Assembly (NCBI GenBank): GCA_041179705.1
Contig: JBEGSW010000056.1
Span: 1,796-65,795, forward strand
Direction: 5' to 3'
Source: Bacillota bacterium
Lineage (GTDB): Bacteria > Bacillota > Bacilli > Paenibacillales > JBEGSW01
Length of the DNA: 64,000 nucleotides
Of the stretch, positions 1-64,000 are shown one piece after another (positions within the stretch are counted from its first letter, which is position 1; each line of letters begins with the position of its first letter). The notes beneath the pieces were generated by a model that was not told the origin of the DNA, made no database searches, and was given only the letters and a program-made list of their open reading frames with translations. The position numbers were made by a program, and so were the translations under genes.

Positions 1-293
1 ATCATTAACTTGATCCCACGCTGATGCATACCATCTATCATTTCCTGCCAGTCGGCCATCGTGCCAAATTCTTTCATAATTTGACGATAGTCACGAATAT
101 CATAGCCATTATCATCATTCGGCGAGTCATAAACTGGACATAACCAAACCATATCTACACCCAAAAACTGTAAATAATCCAACTTCTCAATAATCCCTCG
201 CAAATCGCCTATCCCATCACCGTTCGAATCTTTGAAACTAATCGGATAAATTTGGTAAACGACGCTATCTTGCCACCAATATTGTTTTTCCAC
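1..293 (-). CDS. GH13 alpha-glucosidase / oligo-1,6-glucosidase family, N-terminal fragment (gene continues past the left edge)
   Basis: Absent from the ORF track because it has no stop in the window. The minus-strand frame reads MEKQYWWQDSVVYQIYPISFKDSNGDGIGDLRGIIEKLDYLQFLGVDMVWLCPVYDSPNDDNGYDIRDY, the canonical GH13 oligo-1,6-glucosidase/trehalose-6-P hydrolase N-terminus. GTG start at 293-291 with AAAGGGGGA 8 nt upstream. The nearby ATG at 300 is out of frame and stops after 11 codons. Confidence 0.8.
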   Translation of the reverse strand, partial: MEKQYWWQDSVVYQIYPISFKDSNGDGIGDLRGIIEKLDYLQFLGVDMVWLCPVYDSPNDDNGYDIRDYRQIMKEFGTMADWQEMIDGMHQRGIKLM

Positions 294-388
294 GTTCCAT
301 ATCCCCCTTTAGAATTACGTTCATTATATAACCAAATACACGAAACAAATGTACACACGATTGGGATTTCTTTATTCGATTTTGGCAT

Positions 389-419
389 AAAAAAATGGAG
401 CGGATTTCTCCACTCCATT
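389..419 (-). terminator. Rho-independent terminator after nrdJ
   Basis: AATGGAG (394-400) pairs with CTCCATT (413-419). The A-run at 389-395 becomes a U-tract on the minus strand, just downstream of the nrdJ stop at 430. Confidence 0.6.
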
Positions 420-429
420 CGTTAATTAT

Positions 430-2937
430 TTAGCTACAACGGCTATATCCACAGTTTGTGCAATTTTTGCATCCGTCACTATGAACGAGTGTTGCTCCAC
501 CACAGCTCGGACAAAGATCTAACGTCTTTCGTCCGTCTGATGAATGTTGGGAATGACTTTCTTCGTAAGTCTGAGTAGCAGCCTCAAGTGCCTGTCCATT
601 TTCTGTACGTTCCAGATGGATTTCAATCGCCTTTGCAAGCGCATCTGCGATAGACTCTACGCGATTCACGCCAAATCCAATTGCGCCCGAACCACCAATG
701 CCCTTGAGATGCTTAATTAACAAGCGTTCTTTTTGACCATGTTCCCCATAGCGCAGGAATAAAGAACAAACGCGGCCAAGCGCTTCAGACATAGCAAATA
801 CATCGGAACCTGCTTTACCTACATTCAAGAAGATTTCACTTGGAATTCCATCAAGATCATTAATTGTTATATAGGCCATGCCAAGTGGTGTATTAAATTT
901 ATAAGTCGAACCGCTTAATACTTGCGGACGTTTCTTGTATTGACGGTCAATATGATGCGCTTCTGCTTTAGGTTCTTCTTCAACCTTATTCACTTCGTCT
1001 TTCTCTTCGTCTTTCACAGTGGAAAGAACTTGCGTATCACGGCTACCATCGCGATAAATCGTAACCCCTTTACATCCTAAGTCAAAGGCTAATTCATACA
1101 ATCGTTTTGTGTCCTCGACAGTGAAATCATTCGGGCAATTCGCCGTCTTTGAAATCGAGCTATCTACCCAGCGTTGAATCGCTGCTTGCGCGCGAATATG
1201 ATCTTCCGCGCTAAGGCTCATTGCCGTTACGAAATAGTCCGGTAAGGTTTCACCAGGATGTTGGTCTATCCAATCTTGTGCAATCGGCACAAGTTGCTTG
1301 TCGAATCCGAGGCGGCTTTGACGATAATATTCAAATGCGAAATAAGGCTCAATCCCTGTTGATGTCCCGACCATTGTTCCCGTGCTACCTGTCGGCGCCT
1401 GGGTGATAACCGTAACGTTACGCATGCCTTGTTGCTTGATTGCTTCGCCAACTTCAGGGAATGCCCCCACCATATTCTTCATGAAGCCACTTTGTAAAAA
1501 TTTCTCTTCATCAAATTGCACGAACGAACCTTTCTCAGCAGCAATACTAGCAGATGCTAAATACGCTTCCCTTGCCATGAACCCATAAATCTTATCTAAG
1601 AATTCCAAAGACTCTGGGCTACCATAACGAACTTCTAATTTAATCATGAGTTCAGCTAGTCCCATCGATCCAAGTCCTACACGTCGTTCAGATTGCTGAT
1701 TTTCACGGTTTTCCTCGAAGTGATATGGCGTTCGATCGATTACGTTATCCAAGAAACGAACCGAATATTGCACCGTCTTTGCCAATTCGTCCCAAGCGAC
1801 GTCATGTTTATCTGCATCATAGAATTTACTTAAGTTAATCGCCGATAAGTTACACACGCCCCATGCTGGCAACCCTTGTTCCCCACATGGATTTGTCGCA
1901 ATAATTGGGTTGAAATACCAACTGTTCGACATGTCGTTGTAATATTCCAAGAAAACAACACCTGGCTCAGCAGATTTCCATGCCGATTCAATAATTAAAT
2001 GCCATACATCGCGAGCGCGAACCGTGTCGTAGTGAATGACGGCTTTGCCAAGTGCTTCCCACTTCGCAAGATTACCATCCCAAATCGCGTTATATTCTGA
2101 ATCAGATGTATCAGGGAATTTCAATTCCCAGTCCAAATCCTCTTTTACTGCTTTCATAAATGCGTTGCTCACACAAACCGATAAATTCGCATTCGTGATT
2201 TCGCCCGCCGTTTGTTTAACCGTAATAAAACGAATTAAATCCGGATGCCAGTCGTTGATCATTAACATCAGCGCACCACGACGACTACCACCCTGTTCAA
2301 TTAAGCCCGTTGCATAACTGAACAATCCACCCCAAGATACCGCGCCGCTAGAGGAACCATTTACGCCACGAACGATTGCGCGCTTAGGACGCAAAGAGGA
2401 TAAGTTAATCCCTACTCCGCCACCGCGGGACATAATTTCTGTCATCTCACCCAGTGTTTCCATGATGCCACCACGACTATCTTTCGGGGATGGAATCACG
2501 TAGCAGTTAAACAATGTTAATTCGTCACTAGCGCCAGCACCAGCTGCAATACGACCACCGGGTACAAGTTTCCAATCGTCTAGTAGATAACGAAATCTTT
2601 CTTCCCATAGTTGCTGTTGGTCTGGCGCTTCCACAGATGCCATCGCTTTCGCAAGACGTCCCCAAAGTTCTTCAGGTGTCTTCTCTTTCGTTAACGTTAA
2701 TTTGGATAGTTCTGAATCAACGATATCACCATTACGAAGTTGAACCTTAACTTGTTTTCCTTCTCGCTCAATGACTTCGCCAACTTCTTTAGCAGGAAAT
2801 TTAGGATCATCTTTGGTCAATACAAGCACAAAATCCCCAACTTTGGTGTTATTCGCATCCGCATCTTTCAGAGCATAACGATCTAGAAAAATCTTTTCAC
2901 TAAGTCCTTCTAATTTATTTCCATTTGCAGTTGACAT
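430..2937 (-). CDS. nrdJ: Adenosylcobalamin-dependent ribonucleotide reductase, class II
   Basis: 835-aa ORF with the class II RNR active-site loop ATNPCGEQGLPAWGVCNL, glycine-rich SRGGGVG and TGSTGT segments, and a Cys-rich C-terminal tail CPSCGG...CKNCTNCG. RBS GGGAGGGAAAG lies upstream of the ATG at 2937. Confidence 0.93.
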   Translation of the reverse strand: MSTANGNKLEGLSEKIFLDRYALKDADANNTKVGDFVLVLTKDDPKFPAKEVGEVIEREGKQVKVQLRNGDIVDSELSKLTLTKEKTPEELWGRLAKAMASVEAPDQQQLWEERFRYLLDDWKLVPGGRIAAGAGASDELTLFNCYVIPSPKDSRGGIMETLGEMTEIMSRGGGVGINLSSLRPKRAIVRGVNGSSSGAVSWGGLFSYATGLIEQGGSRRGALMLMINDWHPDLIRFITVKQTAGEITNANLSVCVSNAFMKAVKEDLDWELKFPDTSDSEYNAIWDGNLAKWEALGKAVIHYDTVRARDVWHLIIESAWKSAEPGVVFLEYYNDMSNSWYFNPIIATNPCGEQGLPAWGVCNLSAINLSKFYDADKHDVAWDELAKTVQYSVRFLDNVIDRTPYHFEENRENQQSERRVGLGSMGLAELMIKLEVRYGSPESLEFLDKIYGFMAREAYLASASIAAEKGSFVQFDEEKFLQSGFMKNMVGAFPEVGEAIKQQGMRNVTVITQAPTGSTGTMVGTSTGIEPYFAFEYYRQSRLGFDKQLVPIAQDWIDQHPGETLPDYFVTAMSLSAEDHIRAQAAIQRWVDSSISKTANCPNDFTVEDTKRLYELAFDLGCKGVTIYRDGSRDTQVLSTVKDEEKDEVNKVEEEPKAEAHHIDRQYKKRPQVLSGSTYKFNTPLGMAYITINDLDGIPSEIFLNVGKAGSDVFAMSEALGRVCSLFLRYGEHGQKERLLIKHLKGIGGSGAIGFGVNRVESIADALAKAIEIHLERTENGQALEAATQTYEESHSQHSSDGRKTLDLCPSCGGATLVHSDGCKNCTNCGYSRCS

Positions 2938-2970
2938 TGGCTTTCCCTCCCATTGATTTCAATCCAAAAT

Positions 2971-3028
2971 ACCACATATTGTGTCTATTCATGATTAAAA
3001 CATACTACATATTGTGTGTATGTATCAA
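2971..3028 (-). promoter_or_regulatory. nrdJ promoter with two NrdR boxes
   Basis: Two copies of the NrdR-box-like palindrome: ACCACATATTGTGT (2971-2984) and ACTACATATTGTGT (3004-3017), 33 bp apart. Minus-strand promoter TTGATA (3028-3023), 18-nt spacer, TATGTT (3004-2999). One box sits in the spacer and one just downstream of the predicted TSS. Confidence 0.7.
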
Positions 3029-3043
3029 TATTATAAATCACAA

Positions 3044-3889
3044 TTATTTTTTCAATGTATAAGAGTCATTTCCATACTTCTCATTTACGAGTTGTTCAGC
3101 GCGTTTTTGTTCCGCCTCCGTTAACACGCCCTCATTAAATGTCACGTTTAATCCTTCAGCCATTCCAATCTCGAAGGATTCCTCAAGTTGATCAAGCCCA
3201 ATTTCTTGTAGACCTGCTTGCAGAAGCAAATCATTGATTGCCACAGCTTTGGTTGCAAATCCTTTCTTCATCCTTGCACGTTTCGATTCATCACTAAATT
3301 GAAGCAAATCGAATAATAAATTGACGTCCATGTTGAGCAAAACGGAGCCGTGTTGCAGGACGACGCCTTTTTGTCTAACCTGTGCACTGCCCGCAATCTT
3401 CTGACCCTCTACGACGAGTTCATACCAAGAAGGGGAATCGAAACAAGCTGCAGAACCCAGAGAGGACAGTTGGTTTTCTCCGTCCTTATTGGATAAATTG
3501 ACCATTTCCGCTTGCAGTCCTAGTCGCTTAAACCCTTCAACCAATCCCAAACTAAGCATGCGATACGACTCTGTAACACTTCGGGCTAAATCCGGATATG
3601 ACTCGGGCAAAATAATGCTATACGTCAGTTCTTGATCATGAAGGACAGCTCGTCCGCCTGTTGGCCGCCTTACTAAACCAATGTTCTTCTCTTTCACTTT
3701 TTCTAGATCAATTTCTTTCAACGCACTTTGAAAATAGCCAATCGAGAGCGTCGCAGGTTGCCAGCGATAAAAGCGAATCGTTGGAGGTGAAACTCCCGCA
3801 GCAACTTCATGCATAATTGCTTCATCAATTGCCATATTAAAAGCAGGTGAATAAGAATGTGATGGAATGTAACGCCATTGCTGCTTCAT
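3044..3889 (-). CDS. lipM: Octanoyltransferase LipM (lipoate-protein ligase family)
   Basis: MKQQWRYIPSHSYSPAFNMAIDEAIMHEV...RFYRWQPATLSIGYFQ...VRRPTGGRAVLHD matches the LipM/YqhM type rather than LplJ. The ORF-track N-terminus (to 4039) is trimmed to the ATG at 3889, which has AAGGGAG 8 nt upstream. Confidence 0.8.
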   Translation of the reverse strand: MKQQWRYIPSHSYSPAFNMAIDEAIMHEVAAGVSPPTIRFYRWQPATLSIGYFQSALKEIDLEKVKEKNIGLVRRPTGGRAVLHDQELTYSIILPESYPDLARSVTESYRMLSLGLVEGFKRLGLQAEMVNLSNKDGENQLSSLGSAACFDSPSWYELVVEGQKIAGSAQVRQKGVVLQHGSVLLNMDVNLLFDLLQFSDESKRARMKKGFATKAVAINDLLLQAGLQEIGLDQLEESFEIGMAEGLNVTFNEGVLTEAEQKRAEQLVNEKYGNDSYTLKK

Positions 3890-3913
3890 GTGAGAACTCC
3901 CTTGGAGGATAAA

Positions 3914-5497
3914 ATGATCATTTCTACAACCTGTAATCTCGCACCCCTTCATAACCTTCAACAACATTATGAAAATAACGGTCCCTGGGCAAGCTGGGAT
4001 GCTTACAAACATGTATTCGAGATAAGTAAAAACCAACAAATCGCGTCTTTTGATACCCTTGCTAGTCTAAACACATTCCTAAATATTCAACCGATGGCGC
4101 ATCAGATGCAAACCGCAGAAATTGTACTGAAAGAGATGCATGGTAGAGCTATCCTTGGCGATGAAGTTGGTCTAGGAAAGACGATTGAAGCAGGGCTAAT
4201 ATTAAAAGAATACATCATCCGTGGACTCGTAAGCAAAGCCCTCATTTTGGTCCCTGCCTCACTTGTTCTGCAATGGGTCAAAGAATTAAATGAAAAATTT
4301 GGAATTACAGCCATTGCTCAGAAAAAATCATATGTGTGGTCCTATCACAATATTGTTGTAGGTTCAATTGAAACTGCAAAAAAAGAACCCCATCGCACAT
4401 TCATATTAGAGCAAGACTACGATATTTTAATTATCGATGAGGCTCATAAATTAAAAAATCCACGCACTTTGAATTACCAGTTTGTAAATCAAATTCAAAA
4501 AAAATATTGCCTTTTACTCACGGCTACCCCCGTCCAAAATGATTTAAATGAACTTATTCATCTCGTCAACTTGATCAAACCTGGTCATTTACAACATATC
4601 GGACAAAAATCAAATGTCTCAACAATCAAACAAAAACTACAATCGGTTATGATTCGAAATCGACGTGTTGAAAATCAGGATAATCCAATCAAACGAGTAA
4701 TTAACAATATCCCGCTCCAACTTTCCACAGAAGAGCTTCAACTCTATGATGGCGTTTGTTCATATATCAGAGAATATGCACATTTGAATCCACAAAATGG
4801 TTTAGCCTTGATTACACTACAACGCGAAGTATGTAGTAGTCGCGATGCTGTATTTGTTACCCTCGTTAATCTTTTTCAAAAAACCCCAGAAAACGCCCCA
4901 CAACGTGCAACAATATGGACACTTGTTGAAAAAATAAAAGCAATCACATCGAATACAAAGGCTGAAAAAACACTTGAAGTTATTCGCGAAATTCAAGACA
5001 AGGTTATTATTTTTACTGAATATCGCGCCACTCAACAATATCTGTTGCATTATCTAAAGCAACATAACATCCAGGCAATTCCCTATCAAGGTGGTATGGG
5101 GCGAGGCAAAAAAGACTGGATGACCGATTTATTTCGAGGATCTGCACAAGTGTTAGTAGCTACTGAGGCAGGTGGCGAGGGAATAAACTTACAGTTTTGC
5201 AATCACATCATCAATTTTGATTTACCTTGGAATCCCATGCGGATTGAACAACGCATTGGACGGATTCATCGCTATGGGCAAACAAAAGATGTTAATGTCT
5301 TTAACTTAATTACGAACGGAACGATTGAAGCACACATTGTTTCCTTGTTGATGAGTAAGATCGAACTTTTTAAAGATGTCATTGGAGAACTTGACCCGAT
5401 CCTCACAGCTACAGAAAAGTCGATTGAACGCCTTGCGCTAGATCTCATCCAAAATCACGCATACCAAAGGAACCGCTATGAAACAAGAACACATTAA
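3914..5497 (+). CDS. SNF2-family helicase (RapA/HepA-like, YqhH type)
   Basis: Motif I DEVGLGKTIEAG, motif II DEAHKLKN, motif VI QRIGRIHRYGQ. Start chosen at the ATG at 3914, preceded by GGAGGATAAA. The ORF-track start at 3878 overlaps the lipM start. Confidence 0.85.
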   Translation: MIISTTCNLAPLHNLQQHYENNGPWASWDAYKHVFEISKNQQIASFDTLASLNTFLNIQPMAHQMQTAEIVLKEMHGRAILGDEVGLGKTIEAGLILKEYIIRGLVSKALILVPASLVLQWVKELNEKFGITAIAQKKSYVWSYHNIVVGSIETAKKEPHRTFILEQDYDILIIDEAHKLKNPRTLNYQFVNQIQKKYCLLLTATPVQNDLNELIHLVNLIKPGHLQHIGQKSNVSTIKQKLQSVMIRNRRVENQDNPIKRVINNIPLQLSTEELQLYDGVCSYIREYAHLNPQNGLALITLQREVCSSRDAVFVTLVNLFQKTPENAPQRATIWTLVEKIKAITSNTKAEKTLEVIREIQDKVIIFTEYRATQQYLLHYLKQHNIQAIPYQGGMGRGKKDWMTDLFRGSAQVLVATEAGGEGINLQFCNHIINFDLPWNPMRIEQRIGRIHRYGQTKDVNVFNLITNGTIEAHIVSLLMSKIELFKDVIGELDPILTATEKSIERLALDLIQNHAYQRNRYETRTH

Positions 5498-6305
5498 AGC
5501 GATTTTTGAATCCTATTTCGTGATGACAGGTTGTGAAATCTTTCATTCTGATTGCACATGTATCCAGGTGAAACTATCTCCAATTGCAGATCGGACAATC
5601 GCTAATCGCCCTTACTATTGGGCATTTGTCGATAACATGCATCAAGAACCTGAACCTTTATCATATACCTTTTGGTTTGCACCTCAACAAACAGATCTTG
5701 CATTGCCACTTACCCAAACAATCTCTGAATTAATTACCATCGGAAACGATAAATTAAATGTAATTATGCAAGAATTACACACACAAGGCAGCTATACCAT
5801 GCTTTTTGAAAAAAGTGCGACACCACGCAACATTGATTCCTATGATTCTTGGCTTAATGTTAACTATATGCTCCACTTCCAAACCTACTCAAATCGGAAC
5901 GACGTTCACTCTATCGGTATATCCTTAACAACTGGTGAAATTGTCGAAGACTTTATGGAACAAATTGCGCACATGGAATTTTCATCCACAATCGCAACTG
6001 CCATGATGATAAAACCTGTTCTAAGCATGGAAAGCGCACAGCAACTTATTAAATCTCATATTCATAATCAGCTTACTTCTGCCGATCATGCTTGGGCGAT
6101 ACGTGCCTCTGAACTGGAGATAAATGAACATAATCGACTAAAGAGTTACTATATGGAACGTAATGAACCTGAGCTTTTGACCAAACGGACAACAGAAATA
6201 AGCAAGATTTATGCCCCAACGCTTTCGGTCGAAATAATTAATTGTGGGATTTTTCATTTTTTAAACCATTTCCGCCATAAGAATTCGAAAGCATTAGGGA
6301 GTTGA
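5478..6305 (+). CDS. YqhG-family protein (uncharacterised partner of YqhH-type helicases)
   Basis: 275-aa ORF overlapping the helicase stop by 20 nt. The assignment rests on recalled Bacillus yqhG-yqhH adjacency. I recognise no catalytic motif. Confidence 0.6.
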   Translation: MKQEHIKAIFESYFVMTGCEIFHSDCTCIQVKLSPIADRTIANRPYYWAFVDNMHQEPEPLSYTFWFAPQQTDLALPLTQTISELITIGNDKLNVIMQELHTQGSYTMLFEKSATPRNIDSYDSWLNVNYMLHFQTYSNRNDVHSIGISLTTGEIVEDFMEQIAHMEFSSTIATAMMIKPVLSMESAQQLIKSHIHNQLTSADHAWAIRASELEINEHNRLKSYYMERNEPELLTKRTTEISKIYAPTLSVEIINCGIFHFLNHFRHKNSKALGS

Positions 6306-6433
6306 CCAAACCATTCTTGACGTAAATTTGTTTGTTCTTTGGTTAACCTTATCGTTCTCGTTTTTTCTTTACCTAGCACATATCTAACAACCTTTTCCGT
6401 CCATTCTTGCCAAATATCCGTTTTGTCCGCCAT
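6254..6433 (-). CDS. YqzE-like small protein (59 aa)
   Basis: Below the ORF-track size cutoff. Reads MADKTDIWQEWTEKVVRYVLGKEKTRTIRLTKEQTNLRQEWFGQLPNAFEFLWRKWFKK. The basic middle and the WFGxLPxA motif match my memory of the YqzE family, which lies near yqhG in B. subtilis. AAGGGGAG lies 13 nt upstream, which is long spacing. Overlaps the yqhG 3' end convergently by 52 nt. Confidence 0.45.
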   Translation of the reverse strand: MADKTDIWQEWTEKVVRYVLGKEKTRTIRLTKEQTNLRQEWFGQLPNAFEFLWRKWFKK

Positions 6434-6497
6434 GAGTGAAAGTCAGCTCCCCTTAGTTGTAATAGCTTTAGTCTTCTCGTTTTCATCCAAATCATGC

Positions 6498-6549
6498 AAA
6501 AAACCTCCTGCCGTGTTAAGATAATGTCCAACACGTTAGGAGGTTTTTT
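6498..6549. terminator. Bidirectional terminator-like hairpin
   Basis: AAAAAACCTCCTGCCGTGT (6498-6516) pairs with ACACGTTAGGAGGTTTTTT (6531-6549): CCTCCT/AGGAGG plus CGTGT/ACACG with a 2-nt internal mismatch. A-run on the left and T-run on the right. Confidence 0.55.
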
Positions 6550-6551
6550 GT

Positions 6552-6677
6552 ATGTTATCTGGATTAATTGCTGGGGGGATCATAATGTCCCTTATTTTCA
6601 TCGGTGGCACTGTACTTTATATCAATAAAGCTTATTCCAAGAAATGGGAAGAAGAGGAGTCCGATTCTGCTAAATAA
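6552..6677 (+). CDS. Possible 41-aa membrane micro-protein
   Basis: MLSGLIAGGIIMSLIFIGGTVLYINKAYSKKWEEEESDSAK: one hydrophobic helix plus a charged tail. Its GGAGG RBS (6539-6543) lies inside the right arm of the 6498-6549 hairpin, which lowers confidence that it is expressed. Confidence 0.35.
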   Translation: MLSGLIAGGIIMSLIFIGGTVLYINKAYSKKWEEEESDSAK

Positions 6678-6885
6678 GGGAATCGGGTAACTCTCTCGGT
6701 TGATCATCTGCCTGGAAATGATATGTCTTTGCAACTTTAACTACTTTTCGATTCTGCTTTCGAACTAATACATCTGATTCATTCCATGCGATTACAATCC
6801 CTCGAATATCATTGTCGGGATTCGCATCTCGAACAACTCGCACTTTAACCCCATCTCGACGCCATTCATCTAGTTGATTATCCAA
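6670..6885 (-). CDS. Hypothetical small protein (71 aa as listed)
   Basis: ORF-track entry with a TTG start overlapping the stop of the upstream gene. An in-frame GTG 13 codons in is an alternative start. No motif recognised. Confidence 0.45.
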   Translation of the reverse strand: MDNQLDEWRRDGVKVRVVRDANPDNDIRGIVIAWNESDVLVRKQNRKVVKVAKTYHFQADDQPRELPDSLI

Positions 6886-7195
6886 CGTGCTTCACCGAAT
6901 CATTCCAGAAGTCTAATACTTGACCCGACATTACACGACTTTGGATATAGGCAACTTGGTGTTCGGAGAAATATGTTTCCCATGCGAATGAAAGGTCTTC
7001 ACACAGTTGAACAAGTGTGAGCAATTCTGACCAAGCAACATAGCGCTTGTACCAGAAAAATTGCGGATGTTCGATCATATAAGGATAGAGATCATCAAAT
7101 TCAGTGTGCTTACAATCCAAAGCGCGTTCGAAATGATTTTTCGCATGTTCCAACTTCGCAATCAAAAAAGATTCTGTCATTTGCTCGAAACCCAT
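6878..7195 (-). CDS. Hypothetical protein (105 aa)
   Basis: ATG at 7195 with AAAGGAGAG upstream. Coding-like composition. No family confidently recognised. Confidence 0.5.
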   Translation of the reverse strand: MGFEQMTESFLIAKLEHAKNHFERALDCKHTEFDDLYPYMIEHPQFFWYKRYVAWSELLTLVQLCEDLSFAWETYFSEHQVAYIQSRVMSGQVLDFWNDSVKHVG

Positions 7196-7274
7196 CGTAT
7201 CGCCAACTCTCCTTTCAATTAAAGCCCATGTAATAAGTATATGACAATTGCACCGTAATGAGGAAGTGGGTAAA

Positions 7275-7850
7275 TTATTCCACGAATGTGATTTCGCCGT
7301 CCGATAAAGATTTGATTTTTACTAATGTCTCCACATTCAAGCCCATATTACGCAAACGATTGGCACCATCTTGGAAACTCTTTTCGATCACAATACCGAA
7401 ACCTACAATTGTGGCACCTGTCTGCTCCATGATGCGAACTAAACCTCGAGCACCATCACCATTTGCAATGATGTCGTCGATTAATAACACCCGATCCGTC
7501 TCGTCGATTAACGATTTCGACAATATTAAGTCAGTTACAATCCCCTTAGTAAAGGAAGGGACCCGTTCCGTCCACACATCCGTATCTGTTGTGAGGGTTC
7601 GCTTACGTCGAGCGAAAGTAAATGGAATTGCTAATTCTAATGCTGCACCCATCGCAATTGGAATCCCCGAAGATTCAATTGTAACGATTTTCGTTATTCC
7701 ACTATCACGAAAACGGTCTGCAAGTAACTTACCCGCCTCCAAAGCAAATTGTGGATCAACTTGATGATTCAATAATGTGTCTAGTTTCAATACTTGATCA
7801 GAAATAACGATACCTTCCTCAAGCACTCTATTCTTTAAAAAGTTTATCAT
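7275..7850 (-). CDS. xpt: Xanthine phosphoribosyltransferase
   Basis: Collinear with remembered B. subtilis Xpt: LNHQVDP, ITKIVTIESSGI, PRPP-binding loop VLLIDDIIANG, GIVIEKSFQ. Confidence 0.92.
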   Translation of the reverse strand: MINFLKNRVLEEGIVISDQVLKLDTLLNHQVDPQFALEAGKLLADRFRDSGITKIVTIESSGIPIAMGAALELAIPFTFARRKRTLTTDTDVWTERVPSFTKGIVTDLILSKSLIDETDRVLLIDDIIANGDGARGLVRIMEQTGATIVGFGIVIEKSFQDGANRLRNMGLNVETLVKIKSLSDGEITFVE

Positions 7851-8015
7851 CCCAATCCCTCCAGTTCATAACGATTTCGCCTATTTTTAAAAGTTAACTT
7901 AACACAGTATATCAAATCGTTGCAAGAGTTTTTCCCCGCCAAAATAGGGATTTATCGGAATAGCTCTGTTTTGGTTTTCATATGTTGGTGTGTAAAACCA
8001 AAAGGAGTGCATCTT

Positions 8016-9059
8016 GTGTCCATTCATCGATTGAAAGCAATCCAAATCGGTTTAACTATTATCGGAACAATCGTTGGTGCTGGATTTGCAAGCGGGCAAG
8101 AAATTTTGATTTTCTTCTCGCGATTTGGCAACTGGGGCACACTTGGTATATGTATTGCAGTCAGTCTGATTATTTGGATAAGTACCCTAACGATGGTGTT
8201 TGCGCAAACCCATTCCATCACTTCGCCTCAACACTTTTATTCGCTATTGTTTGGTAGAACCCTGAACAAATTTGCCACAGCCTTGATGCTTGCTAGCCTA
8301 TTCGCAGTTAGTTGTGTCATGTTAGCAGGTGCTGGAACAGCTTTACAAAGCGTGTTTCCCATCCCTTATTGGACAGCAGCGCTAATTTCTGTTGCATTTA
8401 TTATTATAATCCTAAGCAAGCAATTAAATGGGCTATATTGGATTAATGGCATTGTTGTACCGATATTAATTGCGTTTGTATTTGTACTATTCTATTTCAG
8501 TTCATCGTACCGAGCATTTCCAGCTTGGCCAGAAACGATTGTTTCCATTCCAATATGGAAATCATTCTTTTATGCGATCAGTTATGTCTCATTCAATGTA
8601 ACGATGGCTCTAACCGTCCTGCTCTCCATAGGTGCACATACCCGTTCAAAATCGACAATCATCACGGGTGGTTGGATTGGCGGACTCGGTATCGGACTAT
8701 TGTTAATGTGCAGCCATTTTATCTTACTCAACAAAGGGGCGCACATTGGCGAACACGAACTTCCACTTGGCTTCCTGGCACAAAAACTATTCGCATGGAC
8801 AGGAAGCTTATACTTACTGTTAATTTATTTCGAAATTATGACCACATTAACAGCAAATGCGTTTGGATTGAGCCTACATCTGACCCAATTCAAACGCATT
8901 TCGCGTAATTCATTTATGATATTAACATTAATTTTATGTCTTCTCATCGGCCAACTTGGTTTCGCACGACTGTTGGATACGATTTATCCAATTGTCGGAA
9001 TCATGGGATTCGCCTGGATTATTGCGCTATTGTATTCCATTAAGAAGCATCGAATGTAA
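8016..9059 (+). CDS. YkvI-family membrane protein
   Basis: IGTIVGAGFASGQEILIFF N-terminal signature and multiple TM segments. Start moved to the GTG at 8016 (AAAGGAG 8 nt upstream) from the ORF-track TTG at 7920. Confidence 0.7.
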   Translation: MSIHRLKAIQIGLTIIGTIVGAGFASGQEILIFFSRFGNWGTLGICIAVSLIIWISTLTMVFAQTHSITSPQHFYSLLFGRTLNKFATALMLASLFAVSCVMLAGAGTALQSVFPIPYWTAALISVAFIIIILSKQLNGLYWINGIVVPILIAFVFVLFYFSSSYRAFPAWPETIVSIPIWKSFFYAISYVSFNVTMALTVLLSIGAHTRSKSTIITGGWIGGLGIGLLLMCSHFILLNKGAHIGEHELPLGFLAQKLFAWTGSLYLLLIYFEIMTTLTANAFGLSLHLTQFKRISRNSFMILTLILCLLIGQLGFARLLDTIYPIVGIMGFAWIIALLYSIKKHRM

Positions 9060-10170
9060 CATATATTTTTTTTAATTCACTAATCACTCGCGTTAATGAA
9101 TACAATTTCTTGGCGCGTTCATAGGCTGAGCGCGCTAATTCATAGCGATAATCCGGATCATTAAACATTTGTTCCAACGCATCAGCTAGTGCATCAGCAT
9201 CTCCAACTGGTACAAGTAGACCATTAGAACCATGTTCAATTTGTTCTGAGATTCCCCCTACATCGGTACCAACTAGCGATAAATGACATAACGCAGCTTC
9301 GGCAAATACACTTCCAAATGCTTCAGCACGAGATGGGAGAACAAAAATATCGAAGAAAGGCATAAATTCTTCAGGATGTAGCATATACCCATAAAAAATT
9401 GTGTCATTATATACATCCTGATCCATTGCCAATTGTTCTAATTCAGGTCGAATCGGACCGTCACCAATTAAATGCAGCACAAAGTTGTGTCCACGACGGC
9501 GCAGCTTCCCACATGCAACAAGTAATGTATCAATCCCCTTAGCTGGAACCAGACGGCAAAGTGAAACGAGTTGCGGAACGGCATTTTCATGTGGAATTGG
9601 TTTAAACCGTTTCGCATCAAATCCATTCGGTATTACAAATACTTGATTTGCATCTAGCATGTGATCAGACAAGTACGATTTGAAAGCTTGAGAAACCGTG
9701 ATAATTCCATCCATCTTGACTTCTAGTTCTCTATATAAGCTTGTCAAAAAACGCACTTCTTCGCCATCTTCAGGAACTTTTCCATTTAACACGAGTTCAT
9801 TCTCATAACTGGAGTGAATTGTAATAATTACAGGTGTATTTGGAAACACATGCTTCATTACCAACGCAGTAATCGGATGGTGTGCATGAATTAAATCATA
9901 TTTATTATCCTTGATTCGAAGCAACGTCCACCATAAGTAATCTTTAAAAGTCTGCACATACTTATCGATGATTGGATTGCCTTCAAACGTTTTCCAATCG
10001 AACGTCTCAAATTCAAATAATGTTTGCCCTTTACTCCGTATGCGTTTCGGCAAAGAAAAAAGTTCCATGTCCCATCCAAGTTTAATGAATTTTTCTTGAA
10101 TATAGGGAACCATGGAGGAGACACCACCAGGTTGTTCCGGCGGGAAAAACAATGCTTGTAATACTTTCAT
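9040..10170 (-). CDS. Glycosyltransferase, GT4 (GT-B fold) family
   Basis: MKVLQALFFPPEQPGGVSS N-terminus and the C-terminal EAFGSVFAEAALCHLSLVGTDVGG (E-x7-E region) typical of GT4. Start chosen at the ATG at 10170 (GAGG upstream); 10197 is also possible. Convergent 20-nt overlap with the ykvI-like gene. Confidence 0.78.
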   Translation of the reverse strand: MKVLQALFFPPEQPGGVSSMVPYIQEKFIKLGWDMELFSLPKRIRSKGQTLFEFETFDWKTFEGNPIIDKYVQTFKDYLWWTLLRIKDNKYDLIHAHHPITALVMKHVFPNTPVIITIHSSYENELVLNGKVPEDGEEVRFLTSLYRELEVKMDGIITVSQAFKSYLSDHMLDANQVFVIPNGFDAKRFKPIPHENAVPQLVSLCRLVPAKGIDTLLVACGKLRRRGHNFVLHLIGDGPIRPELEQLAMDQDVYNDTIFYGYMLHPEEFMPFFDIFVLPSRAEAFGSVFAEAALCHLSLVGTDVGGISEQIEHGSNGLLVPVGDADALADALEQMFNDPDYRYELARSAYERAKKLYSLTRVISELKKIYVTFDAS

Positions 10171-10200
10171 TGGACGCAACCTCGCTTTCATCCCCATTTA

Positions 10201-11742
10201 TTAGGATTCTAATACATATGACGCAATTGCATCTGATACCCCATCATCGTTATTCGATGCCACGACGAAATCCGCAACTTCCAAAACCTCTTGTGTTGAA
10301 TTCGAAACAGCGATACCAATTCCTGCATAATGTAACATTTCAATGTCATTGTTGTAATTTCCAATGGCAACGACTTGCTCTGGTATATATCCTCTTGATT
10401 TGGCATAGTGCGCCAAAGCTACCCCTTTATTCACACTGGGCACCATGAAGTCGATAAAATAGATTCCACTTCGAACCATTGTGATTCCGGCTGGCATGAT
10501 TTTTGATAATGTTTGTTGAAAATCATCTAGCCTAACTGGATCCGGCTCATAGACTGTCACTTTTACAACGCCACCATCTAAACTTTCAAAATCAGAAATA
10601 AATTCTGGCTCAACTTCATACAAATCATACATTTTTTTTGCTTCTGGAATCAGGTTCTCCACAAATAATGATGTGGCTGTACTCACATCGAAGAATAACT
10701 GTGAATTTCTCAACATTACAAGCAATTCTTTGTAAATTGGCGTTTCGATTTCGATCTGTTGCTGGACTTCTAAAGCATCCCCATTCACTGTTGCAGCTCC
10801 GTTGTGACTTATAATCGTCCCGCTAAGACCCATTTGTTGAAATACTGGTAATGCGCTTGGTGCCCCTCTGCCCGTACAAAGCACAACCTCTATCCCACTA
10901 GCGGCAACTTTTTGAACAGATGCGATATTCACTTCCGACAGCGAATGGTCATCACGAAGTAAGGTTCCATCTACATCAAGTGCAAGTAATTTAATTGCAC
11001 GTTTGCTTTTATGTATCGATTGAAGTTGTACTAATTCGGTCTCTGTTAATGTGCGATAAGAGCCGAGAGGCAACGTGCGATCCAAATCGAGATTACCCAT
11101 TCGAATGCGTTGCAAATAAATGACTTTCCGACCAATGGCTTCAAACATCCGTTTAACTTGATGATATTTCCCTTCTTGAATCGTAATTTCAATTTCATTA
11201 CTTTGTATTGCATCTCCGATTAACTTTAAAACAGCAGGCATGGTGACATAGCCATCGTCTAATTGTATCCCTTGTTGAAAGGAGAAAATTGCTTCTTCCC
11301 CAACAACACCATCTAACTTAGCAAAATAAGTCTTATCCACGTGTTTGCGGGGAGATAGCAATTGGTGAGCGAGTTTACCATCATTCGTCAACAATAAGAG
11401 TCCTTCTGTATCTTTATCCAATCTACCAACCGGAAACGGCGCAAAATGTTTCTCTTGTTCCGTCAATAAATCAATCACCGTGCGATCTCGCAAATCTTCT
11501 GTCGCTGATAGTACTCCCGGTGGCTTGTTCAACATGAGATAAATATATTTCTTATAGGTCACTGCCTGACCATCTACATGAATGTGATCCTGTTCTGGAT
11601 TGAGATGGAAGGAAGTATCTTTAACGATTTCACCATTGACGAGAATCCGACCTTGTTTTGCCATCTTTTTTAACTCCGAACGGGTTGCAATTCCCAGCGA
11701 AGATAACACTTTATCTAGTCTTTGTGTACCTTTTGCTTTCAT
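10201..11742 (-). CDS. Fusion protein: S4 + RsuA-type pseudouridine synthase fused to a Cof-type HAD-IIB hydrolase
   Basis: N-terminal half is collinear with RsuA: RLDKVL (S4), LNKPPGVLS, GRLDKDTEGLLLLTNDG (catalytic Asp), EGKYHQVKRMF. C-terminal half starts LALDVDGTLL (HAD motif I), then CTGR and GNYNNDIEML (motif IV). One uninterrupted ORF. ATG at 11742 with GAAGGAGG 7 nt upstream. Confidence 0.85.
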   Translation of the reverse strand: MKAKGTQRLDKVLSSLGIATRSELKKMAKQGRILVNGEIVKDTSFHLNPEQDHIHVDGQAVTYKKYIYLMLNKPPGVLSATEDLRDRTVIDLLTEQEKHFAPFPVGRLDKDTEGLLLLTNDGKLAHQLLSPRKHVDKTYFAKLDGVVGEEAIFSFQQGIQLDDGYVTMPAVLKLIGDAIQSNEIEITIQEGKYHQVKRMFEAIGRKVIYLQRIRMGNLDLDRTLPLGSYRTLTETELVQLQSIHKSKRAIKLLALDVDGTLLRDDHSLSEVNIASVQKVAASGIEVVLCTGRGAPSALPVFQQMGLSGTIISHNGAATVNGDALEVQQQIEIETPIYKELLVMLRNSQLFFDVSTATSLFVENLIPEAKKMYDLYEVEPEFISDFESLDGGVVKVTVYEPDPVRLDDFQQTLSKIMPAGITMVRSGIYFIDFMVPSVNKGVALAHYAKSRGYIPEQVVAIGNYNNDIEMLHYAGIGIAVSNSTQEVLEVADFVVASNNDDGVSDAIASYVLES

Positions 11743-11816
11743 TTGGACGTCCTCCTTCACACACCTACCTAAAAACGATTATAATATGAGAAGAACATTA
11801 TATGAAGGAGACTTTC

Positions 11817-12326
11817 ATGAAAAAGCTGCTAATTACAGTATTAATTGTTGGATTACTGTTCACCGCACTTGGATTTATCTCTTATTACCAAAAAAAGAAC
11901 ACGAATGATGCAAGTGAACGAGATGCTCAAAGATTATATGAAACAAGCGCATCCCAATTAAATCCTGAGACAGTCAAATTATTAACAAATAAAAATTACC
12001 AATATGTGATTACACGCAACAAACTTGAACAGCTGATTGACGAGAAGCAATCCTTTTATGTGTACTTTTTTTCTCCGACATGTCCGCATTGTCTTCGATC
12101 AACTGAACTCGTAAATACAGAAATGAAAAAGCGCAATATCGCAATCTATCAGTACAATGTCTTAGAAGACCAATCGGCATTTGATGACTTCAACATAGAT
12201 GCTACACCAACGATTTCCTACTTCAAAGATGGAAAGCAGACGGATCAAGCAGTGGGTGAAGTTTCTAATGAACTTAATCATGCTTATACGCCTGAAACTT
12301 TTGGTAAGTGGCTAGATCGTCATTAG
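11817..12326 (+). CDS. Membrane-anchored thioredoxin-like protein (CPHC)
   Basis: N-terminal TM helix KKLLITVLIVGLLFTALGFI, then FFSPTCPHCL thioredoxin-fold active site. ATG at 11817 preceded by AAGGAG. Confidence 0.75.
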   Translation: MKKLLITVLIVGLLFTALGFISYYQKKNTNDASERDAQRLYETSASQLNPETVKLLTNKNYQYVITRNKLEQLIDEKQSFYVYFFSPTCPHCLRSTELVNTEMKKRNIAIYQYNVLEDQSAFDDFNIDATPTISYFKDGKQTDQAVGEVSNELNHAYTPETFGKWLDRH

Positions 12327-12334
12327 TAAAAACG

Positions 12335-12366
12335 AAGGAGCATTCTCATTGAGAATGCTCCTTTTA
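12335..12366. terminator. Bidirectional terminator
   Basis: AAGGAGCATTCTC (12335-12347) pairs perfectly with GAGAATGCTCCTT (12351-12363), then TTT. Lies between convergent genes. Confidence 0.7.
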
Positions 12367-12759
12367 TTCTTCATGGTGTGGAACGTACTGTGACGCTAAA
12401 TGTTCGAGCTTATCATCCGTTATTTTTAATGCGAACGGAGCAAACGGGAAATTACCTTCTACAAGAAGACGATTCAAATAGGATTCGGCATTTCGATATA
12501 GCAAGGCAATATCTGCCCCACATTCAATCTGCTGTTTATCAGCTAATTTATCGAGTGATTGTGTGAGGAGTTTTATCGCCCCGCTCAAATTATCATTCTC
12601 ATGATGGTACAGTCCTACCGCAACCTGCAATAGCCCTTGCCAAAATGGATTCCGACCATCTTCCATCCACAATTCTTCCATCACTTCATGACACTCAAAA
12701 TAGTCTTTCTCAATATTAAAATAATAAACAAACGCAACATACAAATCATGATAATTCAT
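12364..12759 (-). CDS. DUF309-domain protein
   Basis: FNIEKDYFECHEVMEELW...GLLQVAVGLYH matches the DUF309 signature as I recall it. The start is 3 nt after the relQ-like stop, with its RBS GAGGAA inside the upstream gene. Confidence 0.7.
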   Translation of the reverse strand: MNYHDLYVAFVYYFNIEKDYFECHEVMEELWMEDGRNPFWQGLLQVAVGLYHHENDNLSGAIKLLTQSLDKLADKQQIECGADIALLYRNAESYLNRLLVEGNFPFAPFALKITDDKLEHLASQYVPHHEE

Positions 12760-12762
12760 CCG

Positions 12763-13383
12763 TTATTCCTCAATATTCTTTGTATTATCGTGCTTAGCCA
12801 ATTCACTTCGAATACTCGACATTTCTACATCTAAATTATATGCTGCTTCAGCTGCTTTCTGGAGTCTTATGCGAAGTTCACTAGGCATATTTCCTTTAAA
12901 CTTATAGTTTAGTGAGTGTTCGATTGTCGCCCAAAAATTCATTGCTAATGTACGAATTTGAATTTCAACGAGTATTTTTTTCATCCCTATTGCAGTCTGG
13001 ACAGGGTAAGAGACAATCATATGATGACTGCGATATCCGCTATCCTTCTGATTGCTTACATAATCCTTTTCATAGATAAGCGTCATGTCCTCTCGATCAC
13101 GAATCATTGCAGAAACACGATCAATGTCTTCTACAAATTGACACATCATTCGAATTCCTGCTATGTCCTCAATCTCGGTTTCTAGATTATCTTTATGAAC
13201 GCCTAATCTGTCTGCTTTTTCGAGAATACTCAAAACATGTTTAACACGACCGGTTACAAACTCAATCGGAGATAAATCTTCTCTCTTTTTTAGATCTGCT
13301 CGCATCGATTTGAATTTGACTTTCAATTCCTCTACTGCCTGTTCATAGGGCATTAAGAACATGCCCCAATCTCTTCCATCCAT
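12763..13383 (-). CDS. relQ: Small alarmone synthetase (GTP pyrophosphokinase, YjbM/RelQ type)
   Basis: Near-collinear with remembered B. subtilis YjbM: SPIEFVTGRVK, DIAGIRMMCQFVEDI, SGYRSHHMIV, EIQIRTLAMNFWATIEHSLNYK. Confidence 0.9.
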   Translation of the reverse strand: MDGRDWGMFLMPYEQAVEELKVKFKSMRADLKKREDLSPIEFVTGRVKHVLSILEKADRLGVHKDNLETEIEDIAGIRMMCQFVEDIDRVSAMIRDREDMTLIYEKDYVSNQKDSGYRSHHMIVSYPVQTAIGMKKILVEIQIRTLAMNFWATIEHSLNYKFKGNMPSELRIRLQKAAEAAYNLDVEMSSIRSELAKHDNTKNIEE

Positions 13384-13405
13384 TCACTTGCCCCCTAATA
13401 AATGG

Positions 13406-14503
13406 CTATTGATGCGCTGTACCTACCGCTTCTGAGATATGTTTATACCCATCTCTTTGCAGTAATGCAAGAAGTCCATTCTGTATTTGACGGTTAATTG
13501 CCGGACCATGATAAACCATTCCTGTGTATACCTCGATCATGCTCGCACCCGCTCGTATTTTTTCATATGCATCCTCAGCTGTGAATATGCCACCTGACCC
13601 AATAATTGGCAGTGATCCTTTTGTCTGCTTGTAAATTTCATGAATCACTTGCGTCGATCGATCTTTTAATGGCTTTCCACTTAATCCGCCTGTCTCTCTC
13701 TTATTTGGATGCTGCAATCCCTCACGAGAAAGTGTCGTATTCGTAGCAATTATTCCATCAATATTAGAGCGAACCACCGTCGCAATAATTGATGTTAACT
13801 CGTCTTCATTTAGATCTGGTGCAATTTTTACTAGAACGGCTTTTGGTTTTTCTTCTTTATTTGCTTTACTTAAAGCTTTTGCTTCATCTCTAACTGCAAT
13901 TAAAAGATTTTCTAATTCGTCACCATGTTGCAACTTTCGTAAATCCGGTGTATTCGGTGAACTTATATTTACAACAAAGAAGTCGCCTTGCTTATATAAT
14001 CCCCGCATACAAGCAATATAATCTTGAATCGCATCTTCATTCGGTGTCACTTTATTTTTGCCAATGTTAATCGCTATTGGAATTCTTCGCTCTGTTAAAG
14101 CGTCAAGTCGATGAAATAGCGTGTCAATTCCTTCATTATTAAACCCCATTCGGTTAATTAAAGCTTCGTCAGGTGGTAATCTGAAACTTCTTGGTTGTTC
14201 ATTCCCTGGTTGTGCTTTTGGTGTTACTGTGCCTACTTCTAGGAAACCAAACCCTACGTTGGAGAAAGCTTTGACTGCCTCCGCATTTTTATCTAATCCA
14301 GCCGCTAAACCGATTGGGGTGTGAAAGGTAAGCCCAAACAACTGCGTCTCTAACATACGAGTCGCTTTCGTGCCATAAATCCCTCGCAATAACGCAGTTG
14401 CACCGGGAATTTTCCCTGCTACATGTAGACCAAACATTGTCAAATGATGTGCAGTCTCAGGTTGCAAACGGAATAACAACGGTCTAATCAATTTCTGATA
14501 CAT
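13406..14503 (-). CDS. pyrD: Dihydroorotate dehydrogenase (quinone), class 2
   Basis: 365 aa with the class 2 N-terminal extension (MYQKLIRPLLFRLQPETAHH), GLAAGLDKN, EVGTVTP, NRMGFNNEG, GGLSGKPL. Confidence 0.9.
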   Translation of the reverse strand: MYQKLIRPLLFRLQPETAHHLTMFGLHVAGKIPGATALLRGIYGTKATRMLETQLFGLTFHTPIGLAAGLDKNAEAVKAFSNVGFGFLEVGTVTPKAQPGNEQPRSFRLPPDEALINRMGFNNEGIDTLFHRLDALTERRIPIAINIGKNKVTPNEDAIQDYIACMRGLYKQGDFFVVNISSPNTPDLRKLQHGDELENLLIAVRDEAKALSKANKEEKPKAVLVKIAPDLNEDELTSIIATVVRSNIDGIIATNTTLSREGLQHPNKRETGGLSGKPLKDRSTQVIHEIYKQTKGSLPIIGSGGIFTAEDAYEKIRAGASMIEVYTGMVYHGPAINRQIQNGLLALLQRDGYKHISEAVGTAHQ

Positions 14504-14661
14504 AGCATTCTCTCCGATCTTTTTATGATTACTCCTATATTAAAGTGTACCAATACCCGTTAAACCTGAAAAGTGAAAATCTCACACACTGGAAATCGAT
14601 AGTGTGTTATGATTTGGCCATCAAATCTATTACGCATGAATTACAAGGGGGATTTACGAGT

Positions 14662-14799
14662 ATGTCTAAGAGAAAATTAACCTATCTACAAAAGAAACAA
14701 CTAGAGAACCAAGTCAACAAAAAAGCAATTGTCTGGATTTCTAGTATAACCGTTACTTTTATCCTCACGATTGTCGTACTCGTGATTATCAACAATTAA
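14662..14799 (+). CDS. Possible 45-aa membrane micro-protein
   Basis: MSKRKLTYLQKKQLENQVNKKAIVWISSITVTFILTIVVLVIINN. AAGGGGGA lies 9 nt upstream of the ATG at 14662 and a terminator follows. The ORF-track start at 14545 is probably too far upstream. Confidence 0.4.
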   Translation: MSKRKLTYLQKKQLENQVNKKAIVWISSITVTFILTIVVLVIINN

Positions 14800-14813
14800 A
14801 TGGTGAATCGCAT

Positions 14814-14850
14814 AAAAAAGCTGCTAGCGACAACTCGCTAGCAGCTTTTA
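14814..14850. terminator. Bidirectional terminator
   Basis: AAAAGCTGCTAGCGA, loop CAAC, TCGCTAGCAGCTTTT: a perfect 15-bp stem flanked by A- and T-runs, between convergent genes. Confidence 0.8.
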
Positions 14851-14858
14851 TTTCGTTC

Positions 14859-15134
<276 letters not shown>

Positions 15135-15299
15135 TTACCAATGATAATACAACGCCATACAAAGTTCAAACGAAATTCAAAAAAAACTAAGGATTTTTCA
15201 TTTGAATCGCGCTCGATATCTACAATTAAACAAAAGCGTGATATAATATTCAAAATGATTCAATGGAACTTCATTTGTCATAGTCCGTAGGAGGTTTAC

Positions 15300-16916
15300 A
15301 TGTCTAATTTAGTAACCATTTTTGATACAACATTACGAGATGGCACACAAGGCGAAGGCATTAGTTTATCTGTTGAAGATAAATTGAAAATCGCTGTTAA
15401 ACTTGATGCGCTAGGAGTATCTTATATCGAAGGCGGATGGCCTGGTAGTAATAACAAGGACATCGAATTTTTTAATCGCATTCAAAGCATTAAACTAAAT
15501 AACGCGAAAGTTACTGCATTTGGAAGTACGCGTCGTAAGTTTACTGATCCCGCTCAAGATGCCAACCTAAAGGCCATTCTTGATTGTGGTGTGAAAGTCG
15601 CTACGATTTTCGGTAAATCGTGGGATTTCCAAGTTACGATGGCGTTACAGACAACACTTGAAGAGAATCTAGCGATGATTTATGACTCTGTCCATTATTT
15701 GACACAACAAGGACTGGAAGTCATTTATGACGCAGAACATTTCTTTGATGGCTATAAGAATAATCAGGAATATGCTTTACAGACAATCAAAGAAGCAGAG
15801 CGTGCCGGTGCGAAATGGGTTGTTCTATGCGATACAAATGGCGGTTCATTACCAGCGGAAGTCAGCCGAATTACGAAACACGTCATTGAAAGTATTCAGT
15901 GTCCTGTCGGCATCCACGCACATAACGATTGCGAACTCGCTGTAGCCAATAGTATTGCTGCTGTCGAGGCAGGGGCTAGACAAGTTCAAGGTACAATCAA
16001 TGGCTTCGGGGAAAGATGCGGAAACGCCAACTTGTGTTCAATTATTCCTTCTCTTCAACTCAAGTTAAAATACGACATCATTTCTTCTGAACAACTTTCC
16101 ACATTAACCGGGGTTGCTAGATATGTTAGTGAAATCGCTAATGTGCACTTCCCAGTTAATATGCCGTATGTTGGACATGCTGCGTTTGCCCATAAAGGTG
16201 GGATTCATGTGTCAGCAATCTTAAGAGATTCGAAGACATATGAACACATTACACCTGAATTAGTCGGTAACAAACAGCGTGTACTTGTATCTGAATTAGC
16301 AGGTCAAAGTAATCTTGTGTTCAAAGCACAGGAACTAAACCTTGATTTTAATTTAGAGAACGAACAAACCAAAGCAATTATTAATAAAATTAAAGACTTA
16401 GAACATGAAGGCTATCAGTTCGAAGGGGCAGATGCTTCACTAGAGTTACTCCTTCGCGGAATGAATGGTTCAACAACAGAACTATTTAAACTCGAGTCCT
16501 TTAAGTTACTCGTTGAGAAACATGCGGATCGTCCAGTGCTTTCCGAAGCAATTGTTAAGTTAAATGTCAGTGGACAGAGCGTTTACACCGTAGCTGAAGG
16601 CAACGGACCAGTGAACGCCTTAGATAATGCGCTAAGAAAAGCGCTAATTACGTTTTATCCAGAAATTGAATCTATGCATCTCTCAGACTATAAAGTTCGT
16701 GTTATTAATGAAACTGACGCAACTGCAGCGAAAGTTCGTGTACTTATCGAATCTTCCAATCTTGATGATTCTTGGAACACTGTCGGCGTTTCTGAGAACA
16801 TTATCGAAGCGAGTTGGCAAGCTCTCGTTGACAGTATTCGATATGCCTTAATCGGAAAAGATATTGCTGCTACAATCGAGACAACGAAACAATCAATCGG
16901 ACTTCAAAACCACTAG
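15300..16916 (+). CDS. cimA: Citramalate synthase (CimA / IPMS-related family)
   Basis: IFDTTLRDGTQGEGISLSVEDKLKIAVKLDALGVSYIEGGWPGSNNKDIEFF is the CimA-type N-terminus; 538 aa with a C-terminal regulatory domain. RBS TAGGAGG. Possible extended -10 TGATATAAT near 15239-15247. Confidence 0.85.
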   Translation: MSNLVTIFDTTLRDGTQGEGISLSVEDKLKIAVKLDALGVSYIEGGWPGSNNKDIEFFNRIQSIKLNNAKVTAFGSTRRKFTDPAQDANLKAILDCGVKVATIFGKSWDFQVTMALQTTLEENLAMIYDSVHYLTQQGLEVIYDAEHFFDGYKNNQEYALQTIKEAERAGAKWVVLCDTNGGSLPAEVSRITKHVIESIQCPVGIHAHNDCELAVANSIAAVEAGARQVQGTINGFGERCGNANLCSIIPSLQLKLKYDIISSEQLSTLTGVARYVSEIANVHFPVNMPYVGHAAFAHKGGIHVSAILRDSKTYEHITPELVGNKQRVLVSELAGQSNLVFKAQELNLDFNLENEQTKAIINKIKDLEHEGYQFEGADASLELLLRGMNGSTTELFKLESFKLLVEKHADRPVLSEAIVKLNVSGQSVYTVAEGNGPVNALDNALRKALITFYPEIESMHLSDYKVRVINETDATAAKVRVLIESSNLDDSWNTVGVSENIIEASWQALVDSIRYALIGKDIAATIETTKQSIGLQNH

Positions 16917-16920
16917 TACA

Positions 16921-16978
16921 AACATAAATAAGGGATTCCACAGTAGATTTTCTACCGTTGGAATCCCTTATTTATGTT
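16921..16978. repeat. Perfect 20-bp inverted repeat (terminator-like hairpin without a clean U-tract)
   Basis: AACATAAATAAGGGATTCCA (16921-16940) is the exact reverse complement of TGGAATCCCTTATTTATGTT (16959-16978), with an 18-nt loop. The right arm overlaps the 3' end of the convergent redoxin gene. Confidence 0.6.
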
Positions 16979-17504
16979 TATCAATGACTTCTCTAAATTG
17001 TGCATAGGTTCGTAATCCTGCCATAGTCGCAACAACCTGTCCATTTGGATTCACGAGATACGTTGATGGATACCCAACTACCTGATACGACTCAGTTGCT
17101 TGCCCGGTTACGTCAAATACAATTGTAAACTTTAAATCATGCTTTAATACAAATGCACGCGCCTTAGCCTCATTATCTACATGTGCAGCATTTATCCCAA
17201 TGATTTCAATCTGATCTCCGTAATGCTTGTACAGTTTAACTAAATCAGCAGACTCTTCCTCACATGGACCACACCAAGATGCCCAAAAATTAACGAGCGT
17301 CCAACTTGATGTCTTGCCACCAATCGTCCGCACATTACCCTGCCAATCCTTCAACTGTAAGACTGGGGCAGTAATGATAGTATCTGTTTTATTAGAAGAA
17401 AGAAGATTTTTGGATGTAGAATCAAATTCATTTCTATCCATAAGCGTAAATAAAAGCATGCCAGCAATCAAAATGGTTACAACGATAGTCGAAGCTTTTC
17501 TCAT
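16968..17504 (-). CDS. Membrane-anchored thiol-disulfide oxidoreductase (TlpA/ResA-like redoxin)
   Basis: N-terminal TM helix, then NFWASWCGPCEEE (CxxC redoxin motif). Confidence 0.8.
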   Translation of the reverse strand: MRKASTIVVTILIAGMLLFTLMDRNEFDSTSKNLLSSNKTDTIITAPVLQLKDWQGNVRTIGGKTSSWTLVNFWASWCGPCEEESADLVKLYKHYGDQIEIIGINAAHVDNEAKARAFVLKHDLKFTIVFDVTGQATESYQVVGYPSTYLVNPNGQVVATMAGLRTYAQFREVIDKHK

Positions 17505-17556
17505 TACCCGCCTCCCTCTACACTAATTATAGCAATTTTATGCTGCGTTCCAACAT

Positions 17557-17584
17557 AAAAGACTACCCCTTGGGTAGTCTTTTT
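17557..17584. terminator. Terminator after the exonuclease gene
   Basis: AAAAGACTACCC pairs with GGGTAGTCTTTT around a 3-nt loop, with A/T runs on both sides. It abuts the stop at 17583. Confidence 0.7.
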
Positions 17585-18317
17585 AACGACTTAAATGGGC
17601 GTAAAGATCACCCAACGTAATTACTTGTCTCTCTTGCATGATTGCAATGAATTTCCCCCAAAGCTTGGCTGTCATAATTGCGTCTTCGAGTGCATGATGA
17701 CGATTCGTAATGGGAACACCGTATTTTAATAATAATTCATCTAATTCAAAATTGGTTCTCGTAGGTTCTAGCCATTTGGCAATCATCATTGTATCAAGGA
17801 CGCGATGCGTTAGCGTGGTCCGTGATGTCTTCCAAAGCGCATTGTTCAAGAATTGTTTATCGTGTCCCGTACCATGCGCAATCAACACTCTTCGTTGCAC
17901 GAATTGAAAAAAATCTCTCAGGGAGTCAATGAGTGAGGGAGCTTGAACAGCCATTTCATTCGAAATCCCAGTCAGTTTCTCGATGTGCGCTGGAATGAGT
18001 CGATTTGGATTAGTTAACGTATGAAACTGTTCCTCTTCAATCATTTGCCCACCACGAACGCCAACACCACCAAACGAGATGATTTCATCACCTTGATTCA
18101 CAAAAAAACCTGTTGTCTCAAGATCAAACACAACAAATTCAATTTCATGAAGTGGCGTGTCAAACAATTCGATTTTTCGTTGTTGTTTCATAACAGATCG
18201 TATAAATGCCATTTGTTGCGCTTTAGGGTCTCCGAGAGCGGAGGCGAATGCAGGAGTCACGCCACCCATCTTGTACAGGTTCCAAAGCCGGCTACCTGCC
18301 GAGTGATTTCCATCCAT
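17583..18317 (-). CDS. DEDDh 3'-5' exonuclease domain protein (DnaQ/epsilon-like)
   Basis: FVVFDLETTGF (ExoI), HGTGHDKQFL (ExoII region) and HHALEDAIMTAKLW (ExoIII, H-x4-D), preceded by an N-terminal extension of about 60 aa. Starts 5 nt after the DUF294 gene. Confidence 0.8.
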   Translation of the reverse strand: MDGNHSAGSRLWNLYKMGGVTPAFASALGDPKAQQMAFIRSVMKQQRKIELFDTPLHEIEFVVFDLETTGFFVNQGDEIISFGGVGVRGGQMIEEEQFHTLTNPNRLIPAHIEKLTGISNEMAVQAPSLIDSLRDFFQFVQRRVLIAHGTGHDKQFLNNALWKTSRTTLTHRVLDTMMIAKWLEPTRTNFELDELLLKYGVPITNRHHALEDAIMTAKLWGKFIAIMQERQVITLGDLYAHLSR

Positions 18318-18322
18318 ACGCG

Positions 18323-19390
18323 CTACCCTCCTAATTTATTAATTCGCTTCTGGACGAATTTTTGAAGTTTCCGTCCAGCATGAAGCGCCATTTTCAACTG
18401 TAATTTATCAGACTTGGATAATTCCCGCAATGGAATCATACCAGAAGTCACATAATGATTATCAACGATTTCAAATGTAGTCTGTGCTCGCAAATAAAGG
18501 ACTGTCCGTAGCGCATCATACCACATTGTCATTTGTTGCTCGGTTATTTCACCTTTCATATACAGCGCCATAATTCGCTTAACCGATGAGGTCTCAGTGA
18601 CACCTGATAGGATGGCAACTAAACGAATACTGTTAATAATCGGTATATACCCACCATATTTTATATCTACAGAGCCCGCATGTTCCCCATAAGGTTCAAC
18701 CAGTAATTGACCGAACACATTTAATACAATCTTATGTCTTAATGTATTATTCAACATCGCCTGCAAAATTATTGGATGTGTATCAGCATATGTGACAATG
18801 TGACTTTGAAGTAATTCAACAAGCTCATTATTACCAGCAACACACCTCAAATCAGCAGCAATTAGTAAATATCGAATATTTTCCCAGTTGGGTTCAAGTA
18901 GCCATTCATCTATGGTTTGTATCCAAGCTGAATATGGTTTACACCAACGATCATTATCAGCACCAACCTCACCATCACATGGCGGATAACCAATTTCCTT
19001 TAAATATTCAACAACTCGTTTGCCCAATGTACAAAAATAATTGCGCACCTCAGGCGTAACTGCTACGAATCGATCATCATAAATAATCGCATTATCTTGA
19101 TCGCTCCAAGGTGTCTGTTCTTCCCTTCCGCCACTACCCACTAAAATAAATGCATAGGAAACAGAAGGAGAAGCCATCCCCTCGGAGAGCAACTTCTGCT
19201 CTGCCAAAAAGATGGCTCTTTTGATGAAACTATCATGAATGAAATTGATTTCATCCGAATACGTCATAATCATTTGGAAGGAAGGGTTTCGTTGGAGTTG
19301 ACGATGCCAACTATCCCGAATCTGCCTCAACTGCGCAGTTGAGTTACACGCTAAGATGTCATTTGCAATGTCAGAAGTTTCGGGGAACAT
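18323..19390 (-). CDS. DUF294-type nucleotidyltransferase with DUF294_C-like substrate-binding domain
   Basis: Pol-beta-type NTase motif GSGGREEQTPWSDQDNAIIYD followed by a helical C-terminal region. It lacks the cNMP/CBS sensor domains I recall in longer members of the family. RBS AAGGAAAGGAGGG; 31 nt downstream of amt. Confidence 0.7.
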   Translation of the reverse strand: MFPETSDIANDILACNSTAQLRQIRDSWHRQLQRNPSFQMIMTYSDEINFIHDSFIKRAIFLAEQKLLSEGMASPSVSYAFILVGSGGREEQTPWSDQDNAIIYDDRFVAVTPEVRNYFCTLGKRVVEYLKEIGYPPCDGEVGADNDRWCKPYSAWIQTIDEWLLEPNWENIRYLLIAADLRCVAGNNELVELLQSHIVTYADTHPIILQAMLNNTLRHKIVLNVFGQLLVEPYGEHAGSVDIKYGGYIPIINSIRLVAILSGVTETSSVKRIMALYMKGEITEQQMTMWYDALRTVLYLRAQTTFEIVDNHYVTSGMIPLRELSKSDKLQLKMALHAGRKLQKFVQKRINKLGG

Positions 19391-19421
19391 TCGAAACCCT
19401 CCTTTCCTTAGATTTTAGGAA

Positions 19422-20708
19422 TTAATTTGAAGCTTTCTTCATTTGTTCTGGGTATCCATACGTACCATGTTCAGATAAATCCAAACCGATAATTTCTTGT
19501 TCTTCTGTTACACGAAGACCTACTGTCTTCTTAATGATGAATAAGAATACGAAGGATAATACAAATGCATAACCACCAGCAAGAAGTACACTTTCAGCTT
19601 GAACAATTAATTGATCAAAGCCACCACCGTAGAACAACCCTGCTTTACCTGTAGCTAATTTTTCAGCTAATTCTGGTGTTGCGAAGAAACCATTCGCTAA
19701 AGTACCAAGAATACCTGCTGTACCATGAACGGATAATGCAGCAATTGGATCATCTAACTTGAACTTTTCGAACATCTTCATGGAGAAGAATACCAAGATT
19801 CCAGCTAAAATACCAATTACTACCGCAGCCCATGGCTCAACGAACGCACAAGATGCAGTAATTGCAACTAAACCAGCTAATGCACCATTCAACATTGTAG
19901 GTACATCTGCTTTACCTGTTACAGCCCAAGCAACTAGTAAAGCAACAATTGCACCTGCACCAGCCGCTAATTGCGTGTTGAAAGCAACATAACCGAAGAA
20001 GCCTTCTCCACCAAATCCATTAACACCTAAAGTAGAACCTGCGTTAAATCCAAACCAACCTACCCATAAAATCATTACTGCAAGTGCAGTATAAACTTGG
20101 TTATGACCATTAATTTGGTTTGCGGAACCATCTTTATTGTATTTACCAATTCGAGGTTTCAATAAAATTGTTGCTGCTAGTGCTGCCATTGCACCTGTTA
20201 AGTGAACAACTGTTGAACCCGCAAAATCTTGCGCACCTTCCGCATATAAGAAACCATTTGCATTCCAGATCCAGTGAGCAATCACTGGGTAGATGAAAGC
20301 AGAGAATAATACTGTAAAGATTAAGTATGGTGCTAATTTAGAACGTTCTGCAAAACCGCCCCATGCGATTGTTAATGAAATTGTTGCGAACGCTAATTGG
20401 AATAAGAAGAAAATCGATGTTGGTAGTGAAGAATCTTCTGCAAGATCAATAAATGAATTAGAAGGATCAAAGAAGAAATCACCGATACCAATAAAACTAT
20501 TACCGCCTGATGCAAATGAAAAACCATAACCTACTGCCCAGTAAATCAAACTAGCTAAGCCAATTGTGAAAATTGTCTTACCTGCAACGTGTCCCGCATT
20601 TTTCATACGAGTTGAACCTGTCTCAAGTAAAATAAAGCCTGCTTGCATGAAAATTACCAAAACTGCTGCAATCATTACCCAAACTGCATTTAAATGCCAC
20701 CACTCCAT
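19422..20708 (-). CDS. amt: Ammonium transporter (Amt family), no adjacent PII gene
   Basis: MEWWHLNAVWVMIAAVLVIFMQAGFILLETG, AGSTVVHLTGA and FNAGS motifs with about 11 TM segments. ATG at 20708 with GAGGAG 8 nt upstream (the ORF track used the GTG at 20717). Confidence 0.9.
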   Translation of the reverse strand: MEWWHLNAVWVMIAAVLVIFMQAGFILLETGSTRMKNAGHVAGKTIFTIGLASLIYWAVGYGFSFASGGNSFIGIGDFFFDPSNSFIDLAEDSSLPTSIFFLFQLAFATISLTIAWGGFAERSKLAPYLIFTVLFSAFIYPVIAHWIWNANGFLYAEGAQDFAGSTVVHLTGAMAALAATILLKPRIGKYNKDGSANQINGHNQVYTALAVMILWVGWFGFNAGSTLGVNGFGGEGFFGYVAFNTQLAAGAGAIVALLVAWAVTGKADVPTMLNGALAGLVAITASCAFVEPWAAVVIGILAGILVFFSMKMFEKFKLDDPIAALSVHGTAGILGTLANGFFATPELAEKLATGKAGLFYGGGFDQLIVQAESVLLAGGYAFVLSFVFLFIIKKTVGLRVTEEQEIIGLDLSEHGTYGYPEQMKKASN

Positions 20709-20755
20709 CGTTACCACTCCTCAATAAAATTTATTTAGTAAGTCACGTTCTTTTG

Positions 20756-20772
20756 TGTAAGGATACATAACA
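20756..20772. promoter_or_regulatory. GlnR/TnrA-type box (TGTNA-N7-TNACA)
   Basis: TGTAAGGATACATAACA is a perfect match to the 17-bp consensus. It sits at about +14 to +30 relative to the predicted amt promoter. Confidence 0.6.
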
Positions 20773-20792
20773 CAAGAAGAACTATTACCGTT

Positions 20793-20822
20793 ATTATATA
20801 TGCAGGTTTTACGTTTTGACAA
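20793..20822 (-). promoter_or_regulatory. Predicted sigma-A promoter of the amt-DUF294-exonuclease operon
   Basis: Minus strand: TTGTCA (20822-20817), 18-nt spacer, TATAAT (20798-20793). Confidence 0.5.
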
Positions 20823-20891
20823 CCCCTTTTTATTAAAAACACGAAAAATAAGTTAAATTTCCTTACTCATTGTTCGTTATTTACATTATTA

Positions 20892-20908
20892 TGTTAGTTT
20901 TTATTACA
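20892..20908. promoter_or_regulatory. Second GlnR/TnrA-type box in the divergent intergenic region
   Basis: TGTTAGTTTTTATTACA is a perfect TGTNA-N7-TNACA match. It lies upstream of a plus-strand TTGAAA-18-TATAAT promoter (about 20921-20951) for the yugP-like gene. Confidence 0.5.
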
Positions 20909-20992
20909 TGTTTAAACGATTTGAAATCGCCCCCTCCATTGACGTATAATTTAATTAAATCAGCACATATACATTACTAACTTATTTGGAGG

Positions 20993-21694
20993 ATGATGCT
21001 CTTTATGTTCTTTTTCCACCCTATTTTAGACCCATTGATTATGGTTGCTTTCGGTCTAACCATCTGGGCACAGTTCCGTGTTAAAGGTACCTTTAATAAA
21101 TTCAGCCAGGTACCCACATCGACTGGCTTAACTGGCTACCAAGCTGCTCGTTACATGCTTGATTCGAATGGTCTACATGACGTTCCGATTGAAGCTGTTC
21201 CTGGCAGATTGACGGATCATTATGACCCAATGAAACGCGTCGTTCGCTTATCCGAGCCTGTTTATTATGAAAGTTCAATTGCCGCAGTTTCGGTTGCTTG
21301 TCATGAAGTTGGTCATGCCATTCAACACAAGGTGAGTTACCCGATGCTTGTTGCACGCCATCGCATTTTCCCGCTCGTTAATATCACTTCTAGCGTTGCA
21401 CCTTGGTTGATTATGGCTGGTCTTTTATTCCAACAGAACACTTCCTTACTTGGTCTAGGCATCGTATTCTTCACAGGAGCAGTGTTGTTCCAAGTTATTA
21501 CGTTACCTGTAGAATTCAATGCTTCCAGTCGGGCGAAACAGTTGATGGTTGCCGAAGGATATATTTCGAACGATGAATCCGCAGGTGTTTCCAAAGTATT
21601 GAATGCAGCTGCGTTGACGTATGTGGCAGCCGCATTAATCTCCGTTCTTGAACTCCTAAAATATGTGATGATATTCTTGGATCGCCGCGAATAG
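20993..21694 (+). CDS. YugP-family zinc metallopeptidase (membrane)
   Basis: MLFMFFFHP..., TDHYDP, VACHEVGHAIQH (HExxH), and C-terminal TM segments are collinear with remembered YugP. The true start may be the second ATG at 20996. Confidence 0.8.
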   Translation: MMLFMFFFHPILDPLIMVAFGLTIWAQFRVKGTFNKFSQVPTSTGLTGYQAARYMLDSNGLHDVPIEAVPGRLTDHYDPMKRVVRLSEPVYYESSIAAVSVACHEVGHAIQHKVSYPMLVARHRIFPLVNITSSVAPWLIMAGLLFQQNTSLLGLGIVFFTGAVLFQVITLPVEFNASSRAKQLMVAEGYISNDESAGVSKVLNAAALTYVAAALISVLELLKYVMIFLDRRE

Positions 21695-21698
21695 AGAC

Positions 21699-21738
21699 AA
21701 AAAAACCTTGAACCGTTATTATCGGTTCAAGGTTTTTT
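21699..21738. terminator. Bidirectional terminator
   Basis: AAAAAACCTTGAACCG, loop TTATTAT, CGGTTCAAGGTTTTTT: a perfect stem with flanking A/T runs. Confidence 0.8.
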
Positions 21739-22528
21739 AATTATAACTAATCGCTTGACTGCCAATTTGCTCCCATGCTTCAATAAAATTCGTTTTTGAA
21801 ACCTTTATATTTTTCCCTGACGTTAGCGGGTCATTAAAATAGACGTATTGAGCATCAAATCCGGTTAAGAGCACACAGTGTTCATAATAAGTTACTTTAA
21901 TTTTTCCTGTCGGTGTATGCCAGGTGCGCCAATGTGAATCAGCCAAATATTTGTATGTGGAATTAGTAATTACCCAAACCGGCTTCCCTTTAGCTAATTG
22001 CTTTATGACATTATCAAATGATTCCCCAGACAAATCAAGAACCCTGCCAGGCAAATAAGTCTCTGCAAGTGCTGCAACCGGCTTATGATATACTCCTAAA
22101 CCGGATTTTGCGAATGTGTAAATGTCCCCGACAAATCCATCATTCGGATTTCCAAAATACGTAATGCCGTTTACTCTCGAGAATCGCGTAGGGTCCTTTT
22201 TTATTTGTTTGGCCAAAATCATCTTATCTGCTTGTATGCCAGCGTGTCTTAATAACATGGCTAGACTTGTCACTTCACAACCCCGGTCTAATTCAGGCAA
22301 CTGCGAAAGCACAGGTACATCAATCAGGATTTCAGTGACCGGCTTTTTTGCTATTTTTTCATCTGTAATGACGTCGCCTTTTTGAACTGGATGGCTAGTA
22401 AATATCAATTTATATAGATAAGACTCTTTATCAAAAAGACTATATAGACTAATCATTAAATTAAATAATACTACCACTAAAACTGCAGCTACCCATTTTT
22501 GTCTAATCAAGTTAACCCACCGATTCAT
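21737..22528 (-). CDS. C39-like cysteine peptidase domain protein (YvpB-like), membrane-anchored
   Basis: N-terminal TM helix, then GCEVTSLAMLL (catalytic Cys context) and HCVLLTGFD (His), as in the Peptidase_C39_2/YvpB family. Confidence 0.65.
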   Translation of the reverse strand: MNRWVNLIRQKWVAAVLVVVLFNLMISLYSLFDKESYLYKLIFTSHPVQKGDVITDEKIAKKPVTEILIDVPVLSQLPELDRGCEVTSLAMLLRHAGIQADKMILAKQIKKDPTRFSRVNGITYFGNPNDGFVGDIYTFAKSGLGVYHKPVAALAETYLPGRVLDLSGESFDNVIKQLAKGKPVWVITNSTYKYLADSHWRTWHTPTGKIKVTYYEHCVLLTGFDAQYVYFNDPLTSGKNIKVSKTNFIEAWEQIGSQAISYN

Positions 22529-23409
22529 TCAAAATAGTCTAAACAAAATTTTCTAAATGTATCTGCAAGGATAGAAAGCTTTGCATTCTTCCTTTGTACA
22601 ATACCAATCGTACGCGACACACGTTCCGATGCAATTCTAATTTTTACTGGCATTAAATCTGATTGACCCGTTAAGGCCATTTCAGGAAGTAAGCTAATGC
22701 CCATACCCGCGGCAACAAGCCCACGAATTGTATCCGTCTCTTCGCCCTCAAAAGCAATTAGCGGTTCGAATCCCGCCTTCACACATGCATTCCAGACAAT
22801 ATTTCTTAGCGAATATCCCTCACTGAACAATACAAATGGCTCGTCTTTTAATTCCGTCAAGCAAATCGATTCTTTTTTCACAAAAGCATGATTCGCTGGA
22901 ACCACAACAAATAGCTCTTCTGTTAGTAATACATCACCAGAAACATGACTATCCTTCATTGGACAAGGAGAGGTTAAGGCTAAATCAACTTCACCTTGTG
23001 ATACATAATTTAGTAATGTCTCATAATTACCTTGTTTAAACTTGAAGCGAACATGAGGATAGCGATTACGAAACTCGGAAACGAGTTTAGGTACCAAATG
23101 AATACCTAGCGTATGTGGAAATCCAATCCGTATTTCGCCATGGTCCGGACTTGTCAATTCATGAATTTCTGTAACTGCTCGATCAAGATCCGCAAGCACC
23201 GGTTCTACACGTTTCAAGAATAGCTTTCCAGCAGGTGTTAAATGCAAATTCCGACCATGTTGTACAAATAACTGGATCCCAAGTTCATCTTCTAACTGAT
23301 GAATTTGACGACTGACCGCTGATTGGGCAATATGCAATTCTTCCGCCGCCTGTGTCACATGTTCCTTCCGAGCCACCTTAACAAAATACTGTAATTGCCG
23401 CAGTTCCAT
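22525..23409 (-). CDS. LysR-family transcriptional regulator
   Basis: MELRQLQYFVKVARKEHVTQAAEELHIAQSAVSRQIHQLEDELG is a winged-HTH, followed by a LysR substrate-binding domain. Overlaps the downstream gene by 4 nt. Confidence 0.9.
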   Translation of the reverse strand: MELRQLQYFVKVARKEHVTQAAEELHIAQSAVSRQIHQLEDELGIQLFVQHGRNLHLTPAGKLFLKRVEPVLADLDRAVTEIHELTSPDHGEIRIGFPHTLGIHLVPKLVSEFRNRYPHVRFKFKQGNYETLLNYVSQGEVDLALTSPCPMKDSHVSGDVLLTEELFVVVPANHAFVKKESICLTELKDEPFVLFSEGYSLRNIVWNACVKAGFEPLIAFEGEETDTIRGLVAAGMGISLLPEMALTGQSDLMPVKIRIASERVSRTIGIVQRKNAKLSILADTFRKFCLDYFE

Positions 23410-23421
23410 CTCAGCACCCCC

Positions 23422-24033
23422 TTACCTTTGATTCAACCGTTTCAAAACATACCAAATAAAGTATAACAGAAAGCCACCAATGAATCCCCCAAAATGAGCT
23501 AAACCATTCACATCTGACATAAATATAGAACCTAGAATTCCAATCCCAAGAAGAACCATGATTGTTTGTCGGGATTGTACGTCCATTGCGTACTTTGTGA
23601 GTATTATAATGGCAAAATACGAACCTAATATCCCATAAACAGAACCTGAGGCACCAATCGAAACAACCGCCTGATTTGAAAAGTAGGCACTGACTGCGCT
23701 GCCACTAAACCCACTTGCTAGATACAACAATACATACATTTGAGGTTTTAGTAATTTTTCTAATGGTGGAGCAAACACATATAGGGAGAACGAGTTCATT
23801 AATATATGAATTCCGCTCCCATGCAGGAAAATAGACGATAGCCACCTCCACACTTCTGCACCTTCTGCTGGAGGGGTTGTCACCATGCCACCCCATTTAT
23901 ATAAATTAACTGCGGTTGCTCCACCAGTGTACAAAGTCAAACCATACATGATTAAATTCAAACTAATAAGAATCGCAGTAACTGGATACAAGCGAATATA
24001 CTGTCGAAAAGTTTCGTTACGGATAAATAACAT
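23422..24033 (-). CDS. Rhomboid-family intramembrane serine protease
   Basis: WRWLSSIFLHGSGIHILMNS, GASGSVYG (catalytic Ser) and AHFGGFIGG (His). ATG at 24033 follows GAGGAGGAAATT. The ORF-track TTG at 24069 is rejected. Confidence 0.85.
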   Translation of the reverse strand: MLFIRNETFRQYIRLYPVTAILISLNLIMYGLTLYTGGATAVNLYKWGGMVTTPPAEGAEVWRWLSSIFLHGSGIHILMNSFSLYVFAPPLEKLLKPQMYVLLYLASGFSGSAVSAYFSNQAVVSIGASGSVYGILGSYFAIIILTKYAMDVQSRQTIMVLLGIGILGSIFMSDVNGLAHFGGFIGGFLLYFIWYVLKRLNQR

Positions 24034-24146
24034 AATTTCCTCCTCATCGAAGCTGGAATAATTGGACAAAGGTTATTTATAACAGTTATAATTAAAATCG
24101 TTGTATATATAAGTATACCTTTATAGAACTCAAGGAGGAAATCACA

Positions 24147-24662
24147 ATGGCACAAGAACGTACTGGTTACACATTAAAAGGCAATCCATTAACATTAGTA
24201 GGTCCTGAACTTAAAGTAGGGGATCAGGCTCCTGATTTTTCTTTGAACAAAGATCTTGTTACGAAAGTCTCCCTTGCAGATTATGCAGGTCAAATCAAAT
24301 TGATTAGCGTTGTCCCATCGCTTGACACAGGCGTATGTGATGCACAAACACGTCGTTTCAATGAAGCAGCTGCTGAACTTGGCGCAAATGTCTCTATCCT
24401 AACTGTAAGTGTCGATTTACCATTCGCGCAAGCACGTTGGTGCGGTGCAGCTGGCATCGATAAAGTTGTAACACTTTCTGACTACCAAACAGGTGATTTC
24501 GGTAAAGCATATGGCGTTTTCATCAAAGAATTCGCTTTGGATATGCGTGCAATCTTTGTTGTTGATGCTAATAACACAATTCAATATGTTGAGTATTTAA
24601 CTGAAATGACTGAGCACCCTAACTACGATCATGCAATCGCTGCTGTAAAAGCACTCGTATAA
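24147..24662 (+). CDS. tpx: Thiol peroxidase
   Basis: [19 protein letters not shown] (peroxidatic Cys) and ARWCGA (resolving Cys). RBS AAGGAGG. Confidence 0.93.
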
Positions 24663-24676
24663 TTCACAACAATCAC

Positions 24677-24716
24677 AAAAAAGACTTGAGCCTACAATAG
24701 GTTCAAGTCTTTTTTA
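24677..24716. terminator. Bidirectional terminator
   Basis: AAAAAAGACTTGAGCC pairs with GGTTCAAGTCTTTTTT (one G-U pair), flanked by A/T runs. Confidence 0.7.
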
Positions 24717-25094
24717 TTAGATTGATTTTACTAATTTACGATCTAATTGTTGGAAAATCGTCTGGATATTTCGATAATTCGAACCCAAATCACCTAAAGA
24801 ACCGCGCGAAGCCGAATAAATATCAATTGCAGTCTGAACCGGATTAACGGAAATGACAGTAATCGTAATATCCATCACACGCCCGAAAGGTGTCTTCTTC
24901 TCTACAATAATTTCACCAACTGCCTTTACTTCATGGACAATTTTAAATCCTGGCATCTTTTGAAGCGTAACCATAACTTCATCCCATACCTCATCAATCG
25001 GTTGCTTATAATATCTCGTCTTTAAGTCTGAAGTCTTCGCTTTTTCACTTGTGGTCGCTTGACTACCAAATAAGTAGCGGATGTATTTATTCAA
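24717..25094 (-). CDS. Hypothetical cytosolic protein (125 aa)
   Basis: ORF-track entry with coding-like composition. The family is not confidently recognised. Confidence 0.5.
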   Translation of the reverse strand: MNKYIRYLFGSQATTSEKAKTSDLKTRYYKQPIDEVWDEVMVTLQKMPGFKIVHEVKAVGEIIVEKKTPFGRVMDITITVISVNPVQTAIDIYSASRGSLGDLGSNYRNIQTIFQQLDRKLVKSI

Positions 25095-25145
25095 GACAAA
25101 ATTCCCCTTCCAACTAATTAACTACTTGATATTTAGTGTAGCAAA

Positions 25146-26690
25146 CTAGACGCTCTTTTGCATCCCACAATGTTGGAAGAACGTAGCCCATCCTTGGCGA
25201 CCCACATCATTATTTTTAAATACGCCGCAGGCCTCCAATACTTCTCCGAATTTCTGACCAACAGCTTGACGAATGAATTGTTGAATTCCATCCATATCCA
25301 AATCACTTGGGATTCCGCGCTTCAACTCTTCCATCCAAGCCAAATGTTTATGTAACGGATGATCGTGATTATTGGCGATATCTGATGCTTCAGCACCACC
25401 ATGAATATGTTCACTAATCATCGTTAATTCAGAAGCAAGTCGTCCGGGAAGAACAGCTAAGCCCATGACTTCGATTAAACCGATGTTTTCCTTCTTAATA
25501 TGATGCAAGCGCTCCTCAGGATGGAATAATCCATAAGGATGCGAATCTGTCGTACGGTTGTTACGTAATACTAAATCAAGCACATAATTCCCCGCTTCAT
25601 CTCGGAAACATACAGGCGTAATTGTATTATGTGGAGTTCGTTCCTCCCCTTTAACCGTAAAGGCCCTAACTTCACAAGATTCATCATTATATTGCTGCCA
25701 CATCGGCAATAGAACGCTGGCTAATGCATGTACAGCATCTTTTTCTGCAGAAGTAAGACGAACGACGGATAATGGCCAGTTCACATTTGCTACTTCGACG
25801 TTCGGATAATTCGGATGTTTATAAATATCAATTTTCTCCGCTTTTTGCATCGCAAATTGATGGTTTCCACCCTGGAAATGATCGTGCGTCAAAATTGATC
25901 CACCCACAATTGGTAAATCTGCATTCGAACCGACAAAGTAATGTGGAATGTTCGTCACAAAATCCAGCAATCGCTTGAACGTATCCGAAGTGATTTTCAT
26001 CGGCACGTGGTCTTTATGGAAGACAATGCAATGCTCATTGTAGTAAACATATGGCGAATATTGGAAATACCATTGTTCATCGTTCAATGCAAGCGGAAGT
26101 ATGCGTAAATTTTGACGTGCTGGATGGTTTACTCGACCCTCATACCCTACATTACTGGAGCACAATAAGCATAATGGATAATTACTTTTTGGCGCATTTC
26201 GTTCTGCCGCGATTTCTCGCGGATCTTTTTCTGGCTTAGACAAATTAATTGTAATTTCTAAGTCGCCAAAAGAAGTTAAGCTTTTCCAATATAAATTGTT
26301 ACGTATACGATCCATCCGAATATAATTCGAATCGATTGCAAGTTTATAAAATTGGTCCGTAGCACTTTGAATCGACACAGTGGACTGCTCATTAAATTGA
26401 CGAACAACTTCTGATGGTCGCGCCATTAACAATCCCATTAATTTAGCATCCCAAAGATCACGTTGTGTCAACGTATCTTCAAGAATGCCCGCAGCAACAG
26501 CTTTATCAAGCAAATCCTGCATAACATCCTCAGGTGCTTGTGGAATTTCGTTATTAAGCAACTCACCCTCAAACGGAGACTCAACTTTCAACGTCGCCAA
26601 CAACAGATTCCGACTAAATTCCACATCTGATTTGTGAATCAATTGCTTATCTAATGCATATGCTAGTAGTCTCTCAATTTGTTTGTTCAT
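25146..26690 (-). CDS. galT: UDP-glucose--hexose-1-phosphate uridylyltransferase (type 2 GalT)
   Basis: 514 aa, the long Firmicutes-type GalT. Last gene of the galK-galE-galT string, overlapping galE by 4 nt. Confidence 0.88.
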   Translation of the reverse strand: MNKQIERLLAYALDKQLIHKSDVEFSRNLLLATLKVESPFEGELLNNEIPQAPEDVMQDLLDKAVAAGILEDTLTQRDLWDAKLMGLLMARPSEVVRQFNEQSTVSIQSATDQFYKLAIDSNYIRMDRIRNNLYWKSLTSFGDLEITINLSKPEKDPREIAAERNAPKSNYPLCLLCSSNVGYEGRVNHPARQNLRILPLALNDEQWYFQYSPYVYYNEHCIVFHKDHVPMKITSDTFKRLLDFVTNIPHYFVGSNADLPIVGGSILTHDHFQGGNHQFAMQKAEKIDIYKHPNYPNVEVANVNWPLSVVRLTSAEKDAVHALASVLLPMWQQYNDESCEVRAFTVKGEERTPHNTITPVCFRDEAGNYVLDLVLRNNRTTDSHPYGLFHPEERLHHIKKENIGLIEVMGLAVLPGRLASELTMISEHIHGGAEASDIANNHDHPLHKHLAWMEELKRGIPSDLDMDGIQQFIRQAVGQKFGEVLEACGVFKNNDVGRQGWATFFQHCGMQKSV

Positions 26691-27679
26691 AGCGAATCAT
26701 TATACCCCTTTGGATGGTTTGAATGCCAACGCCAAGCGTCTTCAATGATGACACGCAAATTATTACGTGAAGGTTTCCAACCTAATTCATTTCGAGCACG
26801 CTCGGAAGATGCAATTAATATAGCCGGATCTCCAGCACGACGACCTTCCATTTTCACCGGAATCGCATGGCCAGTTACAGCACGAACCTGTTCTATCACT
26901 TCCAACACAGAGAATCCTTCACCATTTCCAAGGTTATAAATATTACTATCTGCTCCCTCTCGGAGCTTGTCTACTGCAAGTACATGAGCATCTGCTAAAT
27001 CACTCACGTGGATATAATCACGTATACAAGTACCATCTGCCGTCGGATAATCATCACCAAACACCGAAATGTGTGCACGTTGATTAAGCGCAACTTGCAA
27101 GATCAATGGGATCAAATGCGACTCCGGACTATGATCTTCACCAATTCGAGCATCAGCTAGCGCACCGGCCGCGTTGAAATATCGCAATGAAATCCATTTT
27201 ATGCCATATGCGTGATCAAACCATTTCATCATTTGCTCCATCGCCAATTTCGTCTGACCATAAGCATTTGTAGGCAATGTACGTGAAGATTCTGTAATCG
27301 GAATTTCTTCAGGCTCCCCATAACAAGCAGCTGTCGAGGAGAACACAATCCGTTTTACATTATATTCTTTCATTTTTTCCAACAAACACAATGTGCCATA
27401 TACGTTATTGTTATAATATTTGCCCGGATCCGTCATGCTTTCACCCACCAACGAGTTAGCTGCGAAATGAATAACAGAGTCAATTTGATGATTTTGGAAG
27501 ACGTCATCCAATACCGCTGAATCACGAATGTCACCAACAATTAATTTACCACCAAGCACCGCTGCTTTGTGACCCTGATAAAGATTGTCTAATACAACGA
27601 CATCCTCACCACGTGCAAGCAACGCTGCAACAGCATGAGAACCAATATAACCTGCCCCACCGATTATCAAAACAGACAT
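26687..27679 (-). CDS. galE: UDP-glucose 4-epimerase
   Basis: IIGGAGYIGSH Rossmann motif, SSTAACYG, YGQTKLAME (YxxxK). Confidence 0.93.
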   Translation of the reverse strand: MSVLIIGGAGYIGSHAVAALLARGEDVVVLDNLYQGHKAAVLGGKLIVGDIRDSAVLDDVFQNHQIDSVIHFAANSLVGESMTDPGKYYNNNVYGTLCLLEKMKEYNVKRIVFSSTAACYGEPEEIPITESSRTLPTNAYGQTKLAMEQMMKWFDHAYGIKWISLRYFNAAGALADARIGEDHSPESHLIPLILQVALNQRAHISVFGDDYPTADGTCIRDYIHVSDLADAHVLAVDKLREGADSNIYNLGNGEGFSVLEVIEQVRAVTGHAIPVKMEGRRAGDPAILIASSERARNELGWKPSRNNLRVIIEDAWRWHSNHPKGYNDSL

Positions 27680-28840
27680 TTACTTAACCTCCTTCACACC
27701 ATCACCAAGTTGAGCTACATAAAAATCAGCAACTAAGCCAGTTGAGGCTGTATATGTTTGCCCTACTTCTTCAATAAATTTAGGAATACTTTCATCTTTA
27801 ATCAATGTCACTGTACATCCTCCGAACCCAGCGCCTGTCATACGGGAGCCAAGTACACCATCTATCTTTAGTGCTGCTTCAACTAAGACATCAAGCTCCT
27901 TGCAAGATACCTCGAATTGATATTGTAAAGAGACATGAGATTGCACCATCAGTTTACCGAACTTGACCAAGTCATTTTTTTTCAATGCTTCTACAGAGGC
28001 GCGCACGCGATCATTTTCCTCAATCACATGACGGGCACGTTTACGCGCGTATACATCATTAATTAATTCAATATTTTGCTCAAGTTGAGCACTGTTTAGT
28101 TCTGCTAACACCTTAAGACCAGGGAATTTCACTTGCAAATCTCTTACCGCTTGTTCACATTGTGCGCGTCGGGCATTATACTCGGAATCAACTAAACCAC
28201 GACGTTTATTGGTATTCGTAATAACAAGCTTCATGCCATCTGATTCAAATGGTACCTGCTCAAATTCCAACGTGTCACATTTTAACAGTAACGCGCGATT
28301 TTTTTGACCCATCGCAATCGAAAATTGATCCATGATGCCACAATTAACGCCCATAAATTGATTTTCTGCTTCTTGTGCGATCAAAGCAATTTGAATGCGA
28401 TCCCAAGGTTCTCCTTCCATCGCTGTAAATGCAAACCCCGTTGCAACAAGAATCGAAGCTGAAGAAGACAATCCCGATCCAGGAATATTCCCTGCGTATA
28501 ACACATCATAACCACCCAGAGTTAGTCCGTGCTTCTTCAAGTGGTAAAGCATCCCTTTCGGGTAATTCATCCAATCATCCTGCTCCTTAAATCCCAAGTC
28601 ATCGGAATAAAATGGAGTGACAACTCCATCATAATTCGTCGAAGCCAGATTAATTTGATTATCCTCACGTCTGCGTATACAGATTGTTGTCCCAAATGTC
28701 AACGCTGCTGGAAATACATAGCCGCCATTATAATCTGTGTGTTCGCCAATCAAGTTAACACGACCTGGCGCAAAGAACGTTCGGGCTGAGTCGATCATAC
28801 CCCCATAAAGTGCAACAAATTGTTCCTGTATTGAATTCAT
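27680..28840 (-). CDS. galK: Galactokinase
   Basis: APGRVNLIGEHTDYNGG galactokinase signature, GSGLSSSAS (GHMP motif), MTGAGFGGC. Confidence 0.93.
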   Translation of the reverse strand: MNSIQEQFVALYGGMIDSARTFFAPGRVNLIGEHTDYNGGYVFPAALTFGTTICIRRREDNQINLASTNYDGVVTPFYSDDLGFKEQDDWMNYPKGMLYHLKKHGLTLGGYDVLYAGNIPGSGLSSSASILVATGFAFTAMEGEPWDRIQIALIAQEAENQFMGVNCGIMDQFSIAMGQKNRALLLKCDTLEFEQVPFESDGMKLVITNTNKRRGLVDSEYNARRAQCEQAVRDLQVKFPGLKVLAELNSAQLEQNIELINDVYARKRARHVIEENDRVRASVEALKKNDLVKFGKLMVQSHVSLQYQFEVSCKELDVLVEAALKIDGVLGSRMTGAGFGGCTVTLIKDESIPKFIEEVGQTYTASTGLVADFYVAQLGDGVKEVK

Positions 28841-28841
28841 C

Positions 28842-30056
28842 TTAGACCTCCGTATTTAAATGTGAATTGAAATAGTGAATTGGATTTTCGAATAGCTGCT
28901 CAAGAACCATTGCCCCTGCACCGACCACCCCGGAATTTACACCAAAAGTAGCAGGTCCCCACTTAATTTTTGAAAATAGATGTGCCATTGCTTTATTTTC
29001 TAGTTCTAATTTAAGCCCTTGATTAAACCATGGTTGCGCTTGAGCAACACCACCGCTAATAAATATCGTGGATGGATCGACTAAATTAACAGCCATCGCT
29101 AGTGCATTTCCAATATGTTTGCCGACTTCGGTGAACAGTTCAATCGCAAACGTATTCCCAGCCTTAGCCAACTCATAAAGTTGGTCACCGGTTCGTGGTG
29201 ATTGAAAATGCGCATGCGCGACTTGCTCAATGGCTAAACCTGAGGCATACGTAGATAAACAGCCTGATTTCCCGCAGAAACATTTACGATTGTTTTCACC
29301 AACCCAGACATGACCAATTTCACCAGATCCATAATGTTCACCACGTAATAATTGCCCATTTACAACAATTGCTGAACCTATTCCTCGTCCAACGTTTAAG
29401 AAAATGAAATGATTCATACCAATTGCTTGTCCAAAGAACTTTTCTCCGACCGCCATTGCGCGAACATCATTATCAACCCAGACAGGTTTCGAATATCGCC
29501 TTGCGAGCTTTTCTTTCCATGGGAAATCCTGCCAATTAAAAGCTGGTGCGAAGATCGAGATTCCATTCTTAGAATCTACCAAACCATGCATACCTAGCCC
29601 TAATCCTAAAATATGCAATTGCTCATCTTGGACAAAACGGTCAATCAGTTTAAATATGAGATTTTCTAATTCTTGATGCGACTCACCACCGTCAAATAAA
29701 TGACGATCTGAACGTTTAATTTCTCCATTTAATCCAATGCTAGCGACAGCTACACCTGATGGGGAAATTTCAATTCCTAGCGCAACATAGCAATCAGAAG
29801 TTAATTCGTACATCGTTGGTTTACGTCCACCACTAGATGCACCGCTTCCAGATTCACGAATCACAGCTAAGTTTATTAATTCAGAAGTTATGGTCGAGAC
29901 AGTTGCTGCAGTTAATCCACTGTGTTTCGTAAGTTCAGCTCTACTAATCGAACCATGTTGCCTCATTAATCTGAAAACGTTCGCACAATTTATTTCCTTC
30001 ATCAAAGATTTATTCGCCGGTTGGATTCGCATCAACACCCTACTTTCTTTAATCAT
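28842..30056 (-). CDS. ROK-family transcriptional regulator
   Basis: N-terminal wHTH (ISRAELTKHSGLTAATVSTIT) plus a ROK sugar-kinase-like domain with the CFCGKSGC zinc motif. The true start may be the ATG at 30032. Confidence 0.85.
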   Translation of the reverse strand: MIKESRVLMRIQPANKSLMKEINCANVFRLMRQHGSISRAELTKHSGLTAATVSTITSELINLAVIRESGSGASSGGRKPTMYELTSDCYVALGIEISPSGVAVASIGLNGEIKRSDRHLFDGGESHQELENLIFKLIDRFVQDEQLHILGLGLGMHGLVDSKNGISIFAPAFNWQDFPWKEKLARRYSKPVWVDNDVRAMAVGEKFFGQAIGMNHFIFLNVGRGIGSAIVVNGQLLRGEHYGSGEIGHVWVGENNRKCFCGKSGCLSTYASGLAIEQVAHAHFQSPRTGDQLYELAKAGNTFAIELFTEVGKHIGNALAMAVNLVDPSTIFISGGVAQAQPWFNQGLKLELENKAMAHLFSKIKWGPATFGVNSGVVGAGAMVLEQLFENPIHYFNSHLNTEV

Positions 30057-30077
30057 TAAAAAAAGTCTATAGATAAA

Positions 30078-30086
30078 ATTCTACCA
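30078..30086 (-). promoter_or_regulatory. Candidate extended -10 element for the ROK-gal operon
   Basis: Minus strand TGGTAGAAT, immediately after the U-tract of the 6S terminator. The -35 is weak (TTCAAG within the terminator stem). Confidence 0.35.
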
Positions 30087-30088
30087 TA

Positions 30089-30134
30089 TAAAAAAAAGCT
30101 TGAACAGTCATAATAATATGTCTGTTCAAGCTTT
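30089..30134 (-). terminator. Rho-independent terminator downstream of the 6S RNA
   Basis: Minus strand: AAAGCTTGAACAG, 14-nt loop, CTGTTCAAGCTTT, then TTTTTTTT. Perfect 13-bp stem. Confidence 0.85.
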
Positions 30135-30149
30135 CATATGATTGGCGTT

Positions 30150-30333
30150 AAAAACCCGCAATTGCCGTTCGATTCAGGCTGTTTCATGAACCCGCTCAAG
30201 CAGGTGGGTTATCTCAGAATTGCATTTGAAGTCCCTTCAGGAGGGCTGGTCAGCAGCATATTCATCTTGAAATCCCGTGAAACAAACATTGGTTCAAAAC
30301 AAAAGGAATCTTTACGAACACTGCAGGATTTAT
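30150..30333 (-). ncRNA. ssrS: 6S RNA (SsrS; Bacillus 6S-1/bsrA-like)
   Basis: About 184 nt between a strong promoter and a terminator. The 5' end AAATCC...GTTCG pairs with the 3' end CGAAC...GGGTTT. Further closing-helix pairs are GATTC/GAATC and GTTTTGAACC/GGTTCAtgAAAC, with an asymmetric interior. GTTTTGAACCAATG and ACCCACCTGC...GGGTTCATG match my memory of B. subtilis 6S-1. The ends are approximate. Confidence 0.7.
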
Positions 30334-30339
30334 ATCCTT

Positions 30340-30368
30340 ATTATATGCAGGCATTCGTTAAATGTAAA
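30340..30368 (-). promoter_or_regulatory. Sigma-A promoter of the 6S RNA
   Basis: Minus strand TTTACA (30368-30363), 17-nt spacer, TATAAT (30345-30340), with TG two nt upstream of the -10 hexamer (TGCATATAAT). Predicted TSS is near 30333. Confidence 0.65.
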
Positions 30369-30395
30369 TGCGATTTACTTAGTAATTCCTGGCAT

Positions 30396-31124
30396 TTAGC
30401 GCAGTTCTTCCATTTCATCAACAACAGGTTCTTCACCAAAGAGCGCAATGTAATTACGTCTAAAAAATATAAAACTTATAAAGGCAATCACACTTCCAGA
30501 GAAGAAAAACAGAATGCCAGGGAACTGATATGTAGCAAACCCAACTGCAAAAGAAGATAAGATCATCAATAGTGTGGTGCCCGGTTTACCTAAAGTAATT
30601 AGGACAGCATTTCTGAAAAGTTTACGTGTTTCTAATCGAACATGAACTAGAAATGAGAAGAAATTAAACATTGTGATTAAGACCAAAACAAAAATAATAA
30701 TAAACACAATCATTAAAATCCCTGAAACCTGCAAGTCAGTCTCCGAATAAAATCGAATATTGAACACAACAATACCAAGTATTAATGAATAAAGAAGACC
30801 ACCAATAATACTTTGCTTATAATTTTCTTTATAACCCCTTACAAAACCTTTAAATAACGGCGCATCCTCATCGCCCTTTGCCCATTTACGTGCCATGCTA
30901 AACATCGCAGTAGTTGCTGGGAAAAAGGTTACTGGCGCAATAAGTAATGCAAGTAACAATACAAAAAGCGCCATACTCGCCTCTGTTGCGATCAATGATA
31001 AAGCAATCAATACGATAAAAGGAGAAGAACTGAGAAACCACAATAGATTAGTTACGGCAAGACGTGTAATCCACTCCGTTATCCGGTATAAGCCGCCAAA
31101 CAAACCACCCATTTGCATGTTCAT
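30396..31124 (-). CDS. DUF624 (YesL-family) membrane protein
   Basis: ITEWITRLAVTNLLWFLSSSPF N-terminal signature and about 6 TM segments. Confidence 0.7.
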   Translation of the reverse strand: MNMQMGGLFGGLYRITEWITRLAVTNLLWFLSSSPFIVLIALSLIATEASMALFVLLLALLIAPVTFFPATTAMFSMARKWAKGDEDAPLFKGFVRGYKENYKQSIIGGLLYSLILGIVVFNIRFYSETDLQVSGILMIVFIIIFVLVLITMFNFFSFLVHVRLETRKLFRNAVLITLGKPGTTLLMILSSFAVGFATYQFPGILFFFSGSVIAFISFIFFRRNYIALFGEEPVVDEMEELR

Positions 31125-31141
31125 TTCACCTTTTCTAGGAA

Positions 31142-32698
31142 TTAATTTTTACGTTCGGAATCGCCACGATATTCTCTCTTCGGACGACTTGCACCGGAAT
31201 CTTTGTAACGAGAAGAGCCTTCTCCATCACGGTAGCGTCCACCGCCACCATTTCGGGATGCACCACTTCCACTTTTGCCATGGTGACCATGATGATTTTT
31301 AGAACCAGAACCGCCACCCGGGCGTCTGTTATCACGAGATCCACCACCAGAACGGAAATCACGGCGTTGTTTCACACGAACTGGACTTTCAGGAGTCAAT
31401 TCAATTGGTACTTCATTCTTGTCGCCACCAGCAATGACACGCAATGCTGCTGCAACCAAATCAACGGAATCAAACTGCTCAAGCATTTGAATCGCCGTTG
31501 CCTTGAAAGGCTTGAAGTCCTCATCTTGAATAACTTCAATGATACGATCAGCCATTAACTTTTGTTTGCCTTCAATTGCTTCAGCCAAACTTGGAAGTGG
31601 ACGCTTCACAATGCGGTGCTTCGTAATACGTTCGATCAAGTGTAAATGATCCAGCTCACGAGGCGTTACAAATGTCCAAGCTTTACCCTCTTTACCTGCG
31701 CGACCAGTACGACCAATACGGTGAACATAGCTTTCAGGATCTTGAGGCAAGTCAAAGTTTACAACGTGTGTTACACCGCTTACATCTAAACCACGTGCTG
31801 CAACGTCAGTTGCAACGAGAACATCGATGCTTCCGTCACGGAATTTACGCATAACAGCATCGCGTTGGTTCTGAGAAAGATCACCATGCAAACCTTCAGC
31901 TGGATAGCCGCGACGTTGCAAGGCTTCAGCTAATTCATCTACACGACGCTTTGTACGTCCGAAGATGATTGCTAAATCAGGATTTTCCATATCAATCAAG
32001 CGGCTCAAAGCATCAAACTTTTGACGCTCATGCAATTCGATATACGCTTGCTCAATGTTCGGAGAAGTAACTTCTTTAGAAGCTACTGCTACGTGTTCTG
32101 GATTGCGTAAGAACTGTTGCGCTAATTTTTGAATATTAGGAGGCATTGTAGCCGAGAAAAGCATCGTCTGGCGCTCTTCTGGAACAAGACTCAAGATCGA
32201 TTGGATGTCTTCCATGAAGCCCATATCTAACATTTCATCTGCTTCATCCAAAATAACTGTCTGAACATCGTCTAAACGGATAGTCTTACGCTTAATATGG
32301 TCAAGTAAACGACCAGGTGTACCAATGATGATTTGTGGACGGTTCTTCAAACCACGAATCTGCTTGGAAATTTCTTGTCCGCCGTAAATTGCAAGGGAAC
32401 GTAAACCTTTGTATTTCACAAGCTTGCTGATTTCTTCAGCTACTTGAATCGCAAGTTCACGTGTAGGCGCCATGATTAACGCAGAAATTTTATCAGTCTC
32501 TGTGCTAATTTTTTGAATTAATGGAATGCTAAAAGCAGCGGTCTTACCAGTACCCGTCTGGGCTTGTCCAATTAAGTCACGACCAGTCATCGCAACTGGG
32601 ATTGTTTGTAATTGAATCGGTGTTGGTTCTTCAAAACCAAGCTCCGTAATCGCTCGTAACACTTTCGGTTCGAGGTTTAAATCTGAAAAAGTCGTCAA
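31142..32698 (-). CDS. cshA: DEAD-box ATP-dependent RNA helicase CshA
   Basis: Q-motif GFEEPTPIQ, AQTGTGKT, DEAD (ILDEADEM), SAT, HRIGRTGRAG, and a Gly/Arg/Ser-rich C-terminal tail. Confidence 0.92.
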   Translation of the reverse strand: MTTFSDLNLEPKVLRAITELGFEEPTPIQLQTIPVAMTGRDLIGQAQTGTGKTAAFSIPLIQKISTETDKISALIMAPTRELAIQVAEEISKLVKYKGLRSLAIYGGQEISKQIRGLKNRPQIIIGTPGRLLDHIKRKTIRLDDVQTVILDEADEMLDMGFMEDIQSILSLVPEERQTMLFSATMPPNIQKLAQQFLRNPEHVAVASKEVTSPNIEQAYIELHERQKFDALSRLIDMENPDLAIIFGRTKRRVDELAEALQRRGYPAEGLHGDLSQNQRDAVMRKFRDGSIDVLVATDVAARGLDVSGVTHVVNFDLPQDPESYVHRIGRTGRAGKEGKAWTFVTPRELDHLHLIERITKHRIVKRPLPSLAEAIEGKQKLMADRIIEVIQDEDFKPFKATAIQMLEQFDSVDLVAAALRVIAGGDKNEVPIELTPESPVRVKQRRDFRSGGGSRDNRRPGGGSGSKNHHGHHGKSGSGASRNGGGGRYRDGEGSSRYKDSGASRPKREYRGDSERKN

Positions 32699-32814
32699 AA
32701 TATTTTAAGCTCCTTTGTAAATCTCTATTTATTTTATTTTTGTACATCTTTAGAACTATATCACATTTGACCGCTAAATACCATCAAAGATTTTACAAGG
32801 AAAGTGGGGTACAG

Positions 32815-33654
32815 ATGAAACAGTCGATTCGCTCTTACTTAATTGTTCTATTTGGTTCACTTTCCATCGCCATAAGTACAAACTGGTTTTTAATTCCAAG
32901 TCATTTGATCGGTGGTGGTGTTTCCGGTTTAGCGATGGTCATTGGATTTAATTTCAACTGGAATATCAGTTTCCTGTTTTTCTTGTTTAACATCCCGCTC
33001 ATGCTATGGGGCTGGAAAGTAATGGGTCTCATGTTCATGAACTTGTCGATTATTTCGATTGTATCAACTAGCTTATTCATGTTCTTGATCCCGATTCACT
33101 TGTCACCCCTCAAAGAAAATATCGACCTGTCTATTGCAGCCATTTTTGGTGGCGTATTTGCTGGAATCGGCGTTGGGCTTTCACTACGGGTTGGTGGTTC
33201 GTCCGGTGGCTTTGATATTCTTGGTGCAATTTTAACCCATAAATACGATATCCCAATTGGACAATTATTATTAGCCCTAAACGGCGTTGTATTGTTATTT
33301 TATGGGCTGTCAACTGACTGGACCATGGTCATGTGGTCGATTGTTTCAGAGTATGTAGCTGTAAAAGTAATTGAATACATTCATATCCGTTATATGAAAG
33401 TAACAGCATTAATTGTGAGCCAAAACGCGGAACAACTCCTCACCCCCCTCCTCACACTCCATCGTGGTATTACGATTCTAGAATCTAAAGGCGCATATAC
33501 AGATTCCGAACAAAAACTGCTCATGACGGTAACCACAAGATATGAATTACCTTTCCTAAAAAGAATGATTCAATCTACAGATCCTACGGCATTTGTGAAT
33601 ATCGTTGAGACTACTGAAGTGATCGGTTCATTTCGGAAAGGGGTTGCTAGGTAA
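32815..33654 (+). CDS. YitT-family membrane protein (with DUF2179 C-terminal domain)
   Basis: MKQSIRSYLIVLFGSLSIAISTNWFLIPSHLIGGGVSGLA plus a soluble C-terminal domain. Start trimmed from the ORF-track 32740 to the ATG at 32815. Confidence 0.8.
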   Translation: MKQSIRSYLIVLFGSLSIAISTNWFLIPSHLIGGGVSGLAMVIGFNFNWNISFLFFLFNIPLMLWGWKVMGLMFMNLSIISIVSTSLFMFLIPIHLSPLKENIDLSIAAIFGGVFAGIGVGLSLRVGGSSGGFDILGAILTHKYDIPIGQLLLALNGVVLLFYGLSTDWTMVMWSIVSEYVAVKVIEYIHIRYMKVTALIVSQNAEQLLTPLLTLHRGITILESKGAYTDSEQKLLMTVTTRYELPFLKRMIQSTDPTAFVNIVETTEVIGSFRKGVAR

Positions 33655-33742
33655 ATATTGCTAGTCCTCCAAAAACACGAATCGTGTGATATAATATATT
33701 TGTGCAATTGCTTCACATTTCCAACTGGGAGGGTGAGCTTCG

Positions 33743-33937
33743 ATGTTAATGGAAACCGTTTCATTATCTACGATTGTACTTAGCTTTATACCAGAATGGC
33801 GGCCCTTCTTCAGAGAGAGCGATTTAAACCAAATGGTTGTCCTACGTGATGGTTTAGACAAGCTCGAACCGGATGGTGCCAAGGAAATTATTGAACAATA
33901 CATTTATCAGCAACAGAAAGATGCCGCGCTTCATTAA
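33743..33937 (+). CDS. Hypothetical small protein (64 aa)
   Basis: GGGAGGG RBS, upstream extended -10 TGATATAAT (about 33688-33696), and a terminator overlapping its stop. No family recognised. Confidence 0.45.
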   Translation: MLMETVSLSTIVLSFIPEWRPFFRESDLNQMVVLRDGLDKLEPDGAKEIIEQYIYQQQKDAALH

Positions 33938-33953
33938 GCCGGCATCTTTTTTT
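33919..33953 (+). terminator. Rho-independent terminator
   Basis: AGATGCCG pairs with CGGCATCT, followed by TTTTTTT. Confidence 0.7.
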
Positions 33954-34054
33954 GTATTTTGACAAAAAAACAAAATTTACTACAAGGAATTACATTTTTA
34001 AAATCGAATATTCAACAAGCATCAATATCTGTATAGCACCCAGGGGGAAACATA

Positions 34055-35254
34055 ATGAAGATAGCAGCTTCGGTACTTACATTACTATTTTTAAGCGGCA
34101 CGCTATTATCGGGCTGTAGTGAAAATCAAACTTCAAAAGCGAGCTCGGATTCAGCTAAACCAGCTAAACCGACAATGAATCAAACAAGCATGAAAGTAAC
34201 ACCTTCACCTCGTCCAACAGTAACACCAACACCAACACCGAAACCGACGCCACCTAAAGTACTCAAACCTGTAGTCAGAGGAATCTATGCAACAGGAAAC
34301 TCAATTGGTGGTTCTAGATTTCAAAGACTAATCCAGTTGATTAATCAAACCGAATTGAATGCAATTGTCGTAGATGTGAAAGAAGACAATGGTTTTATGA
34401 CATATAAATCAACTGCACCTAAATTACAATCAATGGCAACAATGATGAACTACATTAGAGACCCTCAAGTAGCTATAAATACATTGCGGTCGAATCGGAT
34501 ATATCCCATTGCTCGTATCGTCGTGTTCAAAGATACTTCTTTATCTCGCAAACATCCGGAATGGTCTTTTCGAAATCCAGATGGTTCCATCTGGCGTAAT
34601 GGGCGTGGAGAAAGTTTCGTTAATCCTTATGTGAAAGAAGTCTGGGATTACAACATCGAGGTCGCTAAAGAAGCGGCCAAACTAGGTTTCCAAGAAATCC
34701 AATTTGACTATGTCCGTTTCCCAGAGGGGTTTGAGAAACGTGCCGATTCACTTAAATATGTGTCCGATAACCGAACACGGACACAAGCCGTGACTGAATT
34801 TGTAAAGTATGCGAAAGAGCAACTCTCCCCACTTGGCGTTGAAGTGTCCGTTGATATTTTTGGTTACGCGGCAGCTGTTCCCGCTGCGGAAGGCATCGGA
34901 CAAGATTTCAATTTAATTTCATCTCATGTCGATGTGATTTGCCCAATGGTATATCCGAGTCACTACAGCACGGGATGGTATGGATCCAAAGTGCCTGATG
35001 CTGCCCCTTATGTGACAATTGACGGCGCAATGAAAGACACCATCGAAAAGTTAGCAACACTTGGAGAGGCGAAACCAACCATTCGCCCATGGATCCAAGA
35101 CTTTACTGCATCCTGGATTCCTGGTCACATACAATACGGCAAACGCGAAGTGGAAGCACAAATCAAAGCAATGTATGACAATGGCATCGAAGAATTTTTA
35201 TTATGGAATGCAGGAAACACCTACACACAACAAGTCAATTATGATTTGAAATAA
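34055..35254 (+). CDS. Lipoprotein with a putative glycoside-hydrolase-like TIM-barrel domain (DUF4015-like)
   Basis: Lipobox LLSGC at the end of the signal peptide, a Pro/Thr-rich linker (PRPTVTPTPTPKPTPP), then RGIYATG...NAIVVDVKEDNG, which I recall from DUF4015-type putative glycosidases. Confidence 0.55.
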   Translation: MKIAASVLTLLFLSGTLLSGCSENQTSKASSDSAKPAKPTMNQTSMKVTPSPRPTVTPTPTPKPTPPKVLKPVVRGIYATGNSIGGSRFQRLIQLINQTELNAIVVDVKEDNGFMTYKSTAPKLQSMATMMNYIRDPQVAINTLRSNRIYPIARIVVFKDTSLSRKHPEWSFRNPDGSIWRNGRGESFVNPYVKEVWDYNIEVAKEAAKLGFQEIQFDYVRFPEGFEKRADSLKYVSDNRTRTQAVTEFVKYAKEQLSPLGVEVSVDIFGYAAAVPAAEGIGQDFNLISSHVDVICPMVYPSHYSTGWYGSKVPDAAPYVTIDGAMKDTIEKLATLGEAKPTIRPWIQDFTASWIPGHIQYGKREVEAQIKAMYDNGIEEFLLWNAGNTYTQQVNYDLK

Positions 35255-35256
35255 AT

Positions 35257-35299
35257 AAAACCCCGAGTGCATGGCTGTTAGCCAGCAATCGGGGTTTTT
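35257..35299. terminator. Bidirectional terminator
   Basis: AAAACCCCGA pairs with TCGGGGTTTT, with an inner TGGCT/AGCCA pairing. Confidence 0.75.
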
Positions 35300-35301
35300 A
35301 A

Positions 35302-35511
35302 TTAATCCACTTTCGTCTCAAGCACGTAACCTGTGCCATTCACGACTCGTTTCTTCTCAATCAAAGCGATTTCCTTCATAACTTGTGGTTTAATAAAGTG
35401 CTTCTCCACATGTGCATCGACCGCTTGTAAAGCTTTTTCATCAGATTCTGCAAGTGAAACCAAATAAATCAGTTGATCTTCCAATTGAATTTCAATCTTA
35501 TATAAGAACAT
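35302..35511 (-). CDS. Hypothetical small protein (69 aa)
   Basis: ORF 11 nt downstream of pfkA on the same strand, followed by a terminator. No family recognised. Confidence 0.45.
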   Translation of the reverse strand: MFLYKIEIQLEDQLIYLVSLAESDEKALQAVDAHVEKHFIKPQVMKEIALIEKKRVVNGTGYVLETKVD

Positions 35512-35522
35512 ATTTCGTCTCC

Positions 35523-36491
35523 TTATTGCGAAAGACGAATCATCGTCTCATACATACTATAGTTGAATTCTTTCTTGGAATTTACTACGACATCAATATC
35601 CGTCGCAACCAATTCACCTTTAATAATTCCACACGCTTTACCAGAATCCCCTTTGATTAAACGACGAACAGCAAAATCGCCCAATCGGCTAGCAAGGATA
35701 CGATCGTTATGAGTAGGTGTTCCACCACGTTGAATATGACCAAGTACAGTCACACGCGTATCAATGCCATTGATTGCAGTAATCTGGTCAGCGATATCTT
35801 GACCACTACCTACACCCTCTGCTACGACAATAATACTATGTCGCTTACCGTGGTCAAAGTTTTCTTTCATTCGTTCCGCAATCGAAGTAATGTCAAAAGG
35901 TACTTCCGGCACCAAGATGGACTCAGCTCCACTCGCTAACCCAGCGTATAATGCAATATCACCGCAGTGTCTACCCATTACTTCTACGATAGAAGCACGT
36001 TCATGGGAAGACATCGTATCACGCAATTTATTAATCGCATCAACAACAATGGTTACCGCCGTATCGAAACCAATAGTGTAATCGGTATATGAAATATCAT
36101 TATCGATTGTCCCTGGTAATCCCATTGTCTTGATGCCAAGTTTACTTAATTTATTTGCACCTTGATAAGATCCATCGCCACCAATAACAACTAGACCATC
36201 AATGCCAAGGTCTCGTAAATTTTGAGCAGCTTTTTGTTGTACTTCTAGTTGATGAAACTCTTTGCAACGAGCTGATTGCAATATCGTTCCACCACGTTGA
36301 ATGATATCCCCAACACTACGAAGATCCATCTTTTTAATATCACCATTAATTAGCCCTAAATAACCGCGTTGAATCGCATATACGTCTAATCCATGATATA
36401 GACCGCTGCGTACAACTGCACGAACTGCGGCGTTCATCCCTTGAGAATCCCCACCACTCGTCAAAACTGCAATTGATTTTACTGCTGACAT
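35523..36491 (-). CDS. pfkA: ATP-dependent 6-phosphofructokinase
   Basis: IAVLTSGGDSQGMNAA, IGGDGSYQGA, PGTIDND, MGRHCGDIAL. Confidence 0.93.
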   Translation of the reverse strand: MSAVKSIAVLTSGGDSQGMNAAVRAVVRSGLYHGLDVYAIQRGYLGLINGDIKKMDLRSVGDIIQRGGTILQSARCKEFHQLEVQQKAAQNLRDLGIDGLVVIGGDGSYQGANKLSKLGIKTMGLPGTIDNDISYTDYTIGFDTAVTIVVDAINKLRDTMSSHERASIVEVMGRHCGDIALYAGLASGAESILVPEVPFDITSIAERMKENFDHGKRHSIIVVAEGVGSGQDIADQITAINGIDTRVTVLGHIQRGGTPTHNDRILASRLGDFAVRRLIKGDSGKACGIIKGELVATDIDVVVNSKKEFNYSMYETMIRLSQ

Positions 36492-36511
36492 ACTCTCTCC
36501 TACCTTCCACT

Positions 36512-37573
36512 CTATCTATATATTTTTCTAATCCAATTACTATTTATCCAAAAAAATAATCGACCCAATGAACTGTTCTTCATTAATATCGATACTGCTC
36601 TACTTACTTCTACTTGTTGATTCACTTTCGAGTCAGACAAATAAAGTGCAAGCAATCCCTCCAAAATCATGCCATGAAATTGCGAATTCGGCAAGAGGGA
36701 AACGCACAGTTGTGCTTGTTTGGTCACCCACTGCAAACGCGTGAGCATCGCCTGAACATCATCATAATAATTGCAGAAGTTAAGATCTCCGCCTAGACGA
36801 TCCTCCTCTTGATCAATAAAATAATCGAGCAAAATGTGAACAGCGCATACATATGGGAAATAGGCATTCGAAAACTGAATAAACTCAGCATTATCAAACT
36901 TATTATGGGAAGCAAATACAAAACACATAAACATCCCAAGCGTAGAACCTGTTGCCGCTGCAAACTCTTGCCACTCTAATTCAGGATAGCTAGCTTTGTG
37001 CTTGTCCCACCAGTGAAGCAATGCATGTTCTCGCTGATCTTTGTGGATATGTTTGTGTACTTGTAAATCACAATACAACCCAACCCATTCCAATAATTTA
37101 GGTTGTACTTGTCCATAATTAGGAAAGCCAGCGACTATCGACTGGCAATGTTCAACTAAGCCTTGTAAGTATCCACCATCATCAACATTTCCACGATGAG
37201 CGTAATAATTCACAGTTGTCGAACTCGGTTGAATCGCGTCAAGCATGGATTGATGCAATAATCTAAAGTCCATCGGATCTAGCGAGATACTGCGATCACA
37301 CAAATTATCCAAATAATCACTAATCGTCTGGAATGAAACAATTAACGGGATTAATTGTTTCATCTTTTTACGGTTTAGCAAGGCAAAGACAGCACCACCC
37401 TGACAGTGAAACAGCTTTGAATCGATGCTCGCCAATGCTTGTGTCTGCAACTCATTATCGGGAATGAAAGATGCACGTGTTCGAATCTGATTTATCTCAC
37501 GGCGAACAGCAGGTAAAACAAATCGATATACACCTAACATTAACTGCATAGGCGTTTTCGGAATGCGTTTCAT
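36512..37573 (-). CDS. ytpB: Tetraprenyl-beta-curcumene synthase (YtpB family, DUF2600)
   Basis: N-terminus PMQLMLGVYRFVLPAVRREI...IPDNELQTQALASIDSKLFHCQGG is collinear with remembered B. subtilis YtpB. ATG at 37573 with TAGGAGG 6 nt upstream. Confidence 0.8.
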   Translation of the reverse strand: MKRIPKTPMQLMLGVYRFVLPAVRREINQIRTRASFIPDNELQTQALASIDSKLFHCQGGAVFALLNRKKMKQLIPLIVSFQTISDYLDNLCDRSISLDPMDFRLLHQSMLDAIQPSSTTVNYYAHRGNVDDGGYLQGLVEHCQSIVAGFPNYGQVQPKLLEWVGLYCDLQVHKHIHKDQREHALLHWWDKHKASYPELEWQEFAAATGSTLGMFMCFVFASHNKFDNAEFIQFSNAYFPYVCAVHILLDYFIDQEEDRLGGDLNFCNYYDDVQAMLTRLQWVTKQAQLCVSLLPNSQFHGMILEGLLALYLSDSKVNQQVEVSRAVSILMKNSSLGRLFFWINSNWIRKIYR

Positions 37574-37583
37574 CACGTGCCTC

Positions 37584-37904
37584 CTATCCATGTTGACGAT
37601 TCGGTGTTACATCTTGTCCAACGCGGTACCAAATCTGAAGATCGTTAATTACACTTGCAAGTTCGGCAATTTCGCTGTTCAAACGACAAGACAACAAGAA
37701 ATTTTCTTCCGTATTCAAACAAGCTTGTTTCACATTTATAACTTGTTCAATCTCAAAAATGCGTGTTGGTATCGATCCGCGAATTCGCTCCCATTGGAAG
37801 ACAATGGCTCTTTGCTGTTCTATTGAGTAATCGTCCCAGTCCTGATCCAAATCGGGGAGATTTATCCCAAGCCGTTCATCATAAATGAAAAAATTCATAT
37901 GCAA
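37584..37904 (-). CDS. Hypothetical protein (106 aa)
   Basis: The ORF directly precedes ytpB, and its stop lies inside the ytpB RBS. No family recognised. Confidence 0.5.
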   Translation of the reverse strand: MHMNFFIYDERLGINLPDLDQDWDDYSIEQQRAIVFQWERIRGSIPTRIFEIEQVINVKQACLNTEENFLLSCRLNSEIAELASVINDLQIWYRVGQDVTPNRQHG

Positions 37905-37997
37905 TCGACCGCCTAATGTCCTATACTAATAGTTATTTTATAATCATACCGAATTCGACGAACGAATACAAAACATCATCGCAGAAAAGAGAACACA

Positions 37998-39149
37998 ATG
38001 GGCCAAATTCAACCACTTCATTTTCTTAAATCACATATTTTCTTATACTATGCTTCTGCGATTTTTGTACTCGGTTATTTTCCACTTTACTTCGAGGAAA
38101 TTGGATTTTCTAAACTCCAAATCGGGGCAATCTTTGCTTTTGGACCATTTATCGGCATATTCGCAAACGTATTTTGGGGATATTTAAGTGATAAATACCA
38201 AATTATCAAGAAATTATTACTATTCTTAATTTCCATGCAATTGTTGCTTGTCACGCTACTTACGCAAGTCGATAACTACTACCTCGTATTTTCAATTATG
38301 TTGTTGATGTTTTTCTTTCAGGCTTCCATCGTGCCGCTTACTGATAGTTTGACACTGTTGACAACGAAAGCCTTAGGTCGCAGCTTCGCATCCTTTCGTA
38401 TCTATGGTTCTTTTGGTTTCGCAATTGCTGCTTTCGCCGTTAATCCCTTGCTTCAGAAACTTGGCTATGACTATACATTAATCCTTTACGCACTAACATT
38501 GGCATTCGTTCTTACTGGCGCTACCCAGCTTACTGAACGTGTGGGTGATTCAAGCAAAGCTTCCTTTAGCGGTTTACTTAAACTATTAAATAACAAAGAA
38601 ATTATACTGGTACTTGGAAGTATTTTTTTATTAGCAGTAGCCCATCGCGTAAACGATAATTTTATATCACTTTACCTAAAAGAAATTGGTCAAGAGAAAT
38701 ACATCGGAATCTCTTTTATGATTGCCGCACTAAGTGAAATTCCAATCTTTATGTTAATCAGTAAATATGGTTCAAAGGTGAAGTCTTTGCACTTATTAGC
38801 ACTCGCTGCTTTTTTTTATTTCATTCGGTATACAATTGTTGCACATGCTTCGCATCCGTCCTATGTTGTACTTGCTCAACTTATGCATAGTGTCACTTTC
38901 GGCATCTTCTATTTAACGGCTGTTCGCTATGTATCAAGTGTACTACCGAATCAGTATCGTTCTAGTGGGCAAGCATTGTTTGCCATCACTTTTTCCGGGG
39001 CAGCTGGCATTGCAAGTGGTCTATTAGGTGGATGGGTTTATGAATTCGGTTCAGGAAAATTACTATATACAGCAGCAAGTATTTGTGCGCTTCTCGCATG
39101 TGGATTATTTTTACTGTTACAAGTTCGAGCAACGAACAAGGAATTATAA
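37998..39149 (+). CDS. MFS transporter
   Basis: 12 predicted TM segments with an MFS-like loop between TM2 and TM3 (GYLSDKYQ). Confidence 0.8.
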   Translation: MGQIQPLHFLKSHIFLYYASAIFVLGYFPLYFEEIGFSKLQIGAIFAFGPFIGIFANVFWGYLSDKYQIIKKLLLFLISMQLLLVTLLTQVDNYYLVFSIMLLMFFFQASIVPLTDSLTLLTTKALGRSFASFRIYGSFGFAIAAFAVNPLLQKLGYDYTLILYALTLAFVLTGATQLTERVGDSSKASFSGLLKLLNNKEIILVLGSIFLLAVAHRVNDNFISLYLKEIGQEKYIGISFMIAALSEIPIFMLISKYGSKVKSLHLLALAAFFYFIRYTIVAHASHPSYVVLAQLMHSVTFGIFYLTAVRYVSSVLPNQYRSSGQALFAITFSGAAGIASGLLGGWVYEFGSGKLLYTAASICALLACGLFLLLQVRATNKEL

Positions 39150-39189
39150 AAAAGACCTCATTTCTCGCATGTGAGAAATGAGGTCTTTT
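39148..39189. terminator. Bidirectional terminator
   Basis: AAAAAAGACCTCATTTCTC pairs with GAGAAATGAGGTCTTTT: a long perfect stem with A/T runs. Confidence 0.85.
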
Positions 39190-39194
39190 AATGT

Positions 39195-40496
39195 TTAATC
39201 TTCTTTTTTCTTGATTGGTTTAACACTTACACCTGTCGACTCTTCAAAGTCAAACAAGGTAGTCGGAATGTCTGCGAAACGCTCGAGATCATTATATGCT
39301 GGAATTCCGTGATAAGCCATATCTAAGCCCTCATCTTCATCATGAATCGCAGCACGATAACCAACTGTTAATTTGCAAACTTTTGCTATTAAATACCCTG
39401 CTAGTAAGCCCCAAACGACAACAACACCAGCGCCTAATAATTGCACCGATAGTAATTCAAAACTACCTGTTGTGAATAAACCATCTTTAATATCAAACAA
39501 GCCAACCGCAATTGTACCAAATACACCATTGAAACCGTGGACAGCTACTGCGCCAACGGGATCATCAACCTTTAAATTATCAACGAACAACGTCGCATAA
39601 ATGACAATAATACCAGCAATTAAACCAATAATAATTGCGCTCCATTGACTTACAAATGCGCAACCAGCTGTAATCGCAACTAATCCAGATAATACGCCGT
39701 TAATTGTCATACTCGGATCAGCAACACCAAACTTCTTCATCGTTACCAACATCGCAACCGTGCCACCAGCTGCGCCGGCAAGCATTGTGTTTAAAGCAAT
39801 ATTAGCTAAATCAACATGTGAAGCATCTAATGTGCTTCCTGCATTAAAGGCAAACCAACCAAACCATAAAATAAATGCACCAGATGACGCTAAAGGAATA
39901 TTACTCGGTGCAAATACATTTGCACTTCCATCAGAGTTAAATCGACCACGACGCGCACCTAACAGCTTTGCCATAGAAAATGCAGCAAATCCACCAACAG
40001 CATGAATCGTAGCGGATCCAGCGAAATCTTTCATACCCAAGTCCGCTAACCAGCCACCGCCCCAAACCCAGTGTCCAGATAATGGATATACAATTAAAGT
40101 AATTAACGCTGCTGTAACAACGTACGCTTTAAAATTCATTCGTTCTGCAACCGCACCAGAAACAATCGATATACACGCTACTGCAAAGCCAAGCTGGAAA
40201 AGAACAAAAGCTGCAGGAGGTAATTGGAGTCCTGTATCAATATTCCCAGGTGCACCAAACAATGAAGTACCAATAATCCCCCATTTGTCTTCCCCAAACA
40301 TAATCGCAAAACCAGCAACCCAAAATGCTAGTGCACCTATCGTTAAATCAACAAAGATTTTCATCGTTACGTTAACTGCATTCTTTGTGCGAACAAACCC
40401 TGCTTCTAATAGGCTGAAACCACCTTCCATGAAAATAACCATAGCGGCAGCAAGAACAACCCATATTGTATTTAAAGAAATTGTCAATTGTTCCAT
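39195..40496 (-). CDS. amtB: Ammonium transporter AmtB/NrgA
   Basis: LAAAMVIFMEGGFSLLEAGFVRTKN, AGSATIHAVGG and FNAGS motifs. Starts 4 nt after glnK. Confidence 0.9.
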   Translation of the reverse strand: MEQLTISLNTIWVVLAAAMVIFMEGGFSLLEAGFVRTKNAVNVTMKIFVDLTIGALAFWVAGFAIMFGEDKWGIIGTSLFGAPGNIDTGLQLPPAAFVLFQLGFAVACISIVSGAVAERMNFKAYVVTAALITLIVYPLSGHWVWGGGWLADLGMKDFAGSATIHAVGGFAAFSMAKLLGARRGRFNSDGSANVFAPSNIPLASSGAFILWFGWFAFNAGSTLDASHVDLANIALNTMLAGAAGGTVAMLVTMKKFGVADPSMTINGVLSGLVAITAGCAFVSQWSAIIIGLIAGIIVIYATLFVDNLKVDDPVGAVAVHGFNGVFGTIAVGLFDIKDGLFTTGSFELLSVQLLGAGVVVVWGLLAGYLIAKVCKLTVGYRAAIHDEDEGLDMAYHGIPAYNDLERFADIPTTLFDFEESTGVSVKPIKKKED

Positions 40497-40500
40497 TTCA

Positions 40501-40860
40501 TTAACCCTCCTTGTTCACGAGATCATCGATATCATCATCGGAATGACCCGTTCGAATGCTGTACGCTTCAAGGATTGGATATACATAAATCTTTCCATCG
40601 CCATTCTCACCAGTCTGACAAGACTCCACGATTGCTTTAATTGTCGGCTCGACCATATAATCGGACAAGACGATTTCAACTTTAATTTTTGGATGGAGCG
40701 CAACTTGGTAATTTTGACCGCGATACGTACCTTTTGTGTCTTTTTGTTTACCTCGTCCAACAATTTGCGAAACAGTGAATCCACCAACACCAATTCGCTT
40801 CAATTCTTTAATGGTATCAGTTAATTTTTCTGGGCGAATAATCGCTTCAATCTTCTTCAT
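40501..40860 (-). CDS. glnK: PII nitrogen regulatory protein GlnK/NrgB
   Basis: MKKIEAIIRPEKL..., T-loop GRGKQKDTKGTYRGQNY, DGKIYVYPI. ATG at 40860 with GGGGG upstream (the ORF-track start at 40872 is trimmed). Confidence 0.9.
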   Translation of the reverse strand: MKKIEAIIRPEKLTDTIKELKRIGVGGFTVSQIVGRGKQKDTKGTYRGQNYQVALHPKIKVEIVLSDYMVEPTIKAIVESCQTGENGDGKIYVYPILEAYSIRTGHSDDDIDDLVNKEG

Positions 40861-40878
40861 GACAACCCCCAAAATTAA

Positions 40879-40895
40879 TGTTAATTAAACTTACA
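40879..40895. promoter_or_regulatory. GlnR/TnrA-type box at the glnK-amtB promoter
   Basis: TGTTAATTAAACTTACA is a perfect TGTNA-N7-TNACA match, at about +5 to +21 relative to the predicted promoter. Confidence 0.6.
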
Positions 40896-40906
40896 CAACA
40901 TTAAGA

Positions 40907-40934
40907 ATTATAGCTTTTTCGGAAGAAAAGTCAA
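40907..40934 (-). promoter_or_regulatory. Predicted sigma-A promoter of glnK-amtB
   Basis: Minus strand TTGACT (40934-40929), 16-nt spacer, TATAAT (40912-40907). Confidence 0.55.
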
Positions 40935-40983
40935 TCCAAATTCGTGTTTTTTCGACATTCCACAAGAAAAACCTGACATGAAA

Positions 40984-41031
40984 ACAAAAAAAGCCCGTAT
41001 TTTCCGAATATTATTTACGCAGAAAATACGG
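40984..41031 (-). terminator. Rho-independent terminator after the yebC-family gene
   Basis: CCGTATTTTC (40994-41003) pairs with GAAAATACGG (41022-41031). On the minus strand it is followed by GCTTTTTTT. Confidence 0.75.
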
Positions 41032-41065
41032 ACATGTATACAATATATTACACTAAAATTGAAAA

Positions 41066-41794
41066 TTACTCTCCAGACTCATCCCAATTATGATAGACGG
41101 CTTGTACATCATCATTATCATCAAATGCATCCATCATCTTAGTCAACTTGTCGGCTGTTTCATCGTCTACTGCAGACATTAATGTAGGCAACCAACGAAT
41201 TTCCGAACTTGCAAATTCATACCCTTGCGATTCAAGTTGTGTCTTTACTTGTTCAAAATCCTGAATCGAAGATGTGATTTCAAACGAATCTTCATATGCG
41301 GCGATATCCTCTGCACCCGCTTCAAGCGCCTGCATCATTACTGTGTCTTCGTCCAACTCATCAAATTGTTCACGATCAATAATAAATAAACCTCTTTCAT
41401 TAAACATATATGACACGCAACCAGATTCACCCATGTTGCCACCACGTTTATTAAATACAGAACGTACGTCAGCAGCTGTGCGATTACGATTATCGGTCAA
41501 ACACTTTACCATAATGGCAACACCACCAGGACCATAACCTTCATAAATGATTTCTTCATATTCTGCACCATCGTTATCTCCGCTGGCACGCTTTATCGCA
41601 CGTTCAATATTATCAACAGGCATATTGATTGCCCTAGCATTTGCAATTGCTGTCTTTAAACCGAAATTAGCTTCAGGACTTGGGCCTCCTCGTTTGGCCT
41701 GTACATAAATTTCACGAGCAAGTTTAACGAATTGATTATTCTTCGCCTGGTCTAATTTTTCTTTCTTGCCTTTTATATTTTTGAACTTTGGCAT
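41066..41794 (-). CDS. YebC/PmpR-family regulator (YeeI-like paralog type)
   Basis: MPKFKNIKGKKEKLDQAKNNQFVKLAREIYVQAKRGGPSPEANFGLKTAI...NIERAIKRASG is collinear with the YebC family. ATG at 41794 with AAAGGAG upstream. The ORF-track N-terminal extension of 51 aa is rejected. Confidence 0.85.
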   Translation of the reverse strand: MPKFKNIKGKKEKLDQAKNNQFVKLAREIYVQAKRGGPSPEANFGLKTAIANARAINMPVDNIERAIKRASGDNDGAEYEEIIYEGYGPGGVAIMVKCLTDNRNRTAADVRSVFNKRGGNMGESGCVSYMFNERGLFIIDREQFDELDEDTVMMQALEAGAEDIAAYEDSFEITSSIQDFEQVKTQLESQGYEFASSEIRWLPTLMSAVDDETADKLTKMMDAFDDNDDVQAVYHNWDESGE

Positions 41795-41922
41795 GCTAAT
41801 AACGCTCCTTTTGTCGATGTTCCGTTCACAGTTTACCATTTGCGCCAAATCGCGGTAAAGTGATTTCTGTCGCCGTTTTATTTGTGGTAAACTATTACCA
41901 TTATGAATAAAGGAGGATGAGC

Positions 41923-42102
41923 ATGGGAAATATGGGCTCAACCACACTATTTATTGTTGCATCCTTTGTGTTTGCATGGGCTATCATTGCTCGCAAAGAA
42001 TCTTTGCCCGTACGATTACGTCGACCATTAGCCACACTTGCAATTGGGTTGATCCTCTTTGCTTTTGTCCTCATTGTTATTAGTCTGTATAACCTATCTT
42101 AA
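41923..42102 (+). CDS. Small two-TM membrane protein (59 aa)
   Basis: AAAGGAGG 6 nt upstream of the ATG at 41923, two hydrophobic helices, 11 nt upstream of pepF. Confidence 0.45.
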   Translation: MGNMGSTTLFIVASFVFAWAIIARKESLPVRLRRPLATLAIGLILFAFVLIVISLYNLS

Positions 42103-42113
42103 GGAGGATTCAA

Positions 42114-43922
42114 ATGTCTAGACAACCTAACATCGCTCGCACCGAAGTTGCACCCGAACACCAATGGCAATTGGACCACTTATTTCCTAACCTAGAAGCA
42201 TGGGATGCGGAATATGCGCAAGTTAGAGAACTTGTTATTGATATGATTCCCTTCAAAGGAAACCTGCAAGAGCCAGGCAAATTACGCGCATGTTTCGAAC
42301 TTGAAGATAAAATTAGTCAACTTGCAGAAAGGCTTTATGTTTATGCCAACATGAAGCATCATGAAGATACAACCGAACCAACCTATCAAGCACTTTCTGA
42401 TAAGACCAAGAAGCTTTCCGTAGAAGTTGGTGAGGCATTATCATTCATCACACCTGAAATTCTTGCGTTGCCTGAAGCTACGATTCGTGAATTTATTGGC
42501 AATGCCGAACTTGCCCCATACAAACATACACTTGAAGAAATGTTACGCCAGCAAGCTCATGTTTTATCTGCAAAAGAAGAAGCATTACTTGCTCAGGTAG
42601 GAAATTTATCTCAAGCACCGAACACGATTTTCGGCATGTTGAACAATGCGGACTTGAAGTTTCCAAATGTGAAAGATGAAACAGGCACGGAACAACCGCT
42701 CACACATGGTAGTTATATCCAATTTCTTGAAAATGCAAATCGTGACGTCCGCAAAAATGCTTTCCAAGCCGTTTATAAGACTTATGCTAGTCAAAAAAAC
42801 ACGCTTGCTGCCACACTGAGTGCGAATGTAAATAAGAACTTGTTCTATTCAAAAGCAAGGAAGTTTCCGTCAGCGCTGGAAATGTCACTTTACAGCGACA
42901 ATATTCCAAAAGAGGTGTACACGAATTTAATTTCCACCATCCACGAACACTTACCGCTCATGTATCGCTATATGGAGATGCGTAAAAACTTGCTTCAACT
43001 AGATGAATTACATATGTACGATCTTTTCACGCCACTAGCCGCTGAAGTAAAGATGGTCATTCCGTTTGAAGAAGCGCAAAAAATGGTCATCGAAAGTTTA
43101 GCCCCATTGGGTAACGATTATGTCGCTGTATTAACTGGCAGTTTTGAACAAGGATGGATCGATAAATACGAAAATAAAGGCAAACGAAGTGGCGCATACA
43201 GTTGGGGGGCTTATGGCACTCATCCTTATGTGCTGTTAAACCACAAAGATAATTTGAACAGCATGTTCACGTTGACACACGAAATGGGTCATGCGATGCA
43301 TTCGTATTTATCTGACGAAAACCAACCTTATCGCGAGGCCCAATACACCATTTTCCTTGCAGAAGTTGCTTCCACATTAAATGAAGCGCTATTGATGGAT
43401 TACTTACTTAAGCGTACGACGGATTTACACGAGCGACTATATTTATTGACTTATTATGCCGATCAGTTCCGCACGACCGTTTTCCGTCAGACGATGTTTG
43501 CTGAATTCGAAATGCTTATCCACGAACAAGCAGAACAAGGGAATGCGTTAACCCCTCAGTTGCTGAGCGAAATTTATTACAGCCTGAATGAGAAGTATTA
43601 TGGTCCTGGCATGATAGTTGATAAGGATATTGAGATGGAATGGGCACGCATCCCACATTTCTACACGAGTTTCTATGTGTATAAATATGCAACCGGTTTT
43701 TCAGCAGCTACGAGCTTTGCTAAGCAAATTCTTGATGAAGGTGAACCTGCAGTCGCACGTTATCTTGGATTCCTAAAAAGTGGTGGCAGTGACTTTTCCA
43801 TCAACATCCTCAGTAAGGCTGGCGTAGACATGTCCTCGCCAAAACCAATTGAACAAGCAATGAGTGTGTTTGCTTTTGTACTCGATGAATTAGATAAAAC
43901 AATTGCGGCATTAAACAACTAA
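42114..43922 (+). CDS. pepF: Oligoendopeptidase F (M3B)
   Basis: 602 aa with zinc motif HEMGHAMH and a downstream E ligand (FLAEVAST). RBS AAGGAGG. Confidence 0.92.
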   Translation: MSRQPNIARTEVAPEHQWQLDHLFPNLEAWDAEYAQVRELVIDMIPFKGNLQEPGKLRACFELEDKISQLAERLYVYANMKHHEDTTEPTYQALSDKTKKLSVEVGEALSFITPEILALPEATIREFIGNAELAPYKHTLEEMLRQQAHVLSAKEEALLAQVGNLSQAPNTIFGMLNNADLKFPNVKDETGTEQPLTHGSYIQFLENANRDVRKNAFQAVYKTYASQKNTLAATLSANVNKNLFYSKARKFPSALEMSLYSDNIPKEVYTNLISTIHEHLPLMYRYMEMRKNLLQLDELHMYDLFTPLAAEVKMVIPFEEAQKMVIESLAPLGNDYVAVLTGSFEQGWIDKYENKGKRSGAYSWGAYGTHPYVLLNHKDNLNSMFTLTHEMGHAMHSYLSDENQPYREAQYTIFLAEVASTLNEALLMDYLLKRTTDLHERLYLLTYYADQFRTTVFRQTMFAEFEMLIHEQAEQGNALTPQLLSEIYYSLNEKYYGPGMIVDKDIEMEWARIPHFYTSFYVYKYATGFSAATSFAKQILDEGEPAVARYLGFLKSGGSDFSINILSKAGVDMSSPKPIEQAMSVFAFVLDELDKTIAALNN

Positions 43923-43924
43923 CA

Positions 43925-43960
43925 CAAAGGGCGTTCTGCTTAATAGCAGAACGCCCTTTG
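43925..43960. terminator. Bidirectional terminator-like hairpin
   Basis: CAAAGGGCGTTCTGC pairs perfectly with GCAGAACGCCCTTTG. The U-tracts are weak. Confidence 0.65.
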
Positions 43961-43964
43961 AATT

Positions 43965-44552
43965 TTAGTCTTTATCGACTAAATCACGTTTAATGTATTT
44001 CTCTAAGATTTGCGTGACAGAGAATGCTGTATGAGCCAAATCAATGTTCTCATACGTATGTTTGCAACTCGACATATACGCCATATCCTCATCATAATGA
44101 TTCAAATGCTTCTGAAGAACTGCTTCATCGACATTTAATTTCTTCTGACGTTCAAGGATTAAATCGCGTGACACATGAAGGAATATACGTTTCACTTTCT
44201 CTCCATATTTGGCCTTTAGTGTCTTTGTTCCTTTCGAATTAAGAACAACATAGATGAAATCGTGCTCTTTGAACATTCGCTCAATGTCAGCACTCTTCAC
44301 CCCATAGTAGTCACCATCAATTTCTGTATGTTCAATAAACGCATCCTCTGCAATGGCACGCTCGAATGCTTCACGTGTGACAAAGTGATAATCTTGCCCG
44401 TCTTCTTCAGCAGGACGAGCTTTTCTTGTCGTATATGACAGTACTTTAGGAAGTTCTAGCGTGGAGCCAACCATGTCTGCCACTGTCTTACGGCCCGAAC
44501 CATCCGGTCCCGTAAAGATGAAAATTGTTTCTGATTCTTTAAGTCTATACAT
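43965..44552 (-). CDS. Guanylate kinase-like protein with an atypical P-loop
   Basis: GMP-binding region SYTTRKARPAEEDGQDYHFV and EHTEIDGDYYG are Gmk-like, but the P-loop is GPDGSGRKT, with Arg at the canonical Walker A Lys position. ATG at 44552 after GGAGGGGG. Confidence 0.7.
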   Translation of the reverse strand: MYRLKESETIFIFTGPDGSGRKTVADMVGSTLELPKVLSYTTRKARPAEEDGQDYHFVTREAFERAIAEDAFIEHTEIDGDYYGVKSADIERMFKEHDFIYVVLNSKGTKTLKAKYGEKVKRIFLHVSRDLILERQKKLNVDEAVLQKHLNHYDEDMAYMSSCKHTYENIDLAHTAFSVTQILEKYIKRDLVDKD

Positions 44553-44643
44553 GGATATCCCCCTCCACAATTGAACAAAATATGAAAATTCAGAAAGTTA
44601 TGAAGCCATTATATCACAGCGTTTTTCGACGTGTTAGCTAAAA

Positions 44644-45726
44644 TTACATCTTTGAGAGAATGGTTTCCAAGGTCGAGCGATCGCTCGCTTTGACCAACTC
44701 GACTAACAGCTGTTTCGCTGCATCATAATCATCTGTATGCAAGATAGATGCCGAAGTATGAATATATCTTGCACATACGCCAATAACCGCTGAGGGAACA
44801 CCACTTCCACTTGTATGGACTGAACCAGCATCCGTTCCACCAGGGGATACAAAATATTGATAAGGTATTTTATGAGTTTCAGCCATATCCCGGATAAATT
44901 CAACCATTCCCCGATTTGTCACCATTGTTCGATCTAAAATACGAAGCAATACACCTTTACCCAATTGTCCCATACTACTTGAATCACCATGTGCATCTCC
45001 TGCAGGACTACAGTCGAGCGCGTAGAACAAATCAGGTGCAATTGTGTGGGCAGCTGTCTCAGCACCTCGTAAACCAACCTCTTCTTGAACCGTAGCACCA
45101 CAATAGAGTGTGTTTGGTAACGTTGATGGTCCGCCTGACTTATATATTTCTTCGACAAGCTCTATAGCTAGACCAACACCATATCGATTGTCCCAGGCCT
45201 TAGCCATTATCTTTTTAGGATCTGCAAGTGGTGTAAATGTGCTAGCAGGTACAACTTGTTGACCAGGAATAACACCTAACATGCGAGCGTGCTCTGCATT
45301 CTCCGCACCAATATCAATGAATAACTGATCGATGTTCGAAAATCCAGGGTTATCAGATTTCGTCAAATGAGGGGGAATTGAGCCAATGACACCTGGTAAT
45401 TCTCCCTTCTCGGTAATAACTCTAACCGTCTGAGCTTGCAGCACTGCGTTCGACCACCCTCCGAGTGCGTGGAATTTCAGCGTTCCATTCGGACGGATTT
45501 GCGTTACCATAAAGCCTACTTCATCCATGTGGCCGGCGACCATCACTTTGGGTCCAGCTGAATCGCCCTCAAGGACTGCAAATGAACTTCCAAGACGATC
45601 TCTTACAAAACGGTCTGTGTATTTCCCCATTTGCGCTTCCATGTATTGTCTTATTGAACGTTCGAAACCTGATGTGGCAGGCATCTCCGTTAATGTCTTA
45701 AATAATTGCATCGTATGTTCATTCAT
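44644..45726 (-). CDS. M42-family aminopeptidase (YtoP/YsdC-like)
   Basis: TEMPATSGFE, VAGHMDEVGFMV, VQEEVGLRGA, GGTDAG. Confidence 0.85.
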   Translation of the reverse strand: MNEHTMQLFKTLTEMPATSGFERSIRQYMEAQMGKYTDRFVRDRLGSSFAVLEGDSAGPKVMVAGHMDEVGFMVTQIRPNGTLKFHALGGWSNAVLQAQTVRVITEKGELPGVIGSIPPHLTKSDNPGFSNIDQLFIDIGAENAEHARMLGVIPGQQVVPASTFTPLADPKKIMAKAWDNRYGVGLAIELVEEIYKSGGPSTLPNTLYCGATVQEEVGLRGAETAAHTIAPDLFYALDCSPAGDAHGDSSSMGQLGKGVLLRILDRTMVTNRGMVEFIRDMAETHKIPYQYFVSPGGTDAGSVHTSGSGVPSAVIGVCARYIHTSASILHTDDYDAAKQLLVELVKASDRSTLETILSKM

Positions 45727-45731
45727 GACTT

Positions 45732-46901
45732 CTAGTCTCCTTTCACAAATCCAGACCGATCGAATGTAACGCCCGGTGAAACTTGCATCAGTTTATCGAA
45801 CATCTCCTGGGCTTTCTCATCTGCCATCGGTCGTGGGATTAAACCTTCATTATGAATTGGAACCATTTGAATTTCACAAGCCCCATACTTACACGTCGTC
45901 TTCAACACTGCTGAATTCCATGTTTCCGAGCTGCTCGGATTTGTTGTAAAGAGAAAATTGCCCATGCTATAGACGATCCATTTCCCCTTGTATTTTTCAA
46001 CAGATTGCAAGACGTGTGGATGACTACCCACAATTAAATCTGCGCCCGCATCAATATACTGATGTGCGAGTTCGACTTGCTGTTGGGTAGGTTTCATTTG
46101 CCGTTCAATTCCCCAATGTGGAAGGACGACAATAAGATCTGCAAATTTGCTCGCCTTTTGAATAGCAGTGATTGGTTTAGTCAAGTCGTAAGCATTTGCT
46201 ACGCCCGGTAAACCATTTGGATGGATCTGATTTGGATTCAGCGCTTTCCAGGATTGATTTGGAACAACCCGACTTAAGCCAATGAAAGCTATTTTGACAC
46301 CGTTGCGTTCTATAATTACTGGTTTATAGGCATCATCTTCTGTCTCCCCTGCACCAACAAATGCAATATCATTATTGGAGAGATGACGCATGGTGTCGAT
46401 TAAACCATCGACACCATAGTCTAAGATATGGTTATTCGCTAAGGTAACAAGATCAAATCCCGCTTTTCGAAATGCAGGTAATGCAAGCGGTGTAGATTGA
46501 TATGTATATTCTTTATATTGCGCCTGGCCTCGGTTTGTAATTGGAGTCTCCAGGTTGGCAATCGATATATCAGACTGAAGTAATTTCTCAACGTGGACAT
46601 AAGGATAGTCGTATCCATCAGTCTCCATGCGTGTCTTAACACGACCGGCAAAGATAACATCCCCGACAAATGACATCGTTACTTCTCCTGTTTCGGGCTT
46701 TAACGCTTCCGTTGGTGAAGGGTTAGGGCCGTTGGAAGTTAGAGAATGCCTAGTCGGTGAATCTTCTTTATTGAGATTTGCAAATAACAAAACACCAATC
46801 AAGACCGCGCCAATTCCGAACACAACGAATCGTGTTGGAAATTTTCGACGAGCTGGCTTACGTCTTTGTCTCATTGGTGTTTGTGTTTGATAATGCTCCA
46901 T
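45732..46901 (-). CDS. CapA-family (PGA_cap) metallophosphatase-like protein, membrane-anchored
   Basis: N-terminal TM helix, then SFVGDV, ANLETP, LANNHILDYG, PHWGIE, GSHPHV. Confidence 0.8.
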   Translation of the reverse strand: MEHYQTQTPMRQRRKPARRKFPTRFVVFGIGAVLIGVLLFANLNKEDSPTRHSLTSNGPNPSPTEALKPETGEVTMSFVGDVIFAGRVKTRMETDGYDYPYVHVEKLLQSDISIANLETPITNRGQAQYKEYTYQSTPLALPAFRKAGFDLVTLANNHILDYGVDGLIDTMRHLSNNDIAFVGAGETEDDAYKPVIIERNGVKIAFIGLSRVVPNQSWKALNPNQIHPNGLPGVANAYDLTKPITAIQKASKFADLIVVLPHWGIERQMKPTQQQVELAHQYIDAGADLIVGSHPHVLQSVEKYKGKWIVYSMGNFLFTTNPSSSETWNSAVLKTTCKYGACEIQMVPIHNEGLIPRPMADEKAQEMFDKLMQVSPGVTFDRSGFVKGD

Positions 46902-46907
46902 TGTGGG

Positions 46908-47603
46908 CTACTCCTTCTCGTTGTCTAGATGATCCTCCAAATAGTGCCCCATAGCCTCTGTCAATTCTTTCGCATCGCTAGTAATGCGATCAAATCGATT
47001 TTGGCGAATCGCTGATTTGTCGACGAGCGATCCCCCTATTCCAACCGCATAACAACCAATCTCCATAAAACGTTGAATGTTATCCGCATTCACACCACCA
47101 ACTGCCACCATCGGAATATGTGATAACGGTCCTTGTAATTCTTTAATATAAGCCATTCCAATTGAGGCACTTGGGAAAATTTTCACTGCAGGTGCACCGG
47201 CTTTCCAAGCCTTTACGATTTCTGTCGGCGTCAATGCACCTGGATAGATCGGTACGTTCTGCTCTAAGCAATAATGAATAACTGCCTCATCCATGTTCGG
47301 TGTGACAATAAAACCCGCCCCCGCTGCAATGGCTTTTTGAGCGTCTTCTAAATCCACGACAGTTCCAGCTCCTATCCACATCTGTTCCCCCATCTTGTCC
47401 TGCAAGAGGCGTATGGAATCAGTTGCTCCAGGTGTGTTCATTGTAATTTCCATGACACGAATGCCACCTTCAAAGAGGGCATCTGCAAGATTACGGATTT
47501 GTTTGGTCTCTACACCACGAACGATAACGATAATTCGGGTTTGATCAAGTAAGGTTAAACCGGATTTCGCATCCAACTTATTCACACTCCTTTTAAATAA
47601 CAT
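46908..47603 (-). CDS. eda: KHG/KDPG aldolase
   Basis: IVIVRG, IRVMEITMNTPGA, GAGTV, FIVTPN, VKIFPA-like (VKIFPS). It has a C-terminal extension of about 20 aa. Confidence 0.85.
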   Translation of the reverse strand: MLFKRSVNKLDAKSGLTLLDQTRIIVIVRGVETKQIRNLADALFEGGIRVMEITMNTPGATDSIRLLQDKMGEQMWIGAGTVVDLEDAQKAIAAGAGFIVTPNMDEAVIHYCLEQNVPIYPGALTPTEIVKAWKAGAPAVKIFPSASIGMAYIKELQGPLSHIPMVAVGGVNADNIQRFMEIGCYAVGIGGSLVDKSAIRQNRFDRITSDAKELTEAMGHYLEDHLDNEKE

Positions 47604-47647
47604 AAATGTTGTTCATCTTATTCGATAATTGAAGGGATAATCCTTGT

Positions 47648-47686
47648 AAAAAAGCGTAAAGATTACAAATTGTAACCTTTACGCCC
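47648..47686 (-). terminator. Rho-independent terminator
   Basis: GCGTAAAG pairs with CTTTACGC, with an inner TTACAA/TTGTAA pairing. The minus strand is followed by TTTTTT. Confidence 0.65.
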
Positions 47687-47700
47687 TAAATTAGCTCTAA

Positions 47701-48312
47701 TTAATATAAGGAATTGGGATCTGCGTGTCTTCTAGGTAAACGCCATCCTTGTTGCAAAGATAACATTCGCAAAATCACAATAATTACACTCAACGTGTAT
47801 TGTTCAATCGCATTGTCACCAAACCCAAAATAGACAGCAAAGCCTGCGAAAATCGCCCATACCGCGTAAATCTCATCTCGGAAAATCAATGGTTTGCGTG
47901 CAGCTAGTACATCACGTAGAACACCGCCTCCACAGCCTGTCAAGACAGCGGCTACCAATATTGCACTCAATGTATGATTCTTATCTGCCGCATAGACTGC
48001 CCCTTGTACAGCAAAGACTGCAAGGCCAATCGCATCTAAGAATGCCCATGGTTTAGAGAAAGTGAACCAAATATGTGGCAAGAAAAAGACCACGATACAA
48101 GCAGCAATCGCCAACATAAACATGGCTTGTTGTTCCCATAATAAAGAAATAGGTAAACCAACGAGTAAATTCCGTATCGCCCCACCACCAAATGCTGTCA
48201 TAAGGCCTAACACAAATACACCTAAGAGGTCATAGTGTTCTTCCATTGCAATAATTGCACCACTTACTGCAAACGCTATAATTCCAATTGCATTTAGAAT
48301 TTCCCATGCCAT
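47701..48312 (-). CDS. TRIC/UPF0126-family membrane protein
   Basis: Duplicated UPF0126 motif (AVSGAIIA...GGGAIRNLL and AVQGAVYA...GGGVLRDVL). ATG at 48312 after GAGGAG. Confidence 0.8.
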   Translation of the reverse strand: MAWEILNAIGIIAFAVSGAIIAMEEHYDLLGVFVLGLMTAFGGGAIRNLLVGLPISLLWEQQAMFMLAIAACIVVFFLPHIWFTFSKPWAFLDAIGLAVFAVQGAVYAADKNHTLSAILVAAVLTGCGGGVLRDVLAARKPLIFRDEIYAVWAIFAGFAVYFGFGDNAIEQYTLSVIIVILRMLSLQQGWRLPRRHADPNSLY

Positions 48313-48404
48313 AATTAGACACTCCTCGATTAATGTTGACAACCAATGATGATAAACGAATAATGAACATGTATCAAGAAGAATCTTCGCAAAGGCGGCA
48401 TTTC

Positions 48405-49589
48405 ATGAACTGGAAAGCAAACCTATTTGTGCTTTGGTTTGGGCAATTTATGGTCATGTTAGGGATGACAATGATCATTCCATTCATGCCCTACTATATT
48501 CAAGAAATGGGAATCACCGACCCGAAAGCCGTTACGGCCTGGGCCGGTGTTATTTTTGCCGGAAATTTTGTGACCGCTTTTTTATTTCAGCCGCTTTGGG
48601 GGAGTTTGTCCGACCGTTTTGGCAGAAAAATAATGATTTTACGTTCGGGATTCGGAATGGCACTTGTGATGGTCTTAATGGGTTTTGCCCAGTTACCATG
48701 GCAGTTGCTTGTTTTACGTTTGATAAATGGCACAATTTCAGGTTATACCCCTGCAGCAACTTCTTTGGTCGCAGCGAATACACCCAAAGAGAAACTTGGC
48801 TTTGCCATGGGCGTGCTTCAGTCTGGAACGGTAGCAGGTACAATTCTAGGTCCTCTAATTGGCGGTGGATTGTCAATTTGGGTCGGCTATCGCCCTATTT
48901 TTTATATTACCGCAGCATTGTTAGCAATGGCAGCGCTTCTCGCTATGCGATTTGTACATGAACAATTTGACCGACAACATGCGGCCGCTCAACCCAAACG
49001 TAGCATCCTGAATAATTGGCAAACGCTTCGTCCTTACCATCAACTTCAGTCTCTGTTCGGCGTTACATTTTTGATTCAGTTCGCATTATTTAGCACCATG
49101 CCATTGATGCCTGTTTTTGTGCAACAACTTCATGGTAATACGGCTGATTTAGCGTTATTTTCAGGCCTAGTTGCTGCGGCGACAGGAATTAGCAATATGA
49201 TTGCATCTCCATTACTTGGACGGCTTTCTGATCGAATTGGCCCTGTCTATATTCTTACAATTTGTTTGCTTGGTGCATCACTCACTTTCATACCCCATGC
49301 ATTTGTAACTAGCGTATGGCAATTACTTGCGCTTCGATTCGCGCTAGGTATTTTTATTGGCGGGCTGATCCCCTCCGTTAATGCTTTGCTCCGCCGAAAT
49401 GCGCCTGAAGGAATGGAAGGGGTCACATATAGTTTCAATACAAGCTTCTTATCCTTGGGGAATGTCATTGGCCCGATTTTGGGTGGTCTGCTTGCAGGTT
49501 TAATTTCAATTGAAGGTGTATTTGTGATTGCGTCTTTGCTTTTTATGCTCAATTTCATATGGGTAAGAAAATCTTTACAACGAACGTAA
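48405..49589 (+). CDS. MFS transporter (multidrug-efflux-like)
   Basis: 12 TM segments with MFS motif A GSLSDRFGRK. Start set at the ATG at 48405, because a TTGACA-17-AATAAT promoter (48337-48365) lies inside the ORF-track N-terminus. Confidence 0.78.
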   Translation: MNWKANLFVLWFGQFMVMLGMTMIIPFMPYYIQEMGITDPKAVTAWAGVIFAGNFVTAFLFQPLWGSLSDRFGRKIMILRSGFGMALVMVLMGFAQLPWQLLVLRLINGTISGYTPAATSLVAANTPKEKLGFAMGVLQSGTVAGTILGPLIGGGLSIWVGYRPIFYITAALLAMAALLAMRFVHEQFDRQHAAAQPKRSILNNWQTLRPYHQLQSLFGVTFLIQFALFSTMPLMPVFVQQLHGNTADLALFSGLVAAATGISNMIASPLLGRLSDRIGPVYILTICLLGASLTFIPHAFVTSVWQLLALRFALGIFIGGLIPSVNALLRRNAPEGMEGVTYSFNTSFLSLGNVIGPILGGLLAGLISIEGVFVIASLLFMLNFIWVRKSLQRT

Positions 49590-49592
49590 ATA

Positions 49593-49637
49593 AAAAAACC
49601 GCATGGCCCTCGAAGTTGGGCATGCGGTTTATTTTTT
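49593..49637. terminator. Bidirectional terminator
   Basis: AAACCGCATG(G)CCC pairs with GGGCATGCGGTTT, flanked by A- and T-runs. Confidence 0.75.
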
Positions 49638-49856
49638 GATGTATTTGGATGCTTTTTCAATGGCATCATCTTCTGTTGTCCCCGTTACATAGCGACCATT
49701 TATAAATATAAATGCTGCCCTTGCGCAAGGCCCACAGTAGGATTTACACCCCACCTTGATGTCAGCACTTGGATCAAGTTTCTGTAATTTAGGTAATATC
49801 GTCTTCACTTTCATATGTTTGCATTTATCACAAATCCGAATATCATTGACTGCCAT
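49629..49856 (-). CDS. DUF1450-like small Cys-rich protein
   Basis: CDKC...GCKSYCGPC...FINGRYV resembles the YuzB/DUF1450 pattern. ATG at 49856 after GAAGGAG. Confidence 0.5.
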   Translation of the reverse strand: MAVNDIRICDKCKHMKVKTILPKLQKLDPSADIKVGCKSYCGPCARAAFIFINGRYVTGTTEDDAIEKASKYIKK

Positions 49857-49867
49857 TGCTAACTCCT

Positions 49868-50674
49868 TCAACTTTCACAATTTAATAAAATGAATTTCTT
49901 TAATAACACTCTAAATCGCTGACAGATATCAGGGAAATCAGAGAGCGGTAATGGATTTCTACCCATCCCTACCTCAACCGTGAAGCCTGGACGCGCATAT
50001 TCTTGAATGAACCAATCCTTAAATCCCGCGTCACTATTTGATAGTGCGACTGACGCGTAACCACTAACAGTCGCCAAATGCGATGCCCATTCTGCGGATT
50101 TTACAGGTTCATATCCTCGATAGTTCCAATAAATCTCTTCACCTTGCGAATGAACAGACATCACACTCTGATAGTCAGATTGTCGAACGAGCCTTACTAG
50201 AGCCTGCGCTTCAGGCTCACTTAGTGGCAAATCACCCGCAAAATCTTGTGAACTTGGTTGGTAAATTTGTCGCCGATTTTTTTCCACAAGCCAACCGGCT
50301 GGAAATTGGTCATTTAGATCAACACCATTGGCATTTGCTTTCCAATCTGTCCGACCGTCGAGACACAAATTCGCACCATCTGGATTAACCATCGGAACAA
50401 CATCAATCGTACATCGCTTGAACAAGTCAATATGTGCTAGTTCCAATAAATAAGTTAACCCATCCCACAAAACCCAGGATGTTAACCATTCATTCGCATG
50501 AACACATGCATTAATGTGAACCGTTCGAGGACCATTCCCAACACGTACCAGCCATAAAGGTTCCTCTAATACTGAGTTACCGATTTGCATCAACTGGCAT
50601 CGCTCATCACGTAAACACTGGTCAATCACAACTTGGGTCATTGCTGTAGAACCGAACGCTTCGTGTTGGAACAT
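49868..50674 (-). CDS. M14-family zinc carboxypeptidase (gamma-D-glutamyl-diamino acid peptidase-like)
   Basis: HINACVHANEWLTS (HxxE zinc site) and VHSQGEEIYW (second His). Confidence 0.75.
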   Translation of the reverse strand: MFQHEAFGSTAMTQVVIDQCLRDERCQLMQIGNSVLEEPLWLVRVGNGPRTVHINACVHANEWLTSWVLWDGLTYLLELAHIDLFKRCTIDVVPMVNPDGANLCLDGRTDWKANANGVDLNDQFPAGWLVEKNRRQIYQPSSQDFAGDLPLSEPEAQALVRLVRQSDYQSVMSVHSQGEEIYWNYRGYEPVKSAEWASHLATVSGYASVALSNSDAGFKDWFIQEYARPGFTVEVGMGRNPLPLSDFPDICQRFRVLLKKFILLNCES

Positions 50675-50697
50675 ACACTCCCTCCTAGATGGTTAAA

Positions 50698-51504
50698 CTA
50701 AGAAGTTGTCTTTTCCCAGATCATTCGTTCGACTTCAATCTTGCGTGCTAACCAACGTTCCGCAATTTGTTGGAACAACTGAGGCTCCCCACTACAAACA
50801 AATTTATGCTGTGGAGGTGTTGTTGCCTTTGCCAATTCCCCGCGATGATACAAGATTGCACTGACTTCGCGTGCCGTCTCTTCTGCAGAATTAATTAATT
50901 CCACATTCGGTCCCATTACTTTTGCGATTGTCTCAGTTAAGAATGGATAATGCGTACATCCCAATATTAAACTGTCCAGTCCATCAATTTGAATAGGGCG
51001 CAATGATTCGCGAACAATTTCAATAACTTCTTCGTTCTCCTCTATGCCACTTTCGACAATTGGAACGAATTTCGGACATGCCTGACTCGTCACTTGAATA
51101 TGCGGTGCAATCTCTTTTAGTGCTTTATCGTAGGCCTGGCTCTTTACAGTTCCTTCTGTGCCGATAATTCCTACTCGCTTCGTCTTCGTATTTTTAATTG
51201 CTGCTCTTACGCCAGGATGAATGACACCAACTACCGGAATATCAACACTTCGACGAATTTCATCAAGTGCAACAGCTGTTGCTGTATTACATGCTATAAC
51301 AATCATCTTTGGCTTAAATTGTAATAAATAATGTACGATTTCTTTCGTAAATCGCATAACTTCCTCAGCTGGTCTGGGGCCAAAAGGTGATCGCTCAGAG
51401 TCCCCAAAATAAATAATAGATTCTTGAGGCAATTGACGCATCACTTCACGCGCAACCGTTAATCCACCTACTCCTGAATCCAAAATTGCAATTGCTTGTT
51501 GCAC
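50698..51504 (-). CDS. murI: Glutamate racemase
   Basis: ILDSGVGGLTV, IACNTATA (Cys1), LGCTHYPF (Cys2). Confidence 0.92.
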   Translation of the reverse strand: MQQAIAILDSGVGGLTVAREVMRQLPQESIIYFGDSERSPFGPRPAEEVMRFTKEIVHYLLQFKPKMIVIACNTATAVALDEIRRSVDIPVVGVIHPGVRAAIKNTKTKRVGIIGTEGTVKSQAYDKALKEIAPHIQVTSQACPKFVPIVESGIEENEEVIEIVRESLRPIQIDGLDSLILGCTHYPFLTETIAKVMGPNVELINSAEETAREVSAILYHRGELAKATTPPQHKFVCSGEPQLFQQIAERWLARKIEVERMIWEKTTS

Positions 51505-51520
51505 TTGTTCACCGCATCCT

Positions 51521-51970
51521 TTACGTATGGGTTTGCTTTACTGTCCATCTTATCATAAGTTGAATCACAAAAATAAGAGAAAATGCGATAAATGCCAGCA
51601 TCGGAATTGTGATCACGCCAAACCAATTTAAATAATCTACATTACACGGAATGAGTCCACACGATTTCCCAACCTCAGACAGCGCGGGTACTTTTTGTAA
51701 TAAGTAATGATAGGCTGCGAGACCCATTCCAATTGCAGATAATGGGATTATATAAATTGTTTGTTTGAGATCTTTCCTGACAGATGCAATACCTAAAAGT
51801 ATGACTAACGGATACATGAATATGCGTTGATACCAACAAAATTCACAAGGAATAAATCCAAGTACTTCTGATAAATATAAACTCCCTGTGGTTGCGACCA
51901 ATGCAATCATAAAACTTGTATACATCCCTTGCTCCATAATAAAACGTTGCAGCCGACCCACTTTGCTCAT
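51521..51970 (-). CDS. bdbC: Disulfide bond formation protein (BdbC/DsbB family)
   Basis: CEFCWYQRIFMYP (CxxC) and SCGLIPC (second Cys pair), 4 TM segments. Confidence 0.85.
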   Translation of the reverse strand: MSKVGRLQRFIMEQGMYTSFMIALVATTGSLYLSEVLGFIPCEFCWYQRIFMYPLVILLGIASVRKDLKQTIYIIPLSAIGMGLAAYHYLLQKVPALSEVGKSCGLIPCNVDYLNWFGVITIPMLAFIAFSLIFVIQLMIRWTVKQTHT

Positions 51971-51986
51971 CCTTTCTATCCATCAT

Positions 51987-52035
51987 AAGAAAAGCGATTC
52001 AGTTGAACGAATAATCCGCCCGTACTGAATCGCTT
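51987..52035 (-). terminator. Terminator-like hairpin after ytxH-like gene
   Basis: AAGCGATTCAGT pairs with ACTGAATCGCTT. The minus strand is followed by TTCTT, a weak U-tract. Confidence 0.5.
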
Positions 52036-52055
52036 ACGATTTATCTTATTCGATC

Positions 52056-52427
52056 TTACTCAGCGTCAACTGTTACTTCTTCAACAGAGGACTTTCGGGA
52101 TTCTCTCCAAGATTTTACATCTTCAACGACACTATTCGTTACATCTTTTGCTTTAGTTGCTAAGTCTGTTCCTACGTCTTTCGCCTTTGTCGCCCAGTCT
52201 GCACTTACTTCTTTTACTTGACCAGCGATAACTTGGGAACGTTGGCTAATCTCACCAGCAAGATCGGTTGTCTTATCAGCAACAACACGATACCCTTCAC
52301 CAATATCTTCACGAAGTTCTCGTCCGGATTTAGGAGCAAGCAACAATGCAGCTGCTGCACCAATTAATCCCCCTACAACTGCACCTAATAAAAAATCTTT
52401 TCCATTCATGTTGTTATTTTCCGCCAT
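52056..52427 (-). CDS. YtxH-domain general stress protein
   Basis: GKDFLLGAVVGGLIGAAAALLLAPKSGRELR is the YtxH signature, followed by repeated ATKAKDV coiled segments. Confidence 0.8.
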   Translation of the reverse strand: MAENNNMNGKDFLLGAVVGGLIGAAAALLLAPKSGRELREDIGEGYRVVADKTTDLAGEISQRSQVIAGQVKEVSADWATKAKDVGTDLATKAKDVTNSVVEDVKSWRESRKSSVEEVTVDAE

Positions 52428-52431
52428 TGTC

Positions 52432-52773
52432 TTACTCCCCTTTTCTTTGTTGTTTTTTTCCTTTAAACATAAGCCAATAATTCAGGCCTAGTTTGCTCAA
52501 TTTAGCCACGGAAATAAGTGGGTTCAAGACTTGCAACTTCTCTTGAACAGATTCCGTGATGGCAACACCTTGATCAACGATACCATTTGCTTTACGAAGT
52601 AACTCGAGTGTTTCTTTGTTCACTTCGTTCATTTGATTCTGCAAAGCAAATACGGTCTCATCAATTCTTTGGAGCGAAGCTTTAGCTGCACGTAATGTGA
52701 TAATTGCGTAAACAACAAAAACTGCAAAAAATAGTGCAATTGCGAAGATACTCCATTCCAACATGTGCTCCAA
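52432..52773 (-). CDS. DUF948-domain membrane protein (YtxG-like)
   Basis: An N-terminal TM helix followed by a coiled-coil; sits immediately upstream of the YtxH gene, as in Bacillus ytxGH. Confidence 0.7.
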   Translation of the reverse strand: MEHMLEWSIFAIALFFAVFVVYAIITLRAAKASLQRIDETVFALQNQMNEVNKETLELLRKANGIVDQGVAITESVQEKLQVLNPLISVAKLSKLGLNYWLMFKGKKQQRKGE

Positions 52774-52913
52774 TCACCGTCCAATCAAAATAAAAAAGAG
52801 TTATTTACAATGTAAGTATATCACAGCCGAATTGACACTGATATCTGAAAAATGACAAAAAAAGTGAAATTCTCAGAAAATTTATTCCCGAGAATCCCAC
52901 CTTTTTGTTTGAA

Positions 52914-53354
52914 TTAAATTGGTCTAGCTAAAAAATCTTCAACAGAAGCTGCGAAGTCCCGCAATACCTGCTCCAAGCCAATCATCAATTCATGTTGTCT
53001 CCCACGTGGGAACTCCAAAAACTGCTGTTGAAGCGACTTCCTCAATTGAACCAGTTGAAATAACTTCGTCGCCAACGCATGATCAACGACCGTCTCGTCT
53101 AACATGATTTCAACGATATCTTCATAACTGCCTGCATCGCGCATGATATAGCCATCAATCAAATAACTAGCCACATCTGTTACGAGTTCAATCGCAAGTT
53201 GAAGTAATCGTTCTTGGGCAAAATCAGCCACAGCACCAGTTTCTACATTATTCCATGCATGTCCATCTTGGAGTTGGCGAAAAGCCACGCTCCATGGCTC
53301 TATAAATTGTAAGCGTGCTCGAATTTCATTCGTGTTAATATCGTACACAATCAA
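52914..53354 (-). CDS. DUF86-family protein (YutE-like)
   Basis: IDGYIMRDAGSYEDIVEIMLDETVV is near-identical in pattern to remembered B. subtilis YutE (IDGFIMRDPGSYDDIMDILVDEKVV). Confidence 0.7.
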   Translation of the reverse strand: MIVYDINTNEIRARLQFIEPWSVAFRQLQDGHAWNNVETGAVADFAQERLLQLAIELVTDVASYLIDGYIMRDAGSYEDIVEIMLDETVVDHALATKLFQLVQLRKSLQQQFLEFPRGRQHELMIGLEQVLRDFAASVEDFLARPI

Positions 53355-53371
53355 GCCTCCAAATGCATGAA

Positions 53372-54292
53372 TTACTTCTTATTTAAACTCTTCGTAATCT
53401 TTGCTTTCGCATTTAATTCTTCTACAAAAGCAGGTGCAGCGTCATTTAATTTCGTTGCACGAAGTGTTTCTTCAATTTCTGCTTTTTTCTCAGCTAGTGT
53501 CCACTGACTTGGCACATCAGTTACCTTAATGATGTGATAGCCAAATTCAGATTTAACAATACCACTAACTTCATCCTTCTTTAATGCAAATGCAGCTGTA
53601 GAGAATTCTTTAACCATATCTGCAGCTGTGAAATAACCTAAATCGCCACCAGCTGACGCAGAACCGTCTTTCGATACACCTTTGGCTACATCAGCAAATG
53701 CAATTCCATCTTTCAAGTCGGCTAATGCTTCCTTCGCTGCTGCTTCAGTATCAACAAGGATGTGTGAGGCACGAATTTCGCCCGCATCAACTTTTTCTTT
53801 CTTTTGTGTTTCAAATTCCGTCTTTAATTCAGCATCCGTAATCGTAATTTTAGATTTAAGTAATTTTTCTAATAAAACTTGTGTCTTTAGTTGCTTCTCC
53901 AAATCAGAAAGTTCCATATTATACTGCGCAAGACTATCTTTAAAGGCTGCATCATCTGCAAATTGTGATTTGATTTTTTTGATTTCAGCGTTTAATTCTT
54001 TTTCGGAAACAGTGACTTTCTGCTTCGTTGCTTCTTGTTCAATAAGAACTTGATTAATCATTTGTGTTAATGAATCAGTTCCATATTGTTGTTTCATGTT
54101 CGTGTAAAGTTGACCTTGTGTGATTTTTTCACCGTTGATGGTTGCTACTGTTTGTTTAGATTCTGCATTTACATTGCTAACAACGATTGTTGTTACAAGT
54201 GCAGCAGCAAGAACGCCTGATACAACCCAAGGTAAGTTTGCTTTGAAGTTAAATTTCTTTTTTTCATCCTGAACTACATGCTGTTCGCTCAT
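53372..54292 (-). CDS. Parvulin-type peptidyl-prolyl isomerase (PrsA/SurA-like), TM-anchored
   Basis: N-terminal TM helix with no lipobox Cys, a SurA_N-like helical region, and a parvulin core (RASHILV...GGDLGYF...GYHIIKV). ATG at 54292 after AAGGAG. Confidence 0.8.
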   Translation of the reverse strand: MSEQHVVQDEKKKFNFKANLPWVVSGVLAAALVTTIVVSNVNAESKQTVATINGEKITQGQLYTNMKQQYGTDSLTQMINQVLIEQEATKQKVTVSEKELNAEIKKIKSQFADDAAFKDSLAQYNMELSDLEKQLKTQVLLEKLLKSKITITDAELKTEFETQKKEKVDAGEIRASHILVDTEAAAKEALADLKDGIAFADVAKGVSKDGSASAGGDLGYFTAADMVKEFSTAAFALKKDEVSGIVKSEFGYHIIKVTDVPSQWTLAEKKAEIEETLRATKLNDAAPAFVEELNAKAKITKSLNKK

Positions 54293-54379
54293 TATTCGTC
54301 TCCTTAACAATCATCATTTAGCAATACATTGTTCAATATACCAAACTTAAACAATTATCTCATTAAATTTATATTAATT

Positions 54380-54661
54380 TTAAACCCACTCTATTTTATT
54401 GATTAATCTATATTTAAATAAGGCAATCATGAAATCCACATAGAAGTCTTTTCGAACTACGACTTTATATTCTTGATTTTCGTAAGCGTAAATAAATACA
54501 TCAGTAAGTATATTATTCTCATCAAAATAATTACTAATCGCTTCCATTCCAGCTATTTTACCCGGATCTAAAATTCGAATAAAAATCTCAATATCAATCT
54601 CATTATTTTCATTACGTTGAATATCTATTTCATTTTTATTCCAATCATAAAAAATCACCAT
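54380..54661 (-). CDS. Orphan hypothetical protein in a markedly AT-rich islet
   Basis: MVIFYDWNKNEIDIQRNENNEIDIEIFIRILDPGK... has AGGAG upstream of the ATG at 54661. Asn/Ile/Glu-rich, with no family recognised. Confidence 0.4.
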   Translation of the reverse strand: MVIFYDWNKNEIDIQRNENNEIDIEIFIRILDPGKIAGMEAISNYFDENNILTDVFIYAYENQEYKVVVRKDFYVDFMIALFKYRLINKIEWV

Positions 54662-54684
54662 ACACATTTCTCCTTTTTTTTAAT

Positions 54685-55965
54685 TTAAATCAAGTATCGG
54701 AAATAAATATAGATACTACTTAGGATTATCGAAATGATCATAATTGGAAATCCATACTTCATAAATGTTAGGAATTTAATTGGTTGACCTTCCTTGGCCG
54801 CTAATCCAGCAACGATTAAATTGGCACTTGCTCCAATTAAAGTGCCATTCCCTCCCAAACAAGCACCAAGCGCAAGACTCCACCATAATGGCTCTAAATT
54901 CGAGATACCCATATTGCCCATTTCTTGGATTAATGGAATCATCGTTGCAACAAATGGGATATTGTCAACAAAAGCCGAAGCAATTGCACTCAACCACAAA
55001 ATCAACATTGAAGTAGCAACTAAATTGCCTCCTGTCAACGCTATTGCTTGCGTTGCTAGTTGCGAAATGACTCCGGTTTCAATGAGACCAGAAACAAGCA
55101 CAAACAAACCGACGAAGAAAAATATCGTTGTCCACTCCACTTTTGTAAGTGCTTTTTCCATCGCATGCTCACCTGTTAGAAGTAGCAACAGGAACGCACC
55201 AGCTAACGCAACAGTCGCAGACTCCAAGTGGAACAATTGATGTAAAAAGAAACCAAATATCGTTAAAGTCAGAACTGCTAGGCTTTTTTTCAATAACAAT
55301 TTATCTTTAATTACACCATTTAAATCCATTTTCATAATGCTTTGTTTCGCAACTTCAGTTGTTTGAATTTGCTTTTTAAATAGAAACACAAAAATTGGAA
55401 CCGTTACAATCATAATCACAACGACGATCGGGGCTAGATTATTGATAAATGCCATAAACGTTAATTCTTTTACAGCACTACCAATCATGATGTTAGGGGG
55501 ATCACCGATTAACGTTGCTGTGCCCCCAATATTTGAAGCCATAATTTGCGAAATCAGATAAGGCAATGGATTTACACCAAGTTGTCGAGTAATACTAAAA
55601 GTCACTGGAACCATTAAAAGTACAGTCGTTACATTGTCTAAAAACGCCGAAGCAAATGCTGTGATGACAGCTAATGCGATTAGAATACGGACAGGATCTC
55701 CTTTTGCTTTTTGAGCAGAAACTAATGCCAAATATTTGAATAAACCTGTTTCTGCGGTGATACTTACGATTATCATCATGCCGATAAGAAGTCCCAATGT
55801 GTTGAAATCAATATGGTGAAGTGCTGTCTCCTGGTCAACAATTCCAAAAACGACCATTAATACTCCGCCAATCATCGCCACAATTGTACGATGAATTTTT
55901 TCAGCAATAATCATCCCGTATGTAAGTAAGAAAAAGCCAATTGCCAAAATTGCTTGTTGTTCCAT
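54685..55965 (-). CDS. ArsB/NhaD-superfamily permease (YbiR-like anion transporter)
   Basis: About 12 TM segments, GDPPNIMIG and GGNGTLIGASANL motifs. ATG at 55965 after AAAGGAG (the ORF-track start at 56025 is trimmed). Confidence 0.8.
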   Translation of the reverse strand: MEQQAILAIGFFLLTYGMIIAEKIHRTIVAMIGGVLMVVFGIVDQETALHHIDFNTLGLLIGMMIIVSITAETGLFKYLALVSAQKAKGDPVRILIALAVITAFASAFLDNVTTVLLMVPVTFSITRQLGVNPLPYLISQIMASNIGGTATLIGDPPNIMIGSAVKELTFMAFINNLAPIVVVIMIVTVPIFVFLFKKQIQTTEVAKQSIMKMDLNGVIKDKLLLKKSLAVLTLTIFGFFLHQLFHLESATVALAGAFLLLLLTGEHAMEKALTKVEWTTIFFFVGLFVLVSGLIETGVISQLATQAIALTGGNLVATSMLILWLSAIASAFVDNIPFVATMIPLIQEMGNMGISNLEPLWWSLALGACLGGNGTLIGASANLIVAGLAAKEGQPIKFLTFMKYGFPIMIISIILSSIYIYFRYLI

Positions 55966-56074
55966 CTTATTCTCCTTTTCATCGTAAAAACACATAGAGG
56001 AGCCTTGAATGACAGGCTCCTCCATGCGTTCCCGATATGATTTGTCTTGAATTTACACGTTGTAAATGTGATTG

Positions 56075-56614
56075 TCAAGTTACCTTTTCGGGGCCTAATT
56101 CAGATGTTAATAATTCTAAATATCTACCTGTTTCATAATAAAGCTCTTCATCTGTTAATGTTCTAACACCTGAAACCACAAAGGGTGTTTGATAGTTCAT
56201 CTTCGTCAAATTCGCCATAGCTTGGAAGGGCAATAGTAAGTCATTTATGGGATATTTATTATAACCCTCTGGTGAATAAGCATCTTTAGGTCCACCCGTT
56301 GAAACTGCGAGTATGAGTGGCTTATCTTTCAATGCATTGCCCCCATTGCCAAACGCCCATCCATGAGTCATTACCGCATCAATCCATTTCTTTAATAACG
56401 AAGGCGCACTATACCAATAAAACGGAAATTGTAGGACAATTCGATCTGCTTGTTCAAGCCAATGTTGTTCTTCAAAAATATCGATTTTTTCATCTGGATA
56501 TTTGTCGTATAAATTATACGTCTGAATATTATTATGCTTTATTGCATTAATGAAATGTCGATTTATTCTAGACTGAGATAAGTGTGGATGTGCAACAATG
56601 ACGAGCGTATTCAT
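56075..56614 (-). CDS. Flavodoxin-like NAD(P)H oxidoreductase (YwrO / KefG-like)
   Basis: LVIVAHPHLSQSRIN, RIVLQFPFYWYSAPSLLKKWID and GWAFG are collinear with remembered YwrO. Confidence 0.8.
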   Translation of the reverse strand: MNTLVIVAHPHLSQSRINRHFINAIKHNNIQTYNLYDKYPDEKIDIFEEQHWLEQADRIVLQFPFYWYSAPSLLKKWIDAVMTHGWAFGNGGNALKDKPLILAVSTGGPKDAYSPEGYNKYPINDLLLPFQAMANLTKMNYQTPFVVSGVRTLTDEELYYETGRYLELLTSELGPEKVT

Positions 56615-56666
56615 GATCAACCTCTCCATTCCTTAAATAAATATAAAGCCCAACTTAAAGAAGCTA

Positions 56667-56717
56667 TATTCATGTTAATATGCATCTCAAGTACAATAAA
56701 TGACATTAACATGAATT
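56667..56717. repeat. 12-bp perfect inverted repeat upstream of the ywrO-like gene
   Basis: ATTCATGTTAAT (56669-56680) and ATTAACATGAAT (56705-56716) are exact reverse complements separated by 24 nt. Confidence 0.7.
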
Positions 56718-56728
56718 TCATCGTATAA

Positions 56729-56777
56729 GAAAAAACGCTTGAATGAAAGAGCATCTAAACTCGTTCATTCAAGCGTT
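56729..56777 (-). terminator. Rho-independent terminator closing the cryptochrome/photolyase operon
   Basis: Minus strand: AACGCTTGAATGAA, 16-nt loop, TTCATTCAAGCGTT, then TTTTTT. Perfect 14-bp stem. Confidence 0.85.
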
Positions 56778-56792
56778 CTTATTGTTCAAAAA

Positions 56793-56870
56793 TTATTTAC
56801 CGCTTTTAGCATGAGAACCATCACATTGACCTTGCGCATTTTGAGTTTTACCACAAGCACATTGACCCAT
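56793..56870 (-). CDS. 25-aa CDGSH-like Cys/His micro-protein
   Basis: Not in the ORF track. MGQCACGKTQNAQGQCDGSHAKSGK, with GAGGGGG 8 nt upstream of the ATG at 56870. It lies 30 nt after the photolyase-family stop and 15 nt before the terminator. It contains C-x-C-G-x-T...C-D-G-S-H, close to the CDGSH 2Fe-2S signature. Confidence 0.45.
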   Translation of the reverse strand: MGQCACGKTQNAQGQCDGSHAKSGK

Positions 56871-56900
56871 TTGGAGAACCCCCTCGCTTGATAAAAATAA

Positions 56901-58424
56901 CTAACTATCTTTATTATACTGCAAGGATTGTTCCAGGGGAAGTCCTTTTATTCCATCCAGTTCAAATTCCATCTGAACAACACTCGCTTTCTTTCGGCTA
57001 CCATGTCGAGCGAGCAGTTTTTTGGAAATTGTCCGTGTCTCACTGTTTTTCTTTATCCCCCATAAAATATCCCTTGCAACACGATTTGCTTGCTCAACAT
57101 CAATGATTGGCTGAATATAAGTAGAAGGTCCATCCCATTCTGGAATGTATTTCCGTATAAATCGCTCGTCAGGGTCATGATCCTCTGCTTGTTTATAGGG
57201 ATTATAGATACGAATCGTGTTAAATCCTGTCACACCTGCTTGCATTTGGACTTGACTATAATGAATGCCTGGTTCGTAATCAATAAACAAGCGTGCTAAA
57301 TGTTCAGCCGGTTTTCGCCAATCTAAGAGTAATGTATTACAAACGAATGAAACGAGAATCGCCCGCATTCGAAAATTGACCCATCCCGTTTGATGAAGAG
57401 CTCGCATCCCTGCATCGATTAATGGAACTCCTGTTGTTCCACTCGCCCATTTTTGAAACCACTCTTCATTCCAATCAACTCTCACTTTGTCAAAAGCAGG
57501 ATTTAAAGTTCGAATAGCAATATCTGGTTGATCCTCAATTCGCTGAATGAAATGACAATGCCAATGACAACGTGATAAATAGGCCAACATTGATTTTTGC
57601 GCCCAACGTTCTACGCCATTATCGAGTACACTTTCACTTTGCTGGACGACGTATCTTAATGAAATGTTTCCCCAGGCTAAATAAGGGGACAGTCTACTAC
57701 AATTTTTTTCAGCTAGAAATGGCGATGATATACTCTTTAAATAGTCAGCGTATGTGCCTGACAAGAATTTTTTTAATTGACGATGTGCCTCGCGCTCACC
57801 ACCCTTTTGCCCTAAATTTGCATCGACCCAATCCCCATTTATGTCCAAATTAGCAAATGATTGCATCGATGTGCTTAAGCGTGTTGGAATTTTATCGCCC
57901 ATCACGAATCTTTCTGGCGGTTGAAGGACATCCGCTTCAATATATCTTCGCCAGAGGTGGTTAAATTGTTGTCTGGATCGAAGGCGACGTGTGACACCGA
58001 AATGTTGATATTCTACAAAAGATAGACCTCGCAGCCTCATCCATCGATGGACTTTCTTATCCCTTTCAAATGTCCAAGGTGTTCCATATTCTTCATGGGC
58101 AAGAAGTCGGAACGGACCATATTGTTGAAAAATACTTTCCAAAACTGGTTCCATCTCACTAACTGCATATAGAATAAATCCACCACGTTTGCGAACATCA
58201 TGTTCTAACGAACGAAGACTTTCAACAACAAATGCCAAATGTCTTTTAGACATGTCTTTCGCTTGCCAAATTGAAGGCTCCAGAATATAAATAATTAGTG
58301 TAGGACCAGTTCGCGTCGCCTCAACGATAGGGGCATGATCATAAATGCGAATGTCTCTTTTTAACCAAACGACCTGTAACAATGATTCACCCCCAGTGCT
58401 TGACGTATTCTCCTTTGGGATCAT
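56901..58424 (-). CDS. Cryptochrome/photolyase-family flavoprotein, divergent subfamily
   Basis: N-terminal VVWLKRDIRIYDHAP (photolyase alpha/beta domain). FAD-binding domain TGVPLIDAGMRALHQTGWVNFRMRAILVSF...LFIDYEPGIHYSQVQMQAG, where the canonical DGD..NNGGWQW segment is replaced. An alternative TTG start at 58382 follows GGGGGTGA. Confidence 0.8.
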   Translation of the reverse strand: MIPKENTSSTGGESLLQVVWLKRDIRIYDHAPIVEATRTGPTLIIYILEPSIWQAKDMSKRHLAFVVESLRSLEHDVRKRGGFILYAVSEMEPVLESIFQQYGPFRLLAHEEYGTPWTFERDKKVHRWMRLRGLSFVEYQHFGVTRRLRSRQQFNHLWRRYIEADVLQPPERFVMGDKIPTRLSTSMQSFANLDINGDWVDANLGQKGGEREAHRQLKKFLSGTYADYLKSISSPFLAEKNCSRLSPYLAWGNISLRYVVQQSESVLDNGVERWAQKSMLAYLSRCHWHCHFIQRIEDQPDIAIRTLNPAFDKVRVDWNEEWFQKWASGTTGVPLIDAGMRALHQTGWVNFRMRAILVSFVCNTLLLDWRKPAEHLARLFIDYEPGIHYSQVQMQAGVTGFNTIRIYNPYKQAEDHDPDERFIRKYIPEWDGPSTYIQPIIDVEQANRVARDILWGIKKNSETRTISKKLLARHGSRKKASVVQMEFELDGIKGLPLEQSLQYNKDS

Positions 58425-59709
58425 ATTGCTTCGCCTGTTTTGTTACATCAAACCATCGATCCTGCCGAGCATCGTTCCCGATTCCAGCTAAATACTGCCA
58501 ATTGCCGTAATTGCTCGCAGGATCGTAGTCAATTAGCTGTGATTCATAATATTCCGCACCCAGTAACCAATCGATTTTCCAAGTCTGTGTCAAAAAGCTC
58601 GCGGCATTTTGTCTGGCGCGATTCGTTGTAAAACCTGTCTCAATTAGTTCATGCATGGAAGCATCGACAAGTGGTGCGTTTGTTCTTCCCTCTAACCATC
58701 TATGCATCTGCTCTTCGTTCTCTTTCCAATCCTTCTTCCGCTGTTGGATGCCCTGTTGGAAAAATAATCGATCGCCATATTTGAAATGCATCAAAATAAA
58801 AAATTCACGCCAAAGCAATTCGAAAAACAACCAATACGTCGAGTCATTTCTTAACCGTTCAATTTCGTAATGTTTGATTTGTGTGTAGACTTGTCGAGGA
58901 GATAGACAACCTTGTGCCAACCATGGCGATAATCTCGAAGAATCATTTGGTCTTAGCATGCCATTCCGTGTTTCTTTATAAGTAGCAATTGCATCTGTTC
59001 CAAATAAATAGTCCTCTAATCGCGCTTGCCCAGTAGTCGAACCCCCAATAAAGTCATACGTCCTTTTCTTAGAAAGGATCGGCTTGTTGAGTTTCAACAT
59101 TTCCCAACTAGGAAATTGAACCCACTCGTCTTTTGGACAGGCATGCCATACCTCTTTTTGATTCGGGCTAAGGACTTTTGGTATTGAAAGCGATTGACAT
59201 ACAATGAATTGCTTCTCAACTTTTTGGCGGAAAGTTGTAAATAAATCAGGAATCGAATCGATTGGATTAAACCATTCAAGTTTATATAGTCCCTTTGTCC
59301 AGTAAGAGTGCCACTTCAAATCGGGGAACTTCTCTTTCGCTAGAGCAATGACTGTTTGCTCTTCAGATCCCAATTCAATCGAATAGTGAATATTTGTTGG
59401 GAACAAGCCAATTGGCATCAAAGAAGAAATTAAATTTGAGATAACATCATCAGTTGTTCCAAATCGGACAAAAAGTGGAATGTTTAATGCTGCTAATTGA
59501 TTTTCTAAATCTTTAACGCTCTCCATAATAAATTGAGCACGCGGTGCACCTGTCTTCGGAAATCCATAATGATTTGTTGTTGTGTATTGATACTTTTCAA
59601 ACACATACAATGCAACAACAGGCATACCACTTAGGCATGCCCTTGTTAACGGTTCATGATCTTCGATTCTCAAATCATTACGAAAAAGCACAATTGAGCA
59701 AGCTTTCAT
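58387..59709 (-). CDS. Cryptochrome DASH
   Basis: VLFRNDLRIEDHEPL, FPKTGAPRAQFIMESVKDLENQL, STYWLFFELLWREFF and IDYDPASNYGNWQYLAGIGNDARQDRWF are Cry-DASH hallmarks. The ATG at 59709 forms an ATGA overlap with the upstream stop. Confidence 0.85.
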   Translation of the reverse strand: MKACSIVLFRNDLRIEDHEPLTRACLSGMPVVALYVFEKYQYTTTNHYGFPKTGAPRAQFIMESVKDLENQLAALNIPLFVRFGTTDDVISNLISSLMPIGLFPTNIHYSIELGSEEQTVIALAKEKFPDLKWHSYWTKGLYKLEWFNPIDSIPDLFTTFRQKVEKQFIVCQSLSIPKVLSPNQKEVWHACPKDEWVQFPSWEMLKLNKPILSKKRTYDFIGGSTTGQARLEDYLFGTDAIATYKETRNGMLRPNDSSRLSPWLAQGCLSPRQVYTQIKHYEIERLRNDSTYWLFFELLWREFFILMHFKYGDRLFFQQGIQQRKKDWKENEEQMHRWLEGRTNAPLVDASMHELIETGFTTNRARQNAASFLTQTWKIDWLLGAEYYESQLIDYDPASNYGNWQYLAGIGNDARQDRWFDVTKQAKQYDPKGEYVKHWG

Positions 59710-59945
59710 TTGTACTTGCCCCAGAACTTTATAAGCACACGAACAAGCCATGGTAACGGCCAACCAGCTGTGTCGGCTTGCTTTGCAAATTGGATAAATG
59801 CCGTCCCTACACGACGTTGTTTTTTTATTTCTTCCTCATTTCCACGAATCGTAATCCGATATCCATCTTCCAAGCCTTCCATCTTTAGTTCAAATGGCTC
59901 CAGTTTTTCTTCAAATGTGCGTTCCACCTTAACTTCCTCTTTCAT
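59706..59945 (-). CDS. Orphan 79-aa protein, translationally coupled on both sides
   Basis: MKEEVKVERTFEEKLEPFELKMEGLEDGYRITIRGNEEEIKKQRRVGTAFIQFAKQADTAGWPLPWLVRVLIKFWGKYK. AAAGGTGGA lies 8 nt upstream. There are ATGA overlaps at 59942-59945 and 59706-59709. Confidence 0.55.
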   Translation of the reverse strand: MKEEVKVERTFEEKLEPFELKMEGLEDGYRITIRGNEEEIKKQRRVGTAFIQFAKQADTAGWPLPWLVRVLIKFWGKYK

Positions 59946-61594
59946 GATTCGTGTCCACCTTTCATCCATTTATTTAGAATCGAATTAATTCTTACATGTA
60001 AATAACCAACATAAATACTTGGGATCCACAAGACGTATTCAGTCAACTCACCTACGTATACGAAGTATGCCAAGGCCCCAAATGACACAAGTCCAAAGAC
60101 TTGTTGTTGCTTCATATATTTAATGCGATAAAGTATCTTTTCTTTTCTTAGTCTTTCCGTTTCCCTGTTGGCTTTGTTTGTGAGATACAATTGCACTTGA
60201 TTTGGAAGGTCAATCCAGGATCGGACTGATTGAATGGCAGACACTGGCATCCATCCACTCAATTTCTTTAGCCATTGTCCAATCTGATCCACCTGTATTT
60301 CATCTGTTATTTTTAGGTCTGGTAAAATCTTTTTCCCTAAATCTAAATAATCAATATCTGGATTTAAATGTGCAACAATCCCGACCAACATCCCCATTGC
60401 CCGTCCAAAAAAAGCAAATTCGGCAGGCATTTGAATGGGTTGTTGATTCACGAAATAGCGAAACTGTGCCAGCGTTGTCTGGACCATTTGTTCATTCCAA
60501 TCATCGGTGCGATGTTCCAAGAAGAAATCCAACAATTCATCAAGCGCCTGTTGTAACTGTGGAATATCAGCGCCTTCTCGTATGAAGCCCAACTCTTGAA
60601 GCGCTGTTGTCATGCCAGACTGATTGCGAATAATGATCGATTGAATGAATCGAATCATCGCATCTCTTACTTCGTTTCGAATTTGCCCAATCATGCCGAA
60701 ATCAAGAAAGACAATTGTCCCATCTGCCTGAATTTGAATATTTCCAGCATGGGGATCAGCATGAAACCGTTCGCCATTTCGGATTTGCCAGATGAAACTT
60801 CGAACGAGGCGATTAATGACGTCAGCATCATCAATCTGATTTTTTTTGCGAAAGCCATCATCTGTAATCGGAGCAGCATCGATCCACTGCATAATCAAAA
60901 CCTTATTTGTGGAGATTTCCGAGTAGTATATAGGAACTTTAATATTGAACAAAGATTCGAGCGGATGAAATGCTTTTGCATAGACCATCTCTTGCCGAAA
61001 ATCGAGTTCTTGGGTAATCGTCTTCTCAACTTCTCGATATAACCTTTTCCAATCGATCCAATTTGATGTGCGTTTGTACCAGCGTGCAAGTGTTATTACT
61101 ATCCGAATGGCTCGTAAATCTGCTCGAATTAGTTTAGGAATTGTAGGGCGTTGCACTTTGACTGCAACTTCTTGTCCATCCGCTAACTGCCCTTTGTAAA
61201 CGACCGCAATCGAAGCAGACGCAATCGCTTCAGGATGAACTTGAATCGCATCCTTAACCGCTGAACCAAGTTCCTTTCGGATGATTTGTTCTGCCTTCTT
61301 CCAAGGAATTGGTTTCGCCTGGTCTGTTAAACTTTCCAACGGTTTAGTGAAGATTTCCGGTAGAATGTCGACACGTGTGCTTAAAAATTGACCGACTTTA
61401 ATCGTCATACCTTGCAAGCGTGAAGCCATACGTTTAAATCGGATGGCTTGCGCTTCGACCAATTTCTCCCAAGCTTCTTTCTCTTGCTCATTCGTCGGAA
61501 ATCTGCGAGCGGATTGAAAATACCAAATTTCGATAAAAGCACGAATCGAATAGCTAACGATATACAGTGTTCTAATCCAAGAAATCCCCCACAT
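59942..61594 (-). CDS. ABC1/UbiB (AarF) atypical kinase-family protein with C-terminal TM segments
   Basis: KVGQFLSTRVDILPEIF, VAVKVQRP and FHADPHAGN are ABC1-family motifs. ATG at 61594 lies 17 nt after the upstream stop with AGGTGGTGA as RBS (the ORF-track start at 61705 overlaps the upstream gene). Confidence 0.85.
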   Translation of the reverse strand: MWGISWIRTLYIVSYSIRAFIEIWYFQSARRFPTNEQEKEAWEKLVEAQAIRFKRMASRLQGMTIKVGQFLSTRVDILPEIFTKPLESLTDQAKPIPWKKAEQIIRKELGSAVKDAIQVHPEAIASASIAVVYKGQLADGQEVAVKVQRPTIPKLIRADLRAIRIVITLARWYKRTSNWIDWKRLYREVEKTITQELDFRQEMVYAKAFHPLESLFNIKVPIYYSEISTNKVLIMQWIDAAPITDDGFRKKNQIDDADVINRLVRSFIWQIRNGERFHADPHAGNIQIQADGTIVFLDFGMIGQIRNEVRDAMIRFIQSIIIRNQSGMTTALQELGFIREGADIPQLQQALDELLDFFLEHRTDDWNEQMVQTTLAQFRYFVNQQPIQMPAEFAFFGRAMGMLVGIVAHLNPDIDYLDLGKKILPDLKITDEIQVDQIGQWLKKLSGWMPVSAIQSVRSWIDLPNQVQLYLTNKANRETERLRKEKILYRIKYMKQQQVFGLVSFGALAYFVYVGELTEYVLWIPSIYVGYLHVRINSILNKWMKGGHES

Positions 61595-61611
61595 TGTGGA
61601 GTTCACCACCT

Positions 61612-61869
61612 CTAATTCTTTTGAGTAGGACAACGAAATCTCGTTATTTTCGGATTGCGTGTAATCGCGTGCTTCGTTTTCCTTCCCGTCATTCGCTTTC
61701 TCCACATCTTGAACGATGAACTTTTCATCTCTTGTCGCATTACTTTAATTATTTCTCCATGTGTTAAGCCAAACTGAAGTGATATTTCATCGAATGGGGT
61801 CCTGTCTTCCCATCCCATTTGAACGATACGGTCAAGCTGTGCTTGCGATAAATGATTCCAATTTTTCAA
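61612..61869 (-). CDS. DUF2805 / TIGR03643-like small protein
   Basis: LSQAQLDRIVQMGWEDRTPFDEISLQFGLTHGEIIKVMRQEMKSSSFKMWRKRMTGRKTKH matches my memory of the WEDRTPF...WRKR family. The start is uncertain: TTG at 61869 after GGGGTGG, or the ORF-track TTG at 61899. Confidence 0.6.
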   Translation of the reverse strand: MKNWNHLSQAQLDRIVQMGWEDRTPFDEISLQFGLTHGEIIKVMRQEMKSSSFKMWRKRMTGRKTKHAITRNPKITRFRCPTQKN

Positions 61870-61931
61870 ATTAACCACCCCAAACAAATTCTTAGCCAAA
61901 TTATTAAAATATTTTTATCTTAATAAATCCA

Positions 61932-61967
61932 ATTATACAATGTTTGTATAATATTTGTACAATGTTT
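61932..61967. promoter_or_regulatory. Dyad plus direct-repeat element in the divergent promoter region
   Basis: 9-bp-arm palindrome ATTATACAA-TGT-TTGTATAAT (61932-61952). Direct repeat TACAATGTTT at 61936-61945 and 61958-61967 (22-bp register). Minus-strand -10 TATAAT (61937-61932) with TTGTAC (61962-61957) 19 nt upstream. Plus-strand TATAAT at 61947-61952 and TGCTATAAT at 61982-61990. Confidence 0.5.
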
Positions 61968-62023
61968 CTCACATTATTATTTGCTATAATACTTTTATAA
62001 ACGGTAATTGAAGGAGGATGGGT

Positions 62024-62656
62024 ATGAAGAGACTTCTATCTATCATTTTCACAGTCGCCATTTTAAGCTCATCCTTATTTATATACACAAATGATGCGCA
62101 AGCTATGGCTGGTAGAAAATTCCCTGTGAAGGTAATGAAATGCGTAGACGGGGACACTGCCTTTTTCACTAAAGTGGGGATTACAAGATTCTTATATATT
62201 GATACGCCGGAATCAACTAATGAAATTGAACCTTATGGAGTAGAAGCAGCTGCGTATACGTGCAGTCTTCTTTCCAATGCAAAGCGGATTGAATTACAAT
62301 TCGATGGCCCATTGAAAGACAAGTATGATCGCACACTTGCCTGGGTGTGGGTCGACGGTGTGCTGTTGCAGAGAAATTTAATTACCATGGGTTATGTAGA
62401 GAAGTTTTATGACTTTGGAGATTATTCCTATGAAAAAGAATTAATGAAGCTCCAGATGCAAGCACAACAAAAAAAAGTCGGCATTTGGTCATCCTTTACG
62501 GCTCCTACACCAGCGCCAAGTTTGAAGTCATCGCCATTGAAATTCAAGAACTGTTCGGAACTTCGTAGAGTTTATCCTCGTGGTGTTCCAAGTGATCATC
62601 CGTCATATGAGAAGTACTTAGACCGTGATCAAGATAATTTTGCGTGCGAGCGTTAA
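62024..62656 (+). CDS. Secreted thermonuclease (SNase family) with C-terminal Excalibur domain
   Basis: Signal peptide ending NDAQA, SNase core (RFLYIDTPE, DKYDRTLAWVW), and C-terminal FKNCSELRRVYPRGV...DRDQDNFACE (Excalibur). ATG at 62024, 7 nt after AAGGAGG. Confidence 0.85.
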   Translation: MKRLLSIIFTVAILSSSLFIYTNDAQAMAGRKFPVKVMKCVDGDTAFFTKVGITRFLYIDTPESTNEIEPYGVEAAAYTCSLLSNAKRIELQFDGPLKDKYDRTLAWVWVDGVLLQRNLITMGYVEKFYDFGDYSYEKELMKLQMQAQQKKVGIWSSFTAPTPAPSLKSSPLKFKNCSELRRVYPRGVPSDHPSYEKYLDRDQDNFACER

Positions 62657-62661
62657 TTTAG

Positions 62662-62716
62662 TTGACTAACACAATATATAGATGTAAAATTCAAATCAGG
62701 AACTACATATTGTATT
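62662..62716 (+). promoter_or_regulatory. nrdI-nrdE promoter with two NrdR boxes
   Basis: TTGACT (62662-62667), 17-nt spacer, TAAAAT (62685-62690). NrdR-box-like ACACAATATATAGATGT (62669-62685) fills the spacer, and AACTACATATTGTATT (62701-62716) lies just downstream of the predicted TSS, about 32 bp apart. Confidence 0.7.
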
Positions 62717-62817
62717 CAGATGTGTAGCTAGAGCTTCAATTTACGTTGGAGATTCTGCTGATTTGGGAAGTGTGAAGCATGTTCAAACTTGTTCACTACA
62801 TCTAATTTCCCAAACAT

Positions 62818-62849
62818 CTTGTTGGATATCTACCATCAAGGTGTTTTTT
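62818..62849 (+). terminator. Terminator-like hairpin inside the nrdI leader (possible attenuator)
   Basis: CTTGTTGG (62818-62825), loop ATATCTA, CCATCAAG (62833-62840) with one mismatch, then GTG and TTTTTT (62844-62849). It lies about 120 nt downstream of the predicted TSS and about 60 nt upstream of nrdI. Confidence 0.4.
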
Positions 62850-62910
62850 ATTTGTTTACATCCCTTAAATGATGTAAGCGCATTCATTTTGTAATAGGAG
62901 GATTTAGACA

Positions 62911-63291
62911 ATGTTAATCGCTTATGATTCGATGACAGGTAATGTACAACGATTTGTTTCCAAATTAACAAGCAGCACCACAGTTAAAATTACCGATGAT
63001 CTTGTTATTAACGAGCCATTCGTACTAATCACCTATACGATTGGATTTGGGAATGTACCTGAAAGCACTTTAAACTTTCTAAAGAAGAACTATGCACATC
63101 TTAAAGGGGTAGCAGCAAGCGGCAACCGCAACTGGGGCGAATTTTTTGGGAGATCCGGAAAATTAATTTCAGGGCAATACAAAGTCCCTCTTATTCACAC
63201 TTTTGAATTATCGGGCACAGATCAAGATTTAAGTATTTTTTATGAGGGGGTCAATCAACTTGCAAGAGACACAAATTACGTCAATGCCTAA
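62911..63291 (+). CDS. nrdI: Class Ib RNR flavodoxin NrdI
   Basis: MLIAYDSMTGNVQRFVSKL..., GNRNWGEFF. RBS TAGGAGG. Overlaps the nrdE start. Confidence 0.9.
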   Translation: MLIAYDSMTGNVQRFVSKLTSSTTVKITDDLVINEPFVLITYTIGFGNVPESTLNFLKKNYAHLKGVAASGNRNWGEFFGRSGKLISGQYKVPLIHTFELSGTDQDLSIFYEGVNQLARDTNYVNA

Positions 63292-64000
63292 ATGGATTGA
63301 ATTAAACAATGAAATCATGATTCAGAAAGACAATCAATTTCAATTCCAAAAGGACAAAGAAGCAGTAAAAAGCTACTTTATCGACCATATCAATCAGAAC
63401 ACCGTTTTCTTCCATGATCTTAAGGAACAATTAGATTATTTGATTGAAAATGAATATTACGATAAAGAGATGTTAGATAAATATACGTATGAACAAATTA
63501 AAGCGGTATTTAAATTAGCCTATGCTAAAAAATTCCGTTTCCCTTCATACATGAGTGCTTTCAAGTTCTATAATGATTATGCACTTCGAACAAATGATAA
63601 ATCGAAGATTTTAGAAAGATACGAAGACCGTTTGTCAATTATGGCTCTATTCCTAGCTGATGGAGATTTTGAGAAAGCTAAGGAATTAATCGAAGTTCTT
63701 ATTAATCAAGAATTCCAACCTGCAACACCTACTATGCTAAATGCAGGTCGAGCGCGTGGTGGCGAATTGGTTTCTTGTTTCTTATTAGAAGTAAATGATT
63801 CACTTAACGATATTTCGAAAGCAATGGATTTATCCATGCAACTTTCCAAAATCGGTGGTGGTGTTGGTCTTAATTTAAGTAAAATCCGTGCCAAAGGGGA
63901 ACCGATTAAGGGGATCATGAATGCCACTAAAGGTGTCGTTGGCGTAATGAAATTATTAGATAACGCATTCCGTTATGCAGATCAAATGGGCCAACGTCAA
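63260..64000 (+). CDS. nrdE: Class Ib ribonucleotide reductase alpha subunit NrdE, N-terminal 247 codons (runs off the right edge)
   Basis: Not in the ORF track (no stop in window). PKWIELNNEIMIQKDNQFQF...FRFPSYMSAFKFYNDYALRTND...NAGRARGGELVSCFLLEVNDSLNDI...GVVGVMKLLDNAFRYADQMGQRQ is near-collinear with remembered B. subtilis NrdE. TTG at 63260 lies 9 nt after GAGGGGG; the ATG at 63284 is an alternative start. Confidence 0.92.
   Translation, partial: MQETQITSMPKWIELNNEIMIQKDNQFQFQKDKEAVKSYFIDHINQNTVFFHDLKEQLDYLIENEYYDKEMLDKYTYEQIKAVFKLAYAKKFRFPSYMSAFKFYNDYALRTNDKSKILERYEDRLSIMALFLADGDFEKAKELIEVLINQEFQPATPTMLNAGRARGGELVSCFLLEVNDSLNDISKAMDLSMQLSKIGGGVGLNLSKIRAKGEPIKGIMNATKGVVGVMKLLDNAFRYADQMGQRQ

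Follow-up and report, generated by a model that had tools for sequence, protein, structure and literature searches.

In the GlnD–PII(GlnK)–AmtB system, a nucleotidyltransferase (NTase) and a removing hydrolase govern the shut-off of an ammonium transporter by nitrogen status, and GlnD unites its NTase, HD and ACT sensor domains in one protein. To our knowledge, Firmicutes have no GlnD.

In Bacillales, amtB–DUF294–dnaQ operons have been recorded (Groot Kormelink et al. 2012, BMC Genomics, PMC3412718, Table 1 footnote d). The association of the three genes described below is therefore not new, although the arrangement was only footnoted there and the two extra genes were neither analysed nor given a function. 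According to the tables of that paper, genomes with such operons are mostly without glnK, which is present where a further amtB exists; Anoxybacillus, several Geobacillus strains, Paenibacillus polymyxa and Brevibacillus brevis carry the operon with no glnK listed. Many Bacillales run a PII-less Amt without any NTase–exonuclease module, so no substitute for PII is strictly required.

Proteobacteria have comparable pairs (COG2905/DUF294) beside ActP or SSS transporter genes, for example Pseudomonas aeruginosa PA3232–PA3235, P. putida pp_0354/pp_0353, Shewanella Sama_1525 and P. stutzeri Psest_0349. In P. putida, the regulator ErdR controls both this operon, directly, and actP. In this species, loss of the exonuclease pp_0353 resembles loss of the transporter ActP-I, each deletion impairing growth on pyruvate, whereas deletion of pp_0354, on the NTase side, gives no phenotype. 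The P. putida study cites transposon-fitness data by Rand and colleagues in which pp_0354 and pp_0353 both matter at 5 mM acetate. RB-TnSeq data also report a gene neighbouring a DUF4212–SSS transporter as cofit with that transporter. DUF294 proteins and their exonuclease partners have no known biochemical activity.

The amt operon and its conservation

The window, 64,000 nucleotides from a metagenome-assembled Bacillota genome (Paenibacillales), contains the same three genes on its minus strand. Their positions and their gaps of 31 and 5 nt are those claimed by the first-pass annotation (Table 1), which also gave the trio a single promoter and a single terminator. Candidates for both were found. 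The promoter-like site is a consensus match only, because such sites are not enriched in the region (10 found against 11.5 expected). The terminator, missed by the scan and recovered through folding, is a strong hairpin beginning at the final base of the exonuclease stop codon. Co-transcription of amt, DUF294 and exonuclease genes is plausible. The next gene, encoding a redoxin, has its own promoter-like site (17553..17526), as does a divergent yugP-like gene in the intergenic region that it shares with the amt operon.

Table 1. Features of the amt operon, with positions in the window
Feature	Position	Strand	Remarks
amt (Amt-family ammonium transporter)	19422..20708	-	428 aa; Pfam and NCBIfam matches; PII gene not adjacent
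DUF294 nucleotidyltransferase, short, sensor-less; NTase domain and DUF294_C helical domain	18323..19390	-	355 aa; Pfam
DEDDh (DnaQ-like) 3'-5' exonuclease	17583..18317	-	244 aa; RNase_T and PRK07740
Promoter-like site of the amt operon, TTGTCA-18 nt-TATAAT	20793..20822	-	11/12 positions match; consensus match only
Intrinsic terminator hairpin, 12-bp stem, 3-nt loop, U-rich tail	17557..17583	-	folding: -16.7 kcal/mol, z = -4.0
Proximal TnrA/GlnR box, TGTTATGTATCCTTACA on minus strand	20756..20772		perfect TGTNAN7TNACA; between -10 hexamer and amt RBS
Distal TnrA/GlnR box, TGTAATAAAAACTAACA on minus strand	20892..20908		perfect TGTNAN7TNACA; divergent intergenic region

The distal TnrA/GlnR box lies directly upstream of the -35 element in the promoter-like site of the yugP-like gene, and a further perfect box (40879-40895) precedes the glnK gene of the window. 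These boxes, two at amt and one at glnK, are absent from the first-pass annotation. Of 64 related loci, 62 have a perfect box ahead of amt, where shuffled sequences would give 0.6, and several have a second upstream box about 135–150 bp from the first. Because the boxes are conserved, the operon is likely to be nitrogen regulated, as had been suspected.

Synteny in relatives, set earlier as a test of the grouping, was followed in 80 metagenome loci fetched by motifs specific to this DUF294 subfamily. The triad is complete in all 59 related loci with both flanks readable; an Amt1-type amt lies directly upstream of DUF294 in 65/65, the exonuclease directly downstream in 68/68 (median spacing 11 nt, many overlaps of -1), and no glnK occurs within about 6 kb in any of 84. 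This conservation partly reflects common descent, since most loci share a wider block: yugP-like peptidase, amt, DUF294, exonuclease, redoxin and a citramalate/2-isopropylmalate synthase-like gene. Two triads with DUF294 proteins only 28–33% identical also keep the gene order, and one of them (L096) is surrounded by quite other genes, as far as its flanks can be read. The three genes are not neighbours by chance. It shares with the published operons its three genes, the GlnR/TnrA sites and a tendency to occur without a glnK for that amtB.

The second Amt of the window (39195-40496) does have the PII partner attributed to it: the PII gene precedes it at 40501-40872 (likely true start ATG 40860) and encodes the T-loop GTYRGQNY. 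One regulator per Amt is the pattern seen both in the window and in the published tables (PMC3412718).

The transporter and the two enzymes

The amt gene starts at ATG 20708, 8 nt past the RBS GAGGAG (the ORF tool had GTG 20717). Its product, Amt1, matches Pfam Ammonium_transp (1.6e-116) and TIGR00836 (416.8 against a cut-off of 343.3), and is 56–88% identical to its triad orthologs and 39% identical to the GlnK-linked Amt of the window. Its short C-terminus, ...GLDLSEHGTYGYPEQMKK, has the form usual in the DUF294-linked Amt subfamily, as judged by motif conservation across orthologs, with ...SEHGxYGYPEQMKK invariant. The best PDB sequence matches are the sensor Amts Ks-Amt5 (1.8e-72) and Sd-Amt1 (1.2e-64), AmtB standing at about 1e-51. 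These sensors resemble the locus in linking an Amt module with a signalling enzyme in the cytoplasm; however, the partner of Amt1 is a separate protein, and neither Amt1 nor any of the 68 orthologs tested has the published receptor signature QX6EX15NX2D[F/T]X54-60TX2[S/T].

The 355-aa protein matches DUF294 (1.1e-33) and DUF294_C (1.6e-28) in Pfam, where no CBS or cNMP domain was found; no sensor domain can be recognised in this short form, and its identity to the protein of any named species is at most 46%. The NTase motif GSGGREEQTPWSDQDNAIIYD occupies residues 85–105, and G85, S86, G88, R89, E91, S96, D97, D99 and D180 are invariant. With the AF2 model (pLDDT 91.5), the only strong Foldseek matches are the AR and AT domains of GlnE and Legionella DrrA/SidM (E 3e-8 to 8e-8, TM ~0.6), which cover the whole fold of NTase plus helical domain; aminoglycoside NTases follow at about 1e-2, RNA tailing enzymes have a probability below 0.25, and PDB 7bxo (MNT–HEPN oligo-AMPylation) is among the weak matches. 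Profile searches against the PDB detected no sequence similarity to GlnE or DrrA; 6 of 30 family members match Pfam GlnE weakly. A survey of HEPN domains places DUF294_C together with the C-terminal domains of GlnD and GlnE. By its modelled structure, the NTase belongs to the GlnE/DrrA protein-nucleotidylylating group, in support of the kinship to GlnD claimed at first. Both GlnE and DrrA AMPylate a Tyr of a protein, but neither uses an exonuclease. In GlnE the AMP is removed by a second NTase-like domain; the DrrA mark is removed by SidD, which has a PP2C-like fold.

The exonuclease matches RNase_T (9e-33) and the NCBIfam equivalog PRK07740 (301 bits against a cut-off of 261). It has a helical N-terminal extension of about 55 aa and the invariant residues D65, E67, D153, H207/H208 and D212. 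The nearest folds to its AF2 model (pLDDT 87) are the exonuclease domains of PolC, DinG and epsilon (DNA proofreading), which are nearest by sequence too; its substrate may therefore be a nucleic acid. We know of no DEDDh enzyme that removes a nucleotide from a protein.

The first-pass annotation had mentioned DUF294–exonuclease pairs beside acetate/cation symporters, and inspection of distant loci confirms that they are real. In 10 distant plasmid or chromid DUF294 loci, a DEDDh exonuclease lies downstream in nine and an SSS-family symporter upstream in seven, with no adjacent transporter in three; further pairs adjoin an MFS gene and an SSS gene. Four unrelated transporter families thus precede the pair: Amt, ActP/DUF485, SSS/DUF4212 and MFS. 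Long DUF294 proteins from distant loci, which carry cNMP, CBS, Cache or PAS sensor domains, nearly always precede a DEDDh exonuclease or are fused to one, and they mostly lie downstream of a sodium:solute symporter gene. A natural CBS–DUF294–RNase_T fusion exists, and in PHP–Cache–PAS–CBS–DUF294 proteins another phosphoesterase takes the place of the DEDDh partner; such architectures resemble that of GlnD. In the Proteobacterial pairs, the NTase core is homologous (23–30% identity, with E-values as low as 1e-32); an RNase_T-type exonuclease comes after it, and a transporter gene stands upstream. These pairs differ in that the NTases have about 600–650 aa with cNMP-binding and CBS domains, whereas the 355-aa protein of the triad consists of the core and a short helical N-terminus, the transporter is a sodium:solute symporter and the exonuclease belongs to DEDDh subfamily PRK09145 instead of PRK07740. 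In Alphaproteobacteria the set is larger, with a small uncharacterised protein, a response regulator and an exonuclease of 560–690 aa.

Possible roles of the NTase–exonuclease pair

As the preferred, though tentative, explanation, to which we assign a probability of about 0.4, the NTase ('writer') and the DEDDh phosphodiesterase ('eraser') would form a regulatory pair of the co-encoded Amt in a nitrogen-regulated operon. We infer the chemistry, target and direction of regulation as follows. A 'stop' status of nitrogen or energy would lead the NTase to attach AMP, UMP or possibly a short nucleotide chain, as an inhibitory mark, to a hydroxyl on the cytoplasmic face of the transporter or on a tightly associated factor, with ...SEHGxYGYPEQMKK as a candidate site; the exonuclease-fold enzyme would hydrolyse the phosphodiester, releasing 5'-NMP and re-opening transport. 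The minimal NTase of MNT–HEPN toxin–antitoxin systems similarly puts one to several AMPs on its partner's Tyr, and a short chain of this kind would suit a 3'-5' exonuclease as a natural substrate; the triad differs in lacking a HEPN RxxxH toxin and in its context of transport, not defence. If the proposal is true, the pair plays the part for Amt1 that GlnK plays for the second Amt, namely to prevent futile NH3/NH4+ cycling, and the triad is the Bacillales sensor-less version of the module that follows ActP, SSS and MFS transporter genes in Proteobacteria. The likeness to GlnD–PII–AmtB would then extend to an NTase of the same structural group and a removing hydrolase governing Amt shut-off, in an operon of the nitrogen regulon. 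However, the triad operon has no PII gene, many triad genomes have no PII, the remover has a DEDDh fold instead of an HD domain, and ACT domains are absent. In favour of the proposal are the conserved triad with its tight gene spacing, the conserved boxes, the recurrence of the pair beside other transporters, the fusions, the GlnE/DrrA-like fold, the P. putida genetics and the distribution of glnK. Against it are the kinship of the exonuclease to proofreading domains, the distant loci that lack an adjacent transporter, the PII-less Amts of Bacillales that have no such module and the missing sensor domain of the short form. Since transporters of four unrelated families precede the module, one common non-transporter target is also more parsimonious than direct recognition of each transporter.

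Alternatively, control might act on RNA, the NTase tailing the 3' end of the transporter mRNA or of a regulatory RNA and the exonuclease trimming it, which would set the expression of the co-encoded transporter and not its activity. The closeness of the exonuclease to nucleic-acid 3'-5' exonucleases suits this idea, mRNA degradation was speculated upon by the P. putida authors, and the published genetics fit equally well. We nevertheless consider it doubtful: the DUF294 fold matches protein AMPylators and poly(A) or terminal uridylyl transferases only at a probability <0.25 and TM ~0.15, no RNA-binding domain was detected in the domain searches and the operon contains no Rfam element. It is also unlikely that DUF294 synthesises a small nucleotide, linear or cyclic, that gates the transporter and is degraded by the exonuclease, by analogy with GGDEF/EAL or Orn. 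DUF294 does lie C-terminal to Cache, PAS, CBS and cNMP sensors like other output domains, it is paired with or fused to a phosphodiesterase, some DEDDh enzymes degrade short oligonucleotides and the genetics are compatible; but no cGAS/DncV-type or other messenger synthase is among the structural matches listed for DUF294, the NTase has no PADLOC match and Amt1, with its short C-terminus, shows no evident receptor domain.

The original idea of a nucleotidylyl transfer and removal module fits the NTase–exonuclease fusions and the published genetics; its suggestion of GlnK as a target does not stand as well. Nucleotidylylation of the T-loop Tyr, as by GlnD, would control the other Amt or nitrogen signalling, and fold and Pfam annotation tie DUF294 to the GlnD/GlnE group in a window that encodes a GlnK with this Tyr. 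It is nonetheless highly improbable, because several triad genomes, namely the four groups named above, have no glnK listed (PMC3412718); glnK is missing near all 84 related loci, and in Proteobacteria the module accompanies symporters for acetate and other solutes. The persistence of the wider block, the similarity of the exonuclease to proofreading domains and the distant pairs without a neighbouring transporter could instead mean that the two enzymes are unrelated passengers with a housekeeping nucleic-acid role, such as DNA end processing or repair, in a vertically inherited block. This we regard as improbable: the triad outlives the block at L096, the pair independently came to follow all four transporter types, fusions to sensor domains mark a signalling module and the mutant phenotypes track those of a transporter.

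A conserved operon with a PII-less amt

The trio described in the first-pass annotation, a PII-less amt followed by genes for a DUF294 nucleotidyltransferase (NTase) and a DEDDh exonuclease, was recovered at the same place. An ORF listing of the window fills 17583-20717 with three minus-strand ORFs, separated by gaps of 31 nt (amt to DUF294) and 5 nt (DUF294 stop to exonuclease start), and the DUF294 start is preceded by AAGGAGG. The ORF lister starts amt at GTG 20717; the first-pass start is the better call because ATG 20708 sits 8 nt past the Shine-Dalgarno sequence GAGGAG. The gene next after the exonuclease has a separate promoter-like site of its own. An Rfam search of the window found no element inside the operon; the only match above the gathering score was a 6S/SsrS RNA gene (85.5 bits, E = 1.8e-15) elsewhere in the window.

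Features of the operon, its control sites and other loci of the window
Feature	Position	Strand	Remarks
amt (Amt1)	19422-20708	-	PF00909, match positions 1-399 of 399, 1.6e-116; TIGR00836, 416.8 bits (cut-off 343.3)
DUF294 NTase, 355 aa	18323-19390	-	PF03445 (1.1e-33), then PF10335 (DUF294_C, 1.6e-28), above curated cut-offs
DEDDh exonuclease, 244 aa	17583-18317	-	RNase_T, 9e-33; NCBIfam equivalog PRK07740 ('hypothetical protein') passed
Promoter-like site TTGTCA-18-TATAAT	20822..20793	-	Consensus match only; region not enriched in such sites
Terminator-type hairpin	17557-17583	-	12 bp, -16.7 kcal/mol, z = -4.0, U-rich sequence after
TnrA/GlnR box, proximal	20756-20772		Upstream of amt; perfect TGTNAN7TNACA
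TnrA/GlnR box, distal	20892-20908		Upstream of amt; perfect TGTNAN7TNACA
TnrA/GlnR box of glnK	40879-40895		Perfect; directly upstream of TTG 40872 (ORF lister start)
Promoter-like site TTGAAA-18-TATAAT	20921-20950	+	Strong; at the yugP-like gene
yugP-like Zn metallopeptidase gene	20993-21694		Divergent
Second amt (Amt2)	39195-40496		Preceded by glnK
glnK (PII)	40501-40872		T-loop GTYRGQNY
TnrA/GlnR-type box	44632-44648		Perfect
Guanylate-kinase-family gene	43965-44570	-	
6S/SsrS RNA gene	30149-30332	-	

A search with the DUF294 alignment (A1) yielded 80 metagenome loci which, with four more, made up the 84 loci analysed by tblastn. A single-protein DUF294 scan of genome contigs led to one locus, in Paenibacillus ginsengarvi; metagenome contigs, plasmids and exact look-ups provided the broader sampling. 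Among the matches listed in a search for exonuclease homologues, Paenibacillaceae dominate, and Geobacillus and Bacillus were not reached. An Amt1-type amt lies immediately upstream of DUF294 in all 65 evaluable loci, and the exonuclease gene immediately downstream in 68 of 68 related loci. Synteny of the complete triad in relatives, on which the first-pass proposal depended, is present in 59 of 59 evaluable loci. Compared with the window proteins, the median identity is 69% in Amt, 41% in DUF294 and 61% in the exonuclease. Between the DUF294 and exonuclease genes the median spacing is 11 nt, and -1 overlaps are frequent. Most loci also keep a wider block comprising a yugP-like Zn peptidase, a redoxin and a citramalate/2-isopropylmalate synthase-like gene. 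The locus-search motifs were subfamily-specific and, this block being so widely shared, common descent adds to the conservation of the triad.

In most Paenibacillaceae-like loci, as around 15300-17504 in the window, the order within the wider block is yugP-like peptidase, amt-DUF294-exonuclease and then redoxin. The redoxin is of the membrane-anchored AhpC/TSA type and sometimes comes after other genes, the LeuA/citramalate-synthase-like gene is divergent, and so is the yugP-like peptidase in most related loci.

The genes of two short DUF294 proteins that are much more distant (28% and 33% identity) likewise lie between amt and an RNase_T gene. One of these distant triads (L096) has entirely different neighbouring genes; the contig of the other (L095) is too short for informative neighbours. 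Both keep TnrA/GlnR boxes and the Amt tail ...SEHGx[YS]GYPE, and their Amts share 56-62% identity with Amt1 and only 36-41% with Amt2. The C-terminus GLDLSEHGxYGYPEQMKK is invariant among DUF294-linked Amts, the tail peptide of Amt1 being written as ...GLDLSEHGTYGYPEQMKKASN. The identities and the shared tail indicate that the Amts linked to DUF294 are a distinct, slowly evolving subfamily.

The amtB-DUF294-dnaQ arrangement is not new, having been footnoted already in 2012. Genomes carrying it are mostly without glnK, which is present where a second amtB exists (Groot Kormelink et al., PMC3412718), and the window follows the same one-regulator-per-Amt pattern as that published table.

Predicted nitrogen regulation and the two Amt proteins

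A perfect TnrA/GlnR box was detected upstream of amt in 62 of the 64 related loci having sufficient upstream sequence, against 0.6 expected from shuffles, which firmly places the operon in the predicted GlnR/TnrA regulon. Control of amtB by GlnR/TnrA has been inferred for Bacilli in general (Groot Kormelink et al., PMC3412718). The proximal box of the window is situated between the predicted -10 element and the amt RBS, at what looks like a repressor-type position. The box of most relatives is found approximately 104-128 nt ahead of the amt start codon, a location compatible with TnrA-type activation. The glnK-amt2 operon is on the minus strand, and glnK probably starts at ATG 40860 (MKKIEAIIRPEK...), so that its box would lie about 20-35 nt upstream, like the proximal box of amt1.

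The distal box abuts the -35 element of the promoter-like site of the divergent yugP-like peptidase gene, and this gene may consequently be nitrogen-regulated as well. Another perfect box (44632-44648) lies 62-78 nt upstream of the guanylate-kinase-family gene and overlaps an M42 aminopeptidase gene at its end; with about two boxes expected in the window, chance may account for it. Boxes at 47078, 48196 and 57218 were rejected as operators, being intragenic and chance-compatible (2 expected). A MerR-family gene beside amt in one related locus (L003) was rejected as tnrA, with a TnrA model score of 22.7 against a cut-off of 140 and weak ZntR-like matches.

No PII ORF adjoins amt1, and glnK was found at any position in none of the 84 related loci. 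Amt1 and Amt2 share only 39% identity. In the PDB, Amt1 is best matched in sequence by two ammonium receptors, Ks-Amt5 and Sd-Amt1 (PDB 6eu6, 8qj3). Despite these matches, a role as ammonium sensor was rejected, as the published N1/N2 signature of the ammonium receptor (AmR) class, QX6EX15NX2D[F/T]X54-60TX2[S/T] (Pflueger et al. 2024), is absent: a regular-expression search gave no match in Amt1, Amt2 or any of 68 orthologs. Amt1 retains the Q-X6-E element and the Asn matching N269 of Sd-Amt1, and carries Thr at the positions of both Asn45 and Asp48. Its pore residues, comprising the Trp/Ser recruitment site, the Phe gate and the twin His, are complete (FQLAF, HWIW, DFAGSTVVH, WFGFNAGS and SVHG, from the sequence and its alignment to Ks-Amt5 and Sd-Amt1). 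With an intact pore and no receptor signature, Amt1 most probably works as a transporter.

Amt1 and its orthologs are nearer in sequence to ammonium-sensor Amts than to AmtB, and the N1/N2 ligands Asn45 and Asp48 are missing in all of them. The orthologs do have the Q-X6-E element in common with Amt1. N269 of Sd-Amt1 narrows the cytoplasmic exit; the equivalent Asn is common to Amt1, its orthologs and Amt2.

The DUF294-exonuclease pair

The NTase has only the DUF294 and DUF294_C domains; a domain search detected neither the cNMP-binding/CBS sensor domains of the COG2905 architecture nor the HD uridylyl-removing and ACT domains of GlnD proper. Across 30 sequences, residues G85, S86, G88, R89, E91, S96, D97, D99 and D180 do not vary. 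They include the pol-beta-type catalytic motif (G-S ... D-x-D and a third acidic residue: G85, S86, D97, D99, D180), and the catalytic site is therefore intact. A search of PDB sequences with DUF294, as single sequence or A1 profile, found no relative. With the AlphaFold model of the NTase (pLDDT 91.5, pTM 0.89), Foldseek gave only four strong PDB matches (TM about 0.6, and 0.60-0.64 for 1v4a, 6yx5_B and 3k7d): the N-terminal domain of GlnE (1v4a, 3.3e-8), DrrA bound to Rab8a (6yx5_B, 5.4e-8) and the C-terminal domain of GlnE (3k7d, 6.4e-8, and a further match at 8.4e-8). Aminoglycoside NTases were the next class at about 1e-2, and RNA tailing enzymes and poly(A) polymerases had probabilities below 0.25. 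Six of 30 family members matched Pfam GlnE weakly (best E-value 1e-4), and a HEPN survey grouped DUF294_C with the C-terminal domains of GlnD and GlnE.

Across 28 exonuclease sequences there is no variation in the residues of Exo I (FDLETTG; D65, E67), Exo II (HGxGHD; D153) and Exo III (HHALED; H207/H208, D212). Close relatives keep a helical extension of about 55 aa at the N-terminus, which the distant triads do not. The nearest folds and sequences are PolC, DinG, Cas-associated DnaQ and epsilon exonuclease domains. The protein failed every true dnaQ/epsilon model (TIGR01406, 87.4 against 222.7; PRK05711, 78.3 against 196), which rejects an assignment as DNA polymerase III epsilon. An anti-phage defence system (CBASS, MNT-HEPN) was also rejected, as PADLOC gave no family for the NTase and the exonuclease matched generic DEDDh models only.

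HMMER against 1.84 billion cluster representatives detected 2,932 DUF294 clusters, with proteins of about 350, about 490, 630-650 and 970-1060 aa; distant long forms carry cNMP-binding/CBS domains. A tblastn search of plasmids and chromids gave 63 records, of which ten annotated regions were inspected. A 3'-5' exonuclease gene lies just downstream of DUF294 in nine of them; the exception is Skermanella, where the downstream 'hypothetical protein' is not RNase_T. In alphaproteobacteria a small unknown gene, in some cases together with a response-regulator gene, precedes that of the exonuclease. DUF294 directly follows a sodium:solute symporter in seven regions (ActP+DUF485 or SSS+DUF4212, often with acs), and an adjacent transporter is absent in the other three. 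The first-pass annotation had mentioned such pairs beside acetate/cation symporters, and a P. aeruginosa record deposited as plasmid bears this out: its order DUF485, cation/acetate symporter, cNMP/CBS protein, 3'-5' exonuclease is that of chromosomal PA3235-PA3232. Other arrangements are cNMP-CBS-DUF294, RNase_T and an MFS transporter, in that order, and SSS, a Cache protein, a cNMP-binding protein and a natural CBS-DUF294-RNase_T fusion (P0331). In PHP-Cache-PAS-CBS-DUF294 proteins a different phosphoesterase is fused. Judged by these architectures, neighbours and fusions, DUF294 is an output domain of signalling proteins, nearly always partnered with a phosphodiesterase, and the combinations of sensor and phosphodiesterase recall the layout of GlnD (NTase, HD, ACT). 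We rate the triad as a version of the DUF294-DEDDh module that is linked to Amt and has no sensor, within GlnD/GlnE-type logic.

Possible function of the pair

A literature search found no biochemical characterisation of DUF294, COG2905 or amtB-linked exonucleases. Genetic data exist for Pseudomonas putida KT2440, in which pp_0354 (CBS-domain) and pp_0353 (RNase_T exonuclease) form an operon bound directly by ErdR, which also regulates actP. The same paper notes that the PAO1 homolog of pp_0354 adjoins actP and yjcH, from which we infer that pp_0354 is a DUF294 protein. Deletion of pp_0354 had no phenotype, and deletions of pp_0353 and of actP-I each impaired growth on pyruvate. Loss of the hydrolase resembling loss of the transporter, with loss of the transferase silent, is the pattern predicted by an inhibitory writer and an activating eraser. 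Transposon-fitness data of Rand and colleagues, cited in the P. putida paper, show that pp_0354 and pp_0353 both matter at 5 mM acetate. In RB-TnSeq of Shewanella and P. stutzeri, a gene neighbouring a DUF4212-SSS transporter is cofit with it; its label, 'COG2905 (RNAse T domain protein)', is ambiguous between the NTase and exonuclease genes.

We favour, with a probability of about 0.4, a mechanism in which the NTase would put an inhibitory nucleotidylyl mark on the cytoplasmic face of the transporter or on a tightly bound factor, and the DEDDh enzyme would take this mark off. Removal would be chemically close to exonuclease action, the phosphodiester being attacked and a 5'-NMP leaving, with a protein hydroxyl rather than a 3'-OH as the leaving group. 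For Amt1, the pair would provide rapid shut-off as GlnK does for Amt2. The transporter-linked transfer and removal module of the first-pass annotation is retained here as the best reading. GlnK, one of the targets it suggested, is given very little credence since triad genomes often are without glnK.

The wider proposal, that DUF294 and DEDDh proteins constitute an unrecognised reversible protein-nucleotidylylation switch acting directly on transporters (Amt, ActP, SSS, MFS) and replacing PII/GlnK in many Bacillales as a guard against futile ammonium cycling, is possible and at present doubtful. Direct modification is made harder to accept by the four unrelated transporter families served and by the lack of an evident sensor in the short form; moreover, we know of no DEDDh de-nucleotidylylase. 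A role at the RNA level, with 3'-tailing and trimming setting expression, would suit the relatives of the exonuclease and has been speculated upon by earlier authors, but it is at odds with the NTase fold and seems unlikely to us. Synthesis and subsequent degradation of a small-nucleotide messenger appears quite unlikely, and it is improbable that the two enzymes are unrelated housekeeping passengers.

PII is the textbook control of Amt channels, and in many Firmicutes Amt genes occur without GlnK and GlnD is absent. A conserved, apparently nitrogen-regulated pair beside exactly such PII-less Amts is a tangible candidate for the control that is missing there. In Proteobacteria this pair is found behind symporters for acetate, pyruvate and other solutes, and there the exonuclease mutant is like the transporter mutant. 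Working out one case would probably account for a family comprising about 2,900 protein clusters and provide the first function for DUF294. If the inhibitory-mark mechanism is true, the DEDDh exonuclease fold would have a novel use, and transporters would be subject to post-translational control of a new kind.

Several variants of the pair carry additional proteins. On alphaproteobacterial plasmids or chromids, a conserved 162-174-aa protein without Pfam match is inserted between DUF294 and the exonuclease (L090, L093) and might serve as an adaptor or as a target. A single-domain response regulator occupies the same interval in L089 and L090, and the exonuclease of all three loci is a protein of 560-690 aa with a C-terminal RNase_T domain. 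Membrane-receptor-like proteins of the (PHP)-Cache-PAS-CBS-DUF294 type, about 970-1060 aa long, are represented by P0387 and P0406 (L098, L099), P0391 and P0398. Some of them have an N-terminal PHP phosphoesterase in place of a separate DEDDh partner, and in L098 and L099 the receptor-like protein is preceded by a 200-aa protein without Pfam match.

Follow-up and report, generated by a model that had tools for sequence, protein, structure and literature searches.

A cryptochrome/photolyase gene set joined to an ABC1 kinase-like gene pair behind a putative light-responsive promoter in uncultured freshwater Bacillota

Six closely packed open reading frames on one strand of a Bacillota contig combine two proteins of the photolyase/cryptochrome family (CPF) with an ABC1 kinase-like protein and very small products, which raises the question of whether they encode one integrated unit or a composite of separately conserved parts. 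An earlier note on this DNA had favored the former. Direct reading of the sequence places the six minus-strand ORFs at 56729-61967 of the window (the whole 64-kb stretch analyzed here), with the ORFs, junctions, promoter dyad and terminator where that note had put them. Along the operon, the intergenic distances are 17, -4, -4, 4 and 30 nt. The DUF2805/TIGR03643 gene (61612-61869, 85 aa) starts with TTG at 61869 behind GGGGTGG and is separated by a 17-nt gap containing AGGTGGTG from the ABC1 gene (59942-61594, 550 aa). The following 79-aa ORF (59706-59945) overlaps both of its neighbors by ATGA, at 59942-59945 with ABC1 and at 59706-59709 with the Cry-DASH gene (58387-59709, 440 aa). The second photolyase-family gene, CPF2 (56901-58382), most likely starts with TTG at 58382, 4 nt past the Cry-DASH stop; with this codon the protein has the N-terminus MLQVVW common to its homologues, which favors it over an ATG at 58424. 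Cry-DASH and CPF2 therefore near-abut, and the overlap that had been offered as the other option falls away. A 30-nt gap containing GAGGGGG leads to a 25-aa ORF (56793-56870), also on the minus strand. The string is closed by an intrinsic terminator (56731-56780, minus strand), a hairpin followed by a U-run; its 21-nt arms are 90% complementary, and the fold has an energy of -27.9 kcal/mol (z = -7.46). Because the gaps are short, a single strong promoter-like site lies upstream and a strong terminator lies downstream, a single transcription unit for all six ORFs is plausible as a prediction from sequence.

Profile searches upheld the family assignments proposed earlier for the DUF2805, ABC1, Cry-DASH and CPF2 products. 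Cry-DASH scores 481 bits against TIGR02765 (cutoff 317), with 6kii, 1np7 and 2j4d as the best PDB matches (E from 1e-114 to 1e-99); its length is normal for bacteria, and a 433-aa copy from another locus (L029) has the same profile coverage. The DUF2805 product scores 115 bits with Pfam and 114 bits with TIGR03643 (cutoff 66.6). It is small, very basic and helical, and its AF2 model (pLDDT 81) contains four to five helices. The top Foldseek matches of this model are the helix-turn-helix (HTH) domains of KorA, LsrR and sigma region 4, all with E > 0.5, and the protein is possibly an HTH-like nucleic-acid binder. The gene is missed by public gene calls in L001-L006, because the ABC1 call there extends over it.

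CPF2 matches FAD_binding_7 with 177 bits and DNA_photolyase with 61 bits, and no NCBIfam model above its cutoff. It carries the signatures SRCHWHCHF and DYEPGIH and a basic KHGSRK tail ending in QMEFEL, while its family has a basic tail with a QLSLF-like end motif. The closest solved relatives are class I CPD photolyases (2e0i, 1iqr, 1owl), which share the DNA_photolyase plus FAD_binding_7 architecture and many of the FAD-pocket residues. The similarity, however, reaches just E 1e-37 to 1e-28 (best match 2e-37), and residues key to class I enzymes differ: Arg stands in place of the substrate-binding Glu, His in place of the N5-proximal Asn of the FAD site, and Val and Met in place of the proximal electron-transfer and lesion-stacking Trp residues. 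Homologues are present in many Bacillaceae, Gammaproteobacteria and Planctomycetota. We assign CPF2 to a widespread, uncharacterized photolyase/cryptochrome subfamily of about 500 aa. The idea that such genes are unexpected in a Bacillales-type genome does not hold, given the homologues in Halobacillus, Alkalicoccus, Metabacillus, Jeotgalibacillus and others.

UbiB-family proteins help maintain quinone homeostasis; members of the UbiB/Coq8/ABC1K group contribute to prenylquinone metabolism and, in plastids, to the tolerance of photo-oxidative stress. The 550-aa product matches PF03109 with 207 bits and contains all the family motifs (KVGQ66, ASASIA125, VAVKVQ143, QELDF195, HADPHAGN278 and DFG298), with a hydrophobic C-terminal window at about residues 499-540; by these features it is classed as an ABC1/UbiB-family atypical kinase-like protein. 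The complete motif set and the C-terminal hydrophobic anchor are common to it and UbiB, Coq8 and plant ABC1K. Unlike UbiB, it stays below the equivalog cutoff of TIGR01982 (247 bits against 487.55) and belongs to a menaquinone-type Gram-positive lineage; unlike all three, it is always followed by a protein of about 80 aa and is preceded by a putative light operator. The literature searched contained no description of a UbiB/ABC1-cryptochrome unit, in agreement with what the earlier note had supposed.

The small protein had been called an orphan. It matches no Pfam or NCBIfam family, but it is not a lone orphan: among 1.8 billion representative proteins we found seven close homologues and four real distant ones, and in every locus recovered—in eight lineages—the gene lies directly downstream of ABC1. 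Its dN/dS is 0.077, and its identity to the L008 copy is 81%, compared with 61% for ABC1. These comparisons identify the ORF as a rare but real gene, and we interpret its product as a partner that is conserved alongside ABC1. The N-terminal half of the protein is acidic and its C-terminus amphipathic and rich in Trp and Lys; the AF2 model (pLDDT 61) gives no meaningful fold match. We propose that the protein most likely acts on or with ABC1 at the membrane. To our knowledge, a dedicated protein of about 80 aa following ABC1 has not been described.

The claim of a tightly packed, conserved operon is borne out in other lineages. The ABC1/79-aa/Cry-DASH/CPF2 string reappears, its tight junctions intact, in L012-L015 (about 85% protein identity) and is also found in L008-L011 (about 60-80%), with different flanking genes. 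The dS is about 0.8 relative to the nearer of these lineages and saturated relative to the more distant one. Five of the six genes, with dN/dS of 0.006-0.11 (0.006 for DUF2805 relative to L012, 0.10 for ABC1), are under purifying selection. The fused arrangement was observed solely within a narrow clade, where three lineages carry it in two different genomic contexts. Co-occurrence of ABC1, the 79-aa gene, Cry-DASH and a second CPF gene, which a neighborhood survey was to test, thus holds within this clade and breaks down elsewhere: of the 80 DUF2805 loci surveyed, two have ABC1 and none has the 79-aa gene.

Outside the clade the parts occur separately, and the operon combines two separately conserved modules instead of encoding the integrated stoichiometric flavoprotein-kinase-microprotein module proposed before. 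One module comprises DUF2805, Cry-DASH and CPF2-type genes and forms clusters in many phyla. Among 40 metagenome loci flanked by 2 kb or more on each side, a CPF gene lies within 300 nt of DUF2805 in 16 and within 2 kb in 22, and the two also adjoin in Salisediminibacterium, so the suggestion that TIGR03643 genes sit beside photolyase genes was correct. The independence of this module follows from this adjacency, from the rarity of ABC1 and the 79-aa gene at DUF2805 loci, and from individual arrangements: a divergent Cry-DASH/DUF2805 pair (L023), a contig with CPF, DPRP and CPF2 but no ABC1 (P0018), and the coupled string CPD photolyase/Cry-DASH/DPRP/CPF2-family/DUF2805 behind an SDR gene (L029). 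In the latter, Cry-DASH, CPF2-family and DUF2805 genes are co-located and translationally coupled as they are here, whereas DUF2805 comes last instead of first, extra photolyase classes are present, and ABC1, the 79-aa gene and the micro-ORF are absent. The other module, ABC1 with the immediately following gene for about 80 aa, is specific to Bacillota. It is independent because five lineages at greater distance (L007, L016, L017, L018 and L019) have the gene for the small protein right after ABC1 and no CPF gene nearby. A widespread cryptochrome/photolyase set has thus been joined to a rare ABC1/small-protein pair in uncultured freshwater Bacillota.

The promoter offers a clue to what the joined genes have in common. 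The promoter-like site (61932-61961, minus strand) reads TGTACA-18-TATAAT from 61961 to 61932, with TGTACA as -35 and TATAAT as -10. Three boxes, TGTACA/TATACA/TGTATA, with a T[GA]TA[CT]A core and 11-bp phasing, span -35 to -10; the 64 kb contain this three-box pattern a single time, where 0.03 occurrences are expected. In the window, TRTAYA-N5-TRTAYA is found only at this promoter, as two overlapping matches against 0.11 expected, and in about 1 Mb of retrieved loci the two-box pattern occurs at the promoters of these operons with a single exception. L012, L008 and L007 have these boxes upstream of the operon as well. They directly precede ABC1 in L008, where DUF2805 is absent, and are kept in duplicate in L007, where the locus consists of ABC1, a 78-aa protein and a flavin oxidoreductase. 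Operator-like boxes before ABC1 in two diverged lineages, one of them without any photolyase gene, are a new observation. They were not found at the more distant ABC1/small-protein loci L018 and L019.

The sites bound by CarH consist of three or four tandem 11-bp repeats (nnnnTnnACAn) that overlap -35 or -10 (PMC9304148); for Pseudomonas LitR, whose regulon includes phrB and cryB, the consensus is T(G/A)TACA...TGTA(C/T)A (PMC9758184). The three-box promoter looks like a LitR/CarH-type light-repressor operator. As in the regulons of Thermus and Bacillus megaterium CarH and of Pseudomonas putida/mendocina PplR/PmlR, T(G/A)TACA-type boxes overlie -35 and -10 of a sigma-70-type promoter, the tandem repeats have 11-bp spacing as in CarH operators, and photolyase and cryptochrome genes are included. 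In contrast to those systems, the operon lacks carotenoid genes, the classic targets; the ABC1 kinase and the new small protein that it encodes are not named among the LitR targets in these papers; and no regulator gene was found. The search for a LitR/CarH gene (MerR plus B12-binding) covered the 64-kb window by regex screen, 20 window ORFs by Pfam scan and the annotated L001 flanks.

Since the boxes match published LitR/CarH operators, light-derepressed co-expression is predicted rather than a stoichiometric complex. We propose, with a probability of roughly 0.6, that the locus serves photoprotection in an uncultured freshwater Bacillota lineage, as an operon formed when the two modules were joined under one predicted promoter. 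A light-sensitive repressor of the LitR/CarH family would occupy the three repeats covering -35 and -10, keeping the whole string silent in the dark and releasing it in light. Gene linkage would then reflect co-regulation and not a physical flavoprotein-kinase complex. The DUF2805/Cry-DASH/CPF2 module would act as a DNA-photorepair and photoreception set, with the two CPFs handling DNA photodamage. The ABC1 product, a presumed membrane-anchored kinase-like ATPase translationally coupled to its small partner, would with it handle photodamage to membrane prenylquinones; menaquinone is highly sensitive to near-UV (PMC7916761).

That the six products instead form one stoichiometric unit, with both flavoproteins physically joined to a membrane kinase and two tiny proteins and with coupling setting the subunit ratios, could explain the ATGA overlaps and near-abutment at three junctions and their retention in L008 and L012. 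Tight coupling is equally common, however, in operons whose products form no complex, and the supposed subunits do not travel together: ABC1 and the small protein lack CPFs in five lineages, CPF2 homologues are solitary or stand beside other CPFs without ABC1, 78 of the 80 DUF2805 loci lack ABC1, and the L008 operon dispenses with DUF2805 and the micro-ORF. We consider such a unit quite improbable. The opposite extreme, that the ABC1/79-aa pair is a passenger without any functional link to light that landed between DUF2805 and Cry-DASH by chance and has not yet been lost, would fit the confinement of the fusion to a narrow, uncultured clade and the near-absence of ABC1 from CPF neighborhoods. 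Yet the linkage has outlasted synonymous-site saturation and a change of genomic context, and the L007 boxes precede ABC1 and the 78-aa gene where no CPF is present, which ties the pair itself to the putative regulator; a passenger is accordingly rated very unlikely.

Another question is which regulator reads the promoter. It contains a perfect 9-nt inverted repeat at 61932-61952, a 9-3-9 palindrome, ATTATACAA-N3-TTGTATAAT; the boxes being a near-perfect palindrome, they may be bound by some other regulator that acts as a dimer. Such a protein could be a repressor that senses redox state or oxidative stress, or the HTH-like DUF2805 product, and expression would then answer to a signal other than light. 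Perfect palindromes of this kind are typical of dimeric repressors, the 64 kb yielded no litR/carH gene, the DUF2805 model weakly resembles small HTH DNA binders, and the 11-bp phasing departs from the N12 spacing of Pseudomonas LitR sites. Against this, both the core hexamers and their 11-bp phasing agree with CarH/LitR sites in the literature (PMC9304148, PMC9758184), LitR is known to control photolyase and cryptochrome genes (PMC9758184), and the boxes persist in L007 and L008 without an adjacent DUF2805 gene. Furthermore, the two L007 boxes are direct, not inverted, repeats (TTATACAA-N3-TTATACAC). Another regulator is unlikely on this balance, though a serious candidate, and we retain light derepression as the preferred reading.

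The 25-aa ORF is the least certain member of the operon. It encodes a Cys3-His peptide, MGQCACGKTQNAQGQCDGSHAKSGK, and had been labeled CDGSH-like; the C-x-C...C-D-G-S-H pattern of the mitoNEET-type domain (PF09360) is indeed shared, with three Cys and one His. The label does not survive the profile comparison, in which the ORF scores 14 bits against zf-CDGSH (E = 0.05, cutoff 29.5) over only the last 17 of 48 positions, the remaining domain being absent. The ORF also has one residue more between the Cys pair and CDGSH than what we take to be the canonical spacing. Its exact sequence has no match in the protein collection. Whether it codes for protein at all is uncertain. The region could act at the RNA level, as a conserved 3' element or as a small transcript of its own that ends at the terminator, and for this we would give slightly less than even odds. 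The dS of 0.15, compared with about 0.8 in neighboring genes, and the dN/dS of 0.35 point to constraint at the nucleotide level. Identity at the DNA level is 93%, conservation extends into the non-coding sequence around the ORF, and a TATAAT box is located some 40 nt upstream; the L008 lineage lacks the ORF. Arguing for translation instead, the region has no Rfam match and a strong GAGGGGG stands 8 nt ahead of the ATG. In L012 and L013, 22 of the 25 residues are identical, and the three Cys and the His are all kept despite five nucleotide changes.

Six consecutive ORFs occupy the minus strand between positions 61961 and 56731 of the window, with almost no intergenic space. The DUF2805 gene (61612-61869) starts with a TTG at 61869 behind GGGGTGG, in agreement with the N-termini of its homologues, and a 17-nt gap containing AGGTGGTG separates it from the ABC1 gene (59942-61594), whose 550-aa product begins with MWGISW, matching MWGLGI in the related locus L008. 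ATGA overlaps connect ABC1 to a 79-aa ORF (59706-59945) and this ORF to the Cry-DASH gene (58387-59709). After a further 4 nt comes CPF2 (56901-58382), the second, divergent member of the cryptochrome/photolyase family (CPF) in the cluster; its TTG start at 58382 yields the N-terminus MLQVVW common to the homologues, which makes use of the ATG at 58424 unlikely. A 30-nt gap with GAGGGGG precedes the last ORF, of 25 aa (56793-56870). Upstream of the six ORFs, on the same strand, stands the region's best promoter-like site (61961-61932), TGTACA-18-TATAAT, which contains a perfect inverted repeat of 9 nt; downstream of them, a terminator-like hairpin (-27.9 kcal/mol, z = -7.5) leads into a run of U residues. 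With gaps of 17, -4, -4, 4 and 30 nt, a shared strand, one promoter and one terminator, the ORFs are predicted to form a single operon with translational coupling; ORFs, junctions, promoter and terminator, re-read in the sequence, stand where the earlier note had placed them. An internal terminator-like hairpin at 61601-61587 (6-bp stem, overlapping the ABC1 start) was judged a chance match, and an Rfam scan of 56000-62300 gave nothing significant. In the public gene calls for L001-L006, the loci of the window's own clade, ABC1 begins at an upstream GTG (587 aa; the same sequence as 61594-61899 of the window) and swallows DUF2805, which is therefore absent from those annotations; the annotations of L012-L015, a lineage about 85% identical, include both genes.

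Profile searches bear out the earlier assignments of three of the products, all of which exceed curated cutoffs. The DUF2805 product reaches 114.3 bits with TIGR03643 (cutoff 66.55) and 115.2 bits with Pfam DUF2805, the ABC1 product 207 bits with PF03109 (gathering cutoff 22.9), and the Cry-DASH product 481.2 bits with TIGR02765 (cutoff 317.05) over profile positions 3-427 of 431. The ABC1 product carries all motifs of its family (KVGQ66, ASASIA125, VAVKVQ143, QELDF195, HADPHAGN278 and DFG298) and a C-terminal hydrophobic segment, and it scores below the UbiB equivalog cutoffs (TIGR01982, 247.1 versus 487.55 bits; NF003404, 158.3 versus 667 bits); we class it as a member of the ABC1/UbiB family that is not a UbiB orthologue. 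The Cry-DASH product contains both the DNA_photolyase and FAD_binding_7 domains, and Cry-DASH structures head its PDB matches (E from 1e-114 to 1e-99). A C-terminal truncation of this protein was suspected from its length (440 aa versus ~490 aa in 1np7 and 6kii) and its Pfam coverage (3-149 of 203), and was dropped because a 433-aa Cry-DASH copy in the comparison locus L029 has equal coverage and the TIGR02765 match extends to position 427 of 431. The 79-aa protein has no match among the Pfam and NCBIfam family models.

The call of a second photolyase-family protein also holds for CPF2, where both photolyase domains are found; its top PDB match is only 2e-37, and none of the NCBIfam models is above cutoff, with scores falling far short (NF007955, 135 versus 506; TIGR03556, 147 versus 885; TIGR02766, 107 versus 604 bits). 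Scores and catalytic residues alike place CPF2 outside the class I CPD photolyases, the 8-HDF photolyases and the plant cryptochromes: the substrate-binding Glu is replaced by Arg, the N5-proximal Asn by His, and Trp by Val and Met. All 120 of the top CPF2 homologues (P0014-P0133) carry the motif DYEPGIH, in which His replaces the class I N5-proximal Asn, and 64 of them carry HWHCH. The sequences describe an uncharacterised, photolyase-like subfamily with a predicted altered flavin pocket. Its members also share a basic KHGSRK tail terminating in QLSLF, QLSFDL or QLEFEF. Within the last 30 aa, QL[SD]LF occurs in 12 of the 120 homologues and a relaxed form in 35, against shuffled-tail expectations of ~0.005 and ~0.2, and both forms are absent from the remaining 56,905 residues. 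We take this tail to resemble the bacterial beta-clamp-binding motif; a clamp-tethered photolyase-like enzyme, if the tail so works, would be unusual. At the 3' end of CPF2 the window has one extra G, CTGGATGG versus CTGATGG in L012 (56871-56960 versus L012 10990-11100), which adds 16 codons, so that the last CPF2 residues are a lineage-specific read-through.

The CPF2 subfamily is large (~500 aa), with members in Halobacillus, Alkalicoccus, Metabacillus, Jeotgalibacillus and Salisediminibacterium, as well as in Marinobacter, Algiphilus and Planctomycetota; CPF genes are accordingly no surprise in a Bacillales-type genome. The homologues stand alone (L020, L021), after a DUF2256 zinc-ribbon gene (L022) or with other CPFs (the contig of P0018), and ABC1 is absent beside them in every one of these loci. 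We also surveyed 80 metagenome loci with DUF2805; adjacency was counted in the 40 whose flanks reach 2 kb or more on either side. A CPF gene lies within 300 nt of DUF2805 in 16 of these 40 loci and within 2 kb in 22, which confirms the statement in the earlier note that TIGR03643 genes tend to adjoin photolyase genes. Further cases are Salisediminibacterium (L023), where DUF2805 is divergent from the Cry-DASH gene, and L029, where positions 566-7285 carry coupled genes for an SDR, a class I CPD photolyase, Cry-DASH, a DPRP (FeS-BCP type), a CPF2-family protein and DUF2805. In L029 four CPF classes thus stand in a row with overlapping genes, a pattern repeated in L031, L032, L064 and L104. The survey and the arrangements in L029 and Salisediminibacterium point to the trio of DUF2805, Cry-DASH and CPF2 as a widespread, recurrent association across phyla. 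ABC1 is found in only 2 of the 80 DUF2805 loci, at 25% identity, on the opposite strand and several kb off, and the 79-aa protein in none of them.

DUF2805 itself is 98.8% identical between the window and L012 (dN/dS 0.006), compared with ~85% for the other operon proteins, and is still 55-60% identical to copies from Bacteroidota and cyanobacteria. Such conservation is extreme for an uncharacterised protein of only 85 aa. The AF2 model (pLDDT 81) resembles HTH domains weakly, and the protein, small and basic, probably binds nucleic acids.

The ABC1 gene and the 79-aa ORF follow a different distribution. The 79-aa family is very rare, with seven close relatives and four genuine distant ones among 1.8 billion representative proteins. 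A scan of a genome collection with the 79-aa alignment found a single species-level genome, L007, so the taxonomic breadth of the family rests on metagenome contigs. Two further candidates for distant relatives were rejected: P0011 (797 aa) is a translated 53-aa tandem repeat, and P0013 (3160 aa) matches over merely 17 residues. In every recovered locus the 79-aa gene lies directly 3' of an ABC1 gene, and the two often overlap or abut. The pair occurs along with Cry-DASH and CPF2 in L001-L006, in L012-L015 and in L008-L011, a lineage that is ~60-80% identical and has different flanking genes. Pairs of ABC1 and a small protein at 35-71% identity are also found in L007, L016, L017, L018 and L019, all without a CPF gene, where the genes 3' of the pair are, respectively, a flavin oxidoreductase gene, rhaM, a Dabb protein gene, infC-rpmI-rplT and dnaE. 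The 79-aa gene is under strong purifying selection (dN/dS 0.077), and its product is better preserved than the kinase (81% versus 61% identity to L008). The structure predicted for the protein, of three strands and two helices, has low confidence (pLDDT 61), and a fold search with it gave no meaningful match. Since the gene always follows ABC1, including in loci without CPF genes, and is more strongly conserved than the kinase, we read the 79-aa protein as ABC1-associated and not as a cryptochrome accessory, which corrects its earlier portrayal as an orphan. P0012 (L019 6001-6267), the most distant relative in the family, has a Cys-rich N-terminal insert, TESCCGSDCSCNCN, and the C-terminus CCK, a hint that some members bind metal or are lipidated. 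The L007 locus (6150-9342; a MAG labelled Paenibacillus alvei) encodes ABC1, a 78-aa protein and a 355-aa flavin oxidoreductase whose similarity to the protoporphyrinogen oxidase / CrtD / HpnE type is confined to the N-terminus. In L013 (1680-3272 and 3505-4725), an ENA contig of low coverage, the ABC1 gene is broken into two ORFs and the Cry-DASH ORF is shortened, probably through assembly error and not decay.

The operon promoter has a distinctive architecture. On the coding strand it reads ACATTGTACAA ATATTATACAA ACATTGTATAA, three tandem 11-bp units with the cores TGTACA, TATACA and TGTATA (61934-61961) that cover the -35 to -10 region. The window holds a single instance of the three-box pattern, against an expectation of 0.03; the two-box pattern (0.11 expected) is found in the window only at this promoter, and across the 104 fetched loci (~1 Mb) it is found, with one exception, at the promoters of these operons. 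The boxes are kept in L012 and also in L008, where the DUF2805 gene is absent and they lie immediately before ABC1. L007 has TGTATAATGTTTGTATAA in two copies before the genes for ABC1, the 78-aa protein and the flavin oxidoreductase, with no CPF gene in the locus; its units, two copies of TGTATAATGTTTGTA(T/G)A, are of the window's box type and form direct, not inverted, repeats.

Operators of the light-sensing repressor CarH consist of three or four tandem 11-bp repeats, nnnnTnnACAn, overlapping -35 or -10 (PMC9304148), and the operon boxes resemble them in being tandem and phased at 11 bp, and lie over both elements. In Pseudomonas, LitR proteins recognise T(G/A)TACA...TGTA(C/T)A and regulate phrB and cryB (PMC9758184); the cores of the operon boxes are of the same T(G/A)TACA / TGTA(C/T)A type, and the LitR regulon likewise includes photolyase-family genes, phrB and cryB. 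The operon promoter has the tandem repeats by which LitR/CarH-controlled promoters are recognized, at least two 11-bp TnnACA repeats plus a pseudo-repeat over -35 and/or -10 (PMC9304148). The boxes are therefore a good fit to a putative LitR/CarH operator, on circumstantial grounds. A LitR/CarH gene (MerR or B12-binding) was looked for by regular-expression searches of the 64-kb window and by Pfam scans of 20 of its ORFs, and in the flanks of related loci; none was found, and the sole hit in the window was a LysR gene (22525-23409). A secreted-type nuclease gene (SNase + Excalibur; 62018-62656, plus strand) diverges from the operon across a shared 148-nt intergenic region. A plus-strand promoter-like site overlaps the palindromic boxes there, so the putative operator could act in both directions, on the operon and on the nuclease gene.

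The best-supported reading of the operon is co-regulation of its products over complex formation. Under this reading, a light-relieved repressor would switch on all genes from one promoter, producing two flavoenzymes acting on DNA, the probable nucleic-acid binder DUF2805, and a membrane ABC1 ATPase with its 79-aa partner. UbiB/Coq8/ABC1K proteins support prenylquinone homeostasis and photo-oxidative stress tolerance, and they are ancient and of medical and agricultural relevance, with a debated biochemical role. Among membrane lipids, menaquinone stands out for its far greater sensitivity to near-UV (PMC7916761). Given this sensitivity and the quinone role of the UbiB family, a light-induced ABC1 module would be physiologically sensible in a Bacillota bacterium of sunlit fresh water, and the pair may have a menaquinone-related role under light. 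The sequence comes from a MAG labelled 'Bacillota bacterium', with NCBI proteins MEY4480504-09 and locus tags RLZZ267_118x. We tentatively propose, at a probability of roughly one in four, that the ABC1/UbiB-like ATPase and its ~80-aa partner are an unrecognised two-component module of Bacillota, which in this clade and in the L007 lineage would be switched on by a LitR/CarH photoreceptor to replace or protect photolabile menaquinone. A gene for a KefF/KefG-like Flavodoxin_2 NAD(P)H:quinone oxidoreductase (56075-56629, minus strand) directly follows the operon terminator, probably on a separate transcript; it is adjacent in the L012 lineage as well and fits the quinone theme.

The individual families, light-controlled photolyase operons and DUF2805/CPF clusters are already known. 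New are the module of ABC1 and a small protein, the fusion of that module with a CPF operon in a single clade, and the putative LitR/CarH-like operator common to these loci; a literature search found no paper linking UbiB to cryptochromes, consistent with the earlier impression that no such unit had been described. If the proposed module is real, it would for the first time connect the UbiB family with a light-sensing regulon in Gram-positive bacteria that are not phototrophic, and no obligate small subunit of a UbiB-family protein from bacteria would have been described before its partner. The conserved small partner, the predicted light-controlled promoter and the natural association with DNA-photorepair enzymes offer handles on the little-understood role of the family in Gram-positive, menaquinone-using bacteria, and together suggest sunlight damage to membrane quinones as a concrete physiological setting.

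The 25-aa ORF at the end of the operon had been called CDGSH-like. The zf-CDGSH profile matches it at 14.3 bits (E = 0.05; cutoff 29.5) over positions 32-48 of 48 only, and gives zero match to the L012 variant, which does not sustain that label. The ORF retains 22 of 25 residues in the nearest sister lineage and has no counterpart in the L008 lineage. Synonymous divergence in the ORF amounts to 0.15, versus ~0.8 in neighbouring genes, and the flanking non-coding DNA, including a TATAAT box ~40 nt upstream, is conserved too; these features suggest that the constraint acts at least partly on the nucleotide sequence. The ORF may encode a metal-binding peptide, or its region may be an RNA element or a small separate transcript. 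The DNA under the CPF2 3' extension, which contains this TATAAT box, is likewise highly conserved relative to L012. A second tiny Cys-rich ORF coupled to the CPF2 subfamily is found in Marinobacter caseinilyticus (L022 7861-9524), where the CPF2 homologue follows, with a 4-nt overlap, a DUF2256 zinc-ribbon gene of 47 codons whose sequence shows no relationship to the 25-aa ORF.

Follow-up and report, generated by a model that had tools for sequence, protein, structure and literature searches.

The closest described relatives of the element treated here are the CISD or NEET proteins (PF09360), which carry the CDGSH signature and matter in iron and redox homeostasis as well as in human disease. 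Characterised proteins with this signature all bind [2Fe-2S], and the N-strand, the P-motif and the beta-sandwich are integral to all seven CISD types (Lin et al., 2011; PMC3174974). The existing classifications (Lin 2011; Sengupta 2018) take it for granted that a cluster loop is always accompanied by a beta-sandwich scaffold, and their collections were limited to proteins that the full motif or the Pfam domain can recognise. In vitro, FMNH2 supplied by a flavin reductase reduces the cluster of mitoNEET, which O2 or ubiquinone then oxidises again (PMC9490426), and in B. cereus a CDGSH protein rises alongside iron-uptake proteins (PMC13185565). We have analysed a stretch of 64,000 nucleotides from a Bacillota genome (hereafter the window), in which a reading frame of 25 codons (the micro-ORF) encodes a peptide with a loop like that of CDGSH proteins. 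It cannot be filed in the CDGSH domain family as currently defined, because the rest of the domain is missing (there are 3 residues before the first Cys, and 5 after the His). Literature searches on CDGSH with small proteins or ORFs, YceI, the Fur regulon and iron starvation returned no description of loop-only CDGSH microproteins, and the motif strings of the family described below are absent from the supplements of Lin et al. (PMC3174974).

Coding status of the micro-ORF

The micro-ORF lies among the following features, all of them on the minus strand of the window:

59942..61705, minus strand: ABC1/UbiB-type atypical kinase gene, first in the conserved block (PF03109)
58387..59763, minus strand: cry-DASH family gene of the same operon (TIGR02765, 481 bits, above cutoff)
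56901..58424, minus strand: photolyase/cryptochrome-family gene directly upstream of the micro-ORF (507-aa ORF; PF00875, PF03441)
56886..56918, minus strand: upstream element TATAAT...AGTTAGTTATT, common by alignment to the window and its closest relatives, L001 and L005
56879..56885, minus strand: Shine-Dalgarno sequence GAGGGGG, 8 nt 5' of the micro-ORF ATG
56793..56870, minus strand: 25-codon micro-ORF MGQCACGKTQNAQGQCDGSHAKSGK and its stop (from ORF and translation, codon-position variability and family conservation)
56727..56780, minus strand: intrinsic terminator, a perfect 14-bp stem AACGCTTGAATGAA/TTCATTCAAGCGTT with a T-run, extendable to 17 bp (from folding)
56075..56629, minus strand: Flavodoxin_2/KefF-like NAD(P)H (quinone) oxidoreductase gene beyond the terminator (PF02525, 163.6 bits)

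Read directly from the window, the frame opens with an ATG at 56870 and closes with a TAA ending at 56793, and its translation holds the four proposed ligands C4, C6, C16 and H20 together with the signature residues T9, G14, D17, G18 and S19. The ORF, its ribosome-binding site at 8 nt, the gap of 30 nt after the photolyase-family stop (ending at 56901) and the 14-bp terminator are all as given in the preliminary description. The terminator stem starts 15 nt after the micro-ORF stop and folds with -27.9 kcal/mol (z = -7.0), a stability equalled by none of 200 shuffles, and the degenerate DNA pattern for C-x-C-G-x8-C-D-G-S-H has a single match in the window against 0.00 expected (100 shuffles). 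Upstream of the micro-ORF no full match to a sigma-70-type promoter consensus was found. Alignment of the window with L001 and L005 shows a conserved TATAAT/TATACT 43 nt 5' of the micro-ORF, and the upstream element, to which an AGTAAGT element inside the Paenibacillus and Brevibacillus promoters is related, is possibly a weak internal promoter or the remnant of an operator.

A frame this short could be a chance ORF in a structured 3' UTR or terminator region, with no gene there at all, and besides its length such a reading has in its favour that NCBIfam gives no relevant match (for the window peptide or for 75 members of the family described below) and that MGQCACGKTQNAQGQCDGSHAKSGK is absent as an exact sequence from a collection of 15 billion proteins. 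The comparative data effectively refute it. Fourteen Bacillales copies keep the frame, and in their 22 alignable codons the variable sites are distributed 9/7/21 over codon positions 1/2/3, with a mean pS of 0.79 against a pN of 0.13 and with pN/pS values of 0.13–0.41 between the window micro-ORF and each copy. The frame and the Cys/His positions, whose conservation the preliminary description proposed to test against synonymous drift, are kept. Residues T9, N11 and G14, none of them demanded by our search pattern, are invariant in these 14 copies with third positions freely varying. The nearest relative of the photolyase gene (L001, protein 80% identical) is followed by the same micro-ORF with three amino-acid changes. 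The micro-ORF of L005, a Logan contig, has a photolyase C-terminus on one side and a Flavodoxin_2 gene on the other, like that of the window, but differs from it at many synonymous sites and is followed by an unrelated terminator. Identity between the window and L005 is 79% in the ORF, falling to 52% over the 60 nt before it and to 34% downstream of it, i.e., the ORF is conserved above both flanks. A GGAGG-like Shine-Dalgarno sequence, read by eye, precedes the ORF by 6–9 nt in all 15 homologous Bacillales loci, most of which also have a downstream hairpin with a T-run, these terminators being non-homologous in the same place. The peptide is moreover kept across phyla at positions that the scan left unspecified (see below), and Rfam gives sub-threshold hairpin noise only for the region. 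With the probability of a chance ORF being negligible, the micro-ORF is, by these comparisons, protein-coding and under purifying selection rather than a 3' UTR artefact, and almost certainly a real translated gene.

Two other candidates were rejected, an attenuation leader peptide on the grounds that the terminator follows with no cistron downstream and that conservation is of amino acids, not of codons, and a RiPP precursor on the grounds that the recurrent neighbours include no maturase.

A family of short reading frames

When 185,579 species genomes were scanned for the pattern TGY NNN TGY GGN (N24) TGY GAY GGN WSN CAY, at least 120 loci came up, in Flavobacteriia, Paenibacillaceae, Opitutales, acI Actinobacteria and others. 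The same pattern gave at least 120 loci in the viral contigs of IMG/VR, and the family motif, C-x-C-G-x-(T/S)-x-(N/D)-x-x-G-x-C-D-G-(S/T)-H with 3–10 residues before and 2–6 after, is present in 98 of the 120 among the matches listed. Most motif loci encode ORFs of 20–30 aa, others being tandem doublets or fusions, and about two thirds of the family ORFs (among the matches listed) stop 2–6 residues past the His. A metagenome pattern demanding Q3 had no matches and a looser one found 7 loci.

Several forms can be told apart. Flavobacteriia and other Bacteroidota have 25–30 aa of the type M..(D)RPK-CGCGNTQ(N/D)P(N/D)G(Y/F)CDGSH-xNK, and Paenibacillus has 25 aa of the type MGKCACGNTQNxEGNCDGSHAKKDK (one member being MGKCACGNTQNTEGNCDGSHAKKDK), with Brevibacillus similar. 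The Opitutales form consists of tandem two-motif proteins of ~60 aa, and that of acI Actinobacteria has 49 aa, beginning MGAC.CG.TRDEEKNCDGTH and continuing in a helix-like tail. Among the fusions, the motif stands N-terminal to a TM segment and a YceI domain, or C-terminal on the ribosomal protein bS16 and on a PSP1 (RicT-like) protein, and the module is also appended to WYL_2. Viral members are free micro-ORFs or C-terminal fusions to XkdF-type phage proteases.

The four potential ligands and the CDGSH core that had been pointed out in the window peptide are indeed there and are invariant in every homologue seen. In an alignment of 75 members C4, C6, C16, H20 and D-G-S are invariant, but the scan pattern itself demanded the ligand-core residues. 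Other positions were left free by the scan. Among the matches listed, T/S at +5 from the first Cys occurs in 81/90 genomic and 86/90 viral unique motifs, and in the genomic ones G at +10 occurs in 76/90 and D/N at +7 in 75/90. A profile of the 75 members matched 2,489 protein clusters at E <= 1 in a collection of 5.8 billion proteins, and those with names are called 'hypothetical protein' or, automatically by IMG, 'CDGSH-type Zn-finger protein', with a precomputed Pfam domain in almost none. Where a member is long enough for a gene call, the automated annotation of IMG does recognise its motif. Ten members had no match in PHROGs bar one at E = 0.27, and tblastn of two viral members found none in 50,697 deposited phage genomes, a search of low power with such short queries. 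From these searches the micro-ORF is taken to belong to a large and apparently undescribed family in bacteria and viral contigs. The earlier statement that a free-standing CDGSH element of this length would be unusual holds for the literature and fails for nature, where such ORFs number in the hundreds to thousands.

The ligand loop and its proposed metal

In the Pfam scans, zf-CDGSH was the only recurrent match (40 of 75 members, best E = 0.0016), in no case at the gathering threshold. The window peptide aligns with its residues 4–21 to profile positions 32–48 of 48, with 14.3 bits and E = 0.05, short of the gathering score of 29.5. The family profile, run against the PDB, gave 8 matches, each of them a CDGSH protein (3tbm the best, E = 0.0015), and the alignments cover the ligand loop only, with an insertion of one residue. 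On this evidence the only detectable relatives of the family are CDGSH domains, by their ligand loop alone and below the Pfam threshold. The likeness extends to the order of the ligands, C-x-C...C-x3-H, as in the type 4 Ralstonia RsCISD (PDB 3TBM) and in the first motif of two-motif, type 6-like proteins, to the conserved (S/T) at +5, the invariant C-D-G-(S/T)-H core and a Pro often found near the third Cys. The microprotein corresponds to about the last third of a type 4 CISD, but it is a free ORF of 20–30 aa, a tandem doublet or a tail on unrelated proteins. Unlike the CISD types, it has no N-strand, P motif, beta-sandwich dimerisation module or C-terminal helix, and its cluster binding is putative.

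Between the second and third Cys the window peptide has 9 residues versus 8 in the CDGSH signature. The preliminary description was right about this longer spacer and about the missing Pro, and overlooked that T9 stands exactly where the signature has its (S/T), at +5 counted from the first Cys. The Pro is found one position earlier (+8) in L005 and in ~45% of the family. Three two-motif CISDs that the scan also retrieved (L107, L028, L035), and that pass the Pfam threshold at 61–66 bits, have this x9 spacing in their first motif, and the fold can therefore accommodate the longer spacer. An AlphaFold2 model of a tandem family member (31-sequence alignment), computed without metal, was uninformative (pLDDT 59.8, pTM 0.26).

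It is very probable that the peptide binds a metal through its 3Cys-1His set. Which metal is a more delicate matter, and [2Fe-2S] is the identity that we would name, with a confidence just under an even chance. The other candidate is a structural zinc (or mononuclear iron) knuckle, in which case the peptide would be a small docking or regulatory module on proteins or nucleic acids. Three Cys and one His form a classic zinc site, the module is appended to unrelated proteins (bS16, XkdF-type protease, WYL_2 and PSP1), it abounds in viral contigs, as is usual for small adaptors that bind zinc, and its tails are basic. Synthesis under iron starvation, expected from a Fur box in some relatives (see below), would also suit a protein without a need for iron, and the IMG name given to the callable members says as much, though it is merely a historical COG name. 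A known example of such a small protein is bL36, a 3Cys-1His zinc-binding ribosomal protein, which together with other zinc-ribbon microproteins resembles the family in size (25–40 aa), ligand set and basic character, and one family member is fused to another ribosomal protein, bS16. However, bL36 has C-x2-C...C-x4-H where the family has C-x-C...C-D-G-S-H, the family has no Pfam or NCBIfam ribosomal match, and its genomic contexts are not ribosomal. What is conserved beyond the ligands, T/S at +5 and the D-G-S before the His, are residues of the CDGSH cradle, a signature whose characterised bearers all hold [2Fe-2S] (PMC3174974). No zinc-finger, SEC-C or metallothionein family appeared in the Pfam scans at E <= 1, and the redox and flavin-reductase neighbourhoods suit an electron carrier better. 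Zinc binding by the microprotein is a serious rival, and we judge the knuckle reading possible, if on the doubtful side.

Neighbours, probable iron control and possible role

The photolyase operon was the context in which the micro-ORF was noticed, and the peptide had been proposed as a redox partner or chaperone of the adjacent flavoproteins. A dedicated accessory of the photolyase/cryptochrome proteins would explain why L001 and L005, the closest relatives, retain its placement behind the photolyase-family stop, and why a separate sigma-70 promoter was not found. The block ABC1, ~80-aa ORF, cry-DASH and photolyase has the same order in L001–L004, but in L002 and L003, whose photolyases are 69% identical to that of the window, the micro-ORF is missing from this otherwise conserved operon and the photolyase gene is followed by another gene or by a terminator. 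We also ran the photolyase, cry-DASH, ABC1 and Flavodoxin_2 proteins of the window as tblastn queries against all motif loci, and in none of the 120 genomic loci among the matches listed did the ~8 kb examined contain a photolyase or cryptochrome, the linkage being confined to the window's own lineage and close relatives. Elsewhere the gene is autonomous. The window's 507-aa photolyase ORF itself looks C-terminally extended (orthologues end in EFELD/KFD-like sequences), and the 30-nt gap is therefore specific to this genome. By these comparisons the adjacency is a local, lineage-specific accident and not a conserved partnership. An accessory role, which does not agree with the L002 and L003 operons, is disfavoured and appears very improbable. 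The claim that the micro-ORF is the last cistron of the operon fares better, being possible because no sigma-70-type promoter was found upstream of it, and the common strand, the 30-nt gap and the strong terminator agree with it, against which stands that the arrangement is lineage-specific. The lesson of the window is that photolyase adjacency should not be taken as function.

Outside this lineage other neighbours recur, and the counts that follow are descriptive, coming from the matches listed and not from random samples, with many loci phylogenetically related and several of the same clades. A YceI gene lies immediately upstream on the same strand in 46 of 100 analysed loci (Flavobacteriia), an FMN_red NADPH oxidoreductase gene immediately downstream in 12 Flavobacteriia loci, and regulators upstream in 21 (MarR in 11, HxlR in 10). 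Three Paenibacillus loci have a nitroreductase gene nearby, and 3 of 7 acI loci encode a DCC1-like thiol oxidoreductase downstream. The window's Flavodoxin_2 gene, 163 nt downstream of the micro-ORF and on the same strand with the strong terminator in between, has its equivalent in L005, and an AzoR-like Flavodoxin_2 gene lies 43 nt downstream in L041. The common theme of the family neighbourhoods is flavin, quinone and thiol redox together with iron status. YceI proteins, of a polyisoprenoid-binding family, carry signal peptides and the microprotein does not, so their partnership may be regulatory and not physical.

In Paenibacillaceae the micro-ORF is monocistronic, with promoter, Shine-Dalgarno sequence, ORF and terminator of its own, and L006, L026 and other loci have a TTTACA-17-TATAAT promoter (11 of 12 matches). 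A Fur-type box, defined as up to 3 mismatches to the 7-1-7 TGATAATNATTATCA (the B. subtilis consensus, on which the Fur-type assignment rests), is located ~100–155 nt upstream of the ATG in 10 of 11 stand-alone Paenibacillaceae loci, often as two overlapping copies, and reads GATAATGATTATCATTATC in L071. The rest of the analysed Bacillales loci (104,093 positions) contains no site at 2 or fewer mismatches and 10 at 3. The genes upstream of these boxes, which we take to be those of an S-layer protein, PrsA, an MFS transporter and GntR, look unrelated to iron, and the box therefore goes with the micro-ORF. No box at up to 3 mismatches was found near the micro-ORF in the window, L001 or L005, which makes the box, as far as the sequences tell, a feature of the Paenibacillaceae relatives and not of the window copy. 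Where it occurs, such an operator implies induction in iron starvation. Synthesis under these conditions, through Fur repression in Paenibacillus, is counter-intuitive for an iron-requiring protein.

This control invites comparison with FbpA, FbpB and FbpC, reportedly described by Gaballa and colleagues in 2008 as small basic, Fur-regulated proteins of the iron-sparing response of B. subtilis. The family could likewise comprise iron-sparing or iron-status proteins, similar to these or to NEET cluster donors, that act in iron limitation by salvaging or donating iron or clusters, or by modulating the expression of Fe-S enzymes. Such a proposal overlaps our preferred one but assigns a different job. 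The peptides are small and mildly basic, and the box at nearly all stand-alone Paenibacillaceae copies stands in strong statistical contrast to the remaining sequence. The co-induction of the B. cereus CDGSH protein with iron-acquisition proteins (PMC13185565) is also in line with it. One member is fused to a PSP1/RicT-like protein and RicT is an Fe-S protein. The resemblance to FbpA/B/C is one of size, charge and operator; the Fbp proteins are not known to have a Cys/His metal site. Moreover, the window copy and its close relatives are without a Fur box, and the Flavobacterial, acI and Opitutales contexts are quinone and redox genes with MarR or HxlR, not iron uptake. An iron-sparing job looks rather improbable to us. 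The Fur control in Paenibacillus and the B. cereus response point to a role in iron limitation.

The best reading of the role links the peptide with iron, quinone or oxidative stress, and not with photolyase. As a whole, the explanation that we lean towards, without great firmness, is that of a metal-loop microprotein, redox-active and part of an iron/quinone/oxidative-stress module. In this explanation C4, C6, C16 and H20 would wrap a metal centre as in the CDGSH cradle, a redox-active [2Fe-2S] cluster being the most probable kind. The beta-sandwich half that serves dimerisation is absent, and the cluster would therefore need stabilising by self-association or by a partner protein, for which the tandem forms and the membrane-tethered YceI fusion give a hint of how it might work. 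The peptide would act as a one-electron shuttle, or as a carrier of clusters or iron status, and the pairing with NAD(P)H-flavin/quinone reductases and YceI fits either. As a shuttle it would be reduced by the flavin that neighbouring NAD(P)H-flavin reductases supply in reduced form, and would itself reduce quinone or O2. MitoNEET biochemistry offers a parallel for this link to flavin reductases and quinones, an analogy on which a flavin-to-quinone shuttle may be suggested, if doubtfully. In the window the gene stands behind the ABC1 kinase, cry-DASH and photolyase genes of a light/UV-repair operon, at its 3' end and most simply as a passenger, its transcription probably reading through from the operon and ending at its own terminator before the KefF-like quinone reductase gene.

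If all of this applied to the whole family, these peptides of 20–30 residues might be the smallest natural iron-sulfur proteins, each a free CDGSH cradle holding [2Fe-2S], probably as a dimer or on a partner, that shuttles electrons from NAD(P)H-flavin reductases to quinones or O2, or carries clusters, under iron, quinone or light-driven oxidative stress, and that is spread across at least four bacterial phyla and aquatic phages. We put this forward tentatively, as a conjecture from sequence comparison that is more open to doubt than the module reading above. Since reading frames shorter than 30 codons are passed over by gene callers, such a module would have escaped notice. Were a loop-only form widespread, it would be the smallest natural unit of the CDGSH fold, a peptide for 3Cys-1His cluster chemistry that can be made by chemical synthesis, and an abundant, unannotated small gene in the complement for iron and redox stress of common soil and aquatic bacteria, as well as of contigs that are catalogued as viral. 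Hypotheses that can be tested directly follow from the Fur control seen in Paenibacillus relatives and from the recurrent pairing with YceI or with flavin/quinone reductases.

Among the Opitutales, one locus (L015) has a homologue of the ABC1/UbiB kinase directly upstream of its tandem micro-ORF, and an ABC1/UbiB kinase gene is also part of the window's own operon.

Gene block and elements around the micro-ORF

The CDGSH-like micro-ORF lies beside a block comprising an ABC1/UbiB-type kinase, an ORF of about 80 aa, a cry-DASH gene and a second photolyase-family gene, found in the window (56901-61705) and in four related loci (L001-L004), and conserved among uncultured Bacillales relatives. That photolyases stand together with a UbiB-type kinase in this block is an observation in its own right. 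Three features of the window bear on the immediate surroundings of the micro-ORF:

56901-58424, minus strand: photolyase-family ORF, 507 aa versus 464-476 aa in orthologues
56,897-56,907, minus strand: AGT(A/T)AGTTATT-like element, directly upstream of the micro-ORF
56671-56679 and 56705-56713: 9-bp perfect inverted repeat, CATGTTAAT-N25-ATTAACATG

The photolyase-family ORF looks extended at both ends compared to its orthologues. At the listed start it shares 38 nt with the cry-DASH gene, and at the other end it passes the stop position of the orthologues (after an EFELD-like ending), giving a C-terminus about 20 residues longer, the added residues of which reach into the upstream region of the micro-ORF. 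The AGT(A/T)AGTTATT-like element is kept in all Bacillales copies, including the genomic loci L024 and L026, and in Paenibacillus and Brevibacillus it falls within the promoter spacer. The inverted repeat, in the stretch that separates the terminator of the micro-ORF from the start of Flavodoxin_2, may be an operator; no such repeat was seen in L005, a Logan contig with a micro-ORF relative next to a Flavodoxin_2 gene.

Motif variation and viral carriers

Among the proteins of the acI Actinobacteria type (P0187-P0243) there are many abundant 49-aa members with CNGTH for CDGTH, or C-x-C-T for C-x-C-G, and therefore neither the Asp nor the Gly following the second Cys is strictly required in this subfamily. 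The mini-CDGSH motif is also very common in viral contigs, where 98 of the 120 matches listed (IMG/VR loci L134-L253) carry it. Most of these carriers are ORFs of 20-30 aa (free ORFs include L140, L177 and L208), and others are fusions (e.g., L161, L181, L195, L250), in which the motif is placed at the extreme C-terminus of some XkdF-type phage serine proteases of 450-600 aa (PF14550), behind a WYL_2 domain, or N-terminally in proteins of about 110 aa. None of the ten members searched was covered by a PHROG family, apart from a single hit at E = 0.27.

Fusions in bacterial genomes

The gene order YceI followed by the micro-ORF was found in 46 Flavobacteriia loci among the matches listed. Three loci (L025, L053, and L114) encode a single fused protein with the motif at the N-terminus, then a predicted transmembrane helix and a YceI domain. 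These fusions mirror the gene order, a link of the Rosetta-stone type.

Two Coraliomargaritaceae MAGs (L076 and L115) carry a single motif copy, CGCGNTQDPDGKCDGSH, within a long, acidic, Ala/Glu-rich C-terminal extension of ribosomal protein bS16; here the module comes in a form tethered to the ribosome. Finally, in L040 (Flavobacteriales) the motif CHCGKTKNPNGNCDGSH terminates a 393-aa PSP1-domain protein, RicT/YaaT-like and itself Cys-rich.
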